Assembly: GCA_014323835.1 (NCBI GenBank)
Contig: JACONH010000004.1
Span: 12,500 to 76,499 of the forward strand
From: Alphaproteobacteria bacterium GM202ARS2
GTDB lineage: Bacteria; Pseudomonadota; Alphaproteobacteria; GM7ARS4
DNA: 64,000 nt
Direction: 5' to 3'
In this document: positions 1 through 64,000 of the stretch, in pieces
Position numbering within the stretch: position 1 is the stretch's first letter
Layout of the letters: each line of letters starts with the position of its first letter
Made by a program: the position numbers and the translations under genes
The notes under the pieces: model-generated
Told to the model about the DNA's origin: nothing
What the model saw: the letters and a program-made list of their open reading frames with translations, nothing else
Database searches by the model: none

Positions 1-945
1 GGACAAGGCGCGATTGTGGTGATGGGCTTGGACGGAGCAATTAAGGCGATGATTGGCGGACGTAACTATCGAGACAGCCAATTCAATCGAGTCAGCCAAG
101 CACAACGGCAACCGGGCTCTGCCTTTAAGTTGTTCGTTTATTTGGCAGCTTTAGAGGCGGGAGTCGGGGCAGAAACCAACGTACTCGATGGGCCGGTGGC
201 TTTGGAAGGATGGACGCCTAGTAATATCGATGGCACGTATCGAGGGGACGTCAATGTGCGGCAGGCTTTTTCTTTGTCGCTGAACACGCCGGCGGTGCGT
301 GTCAGCGAATACATCGGCAGAGACAAAGTCATCGATATGGCGCGCCGTTTAGGGATACAGACGCAGCTGGTGGCACACCCGTCGGTGGCTCTTGGGGCGG
401 TGAATGTTAATTTATTGGAGTTAACATCGGCTTATGGGGTTGTAGCGAATGGTGGCAAACGTTTTGCGCCGTGGGGTGTGGCGTTGGTGCGGTCGCGCAA
501 TGGCACGAAGGTTTACTATCGCAACCAGCAGGCAAAGACTCTACGTACCCTCGTTGCCAAGAAGCATAGCCAAGGGATGATTGATTTATTGAGGGATACG
601 GTGCGCCGGGGGAGCGGACAGGGGGCGAGTCTGTCTCGTGGCGTTGCGGGCAAGACTGGCACGAGTCAAAACTTTCGGGACGCATGGTTCATTGGCTTTA
701 CGACTGATTATATCGGGGGTATCTGGCTGGGCAACGATGACGAAGAAGCCATGCGTAACGTGACCGGGGGTAATCGGGCTGCACAGCTGTGGCGGACTGT
801 CATGCAAGAAGCGCATCAAGGCTTTCCGCCGCGCTTTTTTGCTGATAACGAGTCGCCCGCACGTATCTCGCGTGTGCCTGATGTCTCGCCATCCATGGGC
901 ACGAGAGGCCCCATAGGCACGCTCATGGAAAGATTGGGCTTATAG
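1..945 (+). CDS. Class A penicillin-binding protein (PBP1A family), C-terminal transpeptidase part; 5' end lies outside the window
   Basis: RQPGSAFK (SxxK), SLN (SxN), GKTGT and DAWFIG motifs; frame is open from base 1. Confidence 0.9.
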   Translation, partial: GQGAIVVMGLDGAIKAMIGGRNYRDSQFNRVSQAQRQPGSAFKLFVYLAALEAGVGAETNVLDGPVALEGWTPSNIDGTYRGDVNVRQAFSLSLNTPAVRVSEYIGRDKVIDMARRLGIQTQLVAHPSVALGAVNVNLLELTSAYGVVANGGKRFAPWGVALVRSRNGTKVYYRNQQAKTLRTLVAKKHSQGMIDLLRDTVRRGSGQGASLSRGVAGKTGTSQNFRDAWFIGFTTDYIGGIWLGNDDEEAMRNVTGGNRAAQLWRTVMQEAHQGFPPRFFADNESPARISRVPDVSPSMGTRGPIGTLMERLGL

Positions 946-954
946 GAGGGGTCG

Positions 955-1605
955 TTACAGAGCCCGCAGCGCGTCCCGTAGCTCGCTGACCGATACGTTG
1001 TAGGGAAAATAGTCGATGAATTGGCCGTTGGGTGCCATCAAATAGATGAAACTGCTGTGATTGATAAGATAGGATGGCTCTGTTTGGTGGTCGTGGTGCG
1101 CATGGTGGTCGGTGTGGTGGTGGTCATTTTGGGGTGTCTGTTTTTGTGCGTAGACTTTGAAGATGTGGTAGGCGTGTTGCAGTTGGCTCTGTGAGCCTGT
1201 GAGCATGACGATTTCGGGGGCGAATTGTTGGGCGTAGGCTTGCATGCGTTGGGGGGTGTCTCGTTTGGGGTCTGTGGTGATGAAGAGGGGGATGATGTTT
1301 TTGCGTTGGGGTGCGTCAAGGGCGTTGAGGGCGGCGGTGATGGAGGCAAGGGCGACGGGGCAGACATCGGGGCAGTGGGTGAAACCGAAAAAGACGAGGG
1401 CGTGCTGGTTGCCATAGTCGGCAAAGTGGCGGCGCTTGCCGTGTTGGTCTGTCAACGTGAAGGGCACACCGCCGATGAGGGCGGTTTGTTGGGCTGAGGG
1501 ATGGGGATGATTCTGGTGAGTCGTCAACAACGCCCAGCCGCTGAGGGCGGTGAGCATGAAGGCAGCAACAATGCCAGCGATAAGGTATGACTTGGGTTGT
1601 ATCAT
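955..1605 (-). CDS. SCO family copper chaperone (SCO1/SenC)
   Basis: FFGFTHCPDVCP (CxxxC), DPKRDT and YLINHSS motifs; N-terminal TM segment. Confidence 0.92.
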   Translation of the reverse strand: MIQPKSYLIAGIVAAFMLTALSGWALLTTHQNHPHPSAQQTALIGGVPFTLTDQHGKRRHFADYGNQHALVFFGFTHCPDVCPVALASITAALNALDAPQRKNIIPLFITTDPKRDTPQRMQAYAQQFAPEIVMLTGSQSQLQHAYHIFKVYAQKQTPQNDHHHTDHHAHHDHQTEPSYLINHSSFIYLMAPNGQFIDYFPYNVSVSELRDALRAL

Positions 1606-1621
1606 GGTGTGGGTATAAGCT

Positions 1622-2437
1622 TTAGCGTGTATTTTGTAAATAAGGTTTGATTTTTTTTCTTAAGCTGGCGTTGCCGCTGATAAGGATAATGGCGGGGGGT
1701 GTTATGGTTAGGTTGGTGCAGGCAGCTAGGGTTGTATCGGTGATGGTTTGTTGGGGCAGGCTGGCGTTGCTGATGATGGTAACAGGGTCGTCTTTTTTGT
1801 AGCCGTTTGTGAGGAGGTGTTGGGCGATGGTGGGTAGGTTGTGTGTCGCCATATAGAGGGCGATGGCGTTGGGGGGTGAGGGCAGGGAGGGCAAAGGGGA
1901 GGGTAAGTGGAGGGTTGTGTCGTGGCGTGTGCCGGTTAGGAACGTGATGGCGGCGTTTTCGTTGCGGTAGGTGAGGGGCAAGCCGGCGTTGGCGGCGGCG
2001 GCGGTTGCGGCGGTGATGCCGGGGATGATGCGCAAGGTAATGTGGGCGTTGGCGAGGGCGAGGGCTTCATCGCCGCCGCGGGCAAACAGCAGGGGGTCGC
2101 CGCCTTTGAGACGGGCCACACGTTTGTTGGTGCGGGCGTGCGCGATGATATGCTCGTTGATGGTGGACTGCGGCATCGAGGCAGAATCGTGGTGGCGTTT
2201 GCCCGTGCGGATAACTTGCGTTTTTTGGGGTATCAGCTTTAGGATAGCTGGGCTGACCAGCGCGTCATGGAGGATAACATCGGCATGAACGATGGCGTAT
2301 AGGGCTTGTATGGTGAGCAAGGTGGGGTCGCCGGGGCCCGTGCCGACCAGCCAGACCTCGCCTTGACGGAAGGGCGGTAGGGCAGCATCGGGGGCAAGGG
2401 GGAGATGGGCAAGCAAGTCGGCAGGAGATGATGGCAT
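1622..2437 (-). CDS. cobA: Uroporphyrinogen-III C-methyltransferase
   Basis: VWLVGTGPGDP, RLKGGDPLLFARGGDE and IPGITAA motifs. Confidence 0.92.
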   Translation of the reverse strand: MPSSPADLLAHLPLAPDAALPPFRQGEVWLVGTGPGDPTLLTIQALYAIVHADVILHDALVSPAILKLIPQKTQVIRTGKRHHDSASMPQSTINEHIIAHARTNKRVARLKGGDPLLFARGGDEALALANAHITLRIIPGITAATAAAANAGLPLTYRNENAAITFLTGTRHDTTLHLPSPLPSLPSPPNAIALYMATHNLPTIAQHLLTNGYKKDDPVTIISNASLPQQTITDTTLAACTNLTITPPAIILISGNASLRKKIKPYLQNTR

Positions 2438-2526
2438 AACGAAGGGGAAGAGTGGTGCAACAACAACGGCAATATAGAAAGCGGGGGCTTTTTGTTATAG
2501 ACGCAGTTCGCCCTTTGGTGCAAATC

Positions 2527-3069
2527 ATGCTGGTTGTGGCGATGATGCTGATGGGCGGGGCGCGAGTGGCTTGGGCAGGAGGCGACGGGGCGCGCTTCGA
2601 GGATCTCTTGTTTTGGAACGCTGTACGGGCAGGTAAAATGGCAGATATTGCTCGTATGGTCGAAAGCGGCGAGTCCCTGAATCGCTTGGACAGAAACGGC
2701 ATGACGCCCTTGTTGTATGCGGTGCAGCTGAAAAATGGCGAGATGCTGGCGTATATTCTCGCTAACGAAGTCAATATAGAGCAAGCGGGCCCGTCGGGGG
2801 ATACGGCACTGATCCATGCGGTGCGGCATGGCATGGTGGGCATGGTGGATATGCTCCTGCGGGCGGGAGCGGACATCAACAAGCAAGACCGCTATGGGGT
2901 GACTCCGTTGATGAAGGCGGTGGAACATGGCCACGCGGCGTTGGTGAAAAAACTGCTCATGGAGGGGGCATCGATGGCTATCACGGATTATACCGGGCGA
3001 GATGTCCTGTATTATGCCGACAACCAAAGAGACGGACGGATGCGCCGCTTGCTACGAGAACATCGTTAA
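2527..3069 (+). CDS. Ankyrin repeat protein with probable signal peptide (alternative start at 2452)
   Basis: Repeated GxTPL/GDTAL...A...G ankyrin motifs; hydrophobic N-terminus ending AWA. Confidence 0.85.
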   Translation: MLVVAMMLMGGARVAWAGGDGARFEDLLFWNAVRAGKMADIARMVESGESLNRLDRNGMTPLLYAVQLKNGEMLAYILANEVNIEQAGPSGDTALIHAVRHGMVGMVDMLLRAGADINKQDRYGVTPLMKAVEHGHAALVKKLLMEGASMAITDYTGRDVLYYADNQRDGRMRRLLREHR

Positions 3070-3087
3070 TTTTATATAGTTTATACA

Positions 3088-3207
3088 GTTGCAAATCGTT
3101 ATTATTCTGTTATAGGTTTTTATGGGGGGATGAATTGAGGAATTAACGTTGCAAATCGTTATTATTCTGTTATAGGTTTTTATGGGGGGATGAATTGAGG
3201 AATTAAC
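3088..3207 (+). repeat. Perfect tandem duplication of a 60-bp unit (3088-3147 and 3148-3207)
   Basis: gttgcaaatcgttattattctgttataggtttttatggggggatgaattgaggaattaac occurs twice and ends 1 bp before ATG 3209. Confidence 0.97.
3149..3200 (+). promoter_or_regulatory. Putative sigma70-type promoter plus RBS of the Hsp70 operon (present in both repeat copies)
   Basis: TTGCAA, 16-nt spacer, TATAGG preceded by an extended TGn, then GAGG upstream of ATG. Confidence 0.5.
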
Positions 3208-3208
3208 A

Positions 3209-4039
3209 ATGATGTTTGTGCATGGGGCTGTATGGCGAATTGTGTTGGTGGCGGTTGCGTCATTGTTGCTTATGGTGTTGGCTTATGTTGCCGTTTCGCA
3301 TGATTGGTTCGAGGGAGTTGGCAGTCGTATCGTTTTCGATAGCCGGACGATAGTCACGATTGCCAGCTTGCTCATAGCCTTTGTGTCTTTGGGATTATCC
3401 TTTTTCCTTTATCGGGGCAGGAGGGTTGCCTTCACTAAGGGGGAGCATGCCCTTATGCCTGAGGCATGGTTGCCAACGTTGCAGGACGTTAGTCGTGGTA
3501 TTCAGGGGCAGACAGATTTATTGAAAAAGCTTGCGCGCCATCTTATTGACACCTTTTCTGTTCAATCAAAAGAAATGAGCGATATTAAGGATATGCTTGG
3601 AAAATTTCGGCAAGCCTTGGATAAAAAAGATGAGGAGATAGAGCGTTACAAAAAAGGATACGACCAGCAAGTATTTGTTAAGTTTCTTAGGCGTTTTGCT
3701 AAACTACAAAAAGTGGTGGACGAATCTATCAAGGGTTTCGAGCAGGATTCGTCTCAAGCCAAAAAAGGCTTGGATAATATAAAAGAATTGCTCAGTTATG
3801 CTCTCGTAGAATGTGATGTTGTCGCTTTCAGTCCAAAAGTGGGCGAGGATTGGACAAAACTGGCAAAAGATGAGGTAGAAGATAACCCTGTAACTATTCC
3901 TACCAATGACCCTCAGCAAGACCAGATTATTGCTGAGGTGGTGTCAGTTGGATACAAGTTGGACAACACCGAAACGCCTGTGTTTATTGTGCCAGCTCGA
4001 GTCAAAATTTATGTTTATCAATCGGAGGAATCATCATGA
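3209..4039 (+). CDS. GrpE-like nucleotide exchange factor with two N-terminal TM helices
   Basis: Two hydrophobic helices, a coiled coil, then a GrpE-like head (FSPKVGED...IAEVVSVGYKL...VPARVKI); ATGA overlap with Hsp70. Confidence 0.75.
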   Translation: MMFVHGAVWRIVLVAVASLLLMVLAYVAVSHDWFEGVGSRIVFDSRTIVTIASLLIAFVSLGLSFFLYRGRRVAFTKGEHALMPEAWLPTLQDVSRGIQGQTDLLKKLARHLIDTFSVQSKEMSDIKDMLGKFRQALDKKDEEIERYKKGYDQQVFVKFLRRFAKLQKVVDESIKGFEQDSSQAKKGLDNIKELLSYALVECDVVAFSPKVGEDWTKLAKDEVEDNPVTIPTNDPQQDQIIAEVVSVGYKLDNTETPVFIVPARVKIYVYQSEESS

Positions 4040-5601
4040 GCGCATATATCGGTATCGACTTAGGCACAACATTTTCTGCCGCCGCCACCCTTGACGAGAC
4101 GGGTAGACTTGTCATGATTAAAAATCCTGATGAACAACGTAGTGATAATCTGCTTCCATCGGCTGTTTGGGTTGAGGGAGATGAATTGATTGTAGGAGAG
4201 GAGGCTAGAAAGAGACATCAAAATAAAAGCAGTGGTGGTGTTGCGAGCGGTGATGGAGCCGCAGGATTCAAGAAAGATATGGGGGATTCGAAAATGTATA
4301 AGCTCGCTGATAAAGCATATAGCCCTACCGACCTCAGTGCCGCGGTGCTGAAGAAATTAAAAATGATTGCTGAAAAACAAGTGGGGGATGTTGTTGAGGC
4401 TGTGGTAACCACTCCTGCTAACTTTTCTAATGAAGCTCGGGAAGAAACCATGGCGGCGGCACGTAAAGCGGGATTGAATAGTCGAAATATCAGCAATGAA
4501 CCGACGGCTGCTGCTTTGTATTATGCTGCGACAGAAGGGCAAAATATGCGCGGGACGTATGCGGTCTATGATTTGGGGGGTGGCACTTTCGATGTGTCGA
4601 TTATCCGTATTGATGGGGAAAATATCGAGGTGCTGGCTTCCAATGGCGTGAAAAAGTTAGGCGGCGATTATTTTGACGAGGCACTCATCGAATTGGTGGC
4701 TGATAAATTCAAACAAGAAACTGGCAGAGACATCAATCAAAATCCAGATAATTTAGATTATAGATTGAGTGATGCAGAAGCAGATAAAATTAGTCTCTCT
4801 AACCAACAGACCGTTCTTGCTGGAGGTGGGGAGTCGATAGACGGACATATCATTAAAGTTACAAGGAGTGCCTTAGAAGAAAAAATTTCTTCCTATATTG
4901 CCCAAACCGAGATGCTGTGTGAAAGCACTGTTGAAGACGCGGGCTTGACGATGTCCGATATTCAAGGGGTCTTGTTGGCAGGGGGAAGCACGCGGATGCC
5001 TTGGGTGTCTCGCAGTATTCAAAAGGTTTTTGGCAAGGAACCTATAGTCAAAGCCAATGTCGATGAAGTGGTGGCTTTGGGTGCAGCTTTTTATGTGGCT
5101 TATAAAAACTACGACAAATTAACGCCAACACAACAAGAATTTATTGATAGTGTCATAAAAAAAGGAGGAGTTCAAGAAAGGACGAGCAAGTATTATGGGA
5201 TAATATCTTTGGAGTATGATGAAGCACGTGAAACGGCAGTGTTGGTTAATAGCATTATTATTCATAAAGGGGAAAAGATTCCCTGCTCTCAAACAAAAAC
5301 TTTTTTCACAGTTACGGATGGACAAACGAGTGTTAATTGTAAAGTGACAGAATCGGATAGACCTGTGACTCATGTTGCTTCTGTCGACGACATCGTTGTT
5401 GCGAAAAAACTACTAGGTAACCTGCCACCGAATAGATCTTCTGGTCAGAAAATTGAAGTCACGTTCAGCTATGACGAAAACCAAACCATGCGTTATTCAT
5501 TTGTTGATATCGAAACAGGACTTGAAGTAGGAGGGAGTGTTCACCCCACCAAAGATTCCGGTGATTCGGCATCTGATCTTGGCAAAATTTTAGTGGATTA
5601 A
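4036..5601 (+). CDS. Hsp70/DnaK-family protein, short form (521 aa) without the C-terminal lid
   Basis: GIDLGTT, NEPTAAAL, YDLGGGTFDVS, GGSTRMP, DEVVALGAA motifs; beta-SBD segment (KIPCSQTKTFFTVTDGQT...IEVTFSYDEN). Confidence 0.93.
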   Translation: MSAYIGIDLGTTFSAAATLDETGRLVMIKNPDEQRSDNLLPSAVWVEGDELIVGEEARKRHQNKSSGGVASGDGAAGFKKDMGDSKMYKLADKAYSPTDLSAAVLKKLKMIAEKQVGDVVEAVVTTPANFSNEAREETMAAARKAGLNSRNISNEPTAAALYYAATEGQNMRGTYAVYDLGGGTFDVSIIRIDGENIEVLASNGVKKLGGDYFDEALIELVADKFKQETGRDINQNPDNLDYRLSDAEADKISLSNQQTVLAGGGESIDGHIIKVTRSALEEKISSYIAQTEMLCESTVEDAGLTMSDIQGVLLAGGSTRMPWVSRSIQKVFGKEPIVKANVDEVVALGAAFYVAYKNYDKLTPTQQEFIDSVIKKGGVQERTSKYYGIISLEYDEARETAVLVNSIIIHKGEKIPCSQTKTFFTVTDGQTSVNCKVTESDRPVTHVASVDDIVVAKKLLGNLPPNRSSGQKIEVTFSYDENQTMRYSFVDIETGLEVGGSVHPTKDSGDSASDLGKILVD

Positions 5602-5605
5602 GCTT

Positions 5606-6802
5606 GTGGAAATTCTTATCGTAGCAGCTCTTATTTGGTGGGTGCTTCATATTATTGGCAAAAAAGCGGACAAAATGAACACTGCTGATTCGCAACAGGA
5701 AGAGTCGCATTTACAGCAAACTCATTATCAGCAACCACAAAGAAGGCAGTCAAACGAATTACAAATTCGTATTATTGATAAGACAATTCCTGGCAGGAGA
5801 GCTGCGAGTGCCAAGATTATTGAGATGCGGGGGATGTTTCCGATAATCAAGCACACCAATTTGGGTGTGGTAACGTCTCTGTTGGATGTTACCGATTCGA
5901 CTGACCGTTCCCCTTTGTTTTCGTTCATTGATGATTTACAAGAAGAGAACAGCCATGCTTACCAACATAAAGGAGAAATTGGCAATATGGCTGTCGGTTA
6001 TGGCACTCGAGAGTGGGTTCATGTTGCACTGATTATCCCCGATATGTTGCAACCACCTTATGGTGGAACACGTCGGCTAGAGGTGCGGGTGCGTTTGATT
6101 GACCTCGACAACCCACCTATTATTAAGTTAGGTTTTTTGGTTGACGACAGAGGGGGTATCCTGTGGTCGAGAGCATTGCAATTCGAGCATACGTTCTCAA
6201 TAAAAGGCTATATAGAAAGTGCTGAAAATAGACATAAAGCACAAGCCCTTTCGATTCAAATCGCTATGGCGGTTGCCATGTCCGATGGTGAGCTGCACGA
6301 ATCCGAAGGCAAAGTTATTCACGATTGGGTTGTCAAAGCCATAAGCTCCTTCGAAGGCGATAGAAAAGAAGAACTCAAAAAAATCTATAACGAGGCAATG
6401 AAGACAGCCTATTCCAATCCGCAACCTCTCTTTGAATTGACAGAACAGCTGAATGAGATTGGTGAGAAGAAAACCAAATATGACGCGATAGAACTCAGCT
6501 ACGATGTTATGAGAGCAGATGGTAAAATGGCATCAGGAGAATTAAATATTTTAAGAAAAATCAGCGAGTCTCTGGACATTGACCCCAAAATACTAGAGGA
6601 GATTGAAGGTGAAAAACTCGTCAGAGTCGATGTTTCGCAGCTAGAAGATTATTGTGATAAATTCTTGGGAATTGACTCAAGCTGGGATAAAGAACGTATA
6701 AAAAATCACCTTAATTCTAAGTTTAGGGAATGGAACAATCGTCAAGGTGCACAGGGAATGCTCGACCTTATTGCTCAGTGTCGGAGAAAACATGGCTTAT
6801 GA
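5606..6802 (+). CDS. Membrane-anchored TerB-domain protein with C-terminal degenerate J-like domain (DjlA-like layout)
   Basis: N-terminal TM; paired TerB motifs AVAMSDGELHESE and VMRADGKMASGE; C-terminal FLGIDSSWDKERIKNHLNSKFREWNNR resembles J helices I-II but lacks HPD. Confidence 0.72.
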   Translation: MEILIVAALIWWVLHIIGKKADKMNTADSQQEESHLQQTHYQQPQRRQSNELQIRIIDKTIPGRRAASAKIIEMRGMFPIIKHTNLGVVTSLLDVTDSTDRSPLFSFIDDLQEENSHAYQHKGEIGNMAVGYGTREWVHVALIIPDMLQPPYGGTRRLEVRVRLIDLDNPPIIKLGFLVDDRGGILWSRALQFEHTFSIKGYIESAENRHKAQALSIQIAMAVAMSDGELHESEGKVIHDWVVKAISSFEGDRKEELKKIYNEAMKTAYSNPQPLFELTEQLNEIGEKKTKYDAIELSYDVMRADGKMASGELNILRKISESLDIDPKILEEIEGEKLVRVDVSQLEDYCDKFLGIDSSWDKERIKNHLNSKFREWNNRQGAQGMLDLIAQCRRKHGL

Positions 6803-7862
6803 CGCGGCACTTAAACAGGCAAGGGCGTATGCCGATGTTGTCCGTTACTCAAAAGATAAGGCAACGCATGGGCATATCGTCAGCAGACACCTTATCAAGA
6901 AACAGCAAGATATGCTTTTGCGTTCAAGTCTCTTGATGAGTGAAAGCTTAACGCCTGAGCTATCAAAGAAGTTTGACGAAGTCTGCGAAAAGCTGGGCGT
7001 GCCACGTGATGCTGTTAATGTTTTTATACAAGCCGACTCGACCATTCAGGCGGCGTGTCTCTATAGTTCATCGCATGAGTGTCTGATACAGTTCTCCTCA
7101 GGTCTGATTAACCTGTTAGATAGCGATGAATTTGGTTTTGTCGCTGGACATGAACTCGGGCACTTCTTACTCGAGCATGGTGCTGGTGATTTTCAGAAAG
7201 AATCTATTGAGTATTTTATCCAAAGCCGTGCCCAAGAAATATCTGTAGACCGTCTCGGTCTTATTGCTACAGGCAATCTTGATGCTTCGATGAGTGCTCT
7301 CGTCAAAGCCGCGTCAGGGCTAGAAAATCGTCACTTGCGGTTCGATGTTGGAGCGTTTATCTCGCAGGCAAAAAAGATTTCCCAACCACAAAGAGGAGAA
7401 GGATTTGCCAGCACCCATCCTTCCATATTGACACGATGTCGAGCCTTGTTGTGGTTCTCAACGGATACGACCTATAAAGACTACCCCGTGACCAAACAAT
7501 CACCCGAACTCACAAAACTGAACGCAACAATAGAAAAAGAGCTGAATAAATTTGTCGAGGGACCCATACGAGAAGAAATAAACACAGTCAAAAAAGAAAT
7601 CGCTTTGTGGCTTGCCGCGTCTATCATTATTAAAGATGGCAGATTCGATAAAGACGAGCAACAAAAGATAAAAAATCTATTCGGTGATGTTATCCTCGAT
7701 AAATTAAAACGGTTCTTGTCCGACTCTAACAAGGATACGCTGTCTCATGATATAGCCAACAAGCTTGCTTATAGTAAAAAGAAGCTAGAGCACATGATGC
7801 CGGTCAATTTCGAAAAACTTTATAGCGAGGTAGAGAAATTTATCGCTGAAAAATTGGCATAA
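6792..7862 (+). CDS. M48-family zinc metallopeptidase with possible TerB-like C-terminus
   Basis: FVAGHELGH (HExxH), RAQEISVDR (third ligand Glu) and STHP motifs; GGAG RBS before ATG 6792; overlaps the upstream stop. Confidence 0.85.
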   Translation: MAYDAALKQARAYADVVRYSKDKATHGHIVSRHLIKKQQDMLLRSSLLMSESLTPELSKKFDEVCEKLGVPRDAVNVFIQADSTIQAACLYSSSHECLIQFSSGLINLLDSDEFGFVAGHELGHFLLEHGAGDFQKESIEYFIQSRAQEISVDRLGLIATGNLDASMSALVKAASGLENRHLRFDVGAFISQAKKISQPQRGEGFASTHPSILTRCRALLWFSTDTTYKDYPVTKQSPELTKLNATIEKELNKFVEGPIREEINTVKKEIALWLAASIIIKDGRFDKDEQQKIKNLFGDVILDKLKRFLSDSNKDTLSHDIANKLAYSKKKLEHMMPVNFEKLYSEVEKFIAEKLA

Positions 7863-7976
7863 CAGAGCTTACAATCGGTGGTGTGGCATATTCGTATTGA
7901 AAGATTGCAAAATGGTCAATTGATGTGTTACGACTATAGGCGTGGGGATTGAGAGAGACGATGAGGGGTAAGAGAA

Positions 7977-8186
7977 ATGGTGCAAAAAAAGCCTGAGGAC
8001 ATGACTCTTGAGGAGCTTATCGAGCATCAAAAGAGTCACAAAGTAGGAGAGAAGGAGCTTATCGACCAAGCCATGTCTATTGCCTTGACGGAAGATAGGC
8101 GTCATGGTGGTGATACGTCCTTAGAAGAAATGGAGCGTATAGCGAAAAAAGATAGGGTCACTGGATGTATTAAAAATATATTATAA
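7977..8186 (+). CDS. Small hypothetical protein (69 aa)
   Basis: ATG with a purine-rich RBS (gaggggtaagag); charged helical composition; no recognised family. Confidence 0.5.
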   Translation: MVQKKPEDMTLEELIEHQKSHKVGEKELIDQAMSIALTEDRRHGGDTSLEEMERIAKKDRVTGCIKNIL

Positions 8187-8212
8187 GTATGTTAAATATA
8201 TATTATAGAAAT

Positions 8213-8228
8213 TGTTTCACGTGAAACA
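8213..8228. promoter_or_regulatory. parS centromere-like site (perfect consensus)
   Basis: TGTTTCACGTGAAACA; the palindrome extends to 24 bp (8209-8232). Confidence 0.88.
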
Positions 8229-8310
8229 ATTTTTTTTTTGATAGGGAATAAGCAAAAAACTAGGCTCACTGCCCCCTTCACCCAACGTGTTAAAAACGTG
8301 TTATAGGAAT

Positions 8311-8326
8311 TGTTTCACGAGAAACA
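8311..8326. promoter_or_regulatory. Second parS site (1 mismatch)
   Basis: TGTTTCACGAGAAACA with flanks similar to the first site (tatag.aat / att). Confidence 0.82.
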
Positions 8327-8422
8327 ATTGGGGTGAGTCATGCGTAAAAATAAGTATACTTTAAGTATTCATTCGTGTAAAGTTCACAGCAAGGGCGAAC
8401 ACCACACACACGGAGAAAAGCC

Positions 8423-8572
8423 ATGGGTATGCAAAAATCAATTGCCGCATTCTTAACAACAGGAGCAGGTGCCGCAGCATACTTCGGTTGGGGAGTCCCT
8501 CCCGAATACACAACCGCCGCGGTAACCTTAGCGAGCACCTTGCTCGTCTATCTTGTGCCGAATAAAGGGTAA
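8423..8572 (+). CDS. 49-aa two-TM membrane microprotein A (holin-like)
   Basis: Manual translation MGMQKSIAAFLTTGAGAAAYFGWGVPPEYTTAAVTLASTLLVYLVPNKG; GGAG RBS at 8412-8415; paralog follows immediately. Confidence 0.8.
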   Translation: MGMQKSIAAFLTTGAGAAAYFGWGVPPEYTTAAVTLASTLLVYLVPNKG

Positions 8573-8577
8573 TCGTC

Positions 8578-8727
8578 ATGGGTATTCAAAAACTTATCGC
8601 TAGCGTTATACCCATGATAGCCGCCTTCTTGGCTGCGTATAACATTGAATTATCAGCAGAACAGCTGGCTCTTATTCAGGGTGTTCTGACCTCTATCGCT
8701 GTCTATTACGTCCCCAACAAGGCTTGA
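8578..8727 (+). CDS. 49-aa two-TM membrane microprotein B (paralog of A)
   Basis: Manual translation MGIQKLIASVIPMIAAFLAAYNIELSAEQLALIQGVLTSIAVYYVPNKA; shares MGxQKxIA and VYxVPNK with A. Confidence 0.8.
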   Translation: MGIQKLIASVIPMIAAFLAAYNIELSAEQLALIQGVLTSIAVYYVPNKA

Positions 8728-8728
8728 A

Positions 8729-10648
8729 TTAAAGACTGAATTGCTTTATTTCTTGTTTGCTGGTGTGCGGATTAGGTGTCGTCTGCCAAGAGATATCAAA
8801 CAGGTTCGCCAGTTGGTGCGTCAACACGGGCCCCAGAGCATCCGCATCGCTAATCGTAACCGCATTGTGATAGTAGCGTGAGACATCATGGCCAATGCCG
8901 ATAGCCATCAGTTCGATGGCTTGTTGGTTTTCGATAGTAGCGACAACCGAATTCAAGTGGTCTTCCAGGATGCTTTCTTTATTGGCAGAGAACGTTGAAT
9001 CGTCCACCGGTGCACCGTCCGAGATAACAATCAGGATGCGTCGGGTTTCGTGGCGTTGTTGCAGGCGTTGGTAAGCCCACAGCAGGGCTTCGCCGTCGAT
9101 GTTTTCTTTCAGCAAGCCCTCTCGGAGCATAAGCCCCAGGTGATTGCGTGCCCGCCGCCACGGCGTGTTCGCGCTTTTATAGATGATATGGTGCAAGTCA
9201 TTCAGCCGTCCCGGGTGAGCGGGCTGTTTCTGCTGCAGCCACAGTTCTCGAGCGCGCCCCCCCTTCCACGTGACCGTGGTGAAGCCGAGAATCTCCACTT
9301 TAATTGCACAGCGTTCCAAAGTGCGAGCAAGAATATCGGCACAGCTGGCAGCAATGGCGATAGGCTTGCCCCGCATCGAGCCCGAATTATCGATAAGCAA
9401 CGTAACAATCGTATCCTTGAAGGGATGTGTGCACTCGGTTTTCCATATCGCTGGCGTTGTCGGGTTAGCAATCAGGCGTGCCAGCTTGCCACCATCGAGA
9501 AGCCCTTGCTCTTGGTCGAATTCCCACCATCTCTTTTGTTTTGCCATCAGTTTTCTTTGTAGAATTTTGGCAAGGCGCGCAACGATGTCGTCATACTGGC
9601 GCGTGCGGTTGTCCAGCTTACGGCGCAAGTCCGCCAACTCGTGCGGCGGACACAACGCCGTCGCATGATTAATCTGGTCATAGGCTTGCGTAAAAATGCG
9701 ATAGCGTTTCTTCGGCTTGGGCGGCTCACTGCGGGCAAGAGACAAGGGCGATGTGCCCTCGTCATGGTCGTTGTCGTCCTCAGGGGCAGGCGGCGTTTCG
9801 TCCGTTGACGGCGGCGGGTGTCGACCGCTTTCCTGTGGCTGTTGCTGCGGCGATGGAGTCGGATTCGGCGGCGGCGCACGACTCTCTTGCTTGTCAGGCA
9901 AGGCAGCCTCCTCCTGCTCCTGCGGAGTCGGCTCCTGTTGCGGCGGCGACTCGTCTTGGGCAAAAAGAGACTCAATCAACGCACGAGCACGCTCGCCATA
10001 AACAGCCTGATTGTCACAGGATCGAGCCAACCCCTGTAACTGCTGGCACAACGACTCGCTCAACTGGTCACGCCAACGGCGGTCATTCTTGCGACACCAA
10101 TGCTGGACGGACGGACTCAGGTGGCTTGACTGTTGCCGCAACGTCCCACGCAGAGCCATCTCTAAGTCATCCTCCTGTTCTTTGGTGCTGGCGTCATGGA
10201 GCCACGCCGTATCAAGGTTGACCGCAAGCCCCTTGAGATATCTACCGCGCAGGGCGATGCGTTCTTCTTCCAGAGCATCAAAAAGCTGCGCCGCTTGCGC
10301 ATGCTCGGGGCGATGCTGCTGGTGCGTGCGGGAACAATGCCACTTTTTAACCAGAGCATGATAGTCGCTCTGTCCCCGCAAAACACCCTGTTGCTGCGAC
10401 CGACGCGCCGGGCTCACCAACGTCAACGACGTGCGAGTCGCCGCTTGTAAGGAATCAGAATCGGAAGGGCCCGGGGGGCTAGGAGGGCTGGGGGGGGCCG
10501 GGGGGCTAGGAGGGGCATCGTCACGAATAGTCAGCTGGACATCCCAGCGACTGTTGCCGCTGAGGGCACGCATGGTCGCGGCAAGGGGTTGTTCCTTACC
10601 GCCAACATGGGACAACACTTCAGGTTTGCGTGTCGTGCCTTTAGCCAT
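8729..10648 (-). CDS. cobT: Cobaltochelatase subunit CobT (vWA domain)
   Basis: [33 protein letters not shown] and [11 protein letters not shown] motifs; downstream of cobS. Confidence 0.93.
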
Positions 10649-10652
10649 GCCT

Positions 10653-11666
10653 TTAGCCGTGTTTTGTTAAAGGCTCTGCCGATGGCGCGCTGACAGACTC
10701 GGTTGTGCGGGGCAACACATCCACATTGAAGCAACGCTGATAGTATTCGGCAACCGTGAACTTTTCGCCTTCATCACAGCGATTAAGAAAACTCAGGCAA
10801 AAAGCCAGCTCTCTATCGTGGAAAATCGCTATATTCTGGAGCCACGTTATCAGCGTGCGCGGCGACATAACAGTGGAAATATCGCCAGATTGCAAGCCCT
10901 TACGAGTCATGTTTGCCATAGCAATCATGGCTTTCAGCAACTCTTGTCCTTTCGGGTTGTCGTGTTCGGGGACTTTTGCCGTCAAAATACGTAGCTCTTG
11001 TTCGGGCTCGAGATAATTCAGAGCAGTGACAATATGCCACCTATCCATTTGTCCTTGATTAATTTGCTGTGTGCCGTGATACAGTCCGCTGGTGTCGCCC
11101 AAGCCGATGGTGTTGGTGGTAGCAAAAAGACGAAAGTAGGGGTTAGGCGTAATCACTTGATTTTGGTCGAGAAGGGTGAGTTTGCCGTCACTTTCGAGGA
11201 CTCGTTGAATAACGAACATGACGTCGGCTCTACCGGCATCGTATTCATCGAAGACGAGGGCGATAGGACGTTGCAGAGCCCACGTGAGCACGCCGGGCTG
11301 AAACTCGGTGATTTGTTTGCCGTCTTTTAGAACGATGCCGTCTTTGCCGATGAGGTCGATACGGCTTATGTGACTATCGAGATTGACTCGAATACAGGGC
11401 CAGTTGAGTTGGGCGGCGACTTGCTCGATGTGCGTGGATTTGCCGGTGCCGTGGTGCCCTTGCACCATGACTCGTTGATTGTGGGCGAAGCCCGCAAGAA
11501 TCGCCAGAGTCGTCTGCGGGTCAAAGCAATAGCGCGGATCAACTGCGGGCGTATGGTCGTGGGGCTGCGAAAAACAGGGGCTCGACAAATCGTGGTCGAT
11601 GCCAAACAGCTTGCGCGCTGTCGCCTGCGAGTCAGGCTTGTGGTCAGGATTGAGCGGAATCTGCAT
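10653..11666 (-). CDS. cobS: Cobaltochelatase subunit CobS (AAA+ ATPase)
   Basis: [27 protein letters not shown] and [17 protein letters not shown] motifs. Confidence 0.96.
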
Positions 11667-12210
11667 GCTTGAATTCCTCGGGCTTGAGATGTTTCTTGAG
11701 GTGCCAATAGGCTTCGTTGACGGCACGTAACATACTTTCGCCATCAGTGTTGCCACCACGAGCATCAGGGTGGTAACGCTTAACCAGACTATGATAGCGT
11801 TTCTTCAGGGCAGCAAGGGTTACGGGCTCTTGCAACTGCAGAAGAGACAGCGCGCGTCTGGTCTCCTCGCTATGAACCGGTGGGGATGCCCCGCCGTGCG
11901 ACTCGCTGCCCTTATAAAAGATAGAGAACAACAGATGCCGATGCAAAGGATGAAAACCATGCCGCCACGTGGGGCGATGGCCAACCCGGTCTCTGCGACG
12001 GTAACGCTCGATATCGCTTGAACTCATAGAAGCAAAAAAATTCCAGTTCTTATTGTATTGTCGCACATGCTCGAGACACAGATGATAGTGCCCCTGCTCG
12101 GGCGGATGCTTCGGCGCCAGATACGTGCCATACTGCGTGCACCCGTCATGGTCACATAAGGGGGGCGTGGGGGGCGTGCTGTTACCGTTATGCCCTTTGT
12201 ATCGTGTCAT
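11644..12210 (-). CDS. J-domain protein of the alphaproteobacterial cobS-linked type
   Basis: N-terminal C..C...CLEHVRQYNKNWNFF; C-terminal J domain with intact YHPD. Confidence 0.88.
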   Translation of the reverse strand: MTRYKGHNGNSTPPTPPLCDHDGCTQYGTYLAPKHPPEQGHYHLCLEHVRQYNKNWNFFASMSSSDIERYRRRDRVGHRPTWRHGFHPLHRHLLFSIFYKGSESHGGASPPVHSEETRRALSLLQLQEPVTLAALKKRYHSLVKRYHPDARGGNTDGESMLRAVNEAYWHLKKHLKPEEFKHADSAQS

Positions 12211-12243
12211 TGGTCTTAGGCGGTGTCAACGTTGGAGGCTATA

Positions 12244-12298
12244 GGGGCTAGGGGGGCTAGGGGGGGCTGGGGGGCTAGGGGGCTGGGGGGGGCTGGGC
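12244..12298 (+). repeat. Imperfect G-run repeat (G4-8 CT[A]) in an intergenic region
   Basis: ggggctaggggggctagggggggctggggggctagggggctggggggggctggg. Confidence 0.8.
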
Positions 12299-12943
12299 TC
12301 ATGGCGACAGCATAACACATTGCCACGTTTTTTGCTTGGGTTTTTGTGTGTAGAGTTTGCGTTGATGGAGTCGTCCTTTTTCTTGTTGCCAGAATTCGAT
12401 GTCGGTGGGCTTGAGACAGAATCCGCCCCATTGTTGCGGTTTCGGGATGGTGGTTTGAAACTGGTGTGTGCGTGCTTTCACGCGCTCCTCGAGCTGCCTG
12501 CGAGACACCAACGGGCGCGACTGCGAGGATGCCCATGCACCGAGCTGGCTGAGGGACTCACGGGAGGCAAAGTAGGCTTGTGCGTCTTTGTCGGCGATGG
12601 GCGAGCACCGCCCGACAACCCGCACTTGTCGGTGGTGGCCGTGCCAGTAAAAGCATAGGGCAGCGTGCGGGTTGTGGTAAAGGTGTTGGCTTTTTGCGCT
12701 CATCAAATCGGTGTAAAAGCAGAATCCTTGTTCGCCGTAGCCTTTTAGGAGCACCATGCGCACGTGGGGGTGGGCGCGGGCATCGACGGTGGCAAGGCTA
12801 CAGGCGGATGCTTCGATGCCGTGGTGTTGAGCATAAGCACACCAGCCGCGGTACCAGCCATCGAACAGAGTCATGGGCGAATCGCTCTGTCCCATGGCTT
12901 CAGGGGTCGGTGGCGGGGTTGAGGGGGGTGGTGGGGGGTTCAT
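12299..12943 (-). CDS. pdxH: Pyridoxamine 5'-phosphate oxidase
   Basis: RMVLLKG, RQVRVVG, GAWASSQS and EFWQ...RLHQR motifs. Confidence 0.92.
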   Translation of the reverse strand: MNPPPPPSTPPPTPEAMGQSDSPMTLFDGWYRGWCAYAQHHGIEASACSLATVDARAHPHVRMVLLKGYGEQGFCFYTDLMSAKSQHLYHNPHAALCFYWHGHHRQVRVVGRCSPIADKDAQAYFASRESLSQLGAWASSQSRPLVSRRQLEERVKARTHQFQTTIPKPQQWGGFCLKPTDIEFWQQEKGRLHQRKLYTQKPKQKTWQCVMLSP

Positions 12944-12953
12944 GAGTCGCGCC

Positions 12954-13922
12954 TTAGTAGCGCACCAGACAGGCACCCCAGCTGATACCGCCGCCGAGGG
13001 CTTGCATCAAAAGCAACTGGCCGGGCTTAAGGTGTCCTTGCTGTCCGTAAGAATCAATCACAAGGGGTATCGATGCTGCCGAGGTGTTCGCATGCGAGGC
13101 AATGGTCGTGGCAATCTTGGCAGCAGGGATACGTAGCTTTCTGCCTAAGGCATCGACAATACGTTGATTGGCTTGGTGTGGGATAAACCAGTCGATGTCT
13201 TGCGCGTCTAAGCCTTGTTGGTCTAGGAGTTCTTGTGAGATATCGGCTAAGCGGGTGACGGCTTTTTTGAAGACGTCTTTTCCGTCCATGCGTAGGTGTC
13301 CGATTTTTCCGTTGGTGGACGCGCCGCCATCGACGTAGAGGGAGCGGAAGTCGGTGCCTTGTGCGCGCAGAAGGGTTTTGATGATGCCCGCGCCTTCTGG
13401 GTTGTTTTGTTTGGCTTGTAGGGCGAGGGCGCCGGCGCCATCGCCGAAGAGGACGCACGTCGAGCGGTCGCTCCAATCGAGAATACGGCTGAAGGTCTCT
13501 GCCCCGATAACGAGGGCTTTTTCTGCCATGCCGTCTTTCATCATGCTACTACAGACGGCAAGGGCATGGACGAAGCCAGCACACACCGCTTGCACGTCAA
13601 AGGCTATGGCTGAACCGGCCTTGAGCTTGTCTTGCACTCGAGTTGCGGTGGCGGGAAACGTATAGTCGGGAGTCGTTGTCGCAACGATAATCATGTCCAC
13701 GTCTTGCGGTTGCCATTCGGCGCGCTCGAGGGCTTTGTGGGCAGCAGCGGTCGCTAAATCGGATGTTGCTTCCGTGTCCGCAGCGATATGACGTTGCTTG
13801 ATGCCGGTGCGACTCTGGATCCAGGCATCGGAGGTATCGATAATACTCTCTAAATCTCGGTTGGTGAGAATCTTGCTTGGCAGATAGGCACCGTAGCCAG
13901 CAATGTGCGTGCTGATGGTCAT
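12954..13922 (-). CDS. fabH: 3-oxoacyl-ACP synthase III
   Basis: DVQAVCAGF, LFGDGAGA, PHQAN and NTSAAS motifs. Confidence 0.97.
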   Translation of the reverse strand: MTISTHIAGYGAYLPSKILTNRDLESIIDTSDAWIQSRTGIKQRHIAADTEATSDLATAAAHKALERAEWQPQDVDMIIVATTTPDYTFPATATRVQDKLKAGSAIAFDVQAVCAGFVHALAVCSSMMKDGMAEKALVIGAETFSRILDWSDRSTCVLFGDGAGALALQAKQNNPEGAGIIKTLLRAQGTDFRSLYVDGGASTNGKIGHLRMDGKDVFKKAVTRLADISQELLDQQGLDAQDIDWFIPHQANQRIVDALGRKLRIPAAKIATTIASHANTSAASIPLVIDSYGQQGHLKPGQLLLMQALGGGISWGACLVRY

Positions 13923-14983
13923 GATGGTGGGGCTTGGTCGAGGCGGGCTGCCACGTCAATTTCTTTTTGGTGGTCGCTGAGGGCGTCGCTGACGCGGCGG
14001 TTGTAGTCGTGAGTCACCAGCTCGTGCGCGACACACAGCGCGTTGGCAAACCCGACTCCGTCGGTGCCGCCGTGACTTTTGACAACGATGCCGTTCAAGC
14101 CTACCAGCATCGCGCCGTTATAGAGACGCGGGTCGATAAGTGCTTTCACTCGACTGAGGGCGGGCTTCAACAGCAGGGCGGCGAACTGGCTGAGTAGTGA
14201 GCTGCGTAGGGTTCTTTCTAGGAAGGTTTTGACTGTGATGACGGTGCCTTCCATGGTTTTGAGGGCGATGTTGCCTGAGAATCCGTCGCAGACGACGACG
14301 TCGACGGTGCCTTTGCTGATGTCGTCTCCTTCGATGAATCCGTGAAAGTTGATACCGCTTTTGGGGTGTTTGAGGAATGTTGCGGCGTTGTGGAGTTCGT
14401 TGTGTCCTTTGGTGTCTTCTGAGCCGACATTGAGCAGACCAACGGAGGGGTTTTGCGTCCGCCATAGGCAGCGGGCATAGACGTCGCCCATGTAGGCAAA
14501 CTGAATAAGGTTTTGGCTATCGCATTGGACGTTGGCGCCCAAGTCGAGCATGACGAGTTCACCGCGGATAGTTGGCAGGGACGTGACGATGGCGGGTCGC
14601 TCGATAGTGGGGAGCATACGGAGAACGAGTCTGGCGATAGCCATGAGGGCGCCGGTGTTGCCGGCGGAGACGACAGCATCGGCTTTGTTGCTTTTGACGG
14701 CATCGATGGCATAGCGCATCGAGCTGTGTTTGCCGTGCCGCAAGGCGTGGGAGGGCTTGTCGCTGGCGGCGATCGAGTCTTTGGCGTGGACGAGAGTCGC
14801 TTTGCTTTGTAGCAGGGGCTTTTTTGCCAGCAGGGGTTTCAGTTGTTTTTCATCGCCGCATAAAATGAAATGCGCGTTTTTGAGACGCTCGGCAGCCATC
14901 TGCGCACCTGAAACGACAATGCTGGGTGCGCGATCGCCGCCCATAGCGTCAATAGCGATTCGCACTGTTGGGGCTTGGCTCAT
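13919..14983 (-). CDS. plsX: Phosphate acyltransferase PlsX
   Basis: IAIDAMGGD, SAGNTGA, DLGAN and KSHG motifs. Confidence 0.97.
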   Translation of the reverse strand: MSQAPTVRIAIDAMGGDRAPSIVVSGAQMAAERLKNAHFILCGDEKQLKPLLAKKPLLQSKATLVHAKDSIAASDKPSHALRHGKHSSMRYAIDAVKSNKADAVVSAGNTGALMAIARLVLRMLPTIERPAIVTSLPTIRGELVMLDLGANVQCDSQNLIQFAYMGDVYARCLWRTQNPSVGLLNVGSEDTKGHNELHNAATFLKHPKSGINFHGFIEGDDISKGTVDVVVCDGFSGNIALKTMEGTVITVKTFLERTLRSSLLSQFAALLLKPALSRVKALIDPRLYNGAMLVGLNGIVVKSHGGTDGVGFANALCVAHELVTHDYNRRVSDALSDHQKEIDVAARLDQAPPS

Positions 14984-15007
14984 AAGGCGAGGCAGCTTTC
15001 TCGCGGG

Positions 15008-15232
15008 TTATCCGCTGTCCGGTGTCGGCGCATCGTCGCTGTCGCTTTTCCTTTTTTCTTTGATAGCCATCACCTGTCGTCCTTTATAGTATCCGCAAAA
15101 CGGGCATACGTGGTGGGGGGCTTTCAGCTCGCCACAATGGGGACACACAACCGCGCTCCGCCCGCGCAAATAGTCGTGCGAACGGCGCATGTTACGGCGA
15201 GAAGAGGAAATTTTACGCTTAGGAACCGCCAT
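15008..15232 (-). CDS. rpmF: 50S ribosomal protein L32
   Basis: [19 protein letters not shown]; CxxC...CxxC. Confidence 0.97.
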
Positions 15233-15295
15233 CGTTTGTCCGGTTAAAGTTGCAGATACCCTTCTTTACGAAAAAACGGACAAGATTGCAATGTT

Positions 15296-16522
15296 TCATT
15301 GTTCTATAAAGGCTTTGTGAATATGACGCACCGCAGCTTTGCCGTTGCTTTGGTCAATCAGCAGGCTGATTTTAATCTCGGATGTCGAAATCACCTGAAT
15401 GTTGATACCATGCGCGGCAAGAGTCGCAAACAGCTTGCTGGCGATACCAGCGTGACTACGCATGCCTCTGCCGACAACGGATACTTTGGCTACGTTGGCA
15501 TCAGTGCGCAACGCGCTGTAGGTAATCGGGCAGTCCTTGATGACTTTCATGCAGCTGGCTAAGTCTTTTTTGGCAACGGTGAACGTCACGTCTGTCGTTT
15601 TTTTGTCGGCAGAGACGTTCTGGACAATCATGTCCACGGAGATGTGTTGCTCGCTGATAGGGGTGAAGATTTGGGCGGCGACGCCGGGGCGGTCTTGCAC
15701 GCCCAGCAACGTGATTTTGGCTTCATCGTCTTCGAGAGCGATGCCCGTGATAGCAGGTTGTTCCATGGATGCTCCTTCCTGTTGCAGAAGTGTGCCTTCG
15801 TTGTTGTTGGTTGTGGGGCGCAGACGAACGGGGATAGAACGAGCCATCGCCAACTCGACGCAGCGCGTATGAAGAACCCGCGCACCGAGAGAAGCGAGCT
15901 CGAGCATTTCCTCGTAGGTTATCTGGTCCAGACAACGTGCCGAAGGCACAACACGAGGGTCTGCCGTATAGATGCCATCGACGTCGGTGTAAATGTCGCA
16001 GATGTCCGCTTGCACGGCAGCCGCAAGAGCCACCGCCGTTGTATCAGAGCCGCCACGTCCAAGGGTCGTGATGTGCTGGTCAGGGCTGATACCCTGAAAC
16101 CCCGGCACAACAATAATATCATAGGAACGCCACGCCGCCACAATGTTTTTTTGCGGAATGTCAGTGATACGGGCGGTGCTATGGTTCCCGTCCGTATAGA
16201 TAGGCACCTGCCAACCTTGCATGGCACAGGCTCGTATGTTCTGTTGGCACAGAGCAAGAGCCATCAGCCCGCTACTGACTTGTTCACCGCTGGCAAGGAC
16301 AACGTCATAATCTCTTTGCTGGCAGTTGCTCGTATAGGCTTGCGTCTGTGCCACCAGTCTATCGGTGCTGTCGCCCATGGCTGAAACAACAACGAGTCCC
16401 TTGACATCAGCCTGTGCCTGTTGCTTGTCTAAGAAGGCTTCCTTGACTCGCAGGGCAGCATGACGTATGGCATCGAGGTCGGCAAGAGATGTGCCGCCAA
16501 ATTTTTGCACGAGACGATACAT
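15296..16522 (-). CDS. lysC: Aspartate kinase
   Basis: QKFGGTS, TLGRGGSD and ACT domains (STSEIKIS). Confidence 0.96.
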   Translation of the reverse strand: MYRLVQKFGGTSLADLDAIRHAALRVKEAFLDKQQAQADVKGLVVVSAMGDSTDRLVAQTQAYTSNCQQRDYDVVLASGEQVSSGLMALALCQQNIRACAMQGWQVPIYTDGNHSTARITDIPQKNIVAAWRSYDIIVVPGFQGISPDQHITTLGRGGSDTTAVALAAAVQADICDIYTDVDGIYTADPRVVPSARCLDQITYEEMLELASLGARVLHTRCVELAMARSIPVRLRPTTNNNEGTLLQQEGASMEQPAITGIALEDDEAKITLLGVQDRPGVAAQIFTPISEQHISVDMIVQNVSADKKTTDVTFTVAKKDLASCMKVIKDCPITYSALRTDANVAKVSVVGRGMRSHAGIASKLFATLAAHGINIQVISTSEIKISLLIDQSNGKAAVRHIHKAFIEQ

Positions 16523-16587
16523 AACAGAACAGATCTTTTTTACAGTGTGTGTCGCCCCTCAACCCTCAGTTGCGTTTATAGACAGTT

Positions 16588-17328
16588 ATGAGCCCATCTG
16601 CCAACATTGATTTTGCCAACGTTGCCGTTCTCGAGCAAGACGCATCGCCGTCATCTCTTTTGTCTCGTCTGCATCCGTTGCGTATGGCGTATATCCTCGA
16701 GCAATGGCAACGCAACGTAAAAGGGGCAACGTTGCCAAAAGAGCGTCCCTTGTCGGGTGTGCGTGTTCTCGATGTGGGTTGTGGACGTGGCCTTATTGCG
16801 GCATCGCTGGCTCGTTTGGGCGCGGACGCCACCGCCATCGATGTGTCTGCTGATACGTTGACTCGGGCGCGTAACTACGCCCAGTTTCATGGCTTGGCGA
16901 TAGATTACCGCAAGCAAACCATCGAAGAGCTCGCGAGCGAGAGTCAAGACCATCGTTATGACATGGTGATTCATTGCGAGGTTATCGAGCATATTCCTGA
17001 GCCGCGCTCGTTTATGCGGGCTTGCTTACAGGTTACGAAGGCGGGGGGTCTGCAAATTTTGTCGACACCGAATCGCAGCTGGGCGTCTTATCTGGTGATG
17101 ATTGTGTTGGCGGAGCAGGGGGTAGGCTGGTTGGCACAAGGCAGTCACGACTGGCAGCGGTTCATTACGCCGACAGAGATGCGTGCTTTGGTGCGTGAAT
17201 GTAGCGCGCAGCTGGGTGTCAACGCGCAGGTCGTAGACGAGCGCGGCGTTACGTTCGATATCATGCGCCGTCAGTTCCGCTTGAGCGATGATAAGCAGGT
17301 CAATTATTTTATGACACTGAAACTATGA
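16588..17328 (+). CDS. ubiG: Ubiquinone biosynthesis O-methyltransferase
   Basis: VLDVGCGRG, EVIEH, STPNR and GSHDWQRFITP motifs; divergent from lysC as in other alphaproteobacteria. Confidence 0.88.
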   Translation: MSPSANIDFANVAVLEQDASPSSLLSRLHPLRMAYILEQWQRNVKGATLPKERPLSGVRVLDVGCGRGLIAASLARLGADATAIDVSADTLTRARNYAQFHGLAIDYRKQTIEELASESQDHRYDMVIHCEVIEHIPEPRSFMRACLQVTKAGGLQILSTPNRSWASYLVMIVLAEQGVGWLAQGSHDWQRFITPTEMRALVRECSAQLGVNAQVVDERGVTFDIMRRQFRLSDDKQVNYFMTLKL

Positions 17329-18153
17329 GGCGGTTTTCAGCGTGAAGGGGCGGTGGTGCTGGTGTGTGGGTAGACGCTTGCGGGTCTCGTTAATGAGGGC
17401 GGTATCGATGGGGGCAAGGATAATGTCGGGTTTGTCTTGGGCAGCGGCGAGAATACGTCCCCACGGGTCAATGATAAGGGAATGTCCCCATGTTTGTCGC
17501 TTGCCGTCATGGACGCCGCATTGGCCAGCCGCGAGAATAAAGCAGGCATTCTCGATAGCACGTGCTTGTAGGAGGGGCTGCCAGTGGGCTTGACCTGTGG
17601 GGCGTGTGAAGGCAGCGGGCACTGTGATGATTTCGGCACCACCTTGGGCAAGAGCGGCAAACAGCTCGGCAAAACGCACGTCATAGCAAATTGTCATGCC
17701 GATTTTGCCCAGTTCGGTGTCTACGACGCAGGCGGTATCGCCGGCACAATAAAAGTCCGATTCGTTGTAGCGTTCCTTATCGTTGAGGGTTGCATCGAAA
17801 AGGTGAATTTTGTCGTAGCTGGCAACCTGTGTGCCGTCGGGGGCGAGGACGTAGCTGCGGTTGGCGAGTCGGTTGGGTGTGCGGGCGCGCACCGATAGCG
17901 AGCCAATGACGAGCCAGAGGGCATGTTTGCGTGCCAGCTCCTGACATCGAGCGAGGCATGGGTGGTCGCTTTCGTTAGGGGCTTCGGCGAGGTGGCGGTG
18001 CTTGTCGTGCATAATACGGTCGCTGTTTTCGGGGGTGAGCACCAGCCGCGCACCACGGCTTGCTGCTTCAGCGATGGATGCACTTAAGGCATCCATATTG
18101 GCGGTTATATCCGATGAATGATTGGTTTGAATACAGGCAGCAAGAAAGGTCAT
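17323..18153 (-). CDS. Carbon-nitrogen hydrolase (Nit1/deaminated glutathione amidase type)
   Basis: PEN, YDKIHLFD, ICYDVRF and ARAIEN catalytic motifs. Confidence 0.92.
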   Translation of the reverse strand: MTFLAACIQTNHSSDITANMDALSASIAEAASRGARLVLTPENSDRIMHDKHRHLAEAPNESDHPCLARCQELARKHALWLVIGSLSVRARTPNRLANRSYVLAPDGTQVASYDKIHLFDATLNDKERYNESDFYCAGDTACVVDTELGKIGMTICYDVRFAELFAALAQGGAEIITVPAAFTRPTGQAHWQPLLQARAIENACFILAAGQCGVHDGKRQTWGHSLIIDPWGRILAAAQDKPDIILAPIDTALINETRKRLPTHQHHRPFTLKTAS

Positions 18154-18156
18154 GGT

Positions 18157-18477
18157 CTATCGTGCACTGTTGGGGGACTCGGCTAAAAGGGGAAGGAGCG
18201 TGCCTTCTTGTTCCAGCTGTGCCAGTTCATCGGAACCGCCAATGTGACGTTGATTGATAAAAATTTGCGGCACAGTGTGGCGTCCGTTGCTGCGTTCGAG
18301 CATCTCTTGTTTAAGGTGAGCGTTCATCAAAACGTTGTAGGCTTCGTAGGTGACGTTGAGCTTATCGAGGGTGGCTAGGGCGCGGCGGCAGTAACCGCAC
18401 AAAGGCGAGTGATAAATTTCCACGTAAGCACGGTGGGGAGCTGAGGGGGGAGCGTGTTGGGAGTGGTTGTCGGTCAT
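18157..18477 (-). CDS. grxC: Glutaredoxin 3
   Basis: CGYC, TVPQIFI and GGSD motifs. Confidence 0.9.
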   Translation of the reverse strand: MTDNHSQHAPPSAPHRAYVEIYHSPLCGYCRRALATLDKLNVTYEAYNVLMNAHLKQEMLERSNGRHTVPQIFINQRHIGGSDELAQLEQEGTLLPLLAESPNSAR

Positions 18478-18504
18478 GGCTTTGATGATAAGGGTTGAGG
18501 GTTG

Positions 18505-19278
18505 TTATGTTAAGTGTTTTCCGACCCGTGCGAGTGCCGCGATATCGACGTGGCGGACACCGATGTGCTGTAAGGCGAGGGTGCAGGCTTCGGCGGTTGC
18601 GCCTGAGGTGATAAGGTCATCGATGAGGAGGACGCTTTTTCCTTTTAGGGTGTTTTGGTATTTTTTTGTTATGGCGAAGGCATCTTTGACGTTGCGTTGT
18701 CTGAGGGCGTAGGCTTGTTGTGTGTTGTATTTTTTGTCGTGGGTGATTGAGACGAATTGGGGTTTTGTTCGGCGTGTGCGGATGAGGGCGTGATTGAGAG
18801 TGGGTAAGCCTGTTCTTTTGGCGAGGGCACGTGCCAGTTCGGCAGCTTGGTTGTAGCCGCGGGCGATGCGTCTCGTCCAGTGGAGCGGCACAGGCACGAT
18901 GATGTCACATTCTTTGAGGGATTCTTGTGCGGCTTGGGCGATAAGGCGGGCATAGTAGGCGGATGCGTCCAAGCGACGGCCATGCTTATACTGTAAGATG
19001 AGTTGTCTGCCGATGCCGCGATAGAAAAAGACGGCTCGTGCCCGCCGCCAGGGCGGTGCTTTCTTTTGGCAGGACAAGCACGTCTGCCCTTTGAGACTTG
19101 CCATTTCGAAGGAACGTCCACAGCGGGCACAGGGCCACGTGATTGTGTCCAGTTGCGTCCAACAGTTGGCACATAAGCCGCACTCGGCAACGAGTTCGCC
19201 ACAGCCGTAGCAACGGCGCGGCAAAAGCACATCCCATAATCTCGTAAGAGGCTTGTTTATCCGTAAAAAATGGTGCAT
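18505..19278 (-). CDS. comF: ComF family protein (double zinc ribbon plus PRTase)
   Basis: CxxC pairs, PVPLH, RGYNQA and LIDDLITSGAT motifs. Confidence 0.9.
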   Translation of the reverse strand: MHHFLRINKPLTRLWDVLLPRRCYGCGELVAECGLCANCWTQLDTITWPCARCGRSFEMASLKGQTCLSCQKKAPPWRRARAVFFYRGIGRQLILQYKHGRRLDASAYYARLIAQAAQESLKECDIIVPVPLHWTRRIARGYNQAAELARALAKRTGLPTLNHALIRTRRTKPQFVSITHDKKYNTQQAYALRQRNVKDAFAITKKYQNTLKGKSVLLIDDLITSGATAEACTLALQHIGVRHVDIAALARVGKHLT

Positions 19279-19289
19279 GCTTGCCAACG

Positions 19290-20108
19290 ATGAACGTAGC
19301 TCCTTTTGATGCCTCAGCGCGCCGACGCTTTCGTGAACGCAGCTGTGCTTCATGGCAGGATAACGCACAGATGGTTACACAGGCGGGCGCGTTGCTCTGT
19401 GAACGTTTAGCCGATTTCAAACGTTCTTTCGACACAATCCTCGTTGTGGACTCCCGCGCTGGTGCTTTGGCGCGTCGCCTTGCGGTTAACCACCAAGTGC
19501 AACGTATCGTTATGCTCGATGAGTCGTGGGGTTTTTCTCGCCTCAGTTGTGTGCGGTTACGTCATGCGCCCTTGGCAACACAGATGGACAGTGTCGTTGC
19601 CAACGCCGAGTTACTGCCTATCCGTGCCTCTTTTTTCGATGCGGTCATTGTCGGCTTTGGCTTGCATCTGTTGAATGATCTACCGGGCGCGCTGGTGCAG
19701 CTGCGTAAGACTCTGGTGCCCGGTGGCTTGTTTCTTGCCAATATGCCCAGTCGTCCGAGCTTGACCACTCTTGCTTCAGCCCTTATGCAAGCGGAACTTG
19801 ACTTACGTGGGGGTGCCTCGCCGCGTATGGCACCCCTGACAGACGGACAAACCTTCGCGGGCTTGCTGTTGCGAGCAGGATTCCACCACCCTGTCGTTGA
19901 CGAAGACTCCTACAGCAAACATATACCCGATATTCGAGAGGCAATGGCTCTGTTGCGCCATATAGGTGAAAGCAACTGTCTGGTGGAACGCACCAAGACG
20001 TTTACGCCCTCGGCGCTCTTTCGCCAGGCACAACAACGGTGGCAGGAACAAGGCGCGCAGCTCGATGTAACCTTGATGACGGCAACCGCGCATGCTCCTA
20101 CAGAATAG
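19290..20108 (+). CDS. SAM-dependent methyltransferase (BioC/NDUFAF5-like)
   Basis: LHLLNDLPGAL, AELDLRGGASPR and LLRAGF..PVVD motifs; divergent from comF. Confidence 0.82.
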   Translation: MNVAPFDASARRRFRERSCASWQDNAQMVTQAGALLCERLADFKRSFDTILVVDSRAGALARRLAVNHQVQRIVMLDESWGFSRLSCVRLRHAPLATQMDSVVANAELLPIRASFFDAVIVGFGLHLLNDLPGALVQLRKTLVPGGLFLANMPSRPSLTTLASALMQAELDLRGGASPRMAPLTDGQTFAGLLLRAGFHHPVVDEDSYSKHIPDIREAMALLRHIGESNCLVERTKTFTPSALFRQAQQRWQEQGAQLDVTLMTATAHAPTE

Positions 20109-20117
20109 AGGTGTTTG

Positions 20118-20756
20118 ATGCTTACGGAATGGACATACTGTGATACAGCGGATTGGCTTGGCGGTGCTGCCCAGTCGTGGAATGTCCTGTCCAACGCAGG
20201 CTTTTTCTTGTTGGCAGCACTCGTCTGGCGACAGCCCTCGGCACGCTCGAATCGTTTCGGGCTTGTCGCTATCGGCATCGCCAGTAGCCTATGGCATGCA
20301 ACGGCAGCATCGTGGGCGTTGCTCATCGATATCAGTGCAATCCTTACGTGGACAGCTCTTTTTATTTATGATGTGAGACGCTTTTATACGTTCTCGTTAC
20401 CTTTGGCTTATGGGGCGTGGCTTGTTTTCATCGCTGTGTCTGCTATATCAGGTTTTCTGCTGGTGGACGTCTTGCCGTTACTATCGGGTGCGTTTGTGCC
20501 TTATGTTCTGTTGCTCGTTTTGGCACCGTATCTCTTGCCTCTATCCGTGCACGAGCGGGCGTCTTGTTGGCTCGGCTCTGTTGCTTTAAGTATCGGTATC
20601 ATTGCCCGAGAAGTCGATAGCACGCTGTGTGCCTTTGTTCCTATCGGCACCCACATCCTGTGGCATCTCTCGGCTGCTGTGGTTACAGCCGTGCCGATAG
20701 TGGTGCTGTATCGGCGCGCTCAAGGGCGGTTGCGCCCCGCCCACGTCATTGTGTAA
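20118..20756 (+). CDS. Ceramidase-like (CREST superfamily) membrane hydrolase
   Basis: NVLSN, SSLWHA, conserved D and GTHILWH motifs; about 7 TM helices. Confidence 0.75.
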   Translation: MLTEWTYCDTADWLGGAAQSWNVLSNAGFFLLAALVWRQPSARSNRFGLVAIGIASSLWHATAASWALLIDISAILTWTALFIYDVRRFYTFSLPLAYGAWLVFIAVSAISGFLLVDVLPLLSGAFVPYVLLLVLAPYLLPLSVHERASCWLGSVALSIGIIAREVDSTLCAFVPIGTHILWHLSAAVVTAVPIVVLYRRAQGRLRPAHVIV

Positions 20757-23068
20757 ATCGCTTGCTTGCGGATGGGCGCAATAGCGAGGGGCACTTGAAT
20801 GACCTTACCTTGTGCCCACAGGGGCAGTTGATCCATGAAGTTAGCCGAGTTCAACACGCCGTCCTGTCCGCCAAAAAGCACAAAGTAGTTGGCGTTGATG
20901 TCACTTAAGTCGGATAGGTGGCGAGACTGCGAGCCGAAGGAACTGGCGTGCTCGTCTATGGTCAGAGGGCTGCCCGAGGATTTGAAGATGGTTTCGACTC
21001 CGCCGCTGATGGGCTCATCGTCCCAACGATAGCGCGCACCCAAAAGGGGAATACGCTGCAGGATATGACCGACAGCGACCCGATGAATATCGCCCCAGCG
21101 TTTATCATCGCTCAGATAGGGAAAACTCTGTTCGAGAGCACCCAGCATGATGTCTTGAATTTTTTTGCGGTCTCTTTTGTATTGGCTACGGATATCGAGA
21201 CTCATCTGCTCGGCAAGAAAAGTGGTGCGCCACCAAAACAGCTCTTCGTCTTTTCTGCCGATGGCATCATAAAAGGCATCGGCAAAGGCTATCAGCCACG
21301 CCTGATAAACGTAGGCTTCCTTAGAGTCGATACGATAAAAGCCGTCCCACGCCTTAAGAGCACGGACAACGGCACGAGCGGACACACTTAAACGTTGGGT
21401 GTCCACAAGAGTCAACGCTAGATCACGCAAACGGCGGTTACTGGCACTGTAGCTATCGGATTGCACCTCGAGCAAGTCCAAAAGATTCCACGTCTTTTTT
21501 TCGGCAAGCAGCTGATACAAACGGCGGATTCGGTCGTTTTGCGGAAAATTCCAACCGAGACGAGTCGGCGGTTTATCCGTCGGACGGTTATTGCTAGAAG
21601 CAATGACTCCATGCTCAGGGTCGATGATATAGGGCAGGTCATCGCTGTTTAAGATTGTGGACCACGACGCATCGCTGGTTGAGGGGTCGACCCATAAATC
21701 TTTGGGGTAGCTGGTCTTTCTTTTGGGGAACCATGCGACAACGAGTTGCCCGATGGTGCCGCTTTTGTCGGCAAAAATGAGGTTTTGTCCGGGCACAGCA
21801 TAGCGTTTTAAGCCCTCGCGCAGTTCCTGCCACGTGGTTGCGCTCATGACACCGAGCATCGCACTGACTTCATCGCTTTCAAGGTGCCCCATCCAGCGTA
21901 TCGCGAAGGCTTTGTCATCGGGGAAGGGCAAAACACCGACATCCGACAGAACAGGCCCATAAGGACTCAGGCGGTTGGTGGCATCGCTGTCCCACAAGAA
22001 TCGCCGCTCAATGACGTGGGCTTGCTCTGTCATCGGCACGTCAACGCTCACGTCTACGAGGTCACTCGACCACTGGCGCATGTTTGTTCCGCCCCACGCG
22101 ATGTCTTTGTTGCGTCCGAGCGCCATAATCGGCACACCAACGGGCATCATGCCGACAAGATGATAGCTGGGCGAGCGCAAGCCAGCAATCAGCCACAAGT
22201 TAGGCAACGTAAAACCAAGATGAGGGTCGTTGGCTATCAGCGCACCGCCGCTGGCAGAACGCTCCGCCGAGAGCGCGAAGGAGTTGCTTCCCGCCCGCAT
22301 AAAAGGCTCGAGAAGAGACGCAAGAGTCGCCGTTATATCCGTCTTGTTGGCATGCTTGACGGGTTGCGAGGCAGGCGGGTCACTAGAACCCACTTTGAAG
22401 GAGGGTTCCCCTTGCTGTTGATGGGCGCGGTAACGCTGCCAGAGGGCTGGCCACGTTTCTTTGCTACGTTGCTCGAGTAACGAGAACAAGGAAAACCAGT
22501 TAACATCAGCTGAGCCCAGTCGTCCCAAGAGCAGGCTGTCTTCTATTGTCCACGGCTCATCGTTGTCTATGGCTGCCACCACCATGACGTGCGGGGGACG
22601 GGCAAGGTTGCGCTTATAGTGATTGACTCCGTCTGTATAGGCTTGTAGCCACTGGCGTGTGGCGGCGGGCAGGTCAGCAACAATTGCAGGCGTCGCTTTG
22701 CCGATGTCGAGGGCACGCAGCGCGCGATCGATGTCTTCGCCGAAGGGCCCAATCATCTCCGAGATACGCCCCTGCGCAACACGCTTGCCCAACTCCATCT
22801 GGGACAGACGCAAATGCGCATGCACAATCCCCAAAGCAAGAGCAGCATCTCTGTCCGTGTCCGCATCAATAAAGGGAATTTGCCACTTGTCCCAATAAAT
22901 CGTAACAGCACCATCAAAAGGCGGACGAGCCATGCCTTGCAAACTGGCAAGGCGTTCTCGTGTGCTCGTTGCCTCAGGCGGAAACGAAAAGAGTAACGCA
23001 CACCCCGTCGTCAGACTGGCTGTCGCCAGCACCATGCCGAGCAGAAGCACTCTACGCAACGTATCCAT
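20720..23068 (-). CDS. Penicillin acylase family Ntn-hydrolase, probable lipoprotein
   Basis: GSNSFALS (N-terminal Ser nucleophile), ANDPHL and QNLIFAD motifs; lipobox-like LTTGC. Confidence 0.9.
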   Translation of the reverse strand: MDTLRRVLLLGMVLATASLTTGCALLFSFPPEATSTRERLASLQGMARPPFDGAVTIYWDKWQIPFIDADTDRDAALALGIVHAHLRLSQMELGKRVAQGRISEMIGPFGEDIDRALRALDIGKATPAIVADLPAATRQWLQAYTDGVNHYKRNLARPPHVMVVAAIDNDEPWTIEDSLLLGRLGSADVNWFSLFSLLEQRSKETWPALWQRYRAHQQQGEPSFKVGSSDPPASQPVKHANKTDITATLASLLEPFMRAGSNSFALSAERSASGGALIANDPHLGFTLPNLWLIAGLRSPSYHLVGMMPVGVPIMALGRNKDIAWGGTNMRQWSSDLVDVSVDVPMTEQAHVIERRFLWDSDATNRLSPYGPVLSDVGVLPFPDDKAFAIRWMGHLESDEVSAMLGVMSATTWQELREGLKRYAVPGQNLIFADKSGTIGQLVVAWFPKRKTSYPKDLWVDPSTSDASWSTILNSDDLPYIIDPEHGVIASSNNRPTDKPPTRLGWNFPQNDRIRRLYQLLAEKKTWNLLDLLEVQSDSYSASNRRLRDLALTLVDTQRLSVSARAVVRALKAWDGFYRIDSKEAYVYQAWLIAFADAFYDAIGRKDEELFWWRTTFLAEQMSLDIRSQYKRDRKKIQDIMLGALEQSFPYLSDDKRWGDIHRVAVGHILQRIPLLGARYRWDDEPISGGVETIFKSSGSPLTIDEHASSFGSQSRHLSDLSDINANYFVLFGGQDGVLNSANFMDQLPLWAQGKVIQVPLAIAPIRKQAIYTMTWAGRNRP

Positions 23069-23099
23069 AAGGGGCCTCTCGTTACCAAGGTTTCGGGTC

Positions 23100-24503
23100 T
23101 TAGCGCAAAAACGCCGCTCGCAGGGCGCGCATCGCCCAGTCGCGATGCTTAAGGATAATCGGGTTCTTAGGCCACCATGGTGGGGCATACAGCACAGTCT
23201 TGGCTTTCGAGAAGGTCAAAAAGCCTTCGTAGCCATGATAATGCCCCATGCCCGAATCGCCAATGCCACCAAAAGGCGCATCATCCGCCGCAACATGCAT
23301 CACCGTGTCGTTAATGCTCACGCCACCGCTATGGGTGTTCGTAAGAACGTTATCAATCAAGCCCTTATCCGACGACATGATATACAACGCCAAAGGACGA
23401 GGACGCCCACGAATGTAGTCTACAACCTCATCAATATGCTCGTAGGTTTTAATCGGCAGAATCGAGCCAAAAATCTCTTCCTGCATGATTGCCATATCTT
23501 CAGTGACATCGGTCACCAGATACGGATACATAAGCCGTCCCCCACCGTTCGCATCGTCTTTCACGGGGTGAATCGTTGCCCCTTTCGCTTTGGCATCCTG
23601 TAAAAATCCTTGCAGGCGAGCCAACTGCTTGTCGGTGACAATATGGCTCTGCCTATTGCGGTTCTTATCCGAGACAAAAAACTGAGCGTAACGTGTCTTG
23701 AAGGTGTCAACAAACTCCTGTTGCCGTTTTTCAGGGACAAAGACGTAGTCGGGTGACACGCAAATCTGCCCTGAGTTGACGGCTTTGCCGACAATGATGG
23801 CATCCACCGCCGTTGTCATGGTGATACGGTCATCAATAATCGTTGGGGACTTGCCGCCCATCTCCAGCGTTATGGGCGTGAGGTTATCTGCTGCGGTTTT
23901 TGCTACCAACTTGCCGACTGTTGTTGAGCCTGTGAAGATGAGATGGTCGAAGGGCAACGAAGAAAACGCCGCACCCATGTCAGCTTCGCCTTCGACAATG
24001 ACGATATGGTCTGCTAGCGGTTCAACGACTTTGCGTAGGGCTTGGTTGGTGTGCGGGGTGAATTCGCTCATTTTAATCATGACGCGATTGCCCGCAGCTA
24101 AGGCTTGCACGGCAGGACCCAGAGCCAAAAAGAACGGGAAGTTCCAAGGCGTAATCACGCCCACAACCCCTAAGGGTTGGTAATGCACCCGCACCCGTGA
24201 GGGCATCAACATCAGCCCAGCATGACGCTTGGACGGCTTCATCCACGTCTTCAGGTTCTTCAGCGCGTAGTTGATACTTGTGACACTGGGCAGAACATCG
24301 GCAATCATCGAGTCGAATTGACTGCGATAGCCATAATCCTTGTTCATGGCAGCATAGATTGCCTGTTCGTTTTGAATCAGGGCTTTTTTCAGCGTGGTCA
24401 AGACCGCCTTGCGCGCTTGATAGCTGGGGGATGGGGTAGCATGATACGCCGCTTGCATCCGCGCAAAATCAGCCTGTAAATCAGCAAAAGCAACGCTATT
24501 CAT
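23100..24503 (-). CDS. Coniferyl-aldehyde/fatty-aldehyde dehydrogenase (ALDH3-like)
   Basis: PWNFP, FTGST, LEMGGKSP, GQICVSPDY, EEIFG and PFGGIG motifs. Confidence 0.92.
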   Translation of the reverse strand: MNSVAFADLQADFARMQAAYHATPSPSYQARKAVLTTLKKALIQNEQAIYAAMNKDYGYRSQFDSMIADVLPSVTSINYALKNLKTWMKPSKRHAGLMLMPSRVRVHYQPLGVVGVITPWNFPFFLALGPAVQALAAGNRVMIKMSEFTPHTNQALRKVVEPLADHIVIVEGEADMGAAFSSLPFDHLIFTGSTTVGKLVAKTAADNLTPITLEMGGKSPTIIDDRITMTTAVDAIIVGKAVNSGQICVSPDYVFVPEKRQQEFVDTFKTRYAQFFVSDKNRNRQSHIVTDKQLARLQGFLQDAKAKGATIHPVKDDANGGGRLMYPYLVTDVTEDMAIMQEEIFGSILPIKTYEHIDEVVDYIRGRPRPLALYIMSSDKGLIDNVLTNTHSGGVSINDTVMHVAADDAPFGGIGDSGMGHYHGYEGFLTFSKAKTVLYAPPWWPKNPIILKHRDWAMRALRAAFLR

Positions 24504-24534
24504 GGCTGGACTCTTTCCTCACAAGAAACAATCA

Positions 24535-24609
24535 TGGCTGGGGCGGCAGGATTCGAACCTGCGCATGGCGGGATCAAAACCCGCTGCCTTACCGCTTGGC
24601 TACGCCCCA
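24535..24609 (-). tRNA. tRNA-Gln (anticodon TTG), CCA encoded
   Basis: Reverse complement TGGGGCGTAGCCAAGCGGTAAGGCAGCGGGTTTTGATCCCGCCATGCGCAGGTTCGAATCCTGCCGCCCCAGCCA folds as a cloverleaf. Confidence 0.97.
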
Positions 24610-24654
24610 CGAAGGCACACATGACCCCTCCCACCTGAAAACAGAGACGACACC

Positions 24655-25257
24655 CTAGCCGAGATTTTGCGCCGCAACCATGGCATACAGCATCGGTATC
24701 GATAGAGCCGTATTAATCCGTGAAAACAACATGGCTGTCGCCGCCGATGCCTTCTTCTCTTTGTCACCAACTTTGACAATACCCAGAGCACGCTTCTGAT
24801 TGGGCCAGATAACCAGCCAAACATTCAGAAACATGATGATACCAAGCCACATACCGATACCTAAAGCAATATACTTATCGATAACGAAATCATCATCCAT
24901 TTCTAGGGTCAACGTATCGATGAGGTAGCCGTTCAACATCGCCACAATCAAGCCTGTCAGCACTGTTGAGGCTGCCGCCCAACGGAACCAGAAGAGGGCT
25001 TGCGGCGCAATAACACCCGTAATCGCTGGCTTTTGCGCATCAGGGATACGAGCCATGTTCGGTATCTGCACAAAGTTAAAATACCACAACAAGCCAATCC
25101 ACATCACGCCCGACACAACATGCAACCAGCGAAACAAAAAGCGAAAATAGTCGATATCCATCGCTGGGGCTTGCACCATGTGGAGCATGAGCAAGAGAAT
25201 AACGCCGACAATCAGCGTGTTTCTCAAGGAAGAAAAAAATTGAATAACTTGTGCCAT
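24655..25257 (-). CDS. Urate hydroxylase PuuD-like membrane protein (no cytochrome c domain)
   Basis: RWLHVVSGVMWIGLLWYFN, WFRWAA, NVWLVIWPNQK and SRIN motifs. Confidence 0.8.
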   Translation of the reverse strand: MAQVIQFFSSLRNTLIVGVILLLMLHMVQAPAMDIDYFRFLFRWLHVVSGVMWIGLLWYFNFVQIPNMARIPDAQKPAITGVIAPQALFWFRWAAASTVLTGLIVAMLNGYLIDTLTLEMDDDFVIDKYIALGIGMWLGIIMFLNVWLVIWPNQKRALGIVKVGDKEKKASAATAMLFSRINTALSIPMLYAMVAAQNLG

Positions 25258-25349
25258 AACTCGATACCTCTTCTTTTGTGTTGGTTGCTTGCTTGTTGGA
25301 GCCTCACACGCTCCGGTTATGCCCTTTCCTTGTTCCTCTCCTTATCTGC

Positions 25350-25796
25350 TTACTCCGTCACCCGTATCCGTATGATGTGCGAGTGCATCGATTCGATAGG
25401 GTAATGATTGGCATCGCCCAATACCAATCTTAAAGCATAAAAGCCCGGTTGTAAATTCATGGTTGTTTCGGTCTGTCCACCGCCAAAGTGACGATGATTG
25501 TCGTCATAAGCAATCGGCTCGTCCGCTGGCGGCAACGGCACATCAGCGTTGCGTCCCCGCTGTATCAAAAGGTGGTGGTGGCCTGTCTTCGGGTGGTCGA
25601 CACCAGCAGGAGCGATGCCCCATTCACGCAAGCCAAAACGCACAACAAAAGGACTGCTCACCGTTGCCCCATCCTCAGGGCTGATAACATACACCCGTCC
25701 CTCGGCGGCAGACGCATAAAACGGCATCAATGTCACAGTAAGCACAACGGGCAGCACAACAAGCACGAGTCGTCTGGCTAAAAGAAACAGGGTCAT
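25350..25796 (-). CDS. DUF4399-type exported protein
   Basis: Signal peptide; SPEDGATV, TGHHHLLI, HFGGGQTE and GDANH motifs. Confidence 0.8.
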   Translation of the reverse strand: MTLFLLARRLVLVVLPVVLTVTLMPFYASAAEGRVYVISPEDGATVSSPFVVRFGLREWGIAPAGVDHPKTGHHHLLIQRGRNADVPLPPADEPIAYDDNHRHFGGGQTETTMNLQPGFYALRLVLGDANHYPIESMHSHIIRIRVTE

Positions 25797-25902
25797 CTTT
25801 TCCGTTCACCTATGCTGGTTTGTTGTGTTAGGTTGCCCCTTTGTGAGTCAATTAAGCTACGTTGCTTTCTCTTGCAATAACAATTGCTCTGTTGTTTGTT
25901 TG

Positions 25903-26877
25903 ATGTCGTCCTCTTCTTCTACGCCGCTTGTGATTGTGGGCTCTGGCCCTGCGGGGTGCACCGCGGCGATTTACGCAGCAAGAGCAGCCCTGAAGCCTAT
26001 CATGGTAACCGGCATGGCACCGGGCGGGCAGCTGACCATAACCACCGATGTCGAGAACTATCCCGGTTTCGTGGACAGCGTGCAGGGGCCTGAGCTCATG
26101 GAGGTCATGCAGAAACAAGCTGAACGTATGGGCACGCAGATTGTCAACGAGACCATCACGTCTATTGATGTGGACAGCAAACCCTTTCGTCTGCACAGCG
26201 AGTCGGGGCACACGTTTGAGGCACAGACAGTCATTTTTGCCACAGGTGCCAGCGCGCGCTGGCTGGGACTCAAAAGCGAAGAGCAATTTCAGGGCTATGG
26301 TGTCTCGGCTTGTGCCACCTGCGATGGATTCTTCTTCCGAGACAAAGACGTAGCCGTGGTAGGTGGCGGCAACACCGCCGTCGAAGAAGCCCTGTATTTG
26401 ACTCATCATGCTCGTAAGGTGACGCTGATTCACCGTCGCGATCGTTTGCGGGCTGAGCATATTCTCCAGCAACGTCTTTTTGCCCATGAAAAAATAGACG
26501 TGTTATGGAATCACACAGTCGAGGATGTCTTGGGTATCGATGAGCCTCGTTCTGTCAATGGGGTGCGGGTGCGGGCTGTCAACGGCACAGAAGAAAAGAC
26601 GTTGTCGGTAGAAGGCGTGTTCATTGCCATTGGTCATGACCCAGCGACAGCCTTGTTACGAGGCAAAGTCGATATGGACGAACAAGGCTATCTGCTTGTT
26701 CGCCCGGGAACGGCTACTACCAACGTCCCCGGTTTGTTTGCGGCGGGTGACGTGTGCGACAAAGTCTATCGCCAAGCGGTTACCGCTGCGGGTATGGGGT
26801 GCATGGCAGCCCTAGAAGCCGAAGCCTATCTTGCCGCGCAGAATGTTACGCCCGCGGGAGCGTCAACATCGTCGTAA
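25903..26877 (+). CDS. trxB: Thioredoxin reductase
   Basis: GSGPAG, CATCDG, GGGNTAVEEA and QAVTAAG motifs. Confidence 0.97.
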   Translation: MSSSSSTPLVIVGSGPAGCTAAIYAARAALKPIMVTGMAPGGQLTITTDVENYPGFVDSVQGPELMEVMQKQAERMGTQIVNETITSIDVDSKPFRLHSESGHTFEAQTVIFATGASARWLGLKSEEQFQGYGVSACATCDGFFFRDKDVAVVGGGNTAVEEALYLTHHARKVTLIHRRDRLRAEHILQQRLFAHEKIDVLWNHTVEDVLGIDEPRSVNGVRVRAVNGTEEKTLSVEGVFIAIGHDPATALLRGKVDMDEQGYLLVRPGTATTNVPGLFAAGDVCDKVYRQAVTAAGMGCMAALEAEAYLAAQNVTPAGASTSS

Positions 26878-27769
26878 TAAACGTGTGAACGGGAGTCTCG
26901 ATAGAATGAGCCTCACCCATCCGCACCACAGCTGCTGATAGCCATGGCAACTCGAGGGGCTTGTTCCTCTCGGCATCGAGACTCATGCTGGCACGGTAGC
27001 TCTCAGGCATCGAGGCAAGACGCTCTCGCCACTGCTCGCTGGGGGATTGGGGAAATGTTTTGCCCTGTGCTTTGGCGACAGACTCGGTTTCGCACATGGC
27101 TTGATAAAAAAGCGACAGACCAGAAGGGTGGGCGCGGATAACCCCTAAAGGGACTCGCAAAGCCGTGGTAAGACCACTGAAAGCGGTCAAAAAAATGAAT
27201 TTGTGCCACAAAAGACGCTCCATCGAGTCATCCTTCTCGATAGACACGGTTACGTCCGCTTTTTCGGCAATGCGGGCAAAAGCGGCTAAGGTTTCACCGC
27301 CGTTGGCGGTTTGGGTGGGCGCCGAAAAAAAGAAACGGGCAAGACGGCCATCGAGGGTGACAACCCCGGGCTCAACGATACGTGCCGATATATGAGCAGT
27401 GCCTTTGCCAACATCGTGCTCAGGCAGGTGCTGACTGAGGATAGCATGGGCTTCGACGCCATTTTGCACCGGTAAAATAAGACTGCGGGCGGTCAATATT
27501 GTCGAGAGCTGCTGTGCGACCGACTCTAGGTCGGTCATTTTGACGCAGACGAGAACCACCTCAGCGTCTAGTTTGGCGGGCATGGCTGTCAACTTAAGGC
27601 GCGGGCGGATGTCACATAAAGGGTCTTGTCTTTTGAGATGCAAGCCCTTGCGGGTCATGGCGAGCAAGTGGCTGCCTCGAGCAATCAGGGTTACGTCTTG
27701 TTCTTTTTGTGCCAGCATGGCGGCGAGATAGCCGCCGATACCGCCGCCGCCGATAATCGCTATACGCAT
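26846..27769 (-). CDS. panE: 2-dehydropantoate 2-reductase
   Basis: GGGGIG, QNGVE, WHKF and SMSLD...LE motifs. Confidence 0.88.
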   Translation of the reverse strand: MRIAIIGGGGIGGYLAAMLAQKEQDVTLIARGSHLLAMTRKGLHLKRQDPLCDIRPRLKLTAMPAKLDAEVVLVCVKMTDLESVAQQLSTILTARSLILPVQNGVEAHAILSQHLPEHDVGKGTAHISARIVEPGVVTLDGRLARFFFSAPTQTANGGETLAAFARIAEKADVTVSIEKDDSMERLLWHKFIFLTAFSGLTTALRVPLGVIRAHPSGLSLFYQAMCETESVAKAQGKTFPQSPSEQWRERLASMPESYRASMSLDAERNKPLELPWLSAAVVRMGEAHSIETPVHTFITTMLTLPRA

Positions 27770-27778
27770 GTTGGTGGG

Positions 27779-28381
27779 TTAGGCAACGCGCTTTTGGCGT
27801 TGGCTAAAAATCTTACGCAGCGCTTGGGGATAGGCAAGATGCTCTTGTTCCAGCACCCGCGCTGCCAACGTCTCAGGCGTGTCGTCCCGATGCACAGGCA
27901 CGCGTTTTTGCAAGATTATCTCGCCAGCATCCATGTCTTCGATGACTCGATGCACTGTGCACCCTGATTCGTTGTCGCCGCTCGCCAGCACTCGGGCATT
28001 CGGGTTCAATCCTTTGTGTTTCGGGAGCAGGGACGGGTGAATGTTGATGATGTCGATGCCAACGTTGCGGATAAAATCACCAGCAAGAAGGCGATCATAA
28101 CCAGCAAGACATATCATATCGATGTCTGTGCTGTGATAGTGCAGAGTCGCCATAAGGGCTTGTCCGTGACTGGTGCGGTCGGGGTAATCATCGTGTGGCA
28201 CAACAGCAGGGGTAATACCTGCTTGTTCGGCAAGGGTCAGGGCAGGGGCATCAGGGCGGTTGCTCACCACAAGGGTGATACGGGCAGGGAAGTCGGCTTG
28301 CTGGCAGTTCTCGATGAGGCTGTGCAGATTCGAGCCACGTCCCGACACAAAAACAGCAAGGGGGTGTTTGTATACGGTCAT
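27779..28381 (-). CDS. purN: Phosphoribosylglycinamide formyltransferase
   Basis: SGRGSNL, NIHPSLLP, GCTVH and DAGEII motifs. Confidence 0.95.
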   Translation of the reverse strand: MTVYKHPLAVFVSGRGSNLHSLIENCQQADFPARITLVVSNRPDAPALTLAEQAGITPAVVPHDDYPDRTSHGQALMATLHYHSTDIDMICLAGYDRLLAGDFIRNVGIDIINIHPSLLPKHKGLNPNARVLASGDNESGCTVHRVIEDMDAGEIILQKRVPVHRDDTPETLAARVLEQEHLAYPQALRKIFSQRQKRVA

Positions 28382-28385
28382 AGGT

Positions 28386-29462
28386 TTAGGCCTCGAGGTT
28401 CCATGCGTTGACGTTGTGGTAATGGACGGCTTTTTTGTCGCTGGCGATGTGTCCGATATGGAACAGGGGGGTTGTGTGGGTGTTGCTCCAGTGTTGTAGG
28501 GCATCGGCGTGGTCGGGGGATACGGCTATGACCATGCCTATGCCGCAGTTGAAGGTGGCACGTAGGTCTTTGACGCTGAGATGGCCTTGTTGGGCGAGCC
28601 ATTGATACAGGGGTGGCAGAGTCCATTGGCTCAGGTCGATGTGGGCACTGATGTCGGGGGGTAGGATACGTTGGATGTTCTCGGAGATACCGCCGCCGGT
28701 GATATGGGCGAAGCCTTTGCTCCATTGTTTGAGGGCAAGACATTCTTTGACATAGAGGCGAGTTGGGGTGAGGAGCGCGTCGCGCAGAGAGCCTGACTCG
28801 GCAAAAGGTGCGGGGGCATCAAGGTCGATGTTGTGTTTGTCGATGATGTGGCGCACGAGAGAAAAGCCGTTGGCATGAAGGCCGGATGAGGGGAGGGCGA
28901 ACAGCAGGTCGCCTTCTTTGAGGGGGGTGTTTTTGAGGGTTTTTCGTTCCAGTGCGCCGACGGCGAATCCCGCCAAGTCGAAATGGCCGGTGCGGTATAA
29001 GCCCGGCATTTCGGCGGTCTCGCCGCCGAGGAGCGCACAGCCAGATGATAGGCAGGCGTCTTTGATGCCTTCGATGATGTTGACGGCTTTGTCGGGTTCT
29101 AGGGTGCTACAGGCGTAGTAATCGAGAAAGAAAAGCGGTTGCGCGCCCATGGCAGCAAGGTCATTGACGCACATGGCGACCAAATCGATGCCAAGGGCGT
29201 GGCGTTGCGCGGGGGTGCGGGCGAGCATGACTTTGCTTCCGACTCCGTCACTGGCTGCTACGAGCACTGGGTCAGTAAAACCAGCGGCGGCTAAATCGAA
29301 CAAGCCACCGAAGCCACCGAGTCCATCTTGGATACCAGATGACGAGCGAGTCGTTTTCGCAAGGGGCGTGATACGCTCGACAAACTTTTGTCCCTTTAAC
29401 GTATCGACACCGCTGTCGCGATAGCTCGTGCTGATGTCGGTTTTCTCGAGGGGAAGTGCCAT
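28386..29462 (-). CDS. purM: AIR synthetase
   Basis: DGVGSK, AMCVND, GGETAEMPG, HANGFS, HITGGG and TFNCGIG motifs. Confidence 0.96.
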   Translation of the reverse strand: MALPLEKTDISTSYRDSGVDTLKGQKFVERITPLAKTTRSSSGIQDGLGGFGGLFDLAAAGFTDPVLVAASDGVGSKVMLARTPAQRHALGIDLVAMCVNDLAAMGAQPLFFLDYYACSTLEPDKAVNIIEGIKDACLSSGCALLGGETAEMPGLYRTGHFDLAGFAVGALERKTLKNTPLKEGDLLFALPSSGLHANGFSLVRHIIDKHNIDLDAPAPFAESGSLRDALLTPTRLYVKECLALKQWSKGFAHITGGGISENIQRILPPDISAHIDLSQWTLPPLYQWLAQQGHLSVKDLRATFNCGIGMVIAVSPDHADALQHWSNTHTTPLFHIGHIASDKKAVHYHNVNAWNLEA

Positions 29463-29590
29463 AGCTGGATATAGGTAACCGAGTTATATCTCGAGACGAC
29501 TCTATGCACACGCGGCTTTAAATGCAAGCTGGATATAGGTAACCGAGTTATATCTCGAGACGACTCTATGCACACGCGGCTTTAAATGTA
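29463..29590. repeat. Tandem duplication with 64-bp period directly upstream of purM
   Basis: agctggatataggtaaccgagttatatctcgagacgactctatgcacacgcggctttaaatg at 29463-29524 and 29527-29588; partial echo cgcggctttaaat near 29640. Confidence 0.95.
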
Positions 29591-29755
29591 ATATAGCATT
29601 TCCAGCATGGAATTTCTACGTGTCAATGGCTTTAAAATGCGCGGCTTTAAATTTATTAGGTCTACATCATATGCACCTGCCCGATTGTTTTGTTATCTCT
29701 CTTGACGGGATAGGTTGGTTCTTGCGATAAAGGGGGCGACTCGAGGTTTACGCCC

Positions 29756-30700
29756 ATGCTCCAACGCTCGCCAAGAAACAAGACCCTGTGCTGCACCGAA
29801 GCAGACACACGCACCTACGCCCAACACATCCAATATCTTAACGAGGCTGTTGCCCCTAAGGCTATAGAAGGGCGAGTCATGTGCGGTGACCTGATGAAAG
29901 TGGCGGGTTATTTGCCAACAGGTTTTATTGACTTATTGATTTTGGATCCGCCGTATAACCTTGACAAAAATTTTTCGGGCAATGTCTTCAAGAAACAAAG
30001 TGATGGAGACTATCGTCTCTGGTTTGATAGGGTGCTTTCTCTGTTGCATCCGATGCTGAAGCCACAAGCGACAATCTACGTCTGTTCAGATTGGCGCACA
30101 TCGGCTCTCATCTTTCCTGTTCTGGACAAGAGGTGGCATGTCAGGAATAGAATCACGTGGGCGCGGGATAAAGGACGCGGTGCAAAAAGTAACTGGAAAA
30201 ACAATGCCGAAGATATCTGGTTTTGTACGCGCTCTCGTGAATACTATTTCAATGTTGATGCGGTCAAAGTCAAACGCAAGGTTATTGCCCCCTACCGAGA
30301 ACAAGGGGTGCCGAAAGATTGGCAGGAAGAAAAAAATGGTTGTTACCGTTTAACGCATCCGTCGAATATGTGGACGGACATGACAGTGCCTTTCTGGTCG
30401 ATGCCTGAAAACACGGAACATCCGACTCAAAAACCTGAAAAGCTTATGGCAAAATTGATTCTTGCGAGTTCGAAAAAGGGCGACTTTGTCTTTGACCCGT
30501 TTTTGGGCAGTGGCACAACTGCCGTTGTTGCTGAAAAGCTCGGCAGACGTTGGGCAGCTATGGATATCAACGCAACGTATCTCTGTTGGGCTCTCAAACG
30601 CTTGGCGATGGCTAAAGAGAATAAAGTGATACAGGGATATCAAGACGGCATCTTTTGGGAAAGAAATACGTCCCTGCACCAACAATGTTCGAGTCATTGA
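29756..30700 (+). CDS. Orphan site-specific DNA methyltransferase (N6/N4, beta class)
   Basis: LDPPYN (motif IV) precedes HPTQKP and DPFLGSGTT (motif I). Confidence 0.92.
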   Translation: MLQRSPRNKTLCCTEADTRTYAQHIQYLNEAVAPKAIEGRVMCGDLMKVAGYLPTGFIDLLILDPPYNLDKNFSGNVFKKQSDGDYRLWFDRVLSLLHPMLKPQATIYVCSDWRTSALIFPVLDKRWHVRNRITWARDKGRGAKSNWKNNAEDIWFCTRSREYYFNVDAVKVKRKVIAPYREQGVPKDWQEEKNGCYRLTHPSNMWTDMTVPFWSMPENTEHPTQKPEKLMAKLILASSKKGDFVFDPFLGSGTTAVVAEKLGRRWAAMDINATYLCWALKRLAMAKENKVIQGYQDGIFWERNTSLHQQCSSH

Positions 30701-30779
30701 GGGCTACGCAAGAAAAAATTGATACGTCTTAAATCTCGGGCTTGGTAGAATCGTGACGCGTTCTGTGCTAGAGAAAGCC

Positions 30780-31928
30780 ATGACCCCCGTCCCTGCTCCT
30801 GCCTTCCTTTTTTTGACTATGGTTCGTTTTTTCACTGCCCTGTTTCTGTTTCTGTTTGTTTTTGTGTGTGGCGTGTTTTCTGTGCGCGCCCAGACATCAG
30901 AGACCAGCTACGTTGTGCCTGATGTGATTGTTAATCTGGCGGCGGGTAGTGTTGAGTCGGCGAGGCGGGAAGCCTTGCTGAAAACCCGTGCTGATGCCTT
31001 TTATCGCTTGCTTCATGCCTTGACTCTGAAAGAAGATCACTCGCGCCTGCCGCAACTGGCATCGTCCGACGTCCGCCTGTTCGCCGAGGGAGTCGATGTA
31101 GACGAAGAGGGATTCACCCAAGACAGCTATTACGCCAAAATGAGCTGGCGTTACGATAAAAAACTCATCCGTGAGCTGTTGGAGCATCTCAACATTCCTT
31201 TTGTCGGCGGATTCGTTGGCAGAGTCGTTATTCTGCCCATTTACACGCAAGCGGGCATCTCGATTCTGTGGGACGACAGCAACCCGTGGCTCGGTGCGTG
31301 GCGGCAGTTGCCGGTGCTCTCGCCCTTTTATAGCCCGTATATCCCTGAGACAGGGCCCTCTCTGCCGTCTTCCCGTGACGGGCGTTATTTTGATTCCCTT
31401 GCTCGCCTTGCCGCCGACCAGAAGGCTCAGCGTCTCGTCATTGCTATTGCTCAACCGACATTCGATAAGAAGGGGCAGATGAATTTGCTCAACATAGAAG
31501 GGGGCGAATACCAGTTTCCGTCTCGTTTGCCACCAGATTACTTTTCGCTGTTTATTTCTCGGCAACCCAAAGAAAGTGAAGAGCAGATGCTCACCCGCGC
31601 TGCCGAAAAAACACGAGACTACCTCGAACAACGGTGGAAAGAACGCAACCTCGTGCGTTTTGACGAAGAAAAAATTGTCGGCGATATCGTCATCAAAGTC
31701 CTCTATGGTGGCTTCGCCGACTGGGTCGCCATCAAAAAGAGCCTGCAGCAGAACGCCGCCATCGGCAACATGAAAGTCGCAACCTTGTCTCGAGATCATG
31801 CTATTGTGGAAGCATCCGTTGCCACCAGCATCGATAATCTGCAAAGGCAATTCGCTCAACAAGGCTTGACACTGACCTATGATGACGACCAAAAAACGTG
31901 GCTCCTGCGGGGCAACACCTCGCCCTAA
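30780..31928 (+). CDS. DUF2066-like exported protein (start uncertain, 30753-30819)
   Basis: Signal/TM segment, then ARREAL...AFYRLL, LWDDSNPWLGAW and LEQRWK; usually near purM in alphaproteobacteria. Confidence 0.7.
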   Translation: MTPVPAPAFLFLTMVRFFTALFLFLFVFVCGVFSVRAQTSETSYVVPDVIVNLAAGSVESARREALLKTRADAFYRLLHALTLKEDHSRLPQLASSDVRLFAEGVDVDEEGFTQDSYYAKMSWRYDKKLIRELLEHLNIPFVGGFVGRVVILPIYTQAGISILWDDSNPWLGAWRQLPVLSPFYSPYIPETGPSLPSSRDGRYFDSLARLAADQKAQRLVIAIAQPTFDKKGQMNLLNIEGGEYQFPSRLPPDYFSLFISRQPKESEEQMLTRAAEKTRDYLEQRWKERNLVRFDEEKIVGDIVIKVLYGGFADWVAIKKSLQQNAAIGNMKVATLSRDHAIVEASVATSIDNLQRQFAQQGLTLTYDDDQKTWLLRGNTSP

Positions 31929-31952
31929 CAGCCTGCTCCTTAAGAGACTCGC

Positions 31953-32525
31953 ATGCCTTTGACGTTCTCCGATTCTTTTTGGATTTCTTGTGCCAACGGG
32001 ATTTCATTTGCACGCATCCTCGTTGCCCCACTTATCCTGTGGCTCTTGCTCGAGCAAGACTACATGAGCGCGCTCATCCTCTTCACGACTTCTGCCCTCA
32101 GCGATGCCATCGATGGTTTTCTTGCCCGCCGTGCCAAAACAAAAAACATACTCGGAGTCTACCTCGACCCTCTCGCTGATAAAATTCTGCTGGTCAGCAT
32201 CTACATCTTCTGTGGCATCATGGAGTGGTTGCACTTGGGTTTGGTTATCCTCGTGGTCTTCCGAGACACGTTGATTGTCTTGTCCCTCGCCCTCGCTCAG
32301 CTGCTGGATGTGCGTCACGGCGTTATATCACCGACCCTCAGCAGCAAAATCAACACCACCGCGCAAATGTTGCTCGTCCTCATCGTCCTTATCGGACAAG
32401 CAGCCCCCTTCATGAAAGTCAGTCCCCTGTATGGCTTTCCGTTTATTTTTCTACCGTGGATTGTCGCAGCAACAACACTGATTTCAGGTATCCAATACCT
32501 GTGGCTGTGGTGGATTAAGAACTAA
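31953..32525 (+). CDS. CDP-alcohol phosphatidyltransferase (PgsA/cardiolipin synthase-like)
   Basis: SDAIDGFLAR...GVYLDPLADK signature. Confidence 0.92.
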   Translation: MPLTFSDSFWISCANGISFARILVAPLILWLLLEQDYMSALILFTTSALSDAIDGFLARRAKTKNILGVYLDPLADKILLVSIYIFCGIMEWLHLGLVILVVFRDTLIVLSLALAQLLDVRHGVISPTLSSKINTTAQMLLVLIVLIGQAAPFMKVSPLYGFPFIFLPWIVAATTLISGIQYLWLWWIKN

Positions 32526-32610
32526 GGACAGGGATTTGCCTAAGGACAGGGATTTGCCTAAGGACAGGGATTTGCCTAAGGACAAGGATTTGCCTAAGGA
32601 CAGGGATTTG
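32522..32610. repeat. 18-bp tandem repeat, about 5 copies (ctaaggacagggatttgc)
   Basis: Copies start at 32522, 32540, 32558, 32576 (1 mismatch) and 32594 (17 bp). Confidence 0.97.
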
Positions 32611-33652
32611 ACTGTGCTTTGTGGAGGGCATCAATCTCGGCAAGAGCCTCTTGCGGCAGCGTCACAAAAGCACTCGATATGTTCGCGTCGAGTTGCTCGA
32701 TGCTGGTTGCTCCAATCAAGTTGCTGGTGAGCCACGGACGAGAGTTGACGAAAGCCAACGCCATGGCGGTGGGCTCTAGCCCGTACTTTTTGGCAATGGC
32801 TACGTACTTTTTTGTTTCCTCGACGGCTAAAGGCTGCGTATAGCGTCCGAACATGGCGCCGAACAGCGTCAGGCGTCCGCCTGGCGGCGGCTTTTTGTCG
32901 AGATACTTGCCGGTTAAGACACCAAAGCCTAGGGGCGAATACGCCAAAAGACCACAGCGCTCTCGCATGGCGACTTCAGCCAGCCCAACATCAAAGCTGC
33001 GGTTCAGTAAGTTATAGGGGTTTTGCACCGAGACCACCCGCGGCAAGCCTCGTGACTCGGCTAAATGCAGACAGTGCATGACGCCCCAAGGTGTCTCGTT
33101 GGACAAACCAATATGGCGCACCTTGCCTGCTTTGACTAAAGAGCCCAACGCCTCCAACTGTGCCGCAAGAGTTGTCACATCCTCAGGGTCAGGGGCCCCC
33201 GTATAATCCAACTGGCTGAAAAAATTGGTCGTTCTATCGGGCCAGTGCAACTGATACACGTCAATATAGTCCGTAGACAACCGCTGCAAGCTGCCATCAC
33301 AGGCTTCAACAATCTGTGCGGGCGTTAAACGCGAGCCGCCACGTATCCAATCCATACCGCTACGCCCGGTTACTTTGGTGGCAAGAATGACCCGAGACCT
33401 ATTCTTACGGGCAGAAAACCACGCACCAATAATACGCTCCGTTGCACCAGACGTGGATGCCTTAGGGGGAACCGGATATAACTCGGCAGCATCAAAGAAA
33501 TTGACTCCACGAGACAGGGCATAGTCCATCTGCTCGTGGGCTTCTTCTTGCGTATTTTGCTCGCCCCACGTCATCGTGCCAAGGCCAATCAAACTGACCT
33601 TCAGACCGGTGTCGCCCAACTCGCGATAGAGCATATCTTGTTTTTGTGTCAT
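32594..33652 (-). CDS. tas: NADP(H)-dependent aldo/keto reductase (Tas-like)
   Basis: GLGTMTWGEQN, DAAELYPVP, QLHWP, GLSNETPWG and LAYSPL motifs; ends NPCP. Confidence 0.9.
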   Translation of the reverse strand: MTQKQDMLYRELGDTGLKVSLIGLGTMTWGEQNTQEEAHEQMDYALSRGVNFFDAAELYPVPPKASTSGATERIIGAWFSARKNRSRVILATKVTGRSGMDWIRGGSRLTPAQIVEACDGSLQRLSTDYIDVYQLHWPDRTTNFFSQLDYTGAPDPEDVTTLAAQLEALGSLVKAGKVRHIGLSNETPWGVMHCLHLAESRGLPRVVSVQNPYNLLNRSFDVGLAEVAMRERCGLLAYSPLGFGVLTGKYLDKKPPPGGRLTLFGAMFGRYTQPLAVEETKKYVAIAKKYGLEPTAMALAFVNSRPWLTSNLIGATSIEQLDANISSAFVTLPQEALAEIDALHKAQSNPCP

Positions 33653-33773
33653 GACAAAATCTCCTCTTGATTTTCACGTTTTCTCCATTTATGTAACCCA
33701 TAAATGCAGGGTAACGTCAACTTAAGACATCACGGGGAAGGTTAAACATAAACCAACACAGGAGGTTGCGGTT

Positions 33774-34523
33774 ATGGCATCTTTTGATTATCGTCCGTCG
33801 GCAGTCAGCAAACCCCACGTTACTGTTGATCAGGGTCTGCGTCAGCACATGCTACGCATATACAACTACATGGCATCAGGGGTGCTCTTGAGCGGGATTG
33901 TTGCTTGGTTTTCGTTCCAGCAAGCCGTCGTTATGGATCCTACTGGTGCTATCCTTGGTCTGACGGCTTGGGGACAGACGCTCTTTGCTAGCCCGCTGGC
34001 TTTTGTCGTCATGCTCGCACCTCTGGGCTTTATTCTTGCCTTGAGTTTCGGCGTCAATCGTATGCAGGCAAGCACGCTCCAGACCTTGTTCTGGGTGTTC
34101 GCTGGTGTCATGGGCTTGTCGCTGTCGTCCATCTTTATGGTCTATGCTGGCGGCTCCATCGCACGAGTCTTCTTCATTACCGCAGGTGCCTTCGCCGCCC
34201 TCAGCCTATACGGCTACACAACCCGTAAGAACCTCAGCGGTTTCGGCACATTCCTCTTCATGGGGCTCATCGGCTTGGTCCTTGCCAGCGTCGTCAATAT
34301 TTTCTTGCAGTCCAGTATGCTCAGCTTCGTCGTTTCCGTCGTGGGTGTGTTGGTCTTCGCCGGCTTGACAGCCTATGATACCCAGAGAATCAAGGAAATG
34401 TATGATGTCAGCGACTCGCCAGAAATCGCCTCGAAAAAGTCCATCATGGGCGCGCTCAGCCTCTATCTCGACTTCATCAACTTGTTCTTGATGCTGTTAC
34501 GGCTGTTCGCAGAAAGACGCTAA
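33774..34523 (+). CDS. Bax inhibitor-1/YccA family membrane protein
   Basis: DQGLRQHML..YNYM, AYDTQRIK and ALSLYLDFINLF motifs. Confidence 0.95.
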   Translation: MASFDYRPSAVSKPHVTVDQGLRQHMLRIYNYMASGVLLSGIVAWFSFQQAVVMDPTGAILGLTAWGQTLFASPLAFVVMLAPLGFILALSFGVNRMQASTLQTLFWVFAGVMGLSLSSIFMVYAGGSIARVFFITAGAFAALSLYGYTTRKNLSGFGTFLFMGLIGLVLASVVNIFLQSSMLSFVVSVVGVLVFAGLTAYDTQRIKEMYDVSDSPEIASKKSIMGALSLYLDFINLFLMLLRLFAERR

Positions 34524-34529
34524 ACCTAT

Positions 34530-34554
34530 CCCCCCCACGCACGGCGTGGGGGGG
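34530..34554. terminator. GC-rich hairpin between convergent genes (possible bidirectional terminator)
   Basis: cccccccacgc-acg-gcgtggggggg, 11-bp stem; no clear U-tract. Confidence 0.55.
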
Positions 34555-34560
34555 TGCAAG

Positions 34561-37086
34561 CTATCGAGCAACGATAAAGCCGAATTTCTCGTAAGGGATT
34601 GTATCGATACGTGCCGCTTGCACATGCCACGTGTGAAAGCGAACGACTGTATGGTCATAGCCCAAAGCTTCTATAGCCGGTAGAAGTCTGTAGTCAAAAC
34701 TGATATCAGAGATAAAACCCGTGCCTAAGGCTGTGTCGATTTTTTCTCGCAGAGAAAGACACGATGCCGATGTTTCCACAGGTGCTTGCACAGCGCGGTC
34801 TTGCAACGACTCTCGACAGGCAAGACCCAGCTGGGTAGGCACATAATAGGATACATACGTGACCAACCCCGTTATCTGTTGCGCGCACGCGCGGATAGCA
34901 GGGTCATCGAAATTGGTTGGCGGCGGGAATTCTACGAGGACAGAACGAGGCTTGTGTTCGTCTTGCACCCGCGCTGCGAGAAATGCCCGCAAATGCTCAC
35001 ACGCCGCGGGCTGTTTTATGTTTTTGGCATCCAGCCAAAGAGCGCCATCATGATGGGCGACCGACTGCCAGATAGCTTCTAGCTCCAAGCCAATATGGTC
35101 TTGGGGAGGATGATAGACATGAATCGCGCCATCATCCTGCACAACAATATCAATTTCGATACAGTTGGAAGCAAGTAAACCCTTAAGAGCCCGTCCTAAA
35201 TGATTGGCGGCGTGCGTGCAGATTTCTCCATTATCATGTTTGTTCTTCAGCGTTATGTGCTTGGCACCATAAAGGTCGGTGGCAGAATCGTTGACTCGTC
35301 TCGTCGAGGGATACTTGTCGGAAAACGCCTTACTTCCTAGAAAGATAGCCGTTGGCCCAGAGGCTGTGTTTCGAACAGTAATTGCCGGGGGCAACGTGAT
35401 AGGAGCAAGGTTCGGGCCCATAGAAAAATTGTCCGATTCGATGGTCATATCAAAAAGAAACGTAAGAATACTAGCAACAGAATCGAGCGTTATCGGTTGT
35501 TTAGCATAAGCAATGTCTCGCAGATGCTTGTATTTGTCTGCAAATTGCTGGCGAGCTGCCGTATTAAAATAGATGAAAAAGGGCACAGTCGCCATCTCAA
35601 AAACAAAACGAGCAGAATCGTGCCCGTGTCCCTCGAAAATGGACTCGCCATGGTCCGAGAAATAAATAAAAATAACAGGCTCTTCTTTAGAAGAAGCATA
35701 GTTTGAAATGATTGTCGTCACACTGTTATCGATATATTTGATGGCGTTATCATACTGGCTATGTCTTTTTTGCAAGCCCTCTTCGGTCGCAGAGCCATAA
35801 AGGGCGGCTCCCGACATGCTACTGATGAGATCCTGCTTACCCATGAGGTCCTGCCACGGCTCTTCCTGTCCTCGCTCTCTTTCACTGCCGTGTCCGGCAT
35901 AAGATTGCAGAAAGAGGGCTGTGGTGTCTTTTGTATCCAGCTTGTCTATTTCTTGCACAAAGAACGTCAGATCATCGGGTCGTTCGATCTTAAGAGCCAA
36001 ATTACTGAGAATTGTCGTCTTTTTATCAACAGCCCATTTCTTTTGTGAGGCAGCAACACCAATCACTGAAGAGGCTAAATTCCATGTCCCGGACCTTTCT
36101 TGACTCGATATCCAGATGGTCTCAACGTCTCCCCGGTTAAGAGCATCGATGATGGATAGTCTTTTTCTGGAACGGTGAAACGTTTGGACTTTCCTAGGGT
36201 GGGACGTAGGAGCAAGATCTATCGTCAAAGCTTCCACGAGAGATGGAGTCGTGTGCGTGTGTAACGACAAGGTATGGTGGAAGAGAATAAATCCTTCTTG
36301 GCTTGCCAGCTTAGCCAGCTGGGGAGTCGTCTCCCGCGGATAGCCATAAAGAGACATGTGCAGGGCAGACGTCGATTCACCAATATAGACAATAACACGG
36401 CGGGGGCGATAATCCTCGCGGGAAATGGTAACATCATCGACCTGTAAATTCTCAGTGACGATGGTTCTAATTTTTATATTATCGATAAATAAAGAGTGTA
36501 TTGAATAAACGGTATAGGAAATCCATAGAAGTGCGAGAGAAAAAACAACGTGCCTCACAGCATAAACGTAAACCTGCCGATAGCGGGTAAAAAGATAGAA
36601 AGCCAATCCACCAACGATGAACCAAGTAAGAAATACTTGTATGGGTTTTATCGTAATGACTTTATCGACAGAGATTAAACTGCTGAGAGTCCCAATAAAA
36701 AAGACAGCCTCTTCCCATTTAAATAAGGCTATTTCGGATAGACTGTCGGTACCGATACGCTGAATCCAGTATAAAATATTTCTAAGATAAATGAATGCTA
36801 TGAGACTTAAGGCTATAAGAATAAGAGACATAAGCGTCGGTCTGTTCCGAGCATTGAAGTACGTAAGGGCAAGCATAAAAATGGGTAGAGAAAACAACAT
36901 GATCGGTGCGATGTTCCGTGACTCGTCCGGCAAAACAGGCAAAACAGGCAAAGCAACAAAAATGACAGCTGTCGAGACAGCGACAAGCGCCACGCGTAGC
37001 CACCGCTTGTTTTTTATGTGCGTAGCACTGACGTTGAAGCAAGCAAGGACGCTGTCCCGCACGTTATGCCAGTCGTTTTTGGTCAT
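34561..37086 (-). CDS. Phosphoethanolamine-transferase/sulfatase-family membrane protein with C-terminal PLC/GDPD-like domain
   Basis: N-terminal TMs; IVYIGES, MSLYGYPRETTP, THTTPSL and FSDHGE motifs; C-terminal HAAN...IEIDI...VYHP...LWLDAK. Confidence 0.82.
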   Translation of the reverse strand: MTKNDWHNVRDSVLACFNVSATHIKNKRWLRVALVAVSTAVIFVALPVLPVLPDESRNIAPIMLFSLPIFMLALTYFNARNRPTLMSLILIALSLIAFIYLRNILYWIQRIGTDSLSEIALFKWEEAVFFIGTLSSLISVDKVITIKPIQVFLTWFIVGGLAFYLFTRYRQVYVYAVRHVVFSLALLWISYTVYSIHSLFIDNIKIRTIVTENLQVDDVTISREDYRPRRVIVYIGESTSALHMSLYGYPRETTPQLAKLASQEGFILFHHTLSLHTHTTPSLVEALTIDLAPTSHPRKVQTFHRSRKRLSIIDALNRGDVETIWISSQERSGTWNLASSVIGVAASQKKWAVDKKTTILSNLALKIERPDDLTFFVQEIDKLDTKDTTALFLQSYAGHGSERERGQEEPWQDLMGKQDLISSMSGAALYGSATEEGLQKRHSQYDNAIKYIDNSVTTIISNYASSKEEPVIFIYFSDHGESIFEGHGHDSARFVFEMATVPFFIYFNTAARQQFADKYKHLRDIAYAKQPITLDSVASILTFLFDMTIESDNFSMGPNLAPITLPPAITVRNTASGPTAIFLGSKAFSDKYPSTRRVNDSATDLYGAKHITLKNKHDNGEICTHAANHLGRALKGLLASNCIEIDIVVQDDGAIHVYHPPQDHIGLELEAIWQSVAHHDGALWLDAKNIKQPAACEHLRAFLAARVQDEHKPRSVLVEFPPPTNFDDPAIRACAQQITGLVTYVSYYVPTQLGLACRESLQDRAVQAPVETSASCLSLREKIDTALGTGFISDISFDYRLLPAIEALGYDHTVVRFHTWHVQAARIDTIPYEKFGFIVAR

Positions 37087-37090
37087 TGTC

Positions 37091-37471
37091 TTAGAATGGC
37101 AGGGGGGATGGCAAGGTGAGACTGTAGATAAAGCCCGCCAAAGCCATACCATAGATGATACTGAGTATCAACGAAGGCACCGCGGCGATGTCTTTGATGT
37201 CTTTAATAGCGTTACTTTTTTTTGGTTCCACCTTATCGCACAGGCGTTCGATGGCGGTGTTCAAACACTCGACAACGAGCATGAGCAAGGCGATGACCAG
37301 CATAGCAACGGGTAACGCCGCCGCATGGCTGATAACGACAAGAACAAGGCTGAAAACAATGAGAGCCAGCTCTTTTTGGGCTGCCCGCTCCCGAGAGAGA
37401 AGCACAAACAAGCCTCTTAAACTTGCTTGTGTCGCTTGTAACAGCGACTGATTTTTATATTTGGGTGTCAC
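37091..37471 (-). CDS. dgkA: Diacylglycerol kinase
   Basis: VECLNTAIERLCD...KDIAA motif; 3 TM helices. Confidence 0.88.
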   Translation of the reverse strand: MTPKYKNQSLLQATQASLRGLFVLLSRERAAQKELALIVFSLVLVVISHAAALPVAMLVIALLMLVVECLNTAIERLCDKVEPKKSNAIKDIKDIAAVPSLILSIIYGMALAGFIYSLTLPSPLPF

Positions 37472-37481
37472 GTATTTCGAC

Positions 37482-38861
37482 CTAGAGGGCTTTAATAATC
37501 CCTTCGACCATTTTTTTGGCGTCGCCGAAGAGCATCATGGTTTTTTCTTGGAAGAACAGTTCGTTTTCGATGCCGGCGTAGCCTGCCCCAAGCGACCGTT
37601 TGACAAATAGGGTCGTTGCGGCTTTATCGACATTCAAGATAGGCATACCGTAAATGGCACTGCTCGTGTCGTTACGTGCGGCAGGGTTGGTAATATCGTT
37701 CGCACCAATGACGAAAGCAACATCGGTGCTGGCGAAGTCATTGTTGATGTCGTCCAGTTCTAAGACGTCGTCATACGAGACGTTGGCTTCTGCCAGTAGC
37801 ACGTTCATGTGGCCGGGCATCCGTCCGGCAACCGGGTGAATGGCGTAGCGCACGTGCGCGCCATGCTGGGTTAGGGCTTGAGCCATCTCGTGGACGGCAT
37901 GTTGGGCTTGTGCGACTGCCATGCCGTAACCGGGCACAATGATAATACGCGCGGCATTCTTCATAATAAACGCGGCATCGTCAGCGTTGCCGGCTTTGAC
38001 GTTGCGGGCTTGTGCACCTTCTGTCGCGGGGCTGTCGTCTCCTTGTCCGAAGCCCCCCAGAATCACGCTGAGAAACGGACGATTCATGCCTTTGCACATG
38101 ATATAACTGAGGATAGCCCCTGATGAGCCCACCAGAGCCCCGACAATGATCAACAGATGATTGCTTAAGGTAAAGCCAATGCCTGCTGCTGCCCAGCCCG
38201 AATACGAGTTCAGCATCGAAACCACCACAGGCATATCTGCCCCGCCAATGGGCACAATCAGCGTCACGCCAAGAATTAACGCAAGAGCAAGAGCAGACCA
38301 AAAGTAGACGCCTTCGACATGCACAGCCAGCATAACGAGACTGGCTACCATCAGCATCGCCAGCACAAGATTGAGCAGGTGTTGCCCGACAAACACCAGC
38401 GGCGCACCGCTCACCAGCCCTTGTAATTTACTAAAAGCAACAAGAGACCCACTAAACGTCATGGCACCGATGACGACTCCGAGACCCATTTCGATGAGAC
38501 TCGCAAGAGTCGGATTGCCATCGGCATCGGCGATGCCGTAGACCTCTGGCTGGTAGAAGGCGGTAATCGCGACCATGACCGCAGCCAGTCCCACGAGGCT
38601 ATGGAATCCAGCCACCAGTTGCGGCAGTGCCGTCATGGCGATACGCCAAGCAATGAAAGCACCGATAACGCCGCCTACAGCAATGGCAACAATAATGGGT
38701 AAATGCCCCTGCACCACGGGCAACTGGAACGTTGTCGCAACCGCAAGGAGCATGCCGACAATACCCGCCGCAAGCCCGCGCCGAGACGTCGTCGGATGAG
38801 CCAGACCCCGCAACGCATAAACAAAACACAACGCCGCACCAAGATAAAGAAGAGACGTCAT
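37482..38861 (-). CDS. pntB: NAD(P) transhydrogenase beta subunit
   Basis: GFHSLVG, IGGADMPVV, PGYGMAVAQAQH and HPVAGRMPGHMNV motifs. Confidence 0.97.
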   Translation of the reverse strand: MTSLLYLGAALCFVYALRGLAHPTTSRRGLAAGIVGMLLAVATTFQLPVVQGHLPIIVAIAVGGVIGAFIAWRIAMTALPQLVAGFHSLVGLAAVMVAITAFYQPEVYGIADADGNPTLASLIEMGLGVVIGAMTFSGSLVAFSKLQGLVSGAPLVFVGQHLLNLVLAMLMVASLVMLAVHVEGVYFWSALALALILGVTLIVPIGGADMPVVVSMLNSYSGWAAAGIGFTLSNHLLIIVGALVGSSGAILSYIMCKGMNRPFLSVILGGFGQGDDSPATEGAQARNVKAGNADDAAFIMKNAARIIIVPGYGMAVAQAQHAVHEMAQALTQHGAHVRYAIHPVAGRMPGHMNVLLAEANVSYDDVLELDDINNDFASTDVAFVIGANDITNPAARNDTSSAIYGMPILNVDKAATTLFVKRSLGAGYAGIENELFFQEKTMMLFGDAKKMVEGIIKAL

Positions 38862-39223
38862 GATGATTTATCCTTTTTGTCTGTCCCCTCAGGCACGCTT
38901 TTTTTGCGGAACATAGCAAGCATACGCCACGTTACGATGAAACCGCCAAAAATATTGATGCTGGCAAGAACAATGGCAAGCAAGCCAACCCGCGGCATCG
39001 TCGCGTCAATGGCACTATGGCTACCAGAAAAAGGATCATAGGGACCCGCAGCAATAATCGCACCGACAATGATAACGCTCGATATGCCGTTGGTCATTGC
39101 CATCAAAGGAGAATGTAAGGCGGGAGTCACACCCCAGATAACGTAATAGCCGACAATAATCGCCAGAGCAAAAATCGTCAAAGCATCGATGAGAGCATCG
39201 CCATGAGGTATAGTTGCGGTCAT
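38858..39223 (-). CDS. pntAB: NAD(P) transhydrogenase alpha-2 subunit
   Basis: VTPALHSPLM and NIFGGFIVT.RML motifs. Confidence 0.93.
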   Translation of the reverse strand: MTATIPHGDALIDALTIFALAIIVGYYVIWGVTPALHSPLMAMTNGISSVIIVGAIIAAGPYDPFSGSHSAIDATMPRVGLLAIVLASINIFGGFIVTWRMLAMFRKKSVPEGTDKKDKSS

Positions 39224-40371
39224 GACAGAGTCCTCGAGATGGGTTCGCCGTTTTTAACGGCAAGGGTGCTGGTGATGATGTCGTCATCCCACGGGATACG
39301 ACTGATGTCTGCTTGCGGATTATCAGCGAACAACAGAGAAAGAAAGTCACAGACATTGCGAGAAAACAGACGGCTAGCATCTTTGGGCCATTGTGCTGCT
39401 AGCGATGCTGCCCCGATAATGGTCACGCCGTGGTGATTGATTGTCTGATAAGGCTTGCTGAGGGGACAATTGCCGCCGGCTTCGGCAGCCAAATCGACGA
39501 TGATGGCACCGGGTTTCATGCGTTTGACGAGGGCCTCTGTGAGTATACGGGGCGCGGGCTTATCCGGGATGAGCGCGCTGGTGATAACAATGTCTTGTCG
39601 GGGTAAGACCTCTTCCAGTAGCTTGGTTTGCTTTTTTTGATAGTCGCTACCGATTTCTTTTGCGTAGCCTTGTGCGGTTTCGAAGTCTGTTTGTGCGCTG
39701 TCTTCTGGCTCGAGGAACGTGGCACCGAGACTTTCCACTTGTTGCTTGGATGAGGCGCGCACATCTATGGCTGAGACTAATCCGCCCAGTCGCCTTGCGG
39801 TTGCGATGGCTTGCAAGCCTGCGACTCCTGCGCCGATAACGAGACAGCGTGCCGGCACAATCGAGCCCGCTGCCGTCATAAGCATCGGCATCAGCTGCTT
39901 GCTATGATAGGCTGCCGCGATGACAGCACCATAGCCGGCAAGGTTGCTTTGCGATGACAGCACATCCATGCTTTGTGCGCGGGTGATGCGTGCCATACGC
40001 TCGAGAGCAAACGCATAAAGCGGTTTGCCGCGGCATGCCTTCAGCACACGCTGCGAGGAAGGCTGAAACAGGCCCAAAACACAACAGCCCGACCCCAAAG
40101 AAGGAAAAGGTACGTCGTCCAGACCACTTCCCGGTACACGCACCCAAACAACAACCTGAGCCTTGCCATAAACCGACTCTGCCGATGGTACCAGGTTTGC
40201 TCCGTGCTCACGATACGCCCCATCCTCATAAGACGCCGCAACGCCCGCACCCTTTTCCACATGCACAGAAAAGCCTAAACGCACCAACATCGGCACGTGC
40301 TCAGGCACAACCGCAACCCGCTGGTCACGGTCTACAACTTCACGAGGTATCAATAAAACAGGCTTCGACAA
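39220..40371 (-). CDS. pntAA: NAD(P) transhydrogenase alpha-1 subunit
   Basis: RAQSMDVLSSQ, GAGVAGLQAIATA and DLAAEAGGNC motifs. Confidence 0.95.
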   Translation of the reverse strand: MSKPVLLIPREVVDRDQRVAVVPEHVPMLVRLGFSVHVEKGAGVAASYEDGAYREHGANLVPSAESVYGKAQVVVWVRVPGSGLDDVPFPSLGSGCCVLGLFQPSSQRVLKACRGKPLYAFALERMARITRAQSMDVLSSQSNLAGYGAVIAAAYHSKQLMPMLMTAAGSIVPARCLVIGAGVAGLQAIATARRLGGLVSAIDVRASSKQQVESLGATFLEPEDSAQTDFETAQGYAKEIGSDYQKKQTKLLEEVLPRQDIVITSALIPDKPAPRILTEALVKRMKPGAIIVDLAAEAGGNCPLSKPYQTINHHGVTIIGAASLAAQWPKDASRLFSRNVCDFLSLLFADNPQADISRIPWDDDIITSTLAVKNGEPISRTLS

Positions 40372-40378
40372 CGTTGGC

Positions 40379-41023
40379 TCAAAGAAAAAATTGACGCCAC
40401 TCCTCCATAGGCACCTCTATATTAAATGCAGGTGACGCATACGTGCAAGCAAAATCAAAAACCAAAACGCTATGAGGGTTATAACACGGATAAAGAAACG
40501 CATAATACAGGCTGGCGACAAAGAAAACAAAAGAAACAAGAAATAAAAAACTGGTGCGCAAACCATAGCCAAACCCTTTTACGTGGTGGGACGTCTGATG
40601 AGGTGAAGACGGCTTTTTAGGTGTGCTACGCACTCGAGGGCGAGGCTCGGCAGGCGGAACAGGTAAAGACGAAAACATGGGCTTGCGAGGCTTGGATTTC
40701 GTGGCACGACGGATATGCTGCTTGGCTTTATCAAAACCCAGCTTCCACCAAGCTTTTTTCTTGCCATACAAAATCTCATTGAGCTCTTCTTCCCACTGGT
40801 TGATAGCCCCCTGCACGAAAGAGCCGCGGTCGGATGAAGGAAAAGCCTGTGCCATCCGCTGCAAGTGAGGATTATCATGCAGCTGCGGCGGACTCGACGA
40901 CGCATGAGGATACGCATCCCAAATATGACCGCATTGATTGCAACGACAACGACGACCCCCTTGCGGAATCATCGAGTCGGCAACAGAAAAGTCAGTGCTA
41001 CAGGAAGGACAGGAAATAATCAT
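40379..41023 (-). CDS. Zinc-ribbon (MJ0042-type) membrane protein
   Basis: MIISCPSC...RCRCNQCGHIW, Pro-rich linker and C-terminal TM; divergent from ftsE. Confidence 0.8.
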   Translation of the reverse strand: MIISCPSCSTDFSVADSMIPQGGRRCRCNQCGHIWDAYPHASSSPPQLHDNPHLQRMAQAFPSSDRGSFVQGAINQWEEELNEILYGKKKAWWKLGFDKAKQHIRRATKSKPRKPMFSSLPVPPAEPRPRVRSTPKKPSSPHQTSHHVKGFGYGLRTSFLFLVSFVFFVASLYYAFLYPCYNPHSVLVFDFACTYASPAFNIEVPMEEWRQFFL

Positions 41024-41167
41024 TGCCAGGGGACTCTTGCCATCTTTACGAGCGTCAAATAGATAGCGTATAAAAGGACGATACGTCCACTTATACCCTC
41101 AATTGTAGGGAGACAGCGATAGCATTGTCAAAGCAAAAGTGGCCTGAGGTGTGATTTGTTCTGTATT

Positions 41168-41869
41168 ATGGTACGTTTTGAGAATGTCAGTTTCGGGTAT
41201 GTGGCAGAGCATGCCATTTTGCGCGAGCTCTCTTTTGAGCTGAGCGTCGGTACGTTCCATTTTTTAACCGGTGCAAGTGGCGCGGGCAAGTCTTCGTTAC
41301 TGAAGATGATTTATATGGCTCTCGTGCCATCGACGGGTCGTCTGACCCTGTTTAACCGCTATGTGCACGAATTGAAGCGTCACGAGAAGACGTCGTTGCG
41401 GCGGCGTATTGGCGTTGTTTTTCAAGATTTTCGCCTGTTGTCGCACTTGACAGTCTGGGAGAACGTAGCGTTGCCCCTTTGGGTTGATCCGAGTCAGCGG
41501 GGCCATGCCTTCGAGCACGCCCAAGAAGCTTTACAATGGGCAGACATGGGCGACTATCTCGAGCGTTATCCGCAGACCTTGTCTGGCGGACAGCAACAGC
41601 GTGTGGCTATCGTGCGCGCCATTATCAACAAGCCCGACCTTCTTATCGCTGACGAGCCCACCGGCAACGTCGATGATAAAAGCACCCAGCGATTCTTTCA
41701 CCTGTTCGAAGAGCTCCACAAACAAGGCACCACTGTGATTGTTGCGACCCACGACAGCAAATTATTGCAACGCTATCAGCATCGTATCTTGTGCCTGCAC
41801 GATGGCACCCTCACGGAGCAAAGCCAAGCCCTGTTCACCCCCGCCCCTCTCGACGAGCCTTTACCATGA
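41168..41869 (+). CDS. ftsE: Cell division ATP-binding protein FtsE
   Basis: [26 protein letters not shown] and ADEPTGN motifs. Confidence 0.93.
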
Positions 41870-42768
41870 CTCTCGCTGCTCTTCCTCACTCCAGCGATGC
41901 CCCTCTGCTTTTCATTCAGTGGGCAGTGGGCGGAATCGTCTATGCCGCTTCCGTCATGTTCGTTGGCGTTTTCATCGCATCGCATATTGTCTCGCATTGG
42001 CAAAACCAGCTGGAAGGCCACGTGACCATGCAACTCATTACCAAGCAAGGGGCCAAGCAAGAGCAACAGAAGAAAGATGCCACCGAACAAGATAAACAAC
42101 GTATTCTCCAGCTGGTGCGAGGGACACCAGCCATAGCCCAAGCCGTGTGGCTGGAAGAAGAAGAGGTCATACGCTTGTTGCAACCATGGCTGGGGAGCAA
42201 CATAGACATTGTGCAAGGAATCAGTTTGCCCGCGGTCATCGATGTTACGCTGAAAGCTCAGCACGCCCTCGACCCGCAGCCTCTGCGGCAAACCTTGAGC
42301 GATTGGGGATACACCCTCCTCATCGAGGAGCATAACCGCTGGTTCTCGGACAACTTTGCCTTTCTCGGACGGCTCAAGCTGTTCGTCGCCACGATGATGC
42401 TCCTGTTGACGGCGGTCGCGGCACTGGTCGTCTTCTTCATGGTGCGGGTCGGCGTTGCCCTCCATCGAGAGACTATCGATATTTTGTGTTTGGTCGGCGC
42501 ACGAGACGCCTATATCCGCAAAACGCTGACGCGCCGCTTTTCCTTCGCTGCCTTCCGAGGCGGGGCTTTCGCCAGTATACTCGCAGCACTCACTCTCGTT
42601 GGACTGGGCGCCCTGCACGAGCATGGACTCTTCTGGTTCCAACATGCACCCACAACAGAAAAACAACTCCTGTGGGGCATGATGCTCATCATCCCCTTTA
42701 TCTTCGTCGGTGTCGTTGCTCTGGTCACAACACTAACGACCCAGCGAGTCCTCACACGTATGCTATAG
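41866..42768 (+). CDS. ftsX: Cell division permease FtsX
   Basis: ATGA overlap with ftsE; LLQPWLG, LPAVIDV and LVGA.DAYI motifs; 4 TMs. Confidence 0.85.
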   Translation: MTLAALPHSSDAPLLFIQWAVGGIVYAASVMFVGVFIASHIVSHWQNQLEGHVTMQLITKQGAKQEQQKKDATEQDKQRILQLVRGTPAIAQAVWLEEEEVIRLLQPWLGSNIDIVQGISLPAVIDVTLKAQHALDPQPLRQTLSDWGYTLLIEEHNRWFSDNFAFLGRLKLFVATMMLLLTAVAALVVFFMVRVGVALHRETIDILCLVGARDAYIRKTLTRRFSFAAFRGGAFASILAALTLVGLGALHEHGLFWFQHAPTTEKQLLWGMMLIIPFIFVGVVALVTTLTTQRVLTRML

Positions 42769-42815
42769 TAATAAGAACACACCATACCCCCCGCAAGACC
42801 ACATGAGATGTCATT

Positions 42816-43532
42816 ATGGCTTACGTTGTTACCTTTTTCCGCTCCCTCCTATTCCAGCTCTTTTTGTATACGGTTTTGTATGGCTTGGTCGTCATTGGCA
42901 TGGTCTGGTTTCTGCTGTTTCCTGTGGCTTATGTGCGGGGCTTTTTGAGTCTGTGGACAAAGATGACACTGTTCTCGACGCGAGTCATTTTGGGCTTGAA
43001 ACACGAGGTCTCGGGCTTGGACAATCTGCCTGCTGAAGGGGCTTTGGTCGCTTCCGTGCACCAATCGATGTGGGATGTGATTTTTTTTCCGTCCGTTATC
43101 AAGGATTGTATCTATATTTTGAAGCGAGAGCTGACGTGGATTCCCTTTTATGGTTGGTTCCTCCTTCGTGCGCGGATGATAGCGGTGGGACGTCGCGGCG
43201 GCATTGCTGAGCTTGTTGCTGCGTTCAAGAGTCGTCGCCGTTCTGGTTTGCGTCACTTTGTTATTTTTCCGCAAGGGGCACGGCGTCCTTACGGCGAGCG
43301 GGTGCGTCTGCTGCCCGGCATCGGCGCGCTCTATGAAGCAAGTGACCTGCCTGTCGTCCCGGTGGTACTGGATTCAGGACGTTATTGGCGGCGCAGACGA
43401 TTCCTCATCTATAGCGGAACCATCCGTGTGCACTTCTTGCCACCCATAGAGGCAGGTTTGCCTCGACAGGTCATGATGCGCCGGTTGACAACGGCTCTAT
43501 CGCCGCAAGAGACTCCCCCTCAAGCTTCTTGA
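42816..43532 (+). CDS. plsC: 1-acyl-sn-glycerol-3-phosphate acyltransferase
   Basis: HQSMWD (HX4D), LKREL..IP.YGW and IFPQG motifs. Confidence 0.85.
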   Translation: MAYVVTFFRSLLFQLFLYTVLYGLVVIGMVWFLLFPVAYVRGFLSLWTKMTLFSTRVILGLKHEVSGLDNLPAEGALVASVHQSMWDVIFFPSVIKDCIYILKRELTWIPFYGWFLLRARMIAVGRRGGIAELVAAFKSRRRSGLRHFVIFPQGARRPYGERVRLLPGIGALYEASDLPVVPVVLDSGRYWRRRRFLIYSGTIRVHFLPPIEAGLPRQVMMRRLTTALSPQETPPQAS

Positions 43533-43571
43533 AGATACCTTAGTGTGCGTGCATCCGCACTCTTGAGCCCA

Positions 43572-44459
43572 TTAGTGGGCGTGAGCAAGGGTGTTTCTGC
43601 GCATTTCTTCTAAGGCTCTGCGTTTGATTTTACGCAAGGCACCCAACTCGATTTGACGCACCCGTTCGCGGCTGATGTTATGCTGTCGAGCAAGATCTTG
43701 CAGCGTCTTGGGTTCTTCCTTGATATGGCGTTCCTCGAGGATGTTTCGTTCCCTTTGAGTCAGGCTCCCCATGGCTTTTTTGAGAATGGCTCTTTGATGA
43801 GTCAGCTCGTTTTGCTCGGTGATTTGCTCTTCGGCGTTGGGCGTATCATCCGGCAAGACATCGACAAACTCGACGGCTTCATTCTCATCGTGGACGAGCG
43901 TATTAAGAGACATATCGCCTTGCGTGAGACGGCGGTTCATATCGATGACGTCCTCCTGAGAGACCTGCAGCTCTTGCGAGATGAGGGCGACTTGTTTTTC
44001 GCTCAAGTCGCTTTTGTCGAAGATATGGAGTTTGCTTTTGATGCGTTTCAAGCCAAAGAAGAGTCTTTTGCGTGCCGCGGCGGTACCTGCCCGCACCAAA
44101 GACCAAGAACTCAGCACATATTCGGTGATAGAGGCGCGCACCCACCACATGGCATACGTCGACAGACGAAAGCCCAAATCCGGGTCAAAGCGTTTCACCG
44201 CACGCATCAAACCAATGTTGCCCTCAGATATCAAATCAGAAATAGGCAAGCCATAGTTACGATACTTCAACGCCACTCGCGCAACAAGACGCAAATGAGC
44301 AATCACAAGCTTGTGAGCAGCATCAGTGTCACGGGACTCAATCCAGCGGCGAGCAAGACGACACTCCTCCTGCTTCGTCAAAATAGGCACGCGGTTAATA
44401 CGGCGCAAGTAACCGCCCAATCCACCCTCTGAATCAACAATCAATGGAAACGATGTCAT
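43572..44459 (-). CDS. rpoH: RNA polymerase sigma-32 factor
   Basis: DLISEGNIGLM, FRLSTYAMWW, RpoH-box-like RKRLFFGLK and SRERVRQIE motifs. Confidence 0.92.
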   Translation of the reverse strand: MTSFPLIVDSEGGLGGYLRRINRVPILTKQEECRLARRWIESRDTDAAHKLVIAHLRLVARVALKYRNYGLPISDLISEGNIGLMRAVKRFDPDLGFRLSTYAMWWVRASITEYVLSSWSLVRAGTAAARKRLFFGLKRIKSKLHIFDKSDLSEKQVALISQELQVSQEDVIDMNRRLTQGDMSLNTLVHDENEAVEFVDVLPDDTPNAEEQITEQNELTHQRAILKKAMGSLTQRERNILEERHIKEEPKTLQDLARQHNISRERVRQIELGALRKIKRRALEEMRRNTLAHAH

Positions 44460-44673
44460 AGCTCTCGATACCTCTCTCAAACAAAATACCCCACACAACC
44501 AGTATAAGATAGCCAAGTGAACAAACAATGAACATAAACAGAATGTCAGAAGGAAAGACAATCCTTTTCTGAGAATGTTTTTGCTTTCTTTGCTGTCTGT
44601 GTGTAACTATATCCTTAACGTGTGTGCGAGGTTTTATCTGTCGTCTTTTTTTTGGAGTCTTAGGGGTTGCGTT

Positions 44674-45375
44674 ATGTTTCAAGATTTTGATTTAGTTTTG
44701 TTGGCTTTGGTTGCTGGCTTTTTGATTTTGCGTCTGCGGGCGGTTCTGGGTGAACGGCATGGAGCGGACAGTCCGCCTTCTTCTGGCGTTTATGACAAGG
44801 CTGGCGAGTCGTCATCGGGAGTCGTCATTGACGTTGAGGCACGTGAGGCTGAACCGGAGGCACCTGCTCCTGTCAAGGAGGAGTCGGCTGAAGAGAAGGC
44901 GTGGCAGAAGCAGTTTGCTTCTATGGCAGCTTTGAAGGCACACATGGAGACGTTTACCATGGAGGCTTTCTTGCAGGGGGTGCAGAAGGTCTTTTATCGA
45001 GTCCATGAAGCCTATATCAAGGGCGATGTCGAGTCGGTGCGTTTTTTGCTCGAAAAGGACGTCTACGAGCGTTTTCGTGCTGCCATCGCAGCCCGCAAGG
45101 AGAATAGCCATCGCCAAGAGTCATCTTTGGTCGGCATCGACTCCTGTGAGCCCATCGATGTTTATGTAGACAAGAAAAGTGCCGAGATCACCGTCAAGAT
45201 TGTGTCCGGTCAGGTCAACGCGCTTTATGACAAGGAGGGCACATGCGTGCAGGGCGATGCCGAGAAGATTGTGTCGTTGACGGACATTTGGGTTTTTTCT
45301 CGTTCTTTTTCGGCAAGAGATAAGATTTGGTATTTGCGTCAGACTCGCAACGACAAGCCTTCTCATGATGACTGA
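44674..45375 (+). CDS. Tim44/TimA family protein
   Basis: LRLRAVLGER.G N-terminus; C-terminal DIWVFSR...WYL. Confidence 0.88.
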   Translation: MFQDFDLVLLALVAGFLILRLRAVLGERHGADSPPSSGVYDKAGESSSGVVIDVEAREAEPEAPAPVKEESAEEKAWQKQFASMAALKAHMETFTMEAFLQGVQKVFYRVHEAYIKGDVESVRFLLEKDVYERFRAAIAARKENSHRQESSLVGIDSCEPIDVYVDKKSAEITVKIVSGQVNALYDKEGTCVQGDAEKIVSLTDIWVFSRSFSARDKIWYLRQTRNDKPSHDD

Positions 45376-46678
45376 TTGGCGTGGCGTGCGTCATTATGTG
45401 CGCACCCGGTCTTTTTGGCGTTGGTGTTATGGGGGCAGCGCGGTTGCTGTCGCTGTTTTATTGGGGTGGGGTTTGGCACAGCGGCATGTCGCTGAACTCG
45501 AGCCGACAACGCAGACACAGCGTTCATGGCATCTGCAAGCCACAACGTTCGATGCTTTGGGCGCGCCATGGCATAGCTATCAAGAGTGGCAGGGGGCATG
45601 GCGGGCTTTTCTTGCCAGTTGTTCTGTTCGACAACGTTGGCGTCTGGTGACTCAGCCTGAGACGTATGACTTTTTGCCTGTTGCGGCGCGCACACCATCG
45701 CTCTGGCAACGCTTGTGTCGGCAGGCAGAGCAGGACGTTGACCCGCAGGACAGTCAAGCCATACGCGCATGGCTGGAAACGTATTTGCTCCCCTATCGTT
45801 TCGTTAAGGAGGGCAACAAAGACGAGGGGAACGAGGGGCTACGTGGGTTGTTTACGGGCTATTTTCGTCCCATTTTGTTGGGCTCGGCGCGGCGCACCGA
45901 GCAGTTCCCTGAGCCCATTTATGGTGTGCCTTCTGATCTTGTCGTCATTGATAGCGAATCGTTTGTCGCATGCGAGGCTTGCCCGCCTTCTTTGGTTGGA
46001 CAACTGCGCGGCAGACGGGTGGTGCCGTATCCTTCAAGAGGCGACATTATGGCTGGGGCTATCGATGGCGTTGCTCCCGTGTTGGCGTGGGCACAAGACG
46101 ATATCGATGTCTTCGTCTTGTCGGTGCAGGGGAGCGGTAAAGTCCGCCTAACAGATGGCACAACGTTGGTGCTACGCTATGCCGCTCGTAATGGCCATAC
46201 GTACAAAAGCTTGGGACGTATCTTAAAGCAGCGAGGCTTATTATGGCATGAAGAGCCCATCACGTGGCCCAAGCTGCGACAGTGGCTCGAGGACAATCCG
46301 ACAAAACGCCGTAGTGTGCTGGCGGACAATCCGCTCTACATCTTTTTCGAGGAAGCACCCGACGACATCGGTGCTGTTGGTTCGCTGGGCGTGCCTTTGG
46401 TGGACGGCCATGCTTTGGCGGTCGATACCCGCTTTATTCCTCTTGGCTTACCTTTGTGGGTGACCACAACACATCCCCTGTCTACGCAGACGTGGTCACA
46501 GCTGATGATGGCACAGGATACAGGAAGTGCCGTCAAAGGAGTCGTGCGCGGCGATATCTTCTGGGGCGAAGGCGCACAGGCAGAAATCTCGGCAGGCTTG
46601 ATGAATTATCAAGGCGACTATGTTATACTGCTCCCGAACCCGTCCGCACCGTCGGTCACGTCAACGATGAAAAAATAA
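45365..46678 (+). CDS. mltA: Membrane-bound lytic murein transglycosylase A
   Basis: FTGYF.P, VQGSG, LAVD, AQDTGSAVKG..RGDIFWG motifs. Confidence 0.93.
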   Translation: MMTDWRGVRHYVRTRSFWRWCYGGSAVAVAVLLGWGLAQRHVAELEPTTQTQRSWHLQATTFDALGAPWHSYQEWQGAWRAFLASCSVRQRWRLVTQPETYDFLPVAARTPSLWQRLCRQAEQDVDPQDSQAIRAWLETYLLPYRFVKEGNKDEGNEGLRGLFTGYFRPILLGSARRTEQFPEPIYGVPSDLVVIDSESFVACEACPPSLVGQLRGRRVVPYPSRGDIMAGAIDGVAPVLAWAQDDIDVFVLSVQGSGKVRLTDGTTLVLRYAARNGHTYKSLGRILKQRGLLWHEEPITWPKLRQWLEDNPTKRRSVLADNPLYIFFEEAPDDIGAVGSLGVPLVDGHALAVDTRFIPLGLPLWVTTTHPLSTQTWSQLMMAQDTGSAVKGVVRGDIFWGEGAQAEISAGLMNYQGDYVILLPNPSAPSVTSTMKK

Positions 46679-46692
46679 CCGCCATAACCGCC

Positions 46693-47313
46693 ATGACCGA
46701 TAAGACACAAAGGGATACATCGAAGGCTTTGTCGCAGGAAGACGAGGCTCTGTGGCAACAAGAAGTCGAAGGCATAACGCCTATAAAAGGCAAACGTATG
46801 AGCAAAAGGCACGTTGCTCCACCCATTCACGTTCTGTCTACTCGAGACGACTCCTTTCATAAAACCTACAGACCCCACGAGCGAAGAGTAGACGATAACG
46901 TGTCCGATGAGCGCGGGCTGGCACCGTTAGCGGTCAATAAACAGGGGAGCAGTGGTGTGTCGCGCCATGAACAGCGCAACTTACGTAAGGGGCAGGTTGT
47001 TATCGATGGACGCTTGGACTTGCACAAGCTGAACCGCGAGCAAGCAAGACTACGGGTGCATGCTTTTGTGCGAAAGGGGTATGCGACAGGTGCTCGAATT
47101 CTCCATGTTATTACGGGGACGGGCAAGGGGCGGGATAACAACAGTGGCGTGCTCAGAGCATCACTGGTGGATTGGCTCAACGAGGAGTCCATCAGACCCA
47201 TGGTTGTGCTGGTTTCATCTGCTGCTGGTCACCATGGCGGCGAGGGTGCCTTCTACGTGCGTCTGAAGAGAAATCGCCAGCTCGACCGAGCTCACAAGAA
47301 CGAGCAACGTTGA
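46693..47313 (+). CDS. Smr/MutS2 C-terminal domain protein
   Basis: RLDLH, VITGTGKG and HGGEGAFYV motifs. Confidence 0.9.
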   Translation: MTDKTQRDTSKALSQEDEALWQQEVEGITPIKGKRMSKRHVAPPIHVLSTRDDSFHKTYRPHERRVDDNVSDERGLAPLAVNKQGSSGVSRHEQRNLRKGQVVIDGRLDLHKLNREQARLRVHAFVRKGYATGARILHVITGTGKGRDNNSGVLRASLVDWLNEESIRPMVVLVSSAAGHHGGEGAFYVRLKRNRQLDRAHKNEQR

Positions 47314-48134
47314 TGGCTGAACCTAGTTTTTTTGTCTGGCCCAACTGGGATCCGGTTGCGTTGTCCATAGGGCCCTTGATGGTGCGTTGGTATGGCTTGG
47401 CTTATCTGGCGGGATTTTTGCTCGGGTGGCTCTATGCTGTCCATCTGGTGAAGCGGTATGCTTTATCGATTACCCGTGCGTCTATCGATGATGTTTTTCT
47501 TTTGTGGATTGTGCTTGGAGTCATTATTGGCGGCAGACTCGGCTATGTCATTTTTTATAACTTGCCCTATTATTTGGATGATGTGCGGCGAATTCTCTAT
47601 ATTTGGCAGGGCGGTATGGCTTTTCACGGCGGTATGATCGGCGCCGTTGTGGCGGCGTGGCTCTTTTGTCGCAAGTATCGCCTCAGCTTTTTGACGATGC
47701 TTGACATTCTCGCAATGGTTGCACCGATAGGTCTCTTTTTTGGCAGACTGGCGAACTTTGTCAATGGCGAGCTCTACGGCAGAGTATCCGATGTGGCGTG
47801 GGCAGTCATTTTTCCGCATGCGGGGATTGTGCCGAGGCATCCCAGTCAGCTCTATGAGGCGGTGGGCGAGGGCATCGTCTTGTGGCTGTTTCTTTGGTCT
47901 CTTACTTTTGTGGGCGACCGCAAGCAAGGCGGACTTTTACAGCGACCGGGCATGATCGCTTCAGCCTTTCTTATGGGTTACGGCGTGGTGCGTTTTCTTG
48001 TCGAATTTGTCCGTGAACCCGATGCTCATCTCGGTTTATTCTTAGGATGGGTAACCATGGGGCAACTGCTCAGTGCGGCTATGATTATCGCAGGGGGTCT
48101 GGCGATGGCGATGCGCTCTCGTCCGCAGGGGTGA
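47313..48134 (+). CDS. lgt: Prolipoprotein diacylglyceryl transferase
   Basis: RWYGLAY, GGMAFHGG, GRLANFVNGELYGR and HPSQLYE motifs. Confidence 0.97.
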   Translation: MAEPSFFVWPNWDPVALSIGPLMVRWYGLAYLAGFLLGWLYAVHLVKRYALSITRASIDDVFLLWIVLGVIIGGRLGYVIFYNLPYYLDDVRRILYIWQGGMAFHGGMIGAVVAAWLFCRKYRLSFLTMLDILAMVAPIGLFFGRLANFVNGELYGRVSDVAWAVIFPHAGIVPRHPSQLYEAVGEGIVLWLFLWSLTFVGDRKQGGLLQRPGMIASAFLMGYGVVRFLVEFVREPDAHLGLFLGWVTMGQLLSAAMIIAGGLAMAMRSRPQG

Positions 48135-49156
48135 TGGCAAACGCCAACATAGGGCAACTGACTGTGGAAGCCTACATGCGCGCGTGCTTATCGGCACACC
48201 CGCGCAGCTATTATCGCCGCAAAGATACGGGCTTAGGGCGAGATTTCACCACCGCACCAGAAATCAGTCAAATGTTCGGTGAGCTCTTGGCGGTATGGTT
48301 CATCGATGCCTATCAACAGATGGGACAACAAGCCGAGTCCGTGCGGGCATTCATCGAATTGGGAGTCGGACGAGGCTCAATGGCAAAAGACATGGCGCGC
48401 GTCTTTGCCAAACACCCCACCTTCAATCAAGCCATGACCTATCACAGCGTTGACATTAACGACCATGTCGATACGGGGGGCAAACACCACCGACAAGCGA
48501 GCACGTTGCCCCGATGTGGTTGGTTCGTTGTCGCCAACGAATTCTTCGATAGTCTACCGACGCGCCAGTTTATCTATCATCGAGGCGCGTGGCGCGAACG
48601 CATGGTGATAGCCAACGACAAAGGCTTATCCTTTGCTCTCGGAACAGAGGTAGCAACCCTGCCGTCCGGTCTCGATGAGGATGATGTTCAAGAAGCAAGA
48701 GAACAGATGTGTCTTGAGTATACACCTGAACTCGATGTTTGGGGGGCGTTGCTGGCAAAGCAGCTGTGTCGTTATGGCGGACGCGCCTTGATTATCGACT
48801 ATGGTTATCAGGCACCGTCCTCAGGCGATAGCTTGCGTGCTATCCGCCGGGGCCAGTTTTGTCATCCTTTGACTCATGTTGGCGATGCCGACTTGTCGGT
48901 GGCGGTCAATTTCGCCCAGCTGGCTGCTTGCGCGCGCCGCCATGGTTGCTACGTCTTCCAGCAAGAGCAAGGTGCTTTTTTGCGTCAGCTGGGAATCGAG
49001 GCGCGGGCACAACGCCTGATAAAAGACAACCCACACAAGCAAGCCGCCATAGACATGGCATGCTACCGTCTCACCTCAACAGCACAGATGGGGAGCATGT
49101 TCAAAGTCATGTGCCTATCGCCAGATAAAACCATACCAACAGGCTTTGCCAAGTAA
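48134..49156 (+). CDS. SAM-dependent methyltransferase MidA/NDUFAF7 family
   Basis: DFTTAPEISQMFGE, ANEFFDSLP, IDYG and MGSMFKV motifs. Confidence 0.92.
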   Translation: MANANIGQLTVEAYMRACLSAHPRSYYRRKDTGLGRDFTTAPEISQMFGELLAVWFIDAYQQMGQQAESVRAFIELGVGRGSMAKDMARVFAKHPTFNQAMTYHSVDINDHVDTGGKHHRQASTLPRCGWFVVANEFFDSLPTRQFIYHRGAWRERMVIANDKGLSFALGTEVATLPSGLDEDDVQEAREQMCLEYTPELDVWGALLAKQLCRYGGRALIIDYGYQAPSSGDSLRAIRRGQFCHPLTHVGDADLSVAVNFAQLAACARRHGCYVFQQEQGAFLRQLGIEARAQRLIKDNPHKQAAIDMACYRLTSTAQMGSMFKVMCLSPDKTIPTGFAK

Positions 49157-49161
49157 CAGCT

Positions 49162-49959
49162 GTGTCTAACTCGTGTTTCCTAACCAGTTCGTTGTTGGCG
49201 TCGGTTGGCGTGCGCCATGGTTTTTTTATGCGCGATGGTGGACAAGGGGGTATGAGTAGCGGCGCGTATGCCACATTAAATATGAGCTATGCTTCAGGGG
49301 ACGACAAAGCCCATGTTACTGAAAATAGACAGCGGGCTTTGCAGGCTCTTGGGCTGGCGGGTGTGGCGTTGCTCGTCCCGAAACAGGTGCATAGCAATAA
49401 AGTCGTGGTTGTCGGCAGAGAGGGCGTTGCGCCGCAAGCCGATGAAGGTGCCGATGGGCTAATCAGCGCCAGAGGTAACTGGGCGTTGGGCATCCTCAGT
49501 GCTGATTGTGCACCGTTGCTTTGTGCCGATACAGACAACAACGTCTTCGGTGCCTTCCACGTAGGCTGGCGCGGCGTAAGAGACGGAATCGTCCAAAGAG
49601 GAATCGACACCATGTGTGCATGTGGCGCGCACCTCGACACCCTGCGAGCAGCCATAGGGCCCTGCATACAAAAAGAGTCCTATCAGGTCGGCGATGATAT
49701 GCGGCGCGCCTTCACGGATACACACGTGGATACACACGGGGGGGCACAAGATTATTTTATTGTCGCAAACGACCAATGGACATTCGACTTACCCGGTTTC
49801 ATCGAAGCGTGCTTAAGGCGATGCGGCGTGAGCTACGTAGAACGTTTGCCTCAGGATACCTACCGCGAGGACAAACGTTTCTTCAGCTATCGCCGCGCCT
49901 GCAAGCAAGGCACAGACATGTATGGTAGACAATTATCGGTCATGGCTTGCGTGTTGTAA
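49162..49959 (+). CDS. pgeF: Peptidoglycan editing factor/purine nucleoside phosphorylase PgeF (YfiH)
   Basis: QVHS, SADCAP, HVGWRG and FFSYRR motifs. Confidence 0.92.
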   Translation: MSNSCFLTSSLLASVGVRHGFFMRDGGQGGMSSGAYATLNMSYASGDDKAHVTENRQRALQALGLAGVALLVPKQVHSNKVVVVGREGVAPQADEGADGLISARGNWALGILSADCAPLLCADTDNNVFGAFHVGWRGVRDGIVQRGIDTMCACGAHLDTLRAAIGPCIQKESYQVGDDMRRAFTDTHVDTHGGAQDYFIVANDQWTFDLPGFIEACLRRCGVSYVERLPQDTYREDKRFFSYRRACKQGTDMYGRQLSVMACVL

Positions 49960-50015
49960 GTATCACTGTTATGGGATAGGGGAGGGTGCGTAGCAGATTT
50001 CACCATCGTGACGTT

Positions 50016-50966
50016 ATGACGGCAGACATCAAAGTATTTTGTGGCAACAGCAATCGCCCTCTTGCTCAGGCGATATGTAAGAGCATGAGAGTCGAGTTGG
50101 GCATGGCATCGGTGCGGCGCTTTCCCGATATGGAGGTCAGCGTCGAGATTAACGAGAATGTGCGGGGCACCGATGCTTTTTTTATTCAATCGCTGTCTTT
50201 TCCTGCCAATGATCACATTATGGAGCTTTTGGTTGCTTTGGATGCGTTGCGGCGCGGGTCGGCTCAACGGGTGACCGCAGTGATACCGTATTACGGTTAC
50301 GCCAGACAGGACAGAAAGTCGGGGCCCCGCACGCCTATTTCGGCTAAGTTATTGGCGAATTTGGTGACGGCGGCGGGGGCATCTCGCTGTTTGATGTTGG
50401 ACTTGCATGCGGGGCAGATTCAGGGCTTTTTTGATATTCCGGTGGACAACCTGTATGCTGCTCCTGTGTTTGTTAAGGACATTGAAAAGAACTATCTTGC
50501 TGGCGGTGATGTGATGATTGTGTCGCCTGATGTTGGCGGTGTTGTGCGGGCGCGCTCGTTGGCTAAGCGCCTGAACATTCATGAGTTGGCAATTATCGAT
50601 AAGAGACGAGAACGAGCAGGACAATCAGAGGTTATGAATGTTATTGGTGATTGTTCGGGCAAGCGGTGCTTGATTATCGATGATATTATTGATTCGGCAG
50701 GGACGCTGTGTAATGCTGCCCAGGCTCTTATGGAGCGCGGGGCACGCTCGGTCATGGCTTATGCCAGTCACGGCATTTTTTCTGGCGGGGCGATGGCACG
50801 GATTATGGCGGCTCCTCTCGAGCATGTTATTGTCAGCGATAGTATCGAACTGACGGATGAGGCGAAAACCGTCAAAACCATACGCCAGATTTCAATTGCC
50901 CCCTTGCTTGGCGAGGCTATTCGGCGTATTCATAATGAGGAATCCGTATCCAGCTTGTTTAACTAG
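50016..50966 (+). CDS. prs: Ribose-phosphate pyrophosphokinase
   Basis: [22 protein letters not shown] and DDIIDSAGT motifs. Confidence 0.98.
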
Positions 50967-50983
50967 GAGGAGACACAAAGACC

Positions 50984-51640
50984 ATGAGCACAAGCACACA
51001 ACTCAAGGCACGCAAACGAGAAAATCTCGGCAAAGGCGGCGCGCGTGCCGCACGCAGAGAAGGATTCGTGCCCGCCATCATCTACGGCGGTAAAGATAAA
51101 CCTATGGCAGTCTCGGTGGACGCACACCAATTAGCACTGTTGTTGCGGTATGAGGGCTTTATGAATCATCCGGTTGTTCTCGATATTGACGGCAAAGACC
51201 ATCGAGTGCTCCCCAAAGACGTCCAATATGACGTTGTGCGGGACTTTCCTTTGCATGTGGACTTTTTGAGCGTCACCGAGAAAAGCCGTGTCACAGTCGC
51301 CGTGCCGTTGCACTTCCGTGATGAAGACAAATCACCGGGCTTAAAGAGCGGCGGAGTCTTGAACGTGATACACCACGATATCGAGGTTACGTGTGCGGTC
51401 GCTAACATTCCAGAATTTTTTGAGATAAGCCTCGAAGGCAAAGAAATCGGTGATGGTATTCATCTGGCAGATTTGTCTTTGCCGCAGGATGTTGAGGCAA
51501 CGGCTCAGGATAGCGATATGACTGTGGCAACCATTGTTGCTCCGACGGTTGCTGTCGAGACGGAAGCAACGGCTGAAGAAGGCGCTGAGGCTGAAGCTGA
51601 GGATGAAGACAAGGATAAAGAAAAAGACGATGAGTCTTAA
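50984..51640 (+). CDS. rplY: 50S ribosomal protein L25 (Ctc form)
   Basis: GKGGARAARR.G.VPAIIYG, HVDF and SPGLK.GG motifs. Confidence 0.96.
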   Translation: MSTSTQLKARKRENLGKGGARAARREGFVPAIIYGGKDKPMAVSVDAHQLALLLRYEGFMNHPVVLDIDGKDHRVLPKDVQYDVVRDFPLHVDFLSVTEKSRVTVAVPLHFRDEDKSPGLKSGGVLNVIHHDIEVTCAVANIPEFFEISLEGKEIGDGIHLADLSLPQDVEATAQDSDMTVATIVAPTVAVETEATAEEGAEAEAEDEDKDKEKDDES

Positions 51641-51643
51641 TCC

Positions 51644-52261
51644 ATGCCAAAGCTGCTGGTGGGGTTAGGCAACCCGGGGGAGACATACGAGCACCACCGT
51701 CATAATGTGGGCTTTATGGCGTTGCACCGCATAGGTGAGCGTTATGACTTTGCGCCTGCCCGCGCCCGTCAACGTTTCCAGAGCTTATGGAGCAAGGGGG
51801 CTATCGATGGTGTGACGTGTTTGTTGCTTTGGCCCCAGACGTATATGAATCGAAGTGGACAGGCGGTTGCTGCCGTCATGCGCTATTACGCTATCGAGAC
51901 AAAAGATGTGCTCGTGTTCCATGACGATATCGACCTGCCGTGTGCCAGCATCAAAGTCAAATGGGGCGGAAGCGATGGCGGTCATCGAGGTTTACGGGAC
52001 ATCGATAGTCATCTGCGCACTCTTGGGGGCAATGCTTACGGACGGGTGCGACTCGGAGTCGGACGCGCACAGGCGAGCAGCGACAAGCACCTTGAGGTGC
52101 GCGCGTATGTGCTCAGTGCTTTTTCCAAGGAGCAAAAAAACGCTATGGATACGTTGCTCCAAGCGGTTGCCGAGCATATACCTGTGCTGGTGCAGGATAG
52201 CGAGGGCGATGGTGCCGGTGCCGGCACCGCGTTTATACGTTGTGTGCGGGAGGCAGTGTAA
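51644..52261 (+). CDS. pth: Peptidyl-tRNA hydrolase
   Basis: LVGLGNPG, RHNVGF, TYMNRSG and HDDID motifs. Confidence 0.95.
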   Translation: MPKLLVGLGNPGETYEHHRHNVGFMALHRIGERYDFAPARARQRFQSLWSKGAIDGVTCLLLWPQTYMNRSGQAVAAVMRYYAIETKDVLVFHDDIDLPCASIKVKWGGSDGGHRGLRDIDSHLRTLGGNAYGRVRLGVGRAQASSDKHLEVRAYVLSAFSKEQKNAMDTLLQAVAEHIPVLVQDSEGDGAGAGTAFIRCVREAV

Positions 52262-53382
52262 TGGGTTTTGCTTGTGGTCTGGTTGGTTTACCCAATGTGG
52301 GCAAGTCGACTCTTTTTAATGCTTTGGCGGGTCGTGCGTTGGCGGCGGCAGAGAACTACCCTTTTTGCACGATAGAGCCCCACCGAGAACGCGTGCCCGT
52401 CTGGGACGAACGCCTAGAACGTCTGGCTAAAATGGCACCGACTGACAACGTCATTTTTGCGCAGCTGGATGTTGTCGATATTGCTGGGCTGGTCAAAGGG
52501 GCGTCTAAAGGTGAAGGTTTAGGCAATCAGTTTCTCGATGCTATTCGCCATGTGCAAGCTATCGGGCATGTGGTGCGGTGCTTTGACGATGAGCAGATTA
52601 CCCACGTTGACGGCAACGTTGATCCGATGCGTGACATTGACACCATAGAAACGGAGCTGCTTCTTGCCGATATGGATGTTCTCGAGCGTAAGCAGGCAGC
52701 TCTCGTCAAGCGCGCCCGAGGGAGCGATAAGCACGCGCAAGATACCCTCGATTATGTGACGCGGTTTTTGTCGGTGTTACACGAGGGCAAGGCGATACGC
52801 ACGCTTTCTCTCGATGAGGAGGCTTATGCGATGGCTCTGTCTATGGGTCTTTTGTCCTGTCGACCGATGATTTATATCTGCAATGTGGATGAGGCTTCTG
52901 CCCACAAGGGCAACGCGCTGTCGAAACACGTGGAGGCATGGGCAGAAGAACGGGGATGTGCGTGTTTTACCCTGTCGGCATTGATGGAGGCAGAACTGGC
53001 AGGATTCACCCCAGAGGAACGCCGAGAGTATCTGGGTTCGCAGGGTGTGCAGGCAAGTGGACTCGAACAATTTGTGCAGGCAGGCTATGCTATGTTGGGC
53101 TTGCAGACGTTCTTTACGGTGGGCGTCAAAGAAGCAAAGGCATGGACCTATAAACGTGGGGCAACGGCAGTGGACGCGGCAGGTGTGATTCATACGGATT
53201 TTGCCAAAGGCTTTATTTGTGCCGAGACGGTCAGCTATGACGACTATCTTGCTGGTGGTTCACAAGCGGCGGTCGCAGCCGCGGGCAACGTCCGTAAGGA
53301 AGGAAAGGACTACGTGGTGCAAGATGGCGATGTCATGCACTTTCGTTTTCAGGTAGCAAGAGGGGGCAAAGCAAAAGCATGA
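52261..53382 (+). CDS. ychF: Redox-regulated ATPase YchF
   Basis: [28 protein letters not shown] and [11 protein letters not shown] motifs. Confidence 0.97.
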
Positions 53383-53449
53383 TTTGCATGATGGTCGCGG
53401 GTGTGCTAGGGATAGGGCGAGGGGGACAAATAAAGAGAACAAAGGGATT

Positions 53450-53875
53450 ATGGCTTTATCGATTCGTTTAACGCGTTCGGGCTCTCATAAGCGTCCGTAT
53501 TATCGCATTGTTGTTGCGGACAAGCGCATGAAGCGCGACGGACGCTTCATCGAGGTGCTGGGCAGCTATGACCCGATGCTCAAAAAGGATGATGCGCGCC
53601 GAGTGTTGCTCATCAAAGAACGCTTGACGTATTGGCTGTCGGTCGGCGCGCATCCCAGCGACCGAGTGCTCCGTTTTATGGAAACAGAAGGCATGGCAAA
53701 ACGCACCATACCGACACAAACAAAGAAACACTTGAAGCGCAAAGTGGAAGAAGAAGTGCCATCGGCACCCGCGGCACCCGCTGCCCCCGCCGCAACACCA
53801 ACGCCAGAAAAGAGCGAAGAGAAAACAGAAGAAAAGACAGAAGAGACGGAAAAGACAGCAGAGAAGGACTCCTAA
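53450..53875 (+). CDS. rpsP: 30S ribosomal protein S16 with low-complexity C-terminal tail
   Basis: [17 protein letters not shown]...RDGRFIE motif. Confidence 0.97.
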
Positions 53876-53902
53876 TTAGGCGTGTGATGTGTGGGGTGTG
53901 CG

Positions 53903-54607
53903 ATGTGGCGTGCGCGTGTTTTTACCTTATTTCCGCAGATGTTTCCAGGGCCCTTGGGCTATTCTATCGCTGGTCGTGCGTTACACAAGGGGCTATGGGG
54001 TCTCGACGTTATTGACATCAAGTCTTTTTGTCGAGGCTACCACAACGTGGATGACAAGCCCTATGGGGGCGGTGCCGGTATGGTGTTGCGGGCGGATGCG
54101 GTGGATAGGGCTTTATCTTCGGTTATGGCGAGGGGGAGCAAGGTGATTTATGTAACGCCGAGAGGCAAGCCGTTGACGCAGGCACGCCTGCGGGCTTGTG
54201 TGGCTGAGGGAGGCTTGGCGGTGGTGTGTGGACACTATGAAGGCATCGATGAGCGTGTCATCGAGGCGTGGCAGATGGAGGAAATCAGCATCGGCGATTA
54301 TGTTTTGTCGGGCGGCGAGATGGCAGCCTTCGTCCTTATCGATGGCTGTGTGCGTCTGCTGTCGGGGGTTGTCGGCAACCCCCAGAGTCTTCAAGAGGAA
54401 AGTTTTGCTGGGGGGGCTGAGGGCAACGAGTCTTTGCTTGAGTATCCGCACTATACGCAGCCCGCCTGTTGGCAGGGACGCTCTGTTCCAGAGGTGCTGA
54501 TGGGGGGCAATCACCAAGCCATAGAGACATGGCGCCGAGAGCAGGCACAAGCCCTAACACAAAAACGCCGACCCGACTTATTGGCGAATAAAAAACGTGC
54601 AAAATAA
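53903..54607 (+). CDS. trmD: tRNA (guanine-N1)-methyltransferase
   Basis: VDDKPYGGGAGM, CGHYEGIDER and SIGDYVLSGGE motifs. Confidence 0.97.
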   Translation: MWRARVFTLFPQMFPGPLGYSIAGRALHKGLWGLDVIDIKSFCRGYHNVDDKPYGGGAGMVLRADAVDRALSSVMARGSKVIYVTPRGKPLTQARLRACVAEGGLAVVCGHYEGIDERVIEAWQMEEISIGDYVLSGGEMAAFVLIDGCVRLLSGVVGNPQSLQEESFAGGAEGNESLLEYPHYTQPACWQGRSVPEVLMGGNHQAIETWRREQAQALTQKRRPDLLANKKRAK

Positions 54608-54768
54608 GAAAAGAAACACTATATAGTAAAGGGGTTCGGCTCTCTTGTGGGAGGGCTTGCCCGCGGGGAACTGACGGATAGGGGCTAACGGATAAGACAT
54701 AAGACAAGAGGGGGGGACAACGGACGCAACAGTCCACCAACGTTTTGATATGAACAATGATGGGAGCC

Positions 54769-55224
54769 ATGGCTAGCCTCAGAGATATAGAAAAAGGCGT
54801 GTTACACAGCCTGAAGTCGTCTCGAACAATGGACTTTCGAGGGGGCGACCGTCTGCGCGTCCATGTGGAAGTTGTCGAGGGTGAGCGCAAGCGTATTCAA
54901 GTTTTTGAGGGTGTCTGTATTGCTTATCGCCGCCGTGGTTTGAATTCGTCTTTCACGGTGCGTAAGGTCTCCTATGGCGAGGGAGTCGAGCGTGTCTTTC
55001 CGTTGCATGCGCCGTGTATTGCTCGTATTGAAGTGGTGCGCCGCGGCGATGTGCGCCGAGCAAAACTTTATTATCTGCGCGGACGCACAGGCAGAAAAGC
55101 ACGAATCGCCGAAAAAATTATCACGGGCGAAAATCGTCAAACAGAAACAGCACAGGACAACAAAGACCCTGTCGCCCCCGCTGACGCTCAAGGGCATGTA
55201 GAGGAAACAGTCTCAGAGCAATAA
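54769..55224 (+). CDS. rplS: 50S ribosomal protein L19
   Basis: [24 protein letters not shown] and [10 protein letters not shown] motifs. Confidence 0.97.
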
Positions 55225-55238
55225 CCGGTCGTATCGCT

Positions 55239-56642
55239 ATGGCAAAGACGCTTTTTGACAAAGTATGGGATTCGCACGTGGTAACATCGTTGGGGGATGG
55301 TGTCGATTTGTTGTATATTGACAAACATCTTGTGCATGAGGTGACGAGCCCGCAGGCTTTTTCTGGTTTGCGCGAGAATGGTCGTGGCGTTCGTCGCGCG
55401 GATGCGACTCTTGCGGTGTGTGATCATGCGGTGCCGACTCGTCGGCAGGGGCGGGCCCATATAGCCGATGAGCAAGCCCGCTTGCAGGTTGCAGCCCTAG
55501 CACAGAATTGTCGTGATTTTTCTATCACGCACTTTGGTATCGATGATGTGCGGCAAGGCATCGTCCACGTTATTGGGCCCGAGCAGGGCTTAACACAGCC
55601 GGGCATGACGATTGTTTGTGGCGATTCGCACACGTCTACCCATGGGGCTTTTGGTGCGTTGGCGTTTGGTATTGGCACCTCAGAGGTCGAACATGTGCTG
55701 TCGACACAGACGCTGCGGCAAAAGCGTCCACAGAGCATGCGTATTTCTGTCAATGGCAGGCTTGCTGAGCATGTAACGGCGAAAGACATGATTTTGGCGA
55801 TTATTGGCACGATTGGCACGGCGGGCGGTACGGGATACGTCATTGAGTATAGTGGCGATGCTGTGCATGCCTTGAGTATGTCGGGGCGTATGAGCATGTG
55901 TAATATGTCTATCGAGGCAGGGGCACGGGCTGGGCTTATCGCTGTTGATGATGCCACTATCCAGTGGCTGAAAGGGCGTCCCCTCGCCCCGAGCAAAGAG
56001 CACTGGCAGCAAGCCGTCCACCACTGGCAGAGCTATGTCAGTGACGATGACGCGCACTTCCACAAAGAAGTGACTCTTCAGGCTGAACGTATCGAACCGC
56101 AAGTTACATGGGGGACGAGCCCGCAAGATGTTACGCACGTAGGAGGCTTTGTGCCAGACCCCAAGCAAGAAGAAGACCCAGCCCGCCGTCAGTCTATGGA
56201 ACAGGCGTTGACCTATATGGGTTTGTTACCGAAAACGAAGATTGTCGATATTGCCATAGACCACGTTTTTATTGGTTCATGTACCAACGGACGACTGGAG
56301 GACTTGCGTGCTGCTTCTACTGTGATTAAAGGGCGCAAAGTCAAGGACGGACTCAAGGCGATGGTCGTGCCGGGTTCGGGGCTCGTCAAACAGGAAGCCG
56401 AACGAGAAGGGCTTGATCAAATTTTCAAAGAAGCAGGATTCGAGTGGCGAGAAGCAGGATGTTCTATGTGCCTTGCTATGAACGATGACCGCTTGAATCC
56501 CCGTGAGCGTTGTGCGTCCACATCGAACCGCAACTTCGAAGGCAGACAGGGACGCTTTGGACGCACCCACCTGCTTAGTCCGCAAATGGCTGCTGCTGCT
56601 GCCGTCACGGGGCATATCACCGACGTCAGGGAGCTGCTATAA
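55239..56642 (+). CDS. leuC: 3-isopropylmalate dehydratase large subunit
   Basis: [25 protein letters not shown] and [12 protein letters not shown] motifs. Confidence 0.98.
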
Positions 56643-56644
56643 TC

Positions 56645-57259
56645 ATGCAGAAATTCACGACTCTACGAAGCATCGCTGCTCCGTTTGCTCGGGATCATGT
56701 CGATACCGATATGATTATTCCCAAGCAGTTTTTGACGACTGTCTCGCGTAAGGGGCTTGGTGCGGGTTTGTTCTATGACTTACGTTATGACGATAAGGGT
56801 GCGTGGAATTCATCGTTGCTGTTGGACAAAAAAGTCTATAAGGGGGCAGCCATTCTGGTTGTCGGCGACAACTTTGGCTGTGGTTCTTCCCGAGAGCATG
56901 CTCCGTGGGCTTTGTTGGATGCGGGCTATCGCTGTTTAATTGGTGCTGGTTTTGCCGACATTTTCTATAACAATTGTTTCAAAAACGGCATGTTGCCGAT
57001 TGTGCTTCCTAAGCAACAGGTGGGGCAGCTCATGCAGGCAGCCGAAGCTGTCGCCTATATGACAGTGGACTTGCCTCAGCAGACCGTGAGCGTTGAGGGC
57101 ACACAGCAGGTGTTTTCTTTTGATATCGATGAGACCCGCAAGCGTGCCTTGTTGGAAGGGCTAGACGATATTGCCATGACCTTAAAGGAGGAAGACTCGA
57201 TTCGTGCTTTCGAGGAGCGTGATAGAACACAACGTCCGTGGTTGTGGGCGTCTCCTTGA
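56645..57259 (+). CDS. leuD: 3-isopropylmalate dehydratase small subunit
   Basis: [11 protein letters not shown] and [15 protein letters not shown] motifs. Confidence 0.98.
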
Positions 57260-58362
57260 TGTCTGGTCGTCTTGTTTTATTGCCGGGCGATGGCATTGGC
57301 CCTGAGGTGGTCAAGTCGGCCTGTTGCGTGCTGGAGCATATCAACAGTTTGGGTCGCGGGTATACCACTGAAGAGGATCTTGTTGGCGGTGCTGCCTACG
57401 AGGCTCATGGCGTGCCGTTGCATGCTGACACATTGGCGCGAGCCAAACAAGCCGATGCTGTTCTTCTGGGGGCTGTCGGGGGTCCCCAGTGGGAATCGCT
57501 GCCTTTCGACAAACGCCCGGAGCGTGGTTTGTTGGCTCTGCGTAAGGAACTTGATCTGTTCGCGAATCTCCGCCCGGCTATTGTCTTTGATGCGCTCGCT
57601 GGGGCTTCTACCCTTAAGCCTGAGGTTGTCAAAGGACTCGATATTCTTATTGTGCGGGAACTGACCGGCGGTATTTACTTCGGTGAGCCAAGGGGAGTCG
57701 ACAAAGACGCACAGGGCAGAATCGGACGCAACACGCTGGTCTACCACGAGGACGAAATACGTCGGGTGGTGCGTCTCGCTTTTGATATGGCACGCCTACG
57801 TAACAAGCGAGTCTGTTCTGTCGATAAAGCCAACGTCCTTGAGTGTACCGAGCTGTGGCGCGACGTCACCAACGAAGTGCATAAAGACTATCAGGATGTT
57901 GCTTTGACACACATGTATGTCGATAATGCGGCTATGCAACTGGTGCGTGCCCCTGCCCAATTCGATGTTATGGTAACCACCAACATGTTTGGCGATATTT
58001 TGTCCGATGAAGCGTCGATGTTGACGGGGTCTTTGGGCATGTTGCCGTCGGCATCGTTGGGTGCGAGTGCTGAGGACGTGGGGAAAAGTCGCCCTGGTCT
58101 TTATGAGCCGGTGCATGGGTCGGCACCGGACATTGCTGGCATGGATAAAGCGAATCCGCTTGCGACAATTTTAAGTCTGGCGTTGCTGTTGCGGTATTCT
58201 TTTCATGATGAGGGTGCGGCTCGTGCCATAGAGCAATCGGTAGAGCGGTGCCTTGCTGAGGGCTATCGCTGTGCCGATATCGATGAAGGCACAGGTGCGT
58301 GCTTAGGCACACAGGCGATGGGCGAGAAGGTGGCAGGGTATCTCGAGACGTTCTGGACGTAG
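57259..58362 (+). CDS. leuB: 3-isopropylmalate dehydrogenase
   Basis: [17 protein letters not shown] and [12 protein letters not shown] motifs. Confidence 0.98.
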
Positions 58363-58374
58363 GGGGATAGTTTT

Positions 58375-59415
58375 ATGGCGACTCAAGGAGTCAATGTAGC
58401 TCTTGTTGGGGCGAGCGGTAGCGTCGGCAGAGAAATGCTCGATATTTTGGTGGCGCGCCAGTTTCCTATGCGTCAGCTTGTGGCTTTGGCATCGACACGC
58501 TCGGTCGATACGGAACTGACGTATGGCGAAAAAGGGAGCGTGCGAATCCAAGCTCTTGAAGGCTATGATTTTAAGGATATCGATATCGTCTTGGCATCGG
58601 CGGGCTCTTCCGTGTCGCAAGAATTCGCGCCCCGGGCACAGAGTAGCGGGGCTATTGTTATTGATAATGCGTCTTATTTCCGCATGCACGAGGACGTTCC
58701 GCTCATCGTCCCTGAAGTCAACGGCGCTGTGCTGGATACGTATATGAAAAACAAAAGCACGCGGGGAGGGCTGATTGCTAACCCGAACTGCTCGACCATT
58801 CAAATGGTGTTGGCGTTAAAGCCGTTGCATGACGTGTGGCGTCTACGGCGACTATCGGTGGCAACGTATCAGTCGACGTCAGGGGCAGGGCGAGCAGGCA
58901 TGGATGAACTCTTTGAGCAGACTCAAGCCATTTATCAGAACAAAAACATGGAGCGAGACAAATTCCCTAAACAGATAGCTTTCAACGTTATTCCGCAGAT
59001 TGATGTGTTTATGGATGATGGTGCAACAAAGGAAGAGTGGAAGATGCGAGTCGAAACAAAAAAGATTTTCGATGATGATTCTATCGATGTTTTTGCGACC
59101 TGTGTGCGTGTCGCCAGCTTTATTGGGCATGGGGAGGCGTTACATGCTACGTTCGATAAGCCTGTGGATGTGGATGTCGCTAGGCGCGCCCTGATGGCAT
59201 GCAAGGGCGTGCGGGTGGTGGACTCAAACGGAGGACAGGATTACGTAACACCGGTTGAATGTGCTGGCGAGGACGACGTCTATGTTAGTCGTTTGCGTGG
59301 GGTGCCTTTTGATGATAAGAGTCTTGGCATGTGGGTCGTTGCCGATAACTTGCGTAAGGGTGCTGCGTTGAATGCGGTGCAGATTGCCGAGTATGTGCTA
59401 CGGCATCTGCCATAA
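58375..59415 (+). CDS. asd: Aspartate-semialdehyde dehydrogenase
   Basis: GASGSVG, ANPNCSTIQ, YQSTSGAG and DNLRKGAALNAVQ motifs. Confidence 0.97.
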   Translation: MATQGVNVALVGASGSVGREMLDILVARQFPMRQLVALASTRSVDTELTYGEKGSVRIQALEGYDFKDIDIVLASAGSSVSQEFAPRAQSSGAIVIDNASYFRMHEDVPLIVPEVNGAVLDTYMKNKSTRGGLIANPNCSTIQMVLALKPLHDVWRLRRLSVATYQSTSGAGRAGMDELFEQTQAIYQNKNMERDKFPKQIAFNVIPQIDVFMDDGATKEEWKMRVETKKIFDDDSIDVFATCVRVASFIGHGEALHATFDKPVDVDVARRALMACKGVRVVDSNGGQDYVTPVECAGEDDVYVSRLRGVPFDDKSLGMWVVADNLRKGAALNAVQIAEYVLRHLP

Positions 59416-59432
59416 CAGAGGTTCAAATTGCC

Positions 59433-60539
59433 GTGGGCATCGATAAAAATTTTACCAGTCGTTATTTCGAAGATTATCGCCTTGGCATGACGATTCCTCA
59501 TGCTCTGGGACGCACAGTCATGCAGGGCGATGTCGCCTTGTATCTTGCGGTTACGGGCTCTCGTTTTGCGGTGCATTGCGACAGAGTCTATGCCCAGAAT
59601 CTCGGCTATCGGGACTGCCCGGTGGATGATATTCTTGTGTTTCATCTGGTGTTCGGGCGCACAGTGCCCGATTTGTCGCTCAATGCGGTCGCTAATCTCG
59701 GCTATGCCGGCTGTCGATTTTGCGCGCCCGTTTATGTTGGTGATACGCTCTATGCCGAATCAAAAGTGATTGGTGTCAAAGAAAATTCAAATGGCAAAAC
59801 AGGCACTGTCTATGTCTCGTCACGAGGCTGGAACCAGAACGGCGACACTGTCCTCGAGTATTATCGTTGGCTGATGATGCGCAAACGTGATGAAAGCTCA
59901 AAGCCCCCTGAGCCGGTGGTGCCTTCGTTGCCGGATAAAGTGGCGGATGGCGACTTCGTCATACCAGATTTTTTACGAGAAAAAGCTGCCGATGCGACAG
60001 ATGATGTTAATGTTGGTAGTTCGGCGCGCTGGGATGATTATAACGTAGGCGATGACATTCACCATATCGATGGACAGACTATCGAAGAAGCCGAGCATCA
60101 GATGGCAACGCGTCTGTATCAGAATAATGCTCGGGTGCACTTCAATCAGCACGTCGAGAAAGACAGTCGATTTGGACGTCGAATCATTTATGGCGGATAT
60201 ATTATCTCGTTGGCGCGTGCCCTGAGTGCTAATGGGCTTGCCCATGGCTTGCGTATGGCTGCTGTGCATAGTGGTAGGCATGCTGCCCCGACATTCGCTG
60301 GCGATACTGTCTATGCGTGGTCACGAGTCCTCGACAAACAGCCGATTGCGGGCACTGAGCAACTGGGTACGCTCCGTTTACGGACGCTGGTGGCAAAAGA
60401 CAACGGGACGATGGTCTTTCCTGCCCCTGAGGATAAAAGCAGCTGGCCGCCTCATCTGGTTTTAGACTTCGACTACAGCGTCTTGATGCCTCGCCGCGCG
60501 AGTCATAAAAAAAGTGACAGAAAGGCACAAAAAGGTTAA
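59433..60539 (+). CDS. mch: Double MaoC/hotdog dehydratase, mesaconyl-CoA hydratase-like
   Basis: YFEDYRLG, GRTVPDLSLNAVANLGY, KENSNGKTG and EHQMATRLYQN.ARVHF motifs. Confidence 0.85.
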   Translation: MGIDKNFTSRYFEDYRLGMTIPHALGRTVMQGDVALYLAVTGSRFAVHCDRVYAQNLGYRDCPVDDILVFHLVFGRTVPDLSLNAVANLGYAGCRFCAPVYVGDTLYAESKVIGVKENSNGKTGTVYVSSRGWNQNGDTVLEYYRWLMMRKRDESSKPPEPVVPSLPDKVADGDFVIPDFLREKAADATDDVNVGSSARWDDYNVGDDIHHIDGQTIEEAEHQMATRLYQNNARVHFNQHVEKDSRFGRRIIYGGYIISLARALSANGLAHGLRMAAVHSGRHAAPTFAGDTVYAWSRVLDKQPIAGTEQLGTLRLRTLVAKDNGTMVFPAPEDKSSWPPHLVLDFDYSVLMPRRASHKKSDRKAQKG

Positions 60540-60562
60540 CCTATAGGGAAGAGAGGAGAATC

Positions 60563-60979
60563 ATGGCAACACCGAGACCTTTATCACCGCATATGCAGAT
60601 TTATCGTCCGCAAATGACGTCCTTGATGTCGATAAGCCATCGTGTGACGGGTTTGTCGTTGCTGGTTTTTGCCCCTGTTGTGTCACTTTTTCTTTTTTTG
60701 TTGGCGTTTATGCCGAGTGGTGCGGGTGATGTGGTTGGATGGGTCGTTGTGCTTGGGTCGAATGCTTGGGGTGCGGTGGTGTTATTTATCGTGAGTCTGG
60801 TGGCTATTTGGAGTTTGTTCTTTCATTTATTCAATGGCTTGCGTTATATGTTGTGGAGTATGGGGTGGGGATTTGGTTTGACGCAAGCGATGATTTCAGG
60901 TTGGTTCGTGCTGATTGCCACCAGCACGGCGTCGGTGATAGCGATGCGTAGCCTTCTTGTCGCTTATGGGGGGTGGTAG
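60563..60979 (+). CDS. sdhC: Succinate dehydrogenase cytochrome b556 subunit
   Basis: RPLSPHMQIYRPQ, SISHRVTG and HLFNGLR motifs. Confidence 0.95.
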   Translation: MATPRPLSPHMQIYRPQMTSLMSISHRVTGLSLLVFAPVVSLFLFLLAFMPSGAGDVVGWVVVLGSNAWGAVVLFIVSLVAIWSLFFHLFNGLRYMLWSMGWGFGLTQAMISGWFVLIATSTASVIAMRSLLVAYGGW

Positions 60980-60980
60980 G

Positions 60981-61340
60981 ATGGTTCAGCAGCGTATCAG
61001 TGGTATTGGACATTGGTGGCAGCAACGTCTCACGGCGGTGGCGTTGGTGGTGCTGATTGGCTGGCTTTTTATTGCGTTGTCCACGGTTGCAGGGGGCGTG
61101 TCAAGCCCTCTGCATGAAGTGGCAAAGAATTGGGTGATGCGTCCGTTCAATGGCTTGTGTTTGGCATTGATGTTGGTCATGGCGTTTTGGCATGGCTACC
61201 TCGGACTCGGTACGATTATCGATGATTATGTGCATGGCGATGCGTTGAACAGAGTCTGTCATCGCTTGGCTTGGCTGTGGTGTGTTACGTTTGCTGGTTT
61301 GAGCGTTGTCTCGATAGGCTTTTTATATGGGGGTGGGTGA
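60981..61340 (+). CDS. sdhD: Succinate dehydrogenase membrane anchor
   Basis: HWWQQRLTA and H..LG...IIDDYVH motifs. Confidence 0.94.
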
Positions 61341-63121
61341 TGGCTGCGTATACGTATCATGAGCATGCCTATGATGTTGTTATTGTTGGTGCGGGTGGTT
61401 CGGGCTTGCGGGCTGGCTTGGGTGCTTCTGAGTCGGGCTTGAAAGTAGCATGTATCAGCAAGGTATTTCCGACCCGTAGCCATACTGTTGCGGCTCAGGG
61501 TGGTATCAGTGCGGCTCTGGGCAATATGGGCGAAGATGATTGGCGTTGGCACATGTATGATACGGTGAAGGGCTCGGATTGGCTTGGGGATCAGGATGCC
61601 ATTGCATTTATGTGCGAGCAGGCGCCGCAGGCGGTCGTGGAACTCGAGCATTATGGCGTGCCTTTTTCCCGCACGGCAGAAGGGCGTATCTATCAGCGTC
61701 CCTTCGGTGGTATGACGACTCACTTCGGCGAAGGCACGGCACAGAGAACATGTGCTGCCGCTGATAGAACCGGGCATGCGATTATTCATACGCTCTATCA
61801 GCAATCGATGAATCATGGGGCTGACTTTTTCATCGAGTACTTTGTTCTGGGCTTGTTGATGGACGAACAAGGTGCTTGTTGTGGCGTTGTGGCTTGGTGC
61901 CTCGATGATGGCAGCATGCACATTTTCCGAGCCCATAAAGTCATTCTGGCAACCGGCGGTTATGGACGGACATATTTTGCGTGTACATCGGCTCACTCGT
62001 GCACTGGTGACGGCGGCGGCATGGTGTTGCGGGCGGGCTTGCCGCTACAGGATATGGAGTTCATCCAGTTTCATCCCACAGGTATATACGGCGTTGGTGT
62101 TTTGATTACGGAAGGGGCACGGGGCGAAGGCGGCTACTTGACCAATTGCGAAGGGGAACGATTCATGCCGAACTACGCCCCGCACGCAAAAGATTTGGCA
62201 TCCCGAGATGTCGTCAGTCGCTCGATTACGACAGAGGTGCAACAGAACAGGGGATGTGGTGAACATAAAGACCACGTTTTATTGCACTTGCACCATTTAC
62301 CGCACAAGGTTTTGGAAGAAAGGCTGCCGGGCATTAGTGAATCGTCGCGAGTCTTCGCTGGAGTCGATGTAACCAAAGAGCCTATTCCGGTGATACCCAC
62401 TGTGCATTACAACATGGGGGGTATTCCGACGAATGTTCATGGCGAGGTGCTTTCGGGCAAGGACGATACGTCCATTGTCGAGGGGTTAATGGCGGTTGGC
62501 GAAGCGGCGTGCGTATCGGTGCATGGGGCTAATCGTTTGGGGTCGAATTCGCTTCTCGATTTGATTGTCTTCGGGCGTGCTGCTGCGCAACGTTGCATCG
62601 ATACGTTAAAAAAAGGACAACCGCACGGGACGCTGGCACCGAGTGCTCTCGATGCGGTTATGGCACCCTTTGATAAACGGCGCTACGCACAAGGAAGCAC
62701 GATGACGGCGGCGATGCGTCTCGATATGCAGCGCATCATGCAAAAGCACTGCCCCGTTTACCGCAAAGAAAACGTCATGCAAGAGGGGTGGCAGGCTCTT
62801 AAACAGCTCTATGACCGCCGAGACGATATCCGAGTCACGGATAGATCGCTGATTTGGAATTCGGATTTGGTAGAAACCCTCGAGTATGATAACCTGTTGG
62901 CACAGGCGATGGTCAGCTTGCGGGGTGCTCTCAACCGTAAAGAAAGTCGAGGCGCGCACGCAAGAGAGGACTTTCCCAAAAGAGACGACACAAACTGGAT
63001 GAAACACAGCTTGATGTGGCTCAAAGATAGCGGTGATGTTAGCATTGGCTATCGCTCGGTGACTCTCGAGCCGGGGGTCAAAGGTGTCAAAAGCATCGAG
63101 CCGAAAGAGCGAGTCTATTAA
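61340..63121 (+). CDS. sdhA: Succinate dehydrogenase flavoprotein
   Basis: [22 protein letters not shown] and [11 protein letters not shown] motifs. Confidence 0.98.
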
Positions 63122-63134
63122 AGGAGAAACGACA

Positions 63135-63941
63135 ATGGTGCAACTACGTCTGCCGCCTCAATCTCGTGTCCGTCAGGGGCGTGTGCATAATCGTGTCCCT
63201 AAGGGGGCGCGTAAGGGCGTTTTTCTGGTTTATCGCTATGACCCCGATAAGGACGCACCGCCGCGTCTTGATCGCTATGAGCTTGATTTGGACTCCTGTG
63301 GGCCTATGGTGCTGGATGCTTTGATTAAAATTAAAAATGAGCTGGACTCGACGTTAACATTTCGCCGTTCTTGTCGGGAAGGTATTTGTGGCTCTTGTGC
63401 GATGAATATTGATGGCACGAACACCCTTGCGTGTCTTAAGCCGATAGAGGAGGTGGAAGAAACGGTCAAAATTTATCCGCTTCCGCACATGGCTGTGGTC
63501 AAGGACTTGGTGCCTGACTTGAGTGGCTTTTATGAGCAGTATCGCTCTATCGAGCCGTGGTTGAAAAATGCCACGAAGCCGTCTGACGGCAGAGAACGTC
63601 TACAGAGCCCGGCACAGCACGATGCGATGGAAGGAACGTACGAATGTGTCTTATGTGCTTGTTGTTCGACGGCATGCCCCAGCTATTGGTGGAATGGCGA
63701 CAAATTTCTTGGCCCTGCGATTCTGTTGCAGGCGTATCGTTGGATTGCCGACAGCCGAGATAGCCATACCCGAGAACGTTTGCAGGCGTTGGACGACACG
63801 TTCAAGCTGTATCGTTGTCATACGATTATGAATTGCACGAAGACGTGTCCGAAGCATCTCAATCCTGCCCGTGCCATTGGTGCGATTAAGCAAATGTTGG
63901 CGCGCGGTATGCACAAGAAACGAGGAACAGATAAACAGTGA
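63135..63941 (+). CDS. sdhB: Succinate dehydrogenase iron-sulfur subunit
   Basis: [25 protein letters not shown] and [12 protein letters not shown] motifs. Confidence 0.98.
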
Positions 63942-64000
63942 ATTGGCGTTGCTCTCTTGACGTTGAGGGTACGTCTTATGAATTTATCAGCGGACGGCGT

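Follow-up and report, generated by a model that had tools for sequence, protein, structure and literature searches.

Escherichia coli HscC is a specialised, sporadically occurring extra Hsp70 whose membrane-anchored cochaperones DjlB and DjlC are encoded nearby; according to the same account it retains a lid, pairs with a genuine J-domain protein and is said to do without GrpE (PMC8215388). That source also states that an arginine of DnaK binds the aspartate of the H-P-D motif. DjlA, described as a bona fide membrane cochaperone of DnaK, combines an N-terminal transmembrane (TM) helix, a cytoplasmic TerB domain and a small C-terminal helical domain, the J domain (PMC11709261). In the GAP1-N2 GTPase conflict systems, as outlined for actinobacteria and firmicutes, an additional Hsp70, which has a GrpE and a J-type adaptor of its own, is a proposed NTP-dependent switch; these systems are built around a GTPase accompanied by FNIII-repeat proteins and include true DnaJ domains (Kaur et al., 2020, PMC7159879). 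Hsp70-like NTPases have been proposed as switches in conflict systems (PMC7159879; bioRxiv 10.64898/2026.10.19.760177). EACC1-protease defence modules are reported to contain a lid-less DnaK-like domain, about 50% identical to DnaK, fused to protease-effector modules with a pore-forming effector, and to be proposed stress or defence sensors (PMC12642450).

The window analyzed here, a stretch of 64,000 nucleotides from Alphaproteobacteria bacterium GM202ARS2, contains a four-gene cassette (O1 to O4, Table 1) that resembles each of these systems in part. As at the HscC/DjlB/DjlC locus of E. coli, which we inspected directly, an extra Hsp70 (O2) is encoded close to membrane-anchored cochaperones; the cassette differs from it by its own GrpE-fold protein and peptidase, and O2 is only 31% identical to HscC. 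The likeness to the GAP1-N2 systems lies in the Hsp70 with its own cofactors, but the cassette has TM proteins with TerB as cofactors and includes an M48 peptidase, and neither a GTPase nor FNIII was found in the ORF list and Pfam matches of the insert. A lid-less Hsp70 linked to a protease recalls the EACC1 modules; in contrast to these, the cassette genes are separate, O2 is 34% identical to the genome's own DnaK, the protease is of the M48 type and EACC1 is missing. We tentatively read the cassette, with a probability of about 0.45, as a self-contained, horizontally acquired inner-membrane Hsp70 machine that is insulated from DnaK and works as sensor, switch and output in conflict or defence, directed against phage, another invader or an envelope insult.

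Table 1. Features of the insert and its cassette (window coordinates).
Feature	Position	Strand	Description
Low-GC insert	3070..8728	.	between ankyrin gene (end 3069) and cobT (minus, stop 8729)
Tandem duplication	3088..3207	+	60 nt, exact; two copies, 100% identity; directly 5' of O1
O1	3209..4039	+	276 aa; two TM helices, then GrpE-fold part
O2	4036..5601	+	521 aa; lid-less Hsp70; PF00012 6.4e-84
O3	5606..6802	+	398 aa, GTG start; TM, beta-sandwich, TerB, W-N-x-R tail; PF05099 6.3e-10
O4	6792..7862	+	soluble M48-type zinc metallopeptidase; PF01435 1.8e-14, 54.4 bits (cut-off 20.3)
69-aa ORF	7977..8186	+	within insert, 3' of O4; outside conserved cassette
Palindrome	8210..8241	+	perfect, 22 nt, with T run; terminator-like; near-copy at 8308-8329

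Insertion, distribution and neighbours of the cassette

The preliminary description had presented four co-directional, tightly coupled and AT-rich ORFs (3209-7862) that interrupt a core context, and the ORF listing and genome comparisons confirmed both points. O1 and O2 overlap in an ATGA (4036-4039), O2 and O3 are separated by 4 bp (5602-5605), and O3 and O4 overlap by 11 bp (6792-6802) if O4 starts at ATG 6792; the alternative is GTG 6747, from which the frame is open. The GC content of the 5.66 kb insert is about 0.38-0.47, with values of 0.39-0.46 across 3250-8250, compared with 0.55-0.62 on both flanks. In a genome of the same family (G001) the order is PBP-SCO1-CobA-Ank-CobT-CobS with an Ank-CobT spacing of ~0.1 kb, and in a genome of the same order CobA adjoins CobT; the site is empty in these relatives. 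The cassette lies in low-GC islands in three genomes, and of 401 genomes sampled from the class six carry it, all from different families. These observations support horizontal acquisition, as had been claimed.

Each copy of the 60-nt duplication contains a promoter-like TTGCAA / TATAGG pair, read by eye and absent from the consensus scan list, and a GAGG ribosome-binding site. The palindrome is probably the end of the operon transcript; it was not listed by the consensus terminator scan because its stem is poor in G-C pairs. The 69-aa ORF gave no Pfam family, and tblastn (E<=1) detected no counterpart of it in 19 related loci.

The same four-gene order in unrelated taxa, a check named in the preliminary description, was found in 14 of 19 other loci from five phyla, which is far beyond chance. 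Four-gene loci are present in Alpha- and Gammaproteobacteria, Nitrospinota and Planctomycetota; three Rhodothermales loci carry O1-O2-O3 without O4. The proposal of a new system had been made dependent on this co-conservation, on the GrpE, TerB and J folds and on the absence of a characterised match. Besides the gene order, the GrpE and TerB folds were recovered and the J fold came out weakly; no PADLOC 2.0.0 model matched any of the four proteins above noise, and no paper describing the cassette was found, so that the conserved combination is apparently undescribed.

Defence or mobile genes lie within 4.5 kb at some loci only, counted without a background rate: Olokun OloA/OloB and ArdA (L001), Type III R-M (L021), an SNF2 HmaA/DrmD-like helicase (L016) and an IS200-like transposase (L022). 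At a further locus (L012) a solo O3 paralogue is flanked by GmrSD-like, methylase and PDC-S20 genes. Thirteen of the 20 large neighbours, scanned singly, gave no PADLOC match, metabolic families dominate the Pfam tally of 116 flank ORFs, and the neighbours tested are mostly housekeeping genes. The cassette was not found on the 72,556 plasmids, 50,697 phages and IMG/VR contigs searched. Three copies are decaying (L009, L013, L021): one is split by a DDE transposase, one is truncated and one has split ORFs.

The main rival to a role in conflict or defence is membrane proteostasis. The cassette would then be a dedicated proteostasis or envelope-stress module, an accessory trait of marine and host-associated bacteria rather than an immune system, which we consider possible but rather unlikely. 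The mostly housekeeping flanks and the missing PADLOC match are in keeping with such a module, yet the very patchy distribution, the frequent decay and the defence or mobile neighbours at several loci are not, and the genome already has DnaK, DnaJ and GrpE.

The ankyrin-repeat gene next to the insert, the small genome (1.83 Mb) and the origin of several loci from lineages that are sponge-associated or marine, namely Candidatus Poriferihabitaceae, AqS3, SAR86, Kordiimonas and Nitromaritima would suit a symbiont module for host interaction. The outer part of O1, which in some lineages carries leucine-rich repeats (LRR), a eukaryote-like sensor fold, would sense a host or community factor, and the Hsp70 switch would adapt the envelope or a secreted factor; this sensing role would be the reason for the spread among marine host-associated bacteria. 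We regard this as improbable, the least probable of the explanations weighed here: comparison with G001 places the ankyrin gene in the conserved backbone outside the insert, the cassette also occurs in free-living marine taxa, and the O1 loop is its only candidate for a secreted part.

The four proteins

O1 had been described as a GrpE with two TM anchors, and at the fold level this holds. The AF2 model (pLDDT 75.5) has helices at residues 2-30 and 45-74, a further, long one at 85-148 and strands towards the C-terminus. We read these as two TM helices (located by hydropathy) joined by a short loop on the outside and followed by a long coiled-coil helix, a bundle of helices and a beta domain. 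Foldseek against the PDB returned GrpE chains throughout ranks 1-10 (E 6.9e-6 to 3.8e-2). None of 12 O1 homologues matched Pfam GrpE, and O1 of the window was also missed by sequence models; a Rhodothermales homologue reached 23.2 bits with PF01025 (6.2e-5), slightly below the cut-off of 25.8. A variable extracytoplasmic segment had gone unnoticed: it has 14 residues in the window, the shortest loop seen, 50-110 in most relatives and 300-400 in Rhodothermales, where all three loci have LRR repeats placed between the signal/TM1 helix and TM2.

O2 consists of a nucleotide-binding domain (1-352), a non-canonical connector of ~50 residues and a beta substrate-binding domain that extends to about 505. 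Alignments to DnaK (2v7y) and within the family, including the genome's own DnaK, showed that the protein ends shortly thereafter with a short conserved tail (L-G-K-I-L-V-D in the window), lacks the helical lid and has a non-hydrophobic linker without VLLL. The ATPase residues are invariant in 17 of 17 aligned sequences, which identifies O2 as an Hsp70 with a predicted competent ATPase; the intact ATPase motifs, the missing lid and the replaced linker had been reported correctly. With NCBIfam DnaK models O2 scored 291 bits, against cut-offs of 648-822. The site aligned with the DnaK arginine that contacts H-P-D is never arginine in the 16 family members, whereas the genome's own DnaK has it.

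O3 combines an N-terminal TM helix, a disordered linker, a beta-sandwich (53-197), a TerB domain (about 202-322) and a three-helix tail (343-395). The AF2 model (pLDDT 85.5), PF05099 and the TerB-like PDB entries 2ou3 and 2h5n, matched at probability 1.0, upheld the TM-TerB assignment. The architecture is that of DjlA with an extra 145-residue beta-sandwich, overlooked before, between TM helix and TerB; the NCBIfam DjlA model gave 19.2 bits (cut-off 162). The tail indeed carries K-W-N-N-R where H-P-D was expected, and among 149 O3 representatives W-N-x-R replaces H-P-D in 122, while H-P-D occurs in none. Its J-like nature fared less well. Pfam DnaJ matched none of 29 O3 members and a PDB profile search of the tail found no J domain, but hhalign places the tail in J-domain register with W-N-x under H-P-D (P 0.0046, probability 7.6%), which weakly suggests homology.

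In comparison with DnaK-DnaJ-GrpE, the cassette shares the Hsp70 ATPase composed of a nucleotide-binding and a beta substrate-binding domain, the GrpE-fold protein encoded directly upstream and a third partner, here with a faintly J-like tail; it differs in the lid, the linker and the contact arginine of O2, the W-N-x-R of O3 and the membrane anchoring of both cofactors. The genome encodes grpE-dnaK-dnaJ and hscB-hscA elsewhere, which supports the view that the cassette is separate from the housekeeping set, as was stated earlier. The altered contact site in O2 (16/16), the altered motif in O3 (122/149) and the separate canonical set together point to insulation from DnaK. A rewired cochaperone interface of this kind would mean that the system and DnaK have no interchangeable parts, which speaks against a proteostasis module.

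A deletion not recorded before distinguishes O3 of the window: alone among 19 aligned sequences it lacks 10 residues directly after W-N-N, which its closest relative (68% identity) retains. With conserved residues missing beside its key motif, this copy may be impaired. It might even be a decaying remnant of a system that is real elsewhere and no longer works here, and the shortest O1 loop and the decaying copies at other loci would agree with that. We think this unlikely, since the four ORFs and their start overlaps are intact, O2 and O4 retain all their catalytic residues, the deletion keeps the reading frame, and the perfect promoter/RBS duplication suggests that expression has recently been under selection or has changed.

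The identification of O4 as an M48 HExxH zinc protease was substantiated by PF01435 and HELGH; H120, E121, H124, E149 and H209-P210 are the same in all 12 homologues. It shares HExxH, the downstream glutamate and the H-P motif with HtpX, Ste24 and BepA/LoiP, but has no TM segments or signal peptide (hydropathy: a TM segment is absent from 11 of 12 homologues) and an added C-terminal helical domain of ~110 residues that belongs to no known family. The idea that this C-terminus resembles a second TerB half had to be dropped (hhalign probability 0.4%). HtpX and Ste24 were the closest PDB sequence matches, though weak (E 0.018-0.08), and NCBIfam HtpX models gave at most 24 bits (cut-offs 245-422). 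That O4 is dispensable in one lineage had been missed.

Proposed sensor, switch and output

O1 would act as a nucleotide-exchange factor of the GrpE type. Its long coiled-coil helix runs straight on from a TM helix, and its outer segment is variable; nucleotide exchange on O2 could therefore be gated by what happens outside the membrane. O3 would be a DjlA-like membrane adaptor, with the W-N-x-R tail standing in for a J domain and recruiting or triggering O2. O2, an active ATPase without a lid, would for that lack clamp its clients only briefly, and O4 would be the output, either cleaving proteins held by O2 or being switched by it. Since O4 is missing in one lineage, the protease is not a universal output.

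A contact between O2 and O4 is weakly supported by two results. Twelve of 13 loci with O4 have the conserved O2 tail, and it is missing from all three loci without O4, which form one lineage and count as one independent event. Complex prediction gave an ipSAE of 0.53, compared with 0.21 for the best control, with runs agreeing in at least 72% of contacts and a partner pLDDT of at least 79. Of 80 solved complexes 58 passed the score mark, as did 2 of 110 mismatched pairs, but those passing with values up to 0.60 comprised only 7 of the 80 and both mismatches. A call in this band is wrong more often than it is right unless the contact was likely beforehand.

The same parts can be arranged for proteostasis: O1 and the DjlA-like O3 would keep a specialised Hsp70 attached to the inner membrane, and this Hsp70 would pull out or retain damaged membrane or secretory proteins and hand them over to an HtpX-like quality-control peptidase that lost its anchor. 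A composition of chaperone and protease with no toxin, the M48 relatives HtpX and Ste24, the layout mirroring DjlA (PMC11709261) and the HscC precedent (PMC8215388) argue for this. The O1 outer segment with its variability and LRR repeats argues against it, as does the lid-less Hsp70, a poor client holder given the lid function described in PMC8215388. A role in conflict or defence, which we prefer, has to account for the lack of a classical toxic effector (nuclease, NADase or pore-former) in the cassette. If it is true, the cassette may be an envelope-linked stress or anti-invader switch. The outer variability of O1 is sensor-like, and mobility and turnover are typical of accessory conflict genes.

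Layout and insertion of the cassette

The ORF listing placed the four co-directional ORFs of the preliminary description at exactly the same positions (see table). They encode a membrane protein with a predicted GrpE fold (O1), a lid-less Hsp70 (O2), a TM-TerB adaptor (O3) and an M48 peptidase (O4), and the insert that carries them contains, apart from O1-O4, three small ORFs and nothing else. The GC content of the cassette is 0.39-0.46 and that of both flanks 0.55-0.62, in agreement with the claim that the genes are AT-richer than their surroundings. In a relative from the same family (G001) the backbone order is PBP-SCO1-CobA-Ank-CobT-CobS with about 0.1 kb between Ank and CobT, and in a relative from the same order (G002) cobA directly adjoins cobT. 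The Ank-CobT junction of the window is filled with 5.66 kb. The cassette region is an insertion into conserved backbone, and the claimed interruption of core context is confirmed by the empty site in both relatives.

G001 has its own copy elsewhere in the genome, consisting of O4, O3 and the C-terminal part of O2 without O1; this truncated copy adjoins groEL and a Type III restriction-modification pair. Complete cassettes also occur in two further genomes of the class, where they form islands of lower GC (0.47-0.53 versus 0.62-0.68 and 0.54-0.57 versus 0.61-0.65). The tail domain of O3, a C-terminal three-helix domain, was detected in 6/401 genomes of an even sample of the class that includes the window genome, and these belong to different families. 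No tRNA gene lies within 20 kb of the cassette, a repeat scan found no direct repeats flanking the insert, and O3 had no match among plasmids, phages or IMG/VR viral contigs. At locus L013 a DDE transposase gene (PF13701, 3.6e-152) on the minus strand (5394-6848 of that locus) lies between the 3' end of O2 and O3 and splits the cassette.

Features of the window in and around the insert
Feature	Position	Strand	Length	Remarks
Region of high GC skew	1001-2250			GC skew 0.44-0.51
Ankyrin-repeat protein gene	2452-3069			hydrophobic N-terminus; directly upstream of insert
Insert	3070-8728		5.66 kb	low GC; between ankyrin gene and cobT
Tandem duplication	3088-3207		60 nt per copy	exact; directly upstream of O1 start, RBS included
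O1	3209-4039		276 aa	from ORF listing
O2	4036-5601		521 aa	ATGA overlap with O1
O3	5606-6802		398 aa	GTG start, 4-bp gap after O2
O4	ends 7862			ATG at 6792 gives 11-bp overlap with O3; frame open from GTG at 6747
Acidic ORF	7977-8186		69 aa	good RBS; between O4 and terminator-like hairpin
Direct repeat	8190-8231 and 8288-8329		42 nt per copy	86% identical
Palindrome and T run	8210-8241		22-nt palindrome	perfect; downstream of O4
Paralogous hydrophobic ORFs	8423-8572 and 8578-8727		49 aa each	adjacent; inside insert
J-domain protein gene	11644-12210	minus		downstream of cobS

Fold and family assignment of the four proteins

O1 had been described as a GrpE with two TM anchors, which holds for the predicted fold; its sequence score lies under the cut-off of the GrpE family model (PF01025). 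None of 12 O1 homologues, the window protein included, matched this model at E<=1, and a PDB profile search with O1 alignment A2 (L006, a cut or split ORF, was excluded) was dominated by coiled-coil designs, with GrpE appearing at E 0.88 only. A longer Rhodothermales homologue from locus L016 reached 23.2 bits against the cut-off of 25.8 (E 6.2e-5, profile positions 9-163 of 165). The AF2 model of O1 (pLDDT 75.5) consists of two N-terminal TM helices, a 64-residue helix, more helices and a C-terminal beta domain, and a Foldseek search of the PDB returned GrpE chains at all ranks from 1 to 10 (9a81, 9blt, 9bls, 1dkg, 3a6m, 4ani, 8gb3; E 6.9e-6 to 3.8e-2, probability 0.96-1.00). Because of this result and the near-cut-off match of the L016 protein, O1 is predicted to have the GrpE fold and homology to GrpE is probable.

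By hydropathy, O1 has a signal or TM helix close to its N-terminus and another TM helix immediately before the coiled coil. The segment between them comprises 14 residues in the window protein, 50-110 in most relatives and 300-400 in Rhodothermales, where it is made of leucine-rich repeats in all three proteins (Pfam LRR, 2e-20 to 9e-24). From this arrangement, in which a single TM helix connects a variable repeat-type outer domain with the long helix of GrpE, O1 looks like a receptor. Longer fused forms of O1 were not found, which is weak evidence with only proteins of 707-2015 aa as candidates.

O2 matches the Hsp70 family PF00012 (6.4e-84, 282.7 bits, cut-off 20.6). Alignment with 2v7y covers a nucleotide-binding domain (about DnaK residues 1-346) and a beta substrate-binding domain (about 378-469); O2 stops about 15 residues after this beta domain and therefore has no helical lid. 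All 17 aligned sequences, among them the DnaK of the same genome, keep the GIDLGTT, NEPTAAA and DLGGGTFD blocks and the Lys of F-K-R unchanged. The same alignment shows that the V-L-L-L-D linker is replaced in the O2 family by V-x-E-x-T behind an insert of about 20 residues. The earlier picture of a lid-less Hsp70 with retained ATPase motifs and a replaced linker was thus reproduced by both alignments. Loci L009, L013 and L021, whose ORFs are cut or split, were excluded from alignment A6.

Bacterial Hsp70s are divided into three kinds, DnaK, HscA and HscC, in the available part of PMC8215388. O2 shares 34% identity with the DnaK of its own genome and 31% with HscC of E. coli; in NCBIfam the highest-scoring DnaK model gives 290.9 bits (cut-off 648) and HscA 266.9 (cut-off 708). 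Assignment to any of the three types was rejected, since O2 stays far below all NCBIfam equivalog cut-offs and has neither the lid nor the hydrophobic linker.

The AF2 model of O3 (pLDDT 85.5) starts with an N-terminal TM helix and a disordered linker, followed by a beta-sandwich (residues 53-197), a helical TerB domain and three helices (343-395). TerB (PF05099) was detected in the window protein at 6.3e-10 (39.8 bits versus 24.4) and in 28/29 family members, and the whole-protein fold search returned the TerB-like structures 2ou3 and 2h5n at probability 1.0 and otherwise generic beta-sandwich proteins, upholding the TM-TerB part of the initial assignment. DjlA shares the TM helix and TerB with O3. 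The added beta-sandwich, an equivalog score of 19.2 bits versus 162 in NCBIfam and a J domain that is not established in O3 led us to reject O3 as a DjlA.

The O3 tail had been taken for J-like, with a deviating motif at the place of H-P-D. None of 29 family members matched the J domain (PF00226) at E<=1, and a PDB profile search with the tail gave no J domain at E<=10. The motif W-N-[NGSDAHP]-R is present in 122 of 149 representatives and H-P-D in none; W and N are invariant in 19/19, in the context K-W-N-x-R. When 127 tails were compared by hhalign with 33 J domains taken from this genome and relatives, 47 columns aligned in J register; the alignment runs from helix I to helix III and puts W-N-x under H-P-D (score 18.3, P 0.0046, probability 7.6%; L010 was omitted from the first query). 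The reversed control scored 9.4, and none of 30 column shuffles reached the observed score (best 12.9). In a language-model atlas the clusters nearest to the tail were DjlA/TerB and DnaJ, at 0.80-0.84 (DnaJ 0.80) and under the lead threshold of 0.9. The tail is J-like in position and register and not an established J domain: the placement of W-N-x was retained, and homology to J domains is weakly supported. The window O3 alone is without 10 conserved residues after W-N-N, which speaks for functional decay of this copy; such decay, confined to the window copy and compatible with any other reading, seems improbable to us. At 50% identity, 745 representatives of the tail domain pass E<=0.001 and 306 pass E<=1e-10; the majority are about 400 aa long and O3-like, and the first number makes this nameless family fit for systematic study.

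One column of the O2 alignment, which we take to be that of DnaK Arg167 from the NEPTAAA block and the DnaK numbering, holds Tyr, Asn, His, Ser or Gln in 16/16 members and Arg in the genome's own DnaK. The accessible text of PMC8215388 describes bonds from the Asp of H-P-D to Arg167 of DnaK and from the His to Leu391 in the linker. With the Arg167 column and the linker replaced in O2 and H-P-D replaced in O3, the classical J-Hsp70 contact is altered jointly on its two sides. Housekeeping grpE-dnaK-dnaJ and hscB-hscA are encoded elsewhere in the genome, as expected for a machine proposed to be separate from housekeeping DnaK, and judged from the sequences this fits a cassette that would be unable to exchange parts with either set.

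O4 was correctly recognized as an M48 peptidase (PF01435, 54.4 bits versus a cut-off of 20.3): the HExxH residues H120, E121 and H124, the downstream E149 and H209-P210 are invariant in 12/12 homologues. Hydropathy predicts no TM segment in the window protein and none in 11/12 homologues. O4 differs in this from the HtpX-type membrane M48 proteases, and HtpX models score <=24 bits against cut-offs of 245-422; O4 as a protease of this type was therefore rejected. The C-terminal helical domain of about 110 residues belongs to no family; its interpretation as a second TerB half did not survive, with hhalign of A3 against A1 yielding a probability of 0.4% (P 0.15).

Prediction of an O2+O4 complex gave an ipSAE of 0.53 (three runs: 0.54, 0.53, 0.53) compared with 0.21 for the best control, with at least 72% contact agreement between runs and a partner pLDDT of at least 79. 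In the benchmark for this mark, 58/80 solved complexes and 2/110 mismatches passed; scores <=0.60 comprise 7 of those 80 solved complexes and both passing mismatches, and a pass of this kind is more likely to be false than true for a pairing that was not already likely. The prediction lends weak support to an O2-O4 contact. O2 also has a conserved C-terminal tail, I-D/E-K-F-x-V-E, found in 12/13 aligned loci with O4 and 0/3 loci without it, a correlation that counts as one event because the three O4-less loci are one lineage.

Distribution, neighbourhood and possible role of the cassette

At least 16 loci with an O3 relative came up when one genome per species was scanned, and together with three loci from relatives 19 were examined. 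Among the matches listed, the cassette loci come from Alpha- and Gammaproteobacteria, Nitrospinota, Planctomycetota and Rhodothermales. The order O1-O2-O3-O4 is present in 14/19 loci, including L009 (split ORFs) and L013 (with the DDE transposase), so that the same four-gene order does recur in unrelated taxa. Three loci, all from Rhodothermales, have O1-O2-O3 but no O4, and one of the three has an additional O3 paralogue; the remaining two loci are the truncated G001 copy and a solo O3 paralogue (L012). Since O4 is missing where O1-O2-O3 are kept, the Hsp70 triad is the core of the cassette and the peptidase a frequent add-on. L012 and L016 lie on one chromosome (OZ241742.1), which has a three-gene cassette (LRR-GrpE, Hsp70, O3) and the solo O3 2.6 Mb away; L015 has two O3 paralogues in tandem. 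By analogy, more than one adaptor for each Hsp70 would be in keeping with the way J proteins operate.

Defence or mobile genes lie close to the cassette at several loci. In L001, a Kordiimonas MAG, an ArdA anti-restriction gene follows O4 after about 60 bp and an Olokun pair lies within the next 2 kb (OloB 1.9e-138, OloA 8.4e-60); the region 9136-14330 of this locus looks like a mobile or defence island. Neighbours within 4.5 kb include an SNF2 HmaA/DrmD-like helicase (L016), a Type III R-M pair (L021) and an IS200-like transposase (L022), and the solo O3 paralogue of L012 is flanked by two GmrSD-like (HEC-05) genes, a DNA methylase and a PDC-S20 gene. For 116 flank ORFs of >=110 aa that lie up to 4.5 kb from the cassettes of the 19 loci (shorter and in-cassette ORFs excluded), the Pfam matches were mostly metabolic and include two rve integrases and a second ArdA. 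We also scanned single neighbours, 20 large ORFs against PADLOC and 6 against Pfam: 13 of the 20 had no PADLOC match. These raw counts place defence or mobile genes near several loci and do not by themselves show an enrichment near defence islands. The four cassette proteins themselves gave only noise against PADLOC-DB 2.0.0 (Csn2 0.0037, capP 0.0024 over the HExxH stretch, JetD 0.012).

Each part is of a known kind. Their assembly is absent from PADLOC and was not found in full-text literature searches: it joins a GrpE-fold protein anchored by TM helices and a lid-less Hsp70, in which the linker is rewired, to an adaptor built of TM helix, beta-sandwich, TerB and W-N-x-R tail and to a soluble M48 peptidase. 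The 2012 work of Anantharaman, Iyer and Aravind is said to be the main survey of TerB contexts and may bear on the novelty of the cassette. A full-text literature search yielded no description of the four genes together, and supplements of PMC7159879, PMC11090510 and PMC12642450 may list related neighbourhoods. GAP1-N2 GTPase/HSP70 conflict systems have a linked TRAFAC GTPase and an FNIII-repeat protein in the portion of PMC7159879 available to us; unlike these, the ORFs of the insert (O1-O4 and three small ORFs) had no GTPase or FNIII match in Pfam. Hsp70-like NTPases as switches in conflict systems have been proposed, according to the accessible parts of three papers (PMC7159879; bioRxiv 10.64898/2026.10.19.760177; PMC12642450).

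We rank first, with a probability of about 0.45, that the cassette is a membrane-gated Hsp70 switch with a protease output that acts in conflict or defence. It is preferred because the cassette is mobile, patchily distributed and decayed in places, O1 varies in a receptor-like manner, the cochaperone interface is insulated, defence genes make up part of the neighbourhood and Hsp70 switches have been proposed in published work. The main rival, a dedicated membrane proteostasis or envelope-stress module, is possible and in our view doubtful: its closest known analogues are DjlA (PMC11709261) and HscC-DjlB/DjlC (PMC8215388), as far as the available sections of these papers go, and both the mostly metabolic flanks and the missing PADLOC matches of the four proteins and of most scanned neighbours count for it and against defence, although the defence or mobile genes within 4.5 kb of several loci remain at odds with it. 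A role in the interaction of a symbiont with its host appears less probable still than decay of the window copy.

An extended form of the defence switch, which we consider rather unlikely, would make the cassette a fourth prokaryotic Hsp70 class beside DnaK, HscA and HscC, in which nucleotide exchange is the signalling step of a new anti-phage or anti-invader immune module. The transmembrane GrpE would be the receptor, its outer segment (LRR in some lineages) sensing an invader or envelope event; O1 would gate the lid-less Hsp70, whose W-N-x-R cochaperone, devoid of H-P-D, would be wired to it by an interface orthogonal to that of DnaK/DnaJ, and the output would be the M48 protease or the TerB adaptor. 

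Apart from this extended form, the cassette would add a distinct, mobile kind of Hsp70 that has its own membrane-spanning GrpE, matching changes on the Hsp70 side and a cochaperone with the otherwise universal H-P-D swapped for W-N-x-R, a natural experiment in the rewiring and insulation of Hsp70-cochaperone specificity. If the TM GrpE really gates exchange, this would open a new route for signals through a membrane. Should the cassette prove defensive, an Hsp70-based switch with protease output would join the prokaryotic immune systems and give experimental support to earlier comparative-genomic proposals.

Repeats and small genes in and around the insert

In each copy of the 60-nt duplication upstream of O1, TTGCAA and TATAGG form a promoter-like pair; a mini-frame of three codons (ATG AAT TGA) and a GAGG RBS are also present. 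The perfect identity of the copies suggests a recent event, which may raise or alter expression; the duplication could also be an assembly artefact. Downstream of O4, the 69-aa ORF matches no Pfam family and was left out of the system because it has no counterpart in the 19 related loci. Both copies of the 42-nt direct repeat contain a 22-nt palindrome, centred on CACGTG/CACGAG. From its sequence the first, with ten T behind it, looks like a terminator, and the second, without a T run, could be a protein-binding site. The two 49-aa proteins belong to no Pfam family; both start with M-G-x-Q-K and end with V-P-N-K-G/A, and they are absent from the empty site of G001.

The genes on either side of the insert are backbone. 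The ankyrin gene is 66% identical to its G001 counterpart and is conserved backbone. The small J-domain protein (PF00226, 36.3 bits) has a true H-P-D, and its gene is kept at the same place in G002 and G003; it is backbone outside the cassette. The GC skew over the minus-strand genes SCO1 and cobA is far above that of the rest of the first 14 kb.

Follow-up and report, generated by a model that had tools for sequence, protein, structure and literature searches.

The stretch of DNA analysed here (the window, 64,000 nucleotides of the alphaproteobacterial genome labelled G000, whose contigs include C1, C5, C9, and C19) contains two tandem genes for predicted membrane microproteins that recall phage lysis proteins and lie apart from any endolysin gene. 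This raises the question of where such genes originate and what use a host could make of them.

Two microprotein genes at the end of a low-GC insertion

ORF1 (8423–8572) and ORF2 (8578–8727), both on the forward strand, encode 49 amino acids each, and 5 bp separate the stop of the former from the start of the latter. They begin with MGMQKSIA and MGIQKLIA and end with VYLVPNKG and VYYVPNKA, respectively. An ungapped comparison yields 15 identical residues out of 49 (31%) and a BLOSUM62 score of 56, which was equalled by none of 20,000 shuffles; default BLASTP of one protein against the other returned no alignment. At the nucleotide level, identity amounts to 23, 27, and 14 of 50 at the first, second, and third codon positions, and different codons are used at 8 of the 14 identical non-methionine residues. 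Saturated third positions combined with conserved residues point to selection acting on the protein. A Shine-Dalgarno-like GGAG (8412–8415, forward strand), read from the sequence, lies 7 nt 5′ of Met1 and 13 nt 5′ of Met3 of ORF1. A second such word, the likewise sequence-read AAGGG (8565–8569, forward strand), is embedded in the last codons of ORF1, 8 nt 5′ of ORF2, where it might permit translational coupling of the two frames. An earlier note on this DNA had described two closely spaced 49-residue frames with ribosome binding site-like words, a common MGxQKxIA start and VYxVPNK tail, and protein-level selection despite diverged DNA, and all of this is borne out by coordinates, sequence, and the comparisons above.

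The dual start proposed for the Met-Gly-Met of ORF1 has fared less well. In the λ S107 and S21-71 antiholins, according to the available text of PMC9636201, the longer start adds a positive residue. The double Met of ORF1 adds no positive charge, among 13 close relatives 8 have Met and 5 have Ile at the third residue, and the ribosome binding site spacing favours Met1 over Met3. Promoter-like sites near the pair occur at chance level (2 observed versus 2.2 expected). The two proteins are homologous, and their origin by tandem duplication is plausible: the sister pairing implied by the earlier term tandem paralogs was recovered in 0% of 200 bootstrap trees and is compatible with the data in the AU test (p 0.22), the resolution of the family tree being low (57 columns; 36 of its 57 inner branches unsettled). 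A profile search of G000 found no third family copy.

The pair forms the terminal part of a low-GC segment (about 3100–8730; GC 43% versus 56–57% on either side) located between an ankyrin gene and the convergent cobT, whose stop and that of ORF2 are 1 bp apart. Since the ankyrin gene adjoins cobT in G001 (97% complete), which is the one further genome of this family, the segment is regarded as an insertion. Besides the pair, it carries a 276-aa ORF and genes for an Hsp70, a TerB-domain protein, an M48 peptidase, and a 69-aa protein. The neighbours of the pair are the M48 peptidase gene, the 69-aa ORF, and cobT. The statement that no endolysin or phage gene is nearby holds at this locus but not for the genome, whose contigs C9 and C5 bear a prophage and a T7-like cluster, respectively. 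In the window, no porin or lipoprotein gene adjoins the pair, and profile searches of G001 and G003 found no match to its family.

Several features of the island were recorded along the way. Its operon (3209–7862) encodes a membrane-anchored 276-aa protein, GrpE-like by eye, a short Hsp70, the TerB-domain protein, and the M48 peptidase; the Hsp70-TerB-M48 operon is also present in G001 at another site (L129:8856–11757), where groEL follows. The 69-aa ORF (7977–8186) is acidic, lies between the M48 gene and two parS-like sites, and has no family match. A 59-bp exact tandem duplication including a ribosome binding site (about 3091–3208) occupies the left edge of the island. PADLOC matched none of seven proteins (ORF1, ORF2, and five island proteins).

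An unnamed family of phage lysis-cassette proteins

A single-sequence homolog search returned the window's own ORF1 as its sole match, tblastn of both ORFs and of protein P0095 against 50,697 annotated phage records gave none, ORF2 matched no viral contig, PDB sequences contained no solved relative, and NCBIfam held no meaningful match. Pfam likewise yielded no significant match for either protein, Phage_holin_9, Phage_holin_10, and DUF7439 being absent even at E ≤ 1. Among PHROGs, ORF1 weakly matched 17495 (‘membrane protein’, E 2.5e-4) and ORF2 weakly matched 9752 (‘holin’, E 7e-4). In the ESM Atlas, both ORFs lie next to the same unnamed clusters of 51–53 aa (feature scores 0.90–0.91), and feature scores of 0.86–0.90 link them to DUF7439, Phage_holin_9, and Phage_holin_10 as leads only.

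G002, a genome of the same order, provided three homologs, and a profile built from five rows then proved more productive. Among 1.84 billion entries, it recovered 225 cluster representatives at E ≤ 1e-3. The family profile matches ORF1 at E 9e-19 and ORF2 at E 2e-15. Among the best 150 of the 225 representatives, 125 measure at most 70 aa and 133 bear a VYxVPN-type motif, so that homologs conserving the motif do exist. The common pattern is K-A-I ... G ... V-Y-x-V-P-N; across 105 aligned members, K5 and N47 never vary, V42 and P46 hardly vary, and helix 1 closes with a Gly in 85. The only Pfam model to recur among these 105 is DUF7439 (7 members, best E 1.4e-4), and family proteins do not reach the gathering thresholds of DUF7439, Phage_holin_9, or Phage_holin_10. 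PHROGs 17495, 5807 (unknown), and 9752 match 19, 14, and 14 of the 105 at E ≤ 1e-3, a weak likeness. The family has no Pfam model and no name, and within the literature within reach, which mostly leaves out subscription journals, no account of it or of such orphan copies was found.

AlphaFold2 models ORF2 as a two-helix hairpin (helices 3–20 and 27–44; pLDDT 77, pTM 0.47). Of the 105 members, 99% have a loop with net acidic charge, 75% a net basic N-terminal part, and 67% a net basic C-terminal part. By the positive-inside rule, the net-basic ends of a membrane hairpin are cytoplasmic. The family is accordingly predicted to adopt an N-in/C-in topology with two helices and a short acidic loop outside. 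Four natural fusions, in which the VPN motif runs straight into a lipoprotein signal peptide, agree with a cytoplasmic C-terminus. Four others consist of two hairpins in one chain, suggesting that the unit may self-associate. The two hydrophobic helices described for both proteins are supported, as a prediction, by the model of ORF2, the charge pattern, and the fusions to lipoprotein signal peptides, with the reservation that the Gly/Ala-rich first helix of ORF1 is weak (best 17-residue Kyte–Doolittle mean 1.18 versus 1.91 in ORF2; 1.59 for the second helices).

The genomic surroundings of viral family members are informative about their role. With a sub-clade alignment, 66 viral loci were retrieved, of which 20 collapsed as duplicates; 38 of the 46 distinct loci were scanned for neighbours, six near-copies (L045, L046, L047, L057, L065, L071) and two loci with no neighbour ORF of 90–700 aa (L039, L041) being left out. 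An endolysin-type gene lies near the family gene in 31 of these 38 loci and is missing from 7, counts that come without a random-gene baseline and reflect the patterns of one sub-clade, close kin included, rather than independent cases. In 29 loci it was detected by Pfam within three same-strand ORFs (26 catalytic, 3 peptidoglycan-binding only), and 2 further loci were added by BLASTP to those enzymes. The neighbours belong to ten unrelated families (Hydrolase_2, M15_3, M15_4, Amidase_2, Amidase_3, GH19, GH24, GH25, GH108, and CHAP), and the gap to the endolysin-type gene is at most 100 bp in 20 of 31 loci (median 19 bp). The same neighbourhood is found in 5 of 6 loci on genome contigs and in a prophage of G082. 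The family is thus a lysis-cassette membrane protein of phages, which substantiates the kinship, proposed in the earlier note, to small two-TM phage proteins ending in VYxVPN. Because the closest relatives sharing the MG-x-QK start include the phage-context genes L121, L122, and L123, a phage is the likely source of the pair, whose ancestry in phage lysis cassettes we regard as very probable. A side observation concerns a Mu-like phage (L021:3743–4186), where the family member has an Acb2/Tad1-domain gene before it and a probable lipoprotein gene after it, with no endolysin gene seen beside it.

The presence of an endolysin-type gene in 31 of 38 scanned phage loci upholds the holin-like lead at the level of the family. 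A pore role is not established by cassette position, since most cassettes hold other membrane genes: crude hydropathy calls predict another TM ORF within 700 bp in 26 of the 31 endolysin-linked cassettes, and a one-TM gene starts within 60 bp downstream of the family gene in 25 of 45 loci. A pore, a LysF1a-like regulator, and a spanin partner are all candidate roles. Class II holins, exemplified by the S21-68 pinholin, possess two TM helices in an N-in/C-in arrangement (PMC9636201, in its available text), which the family resembles in its predicted topology and in the endolysin beside its phage members. In contrast to class II holins, the pair is smaller, lacks a Pfam holin match above cut-off and an adjacent endolysin, and is a putative pore; in most of its cassettes, moreover, the family is not the sole membrane-protein candidate. 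LysF1a is described in the accessible part of PMC13056207 as a two-TM, N-in/C-in mycobacteriophage lysis protein that is an inefficient trigger alone and needs the one-TM LysF1b. The family is comparable, by description, as a predicted two-TM N-in/C-in cassette protein with predicted one-TM partner genes; LysF1a differs in its 88 aa and its Gram-positive hosts, and the pair has no one-TM partner beside it.

Host copies without an endolysin

The family profile matches 8 of 401 genomes of the class. G002, assembled in one contig, harbors three diverged copies in its 16S–23S spacer on the rRNA strand, and these form one clade (support 95/85). The 4.2-kb spacer (L006:6621–10830; G002:C1 about 682600–686800) contains a coiled-coil ORF, a lipoprotein gene, the three family members, and genes for TraT, DUF1761, and Bor, with tRNA-Ile and tRNA-Ala interleaved. 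Genes so placed may be translated poorly; the literature offered nothing useful on protein genes in rRNA spacers. In f120, another alphaproteobacterial family, 5 of 5 genomes carry one copy, each behind a porin gene (assigned by Pfam for two and by a porin profile for three) at a distance of 83–157 bp in four of them, and the family gene is found in 0 of 3 other genomes of the order to which f120 belongs. Between the copies of G276 and G120, 44, 46, and 30 of 53 nucleotides are identical at the three codon positions, which indicates purifying selection.

Endolysins were sought in host genomes through four phage families, of which PF05838 was uninformative, its profile having matched no control genome. 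For phage lysozyme, M15_4, and Hydrolase_2, the searches of G002, G276, G391, and G120 came back empty, and G002 gave no match to PF00959, PF13539, or PF07486. Endolysin-free retention recurs in three alphaproteobacterial lineages. Other phage-derived membrane proteins reside on host chromosomes, namely TcdE and type 10 secretion, which in the portion of PMC9527704 available are domesticated holins with a linked endolysin, remnant, or cargo, and RcGTA rcc00555–00556. The pair differs from all of these in having no linked hydrolase or cargo, and its homologs adjoin porin, lipoprotein, and rRNA genes.

Other phage-related elements of these genomes were mapped as well. On C9 of G000, a P22-like prophage (about 8000–49500; L118–L120) encodes an M15 endolysin with a hydrophobic C-terminal extension, small membrane ORFs beside this endolysin, and a lysozyme-domain protein of 871 aa. 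The T7-like head-tail cluster on C5 (about 770–12200; L116) is compact; it includes an S24 repressor as well as a GTA_holin_3TM gene and has no adjacent endolysin. Its connector occurs in G001 and G003 too, which makes this cluster a GTA candidate. C19 (L117) resembles a plasmid and encodes ParA, RepA, a VapE-domain protein, and a terminase. In G002, an isolated terminase and a Mu-type portal are located amid housekeeping genes with no capsid gene beside them (L112:9377–12075), and RcGTA-like head-tail clusters are kept in the 1.6–1.8 Mb genomes G276, G120, and G391 (L113, L114, and L115, respectively).

Possible uses of the pair

The explanation we favour, tentatively and at a little under an even chance, is that the pair, which has no endolysin beside it, is kept by the host in the form of inner-membrane hairpins that do not kill and that adjust the permeability or integrity of the envelope. 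A phage cassette gene would have been captured by the host, and its descendants would be made as small inner-membrane hairpins that associate with themselves or each other into oligomers, as the existence of natural double-hairpin fusions suggests. Expression would have to proceed without killing, in keeping with the location of homologs in sense orientation within an rRNA operon and immediately after porin genes; the effect may be a weak, LysF1a-like membrane perturbation rather than a lethal hole of the λ S type. A non-lethal role is suggested because genomes of 1.5–1.8 Mb would have difficulty retaining a lethal holin in the sense orientation of an rRNA operon or downstream of a porin gene. 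Against domestication, the pair lies in a lineage-specific low-GC insertion and was not detected in G001 or G003, a pattern that recent cargo would explain equally well. The repeated endolysin-free retention in such small genomes points to a host use beyond the secretion and GTA cases, a function deduced from context. It is conceivable, if rather doubtful, that several streamlined alphaproteobacteria each domesticated an unnamed minimal phage lysis protein on their own, multiplied its gene, and put it under the control of strong promoters, those of the rRNA operon and of porin genes, where it would act with no endolysin as a new class of small envelope-modulating membrane protein or as a decoy that upsets the lysis clock of incoming phages. 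Whatever the use, a widespread and unmodelled family of about 50 aa is now defined and a gap in many phage lysis cassettes is filled. Its members are among the smallest two-helix scaffolds on which the minimal needs of a holin-type protein can be addressed, and they are short enough for direct testing in E. coli or Caulobacter.

An anti-phage function is unlikely by comparison. Host copies would act as decoys that mix with the same-family lysis proteins of an infecting phage and mistime lysis, either by early abort or by block, and divergent copies would cover phage variants. The copies are indeed multiple and divergent (31% identity here, three diverged copies in G002), the phage-context genes L121–L123 are among the closest MGxQK-start relatives, and the pair resides in an AT-rich island of a genome with a PF11351 match at C1:49705. 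In contrast, PADLOC recognized neither the pair nor the five island proteins, no defence genes are neighbours in G002, and f120 retains a single copy, conserved and always linked to a porin gene, as would not be expected of a defence gene with rapid turnover.

It seems improbable that the microproteins provide a resident prophage or GTA with lysis functions in trans, from a separate locus, although there is precedent for such an arrangement: RcGTA rcc00555–00556 is a holin-endolysin locus outside the structural cluster (PMC5026251, in the text available), and the accessible text on a Caulobacter GTA reports no canonical holin-endolysin found (PMC13236601). A terminase is present in 5 of 5 host genomes tested, an RcGTA-like cluster was recognized by Pfam in G276 with similar gene runs in G120 and G391, such a cluster and the microprotein co-occur in the three f120 genomes examined, and G000 offers both the C5 cluster and the C9 prophage. 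On the other hand, the C5 cluster has its own GTA_holin_3TM gene and occurs in G000, G001, and G003 but not in G002, so that its distribution in this order of four genomes is not tracked by the microproteins, which occur in G000 and G002. Furthermore, small membrane ORFs accompany the endolysin of the C9 prophage, G002 shows just the terminase and the Mu-type portal at its locus, and searches of three f120 genomes for the chosen endolysin families yielded none. Lysis in trans has its best chance in f120.

The pair is also rather improbably idle phage cargo, recently acquired with the AT-rich island and showing protein-level selection that stems from its phage past. The island is absent from this site in G001, neither G001 nor G003 yielded a family member, the distribution of the family is patchy (the 8 of 401 genomes), and the two copies are as distant from each other as from other members. 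Idle cargo is difficult to reconcile with both frames and their ribosome binding site-like words being intact in a 1.8-Mb genome, with no other phage gene having come along, and with the triplication particular to the G002 lineage and the retention of the gene throughout f120. Least likely of all, and very improbable, is the earlier suggestion of a toxin-immunity pair, or of clients or effectors of the Hsp70-TerB-M48 operon, for which the adjacency of that operon on the same strand of the same island and the less hydrophobic first helix of ORF1 relative to that of ORF2 could be adduced: the two-gene architecture is not conserved (single copies in 5 of 5 f120 genomes and, with one hit in 45 of 46 and a spurious second hit in L067, in viral loci; three copies in G002), G001 has the operon and no family gene in the 17 kb around it, the TerB-domain protein was not found with this query in the family-bearing G002, G276, and G391, and operon and pair are separated by 560 bp containing the 69-aa ORF, a hairpin with a T run, and two parS sites. 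An obligate heterodimer is likewise unlikely in view of the single copies elsewhere.

The two parS sites are palindromes that we take to be parS by consensus motif. The first (8213–8228), a perfect match to the consensus, is followed by a T run and could, as RNA, also form a terminator-like hairpin (−10.1 kcal/mol) for the upstream operon; the second (8311–8326) has one mismatch. Two matches upstream of the pair compare with 0.05 expected. Genome-wide, G000 contains 156 parS-consensus palindromes in 49 clusters on 20 contigs, as opposed to 3, 2, and 6 in the other genomes of the order and 0 in G276, together with a single ParB match. Most of them lie outside long ORFs (25 of 156 inside, at an ORF coverage of 86%). 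According to the available text of a review, most parS sites are found in the origin domain (PMC7022226). The abundance of such sites in G000 is possibly more surprising than the microprotein finding.
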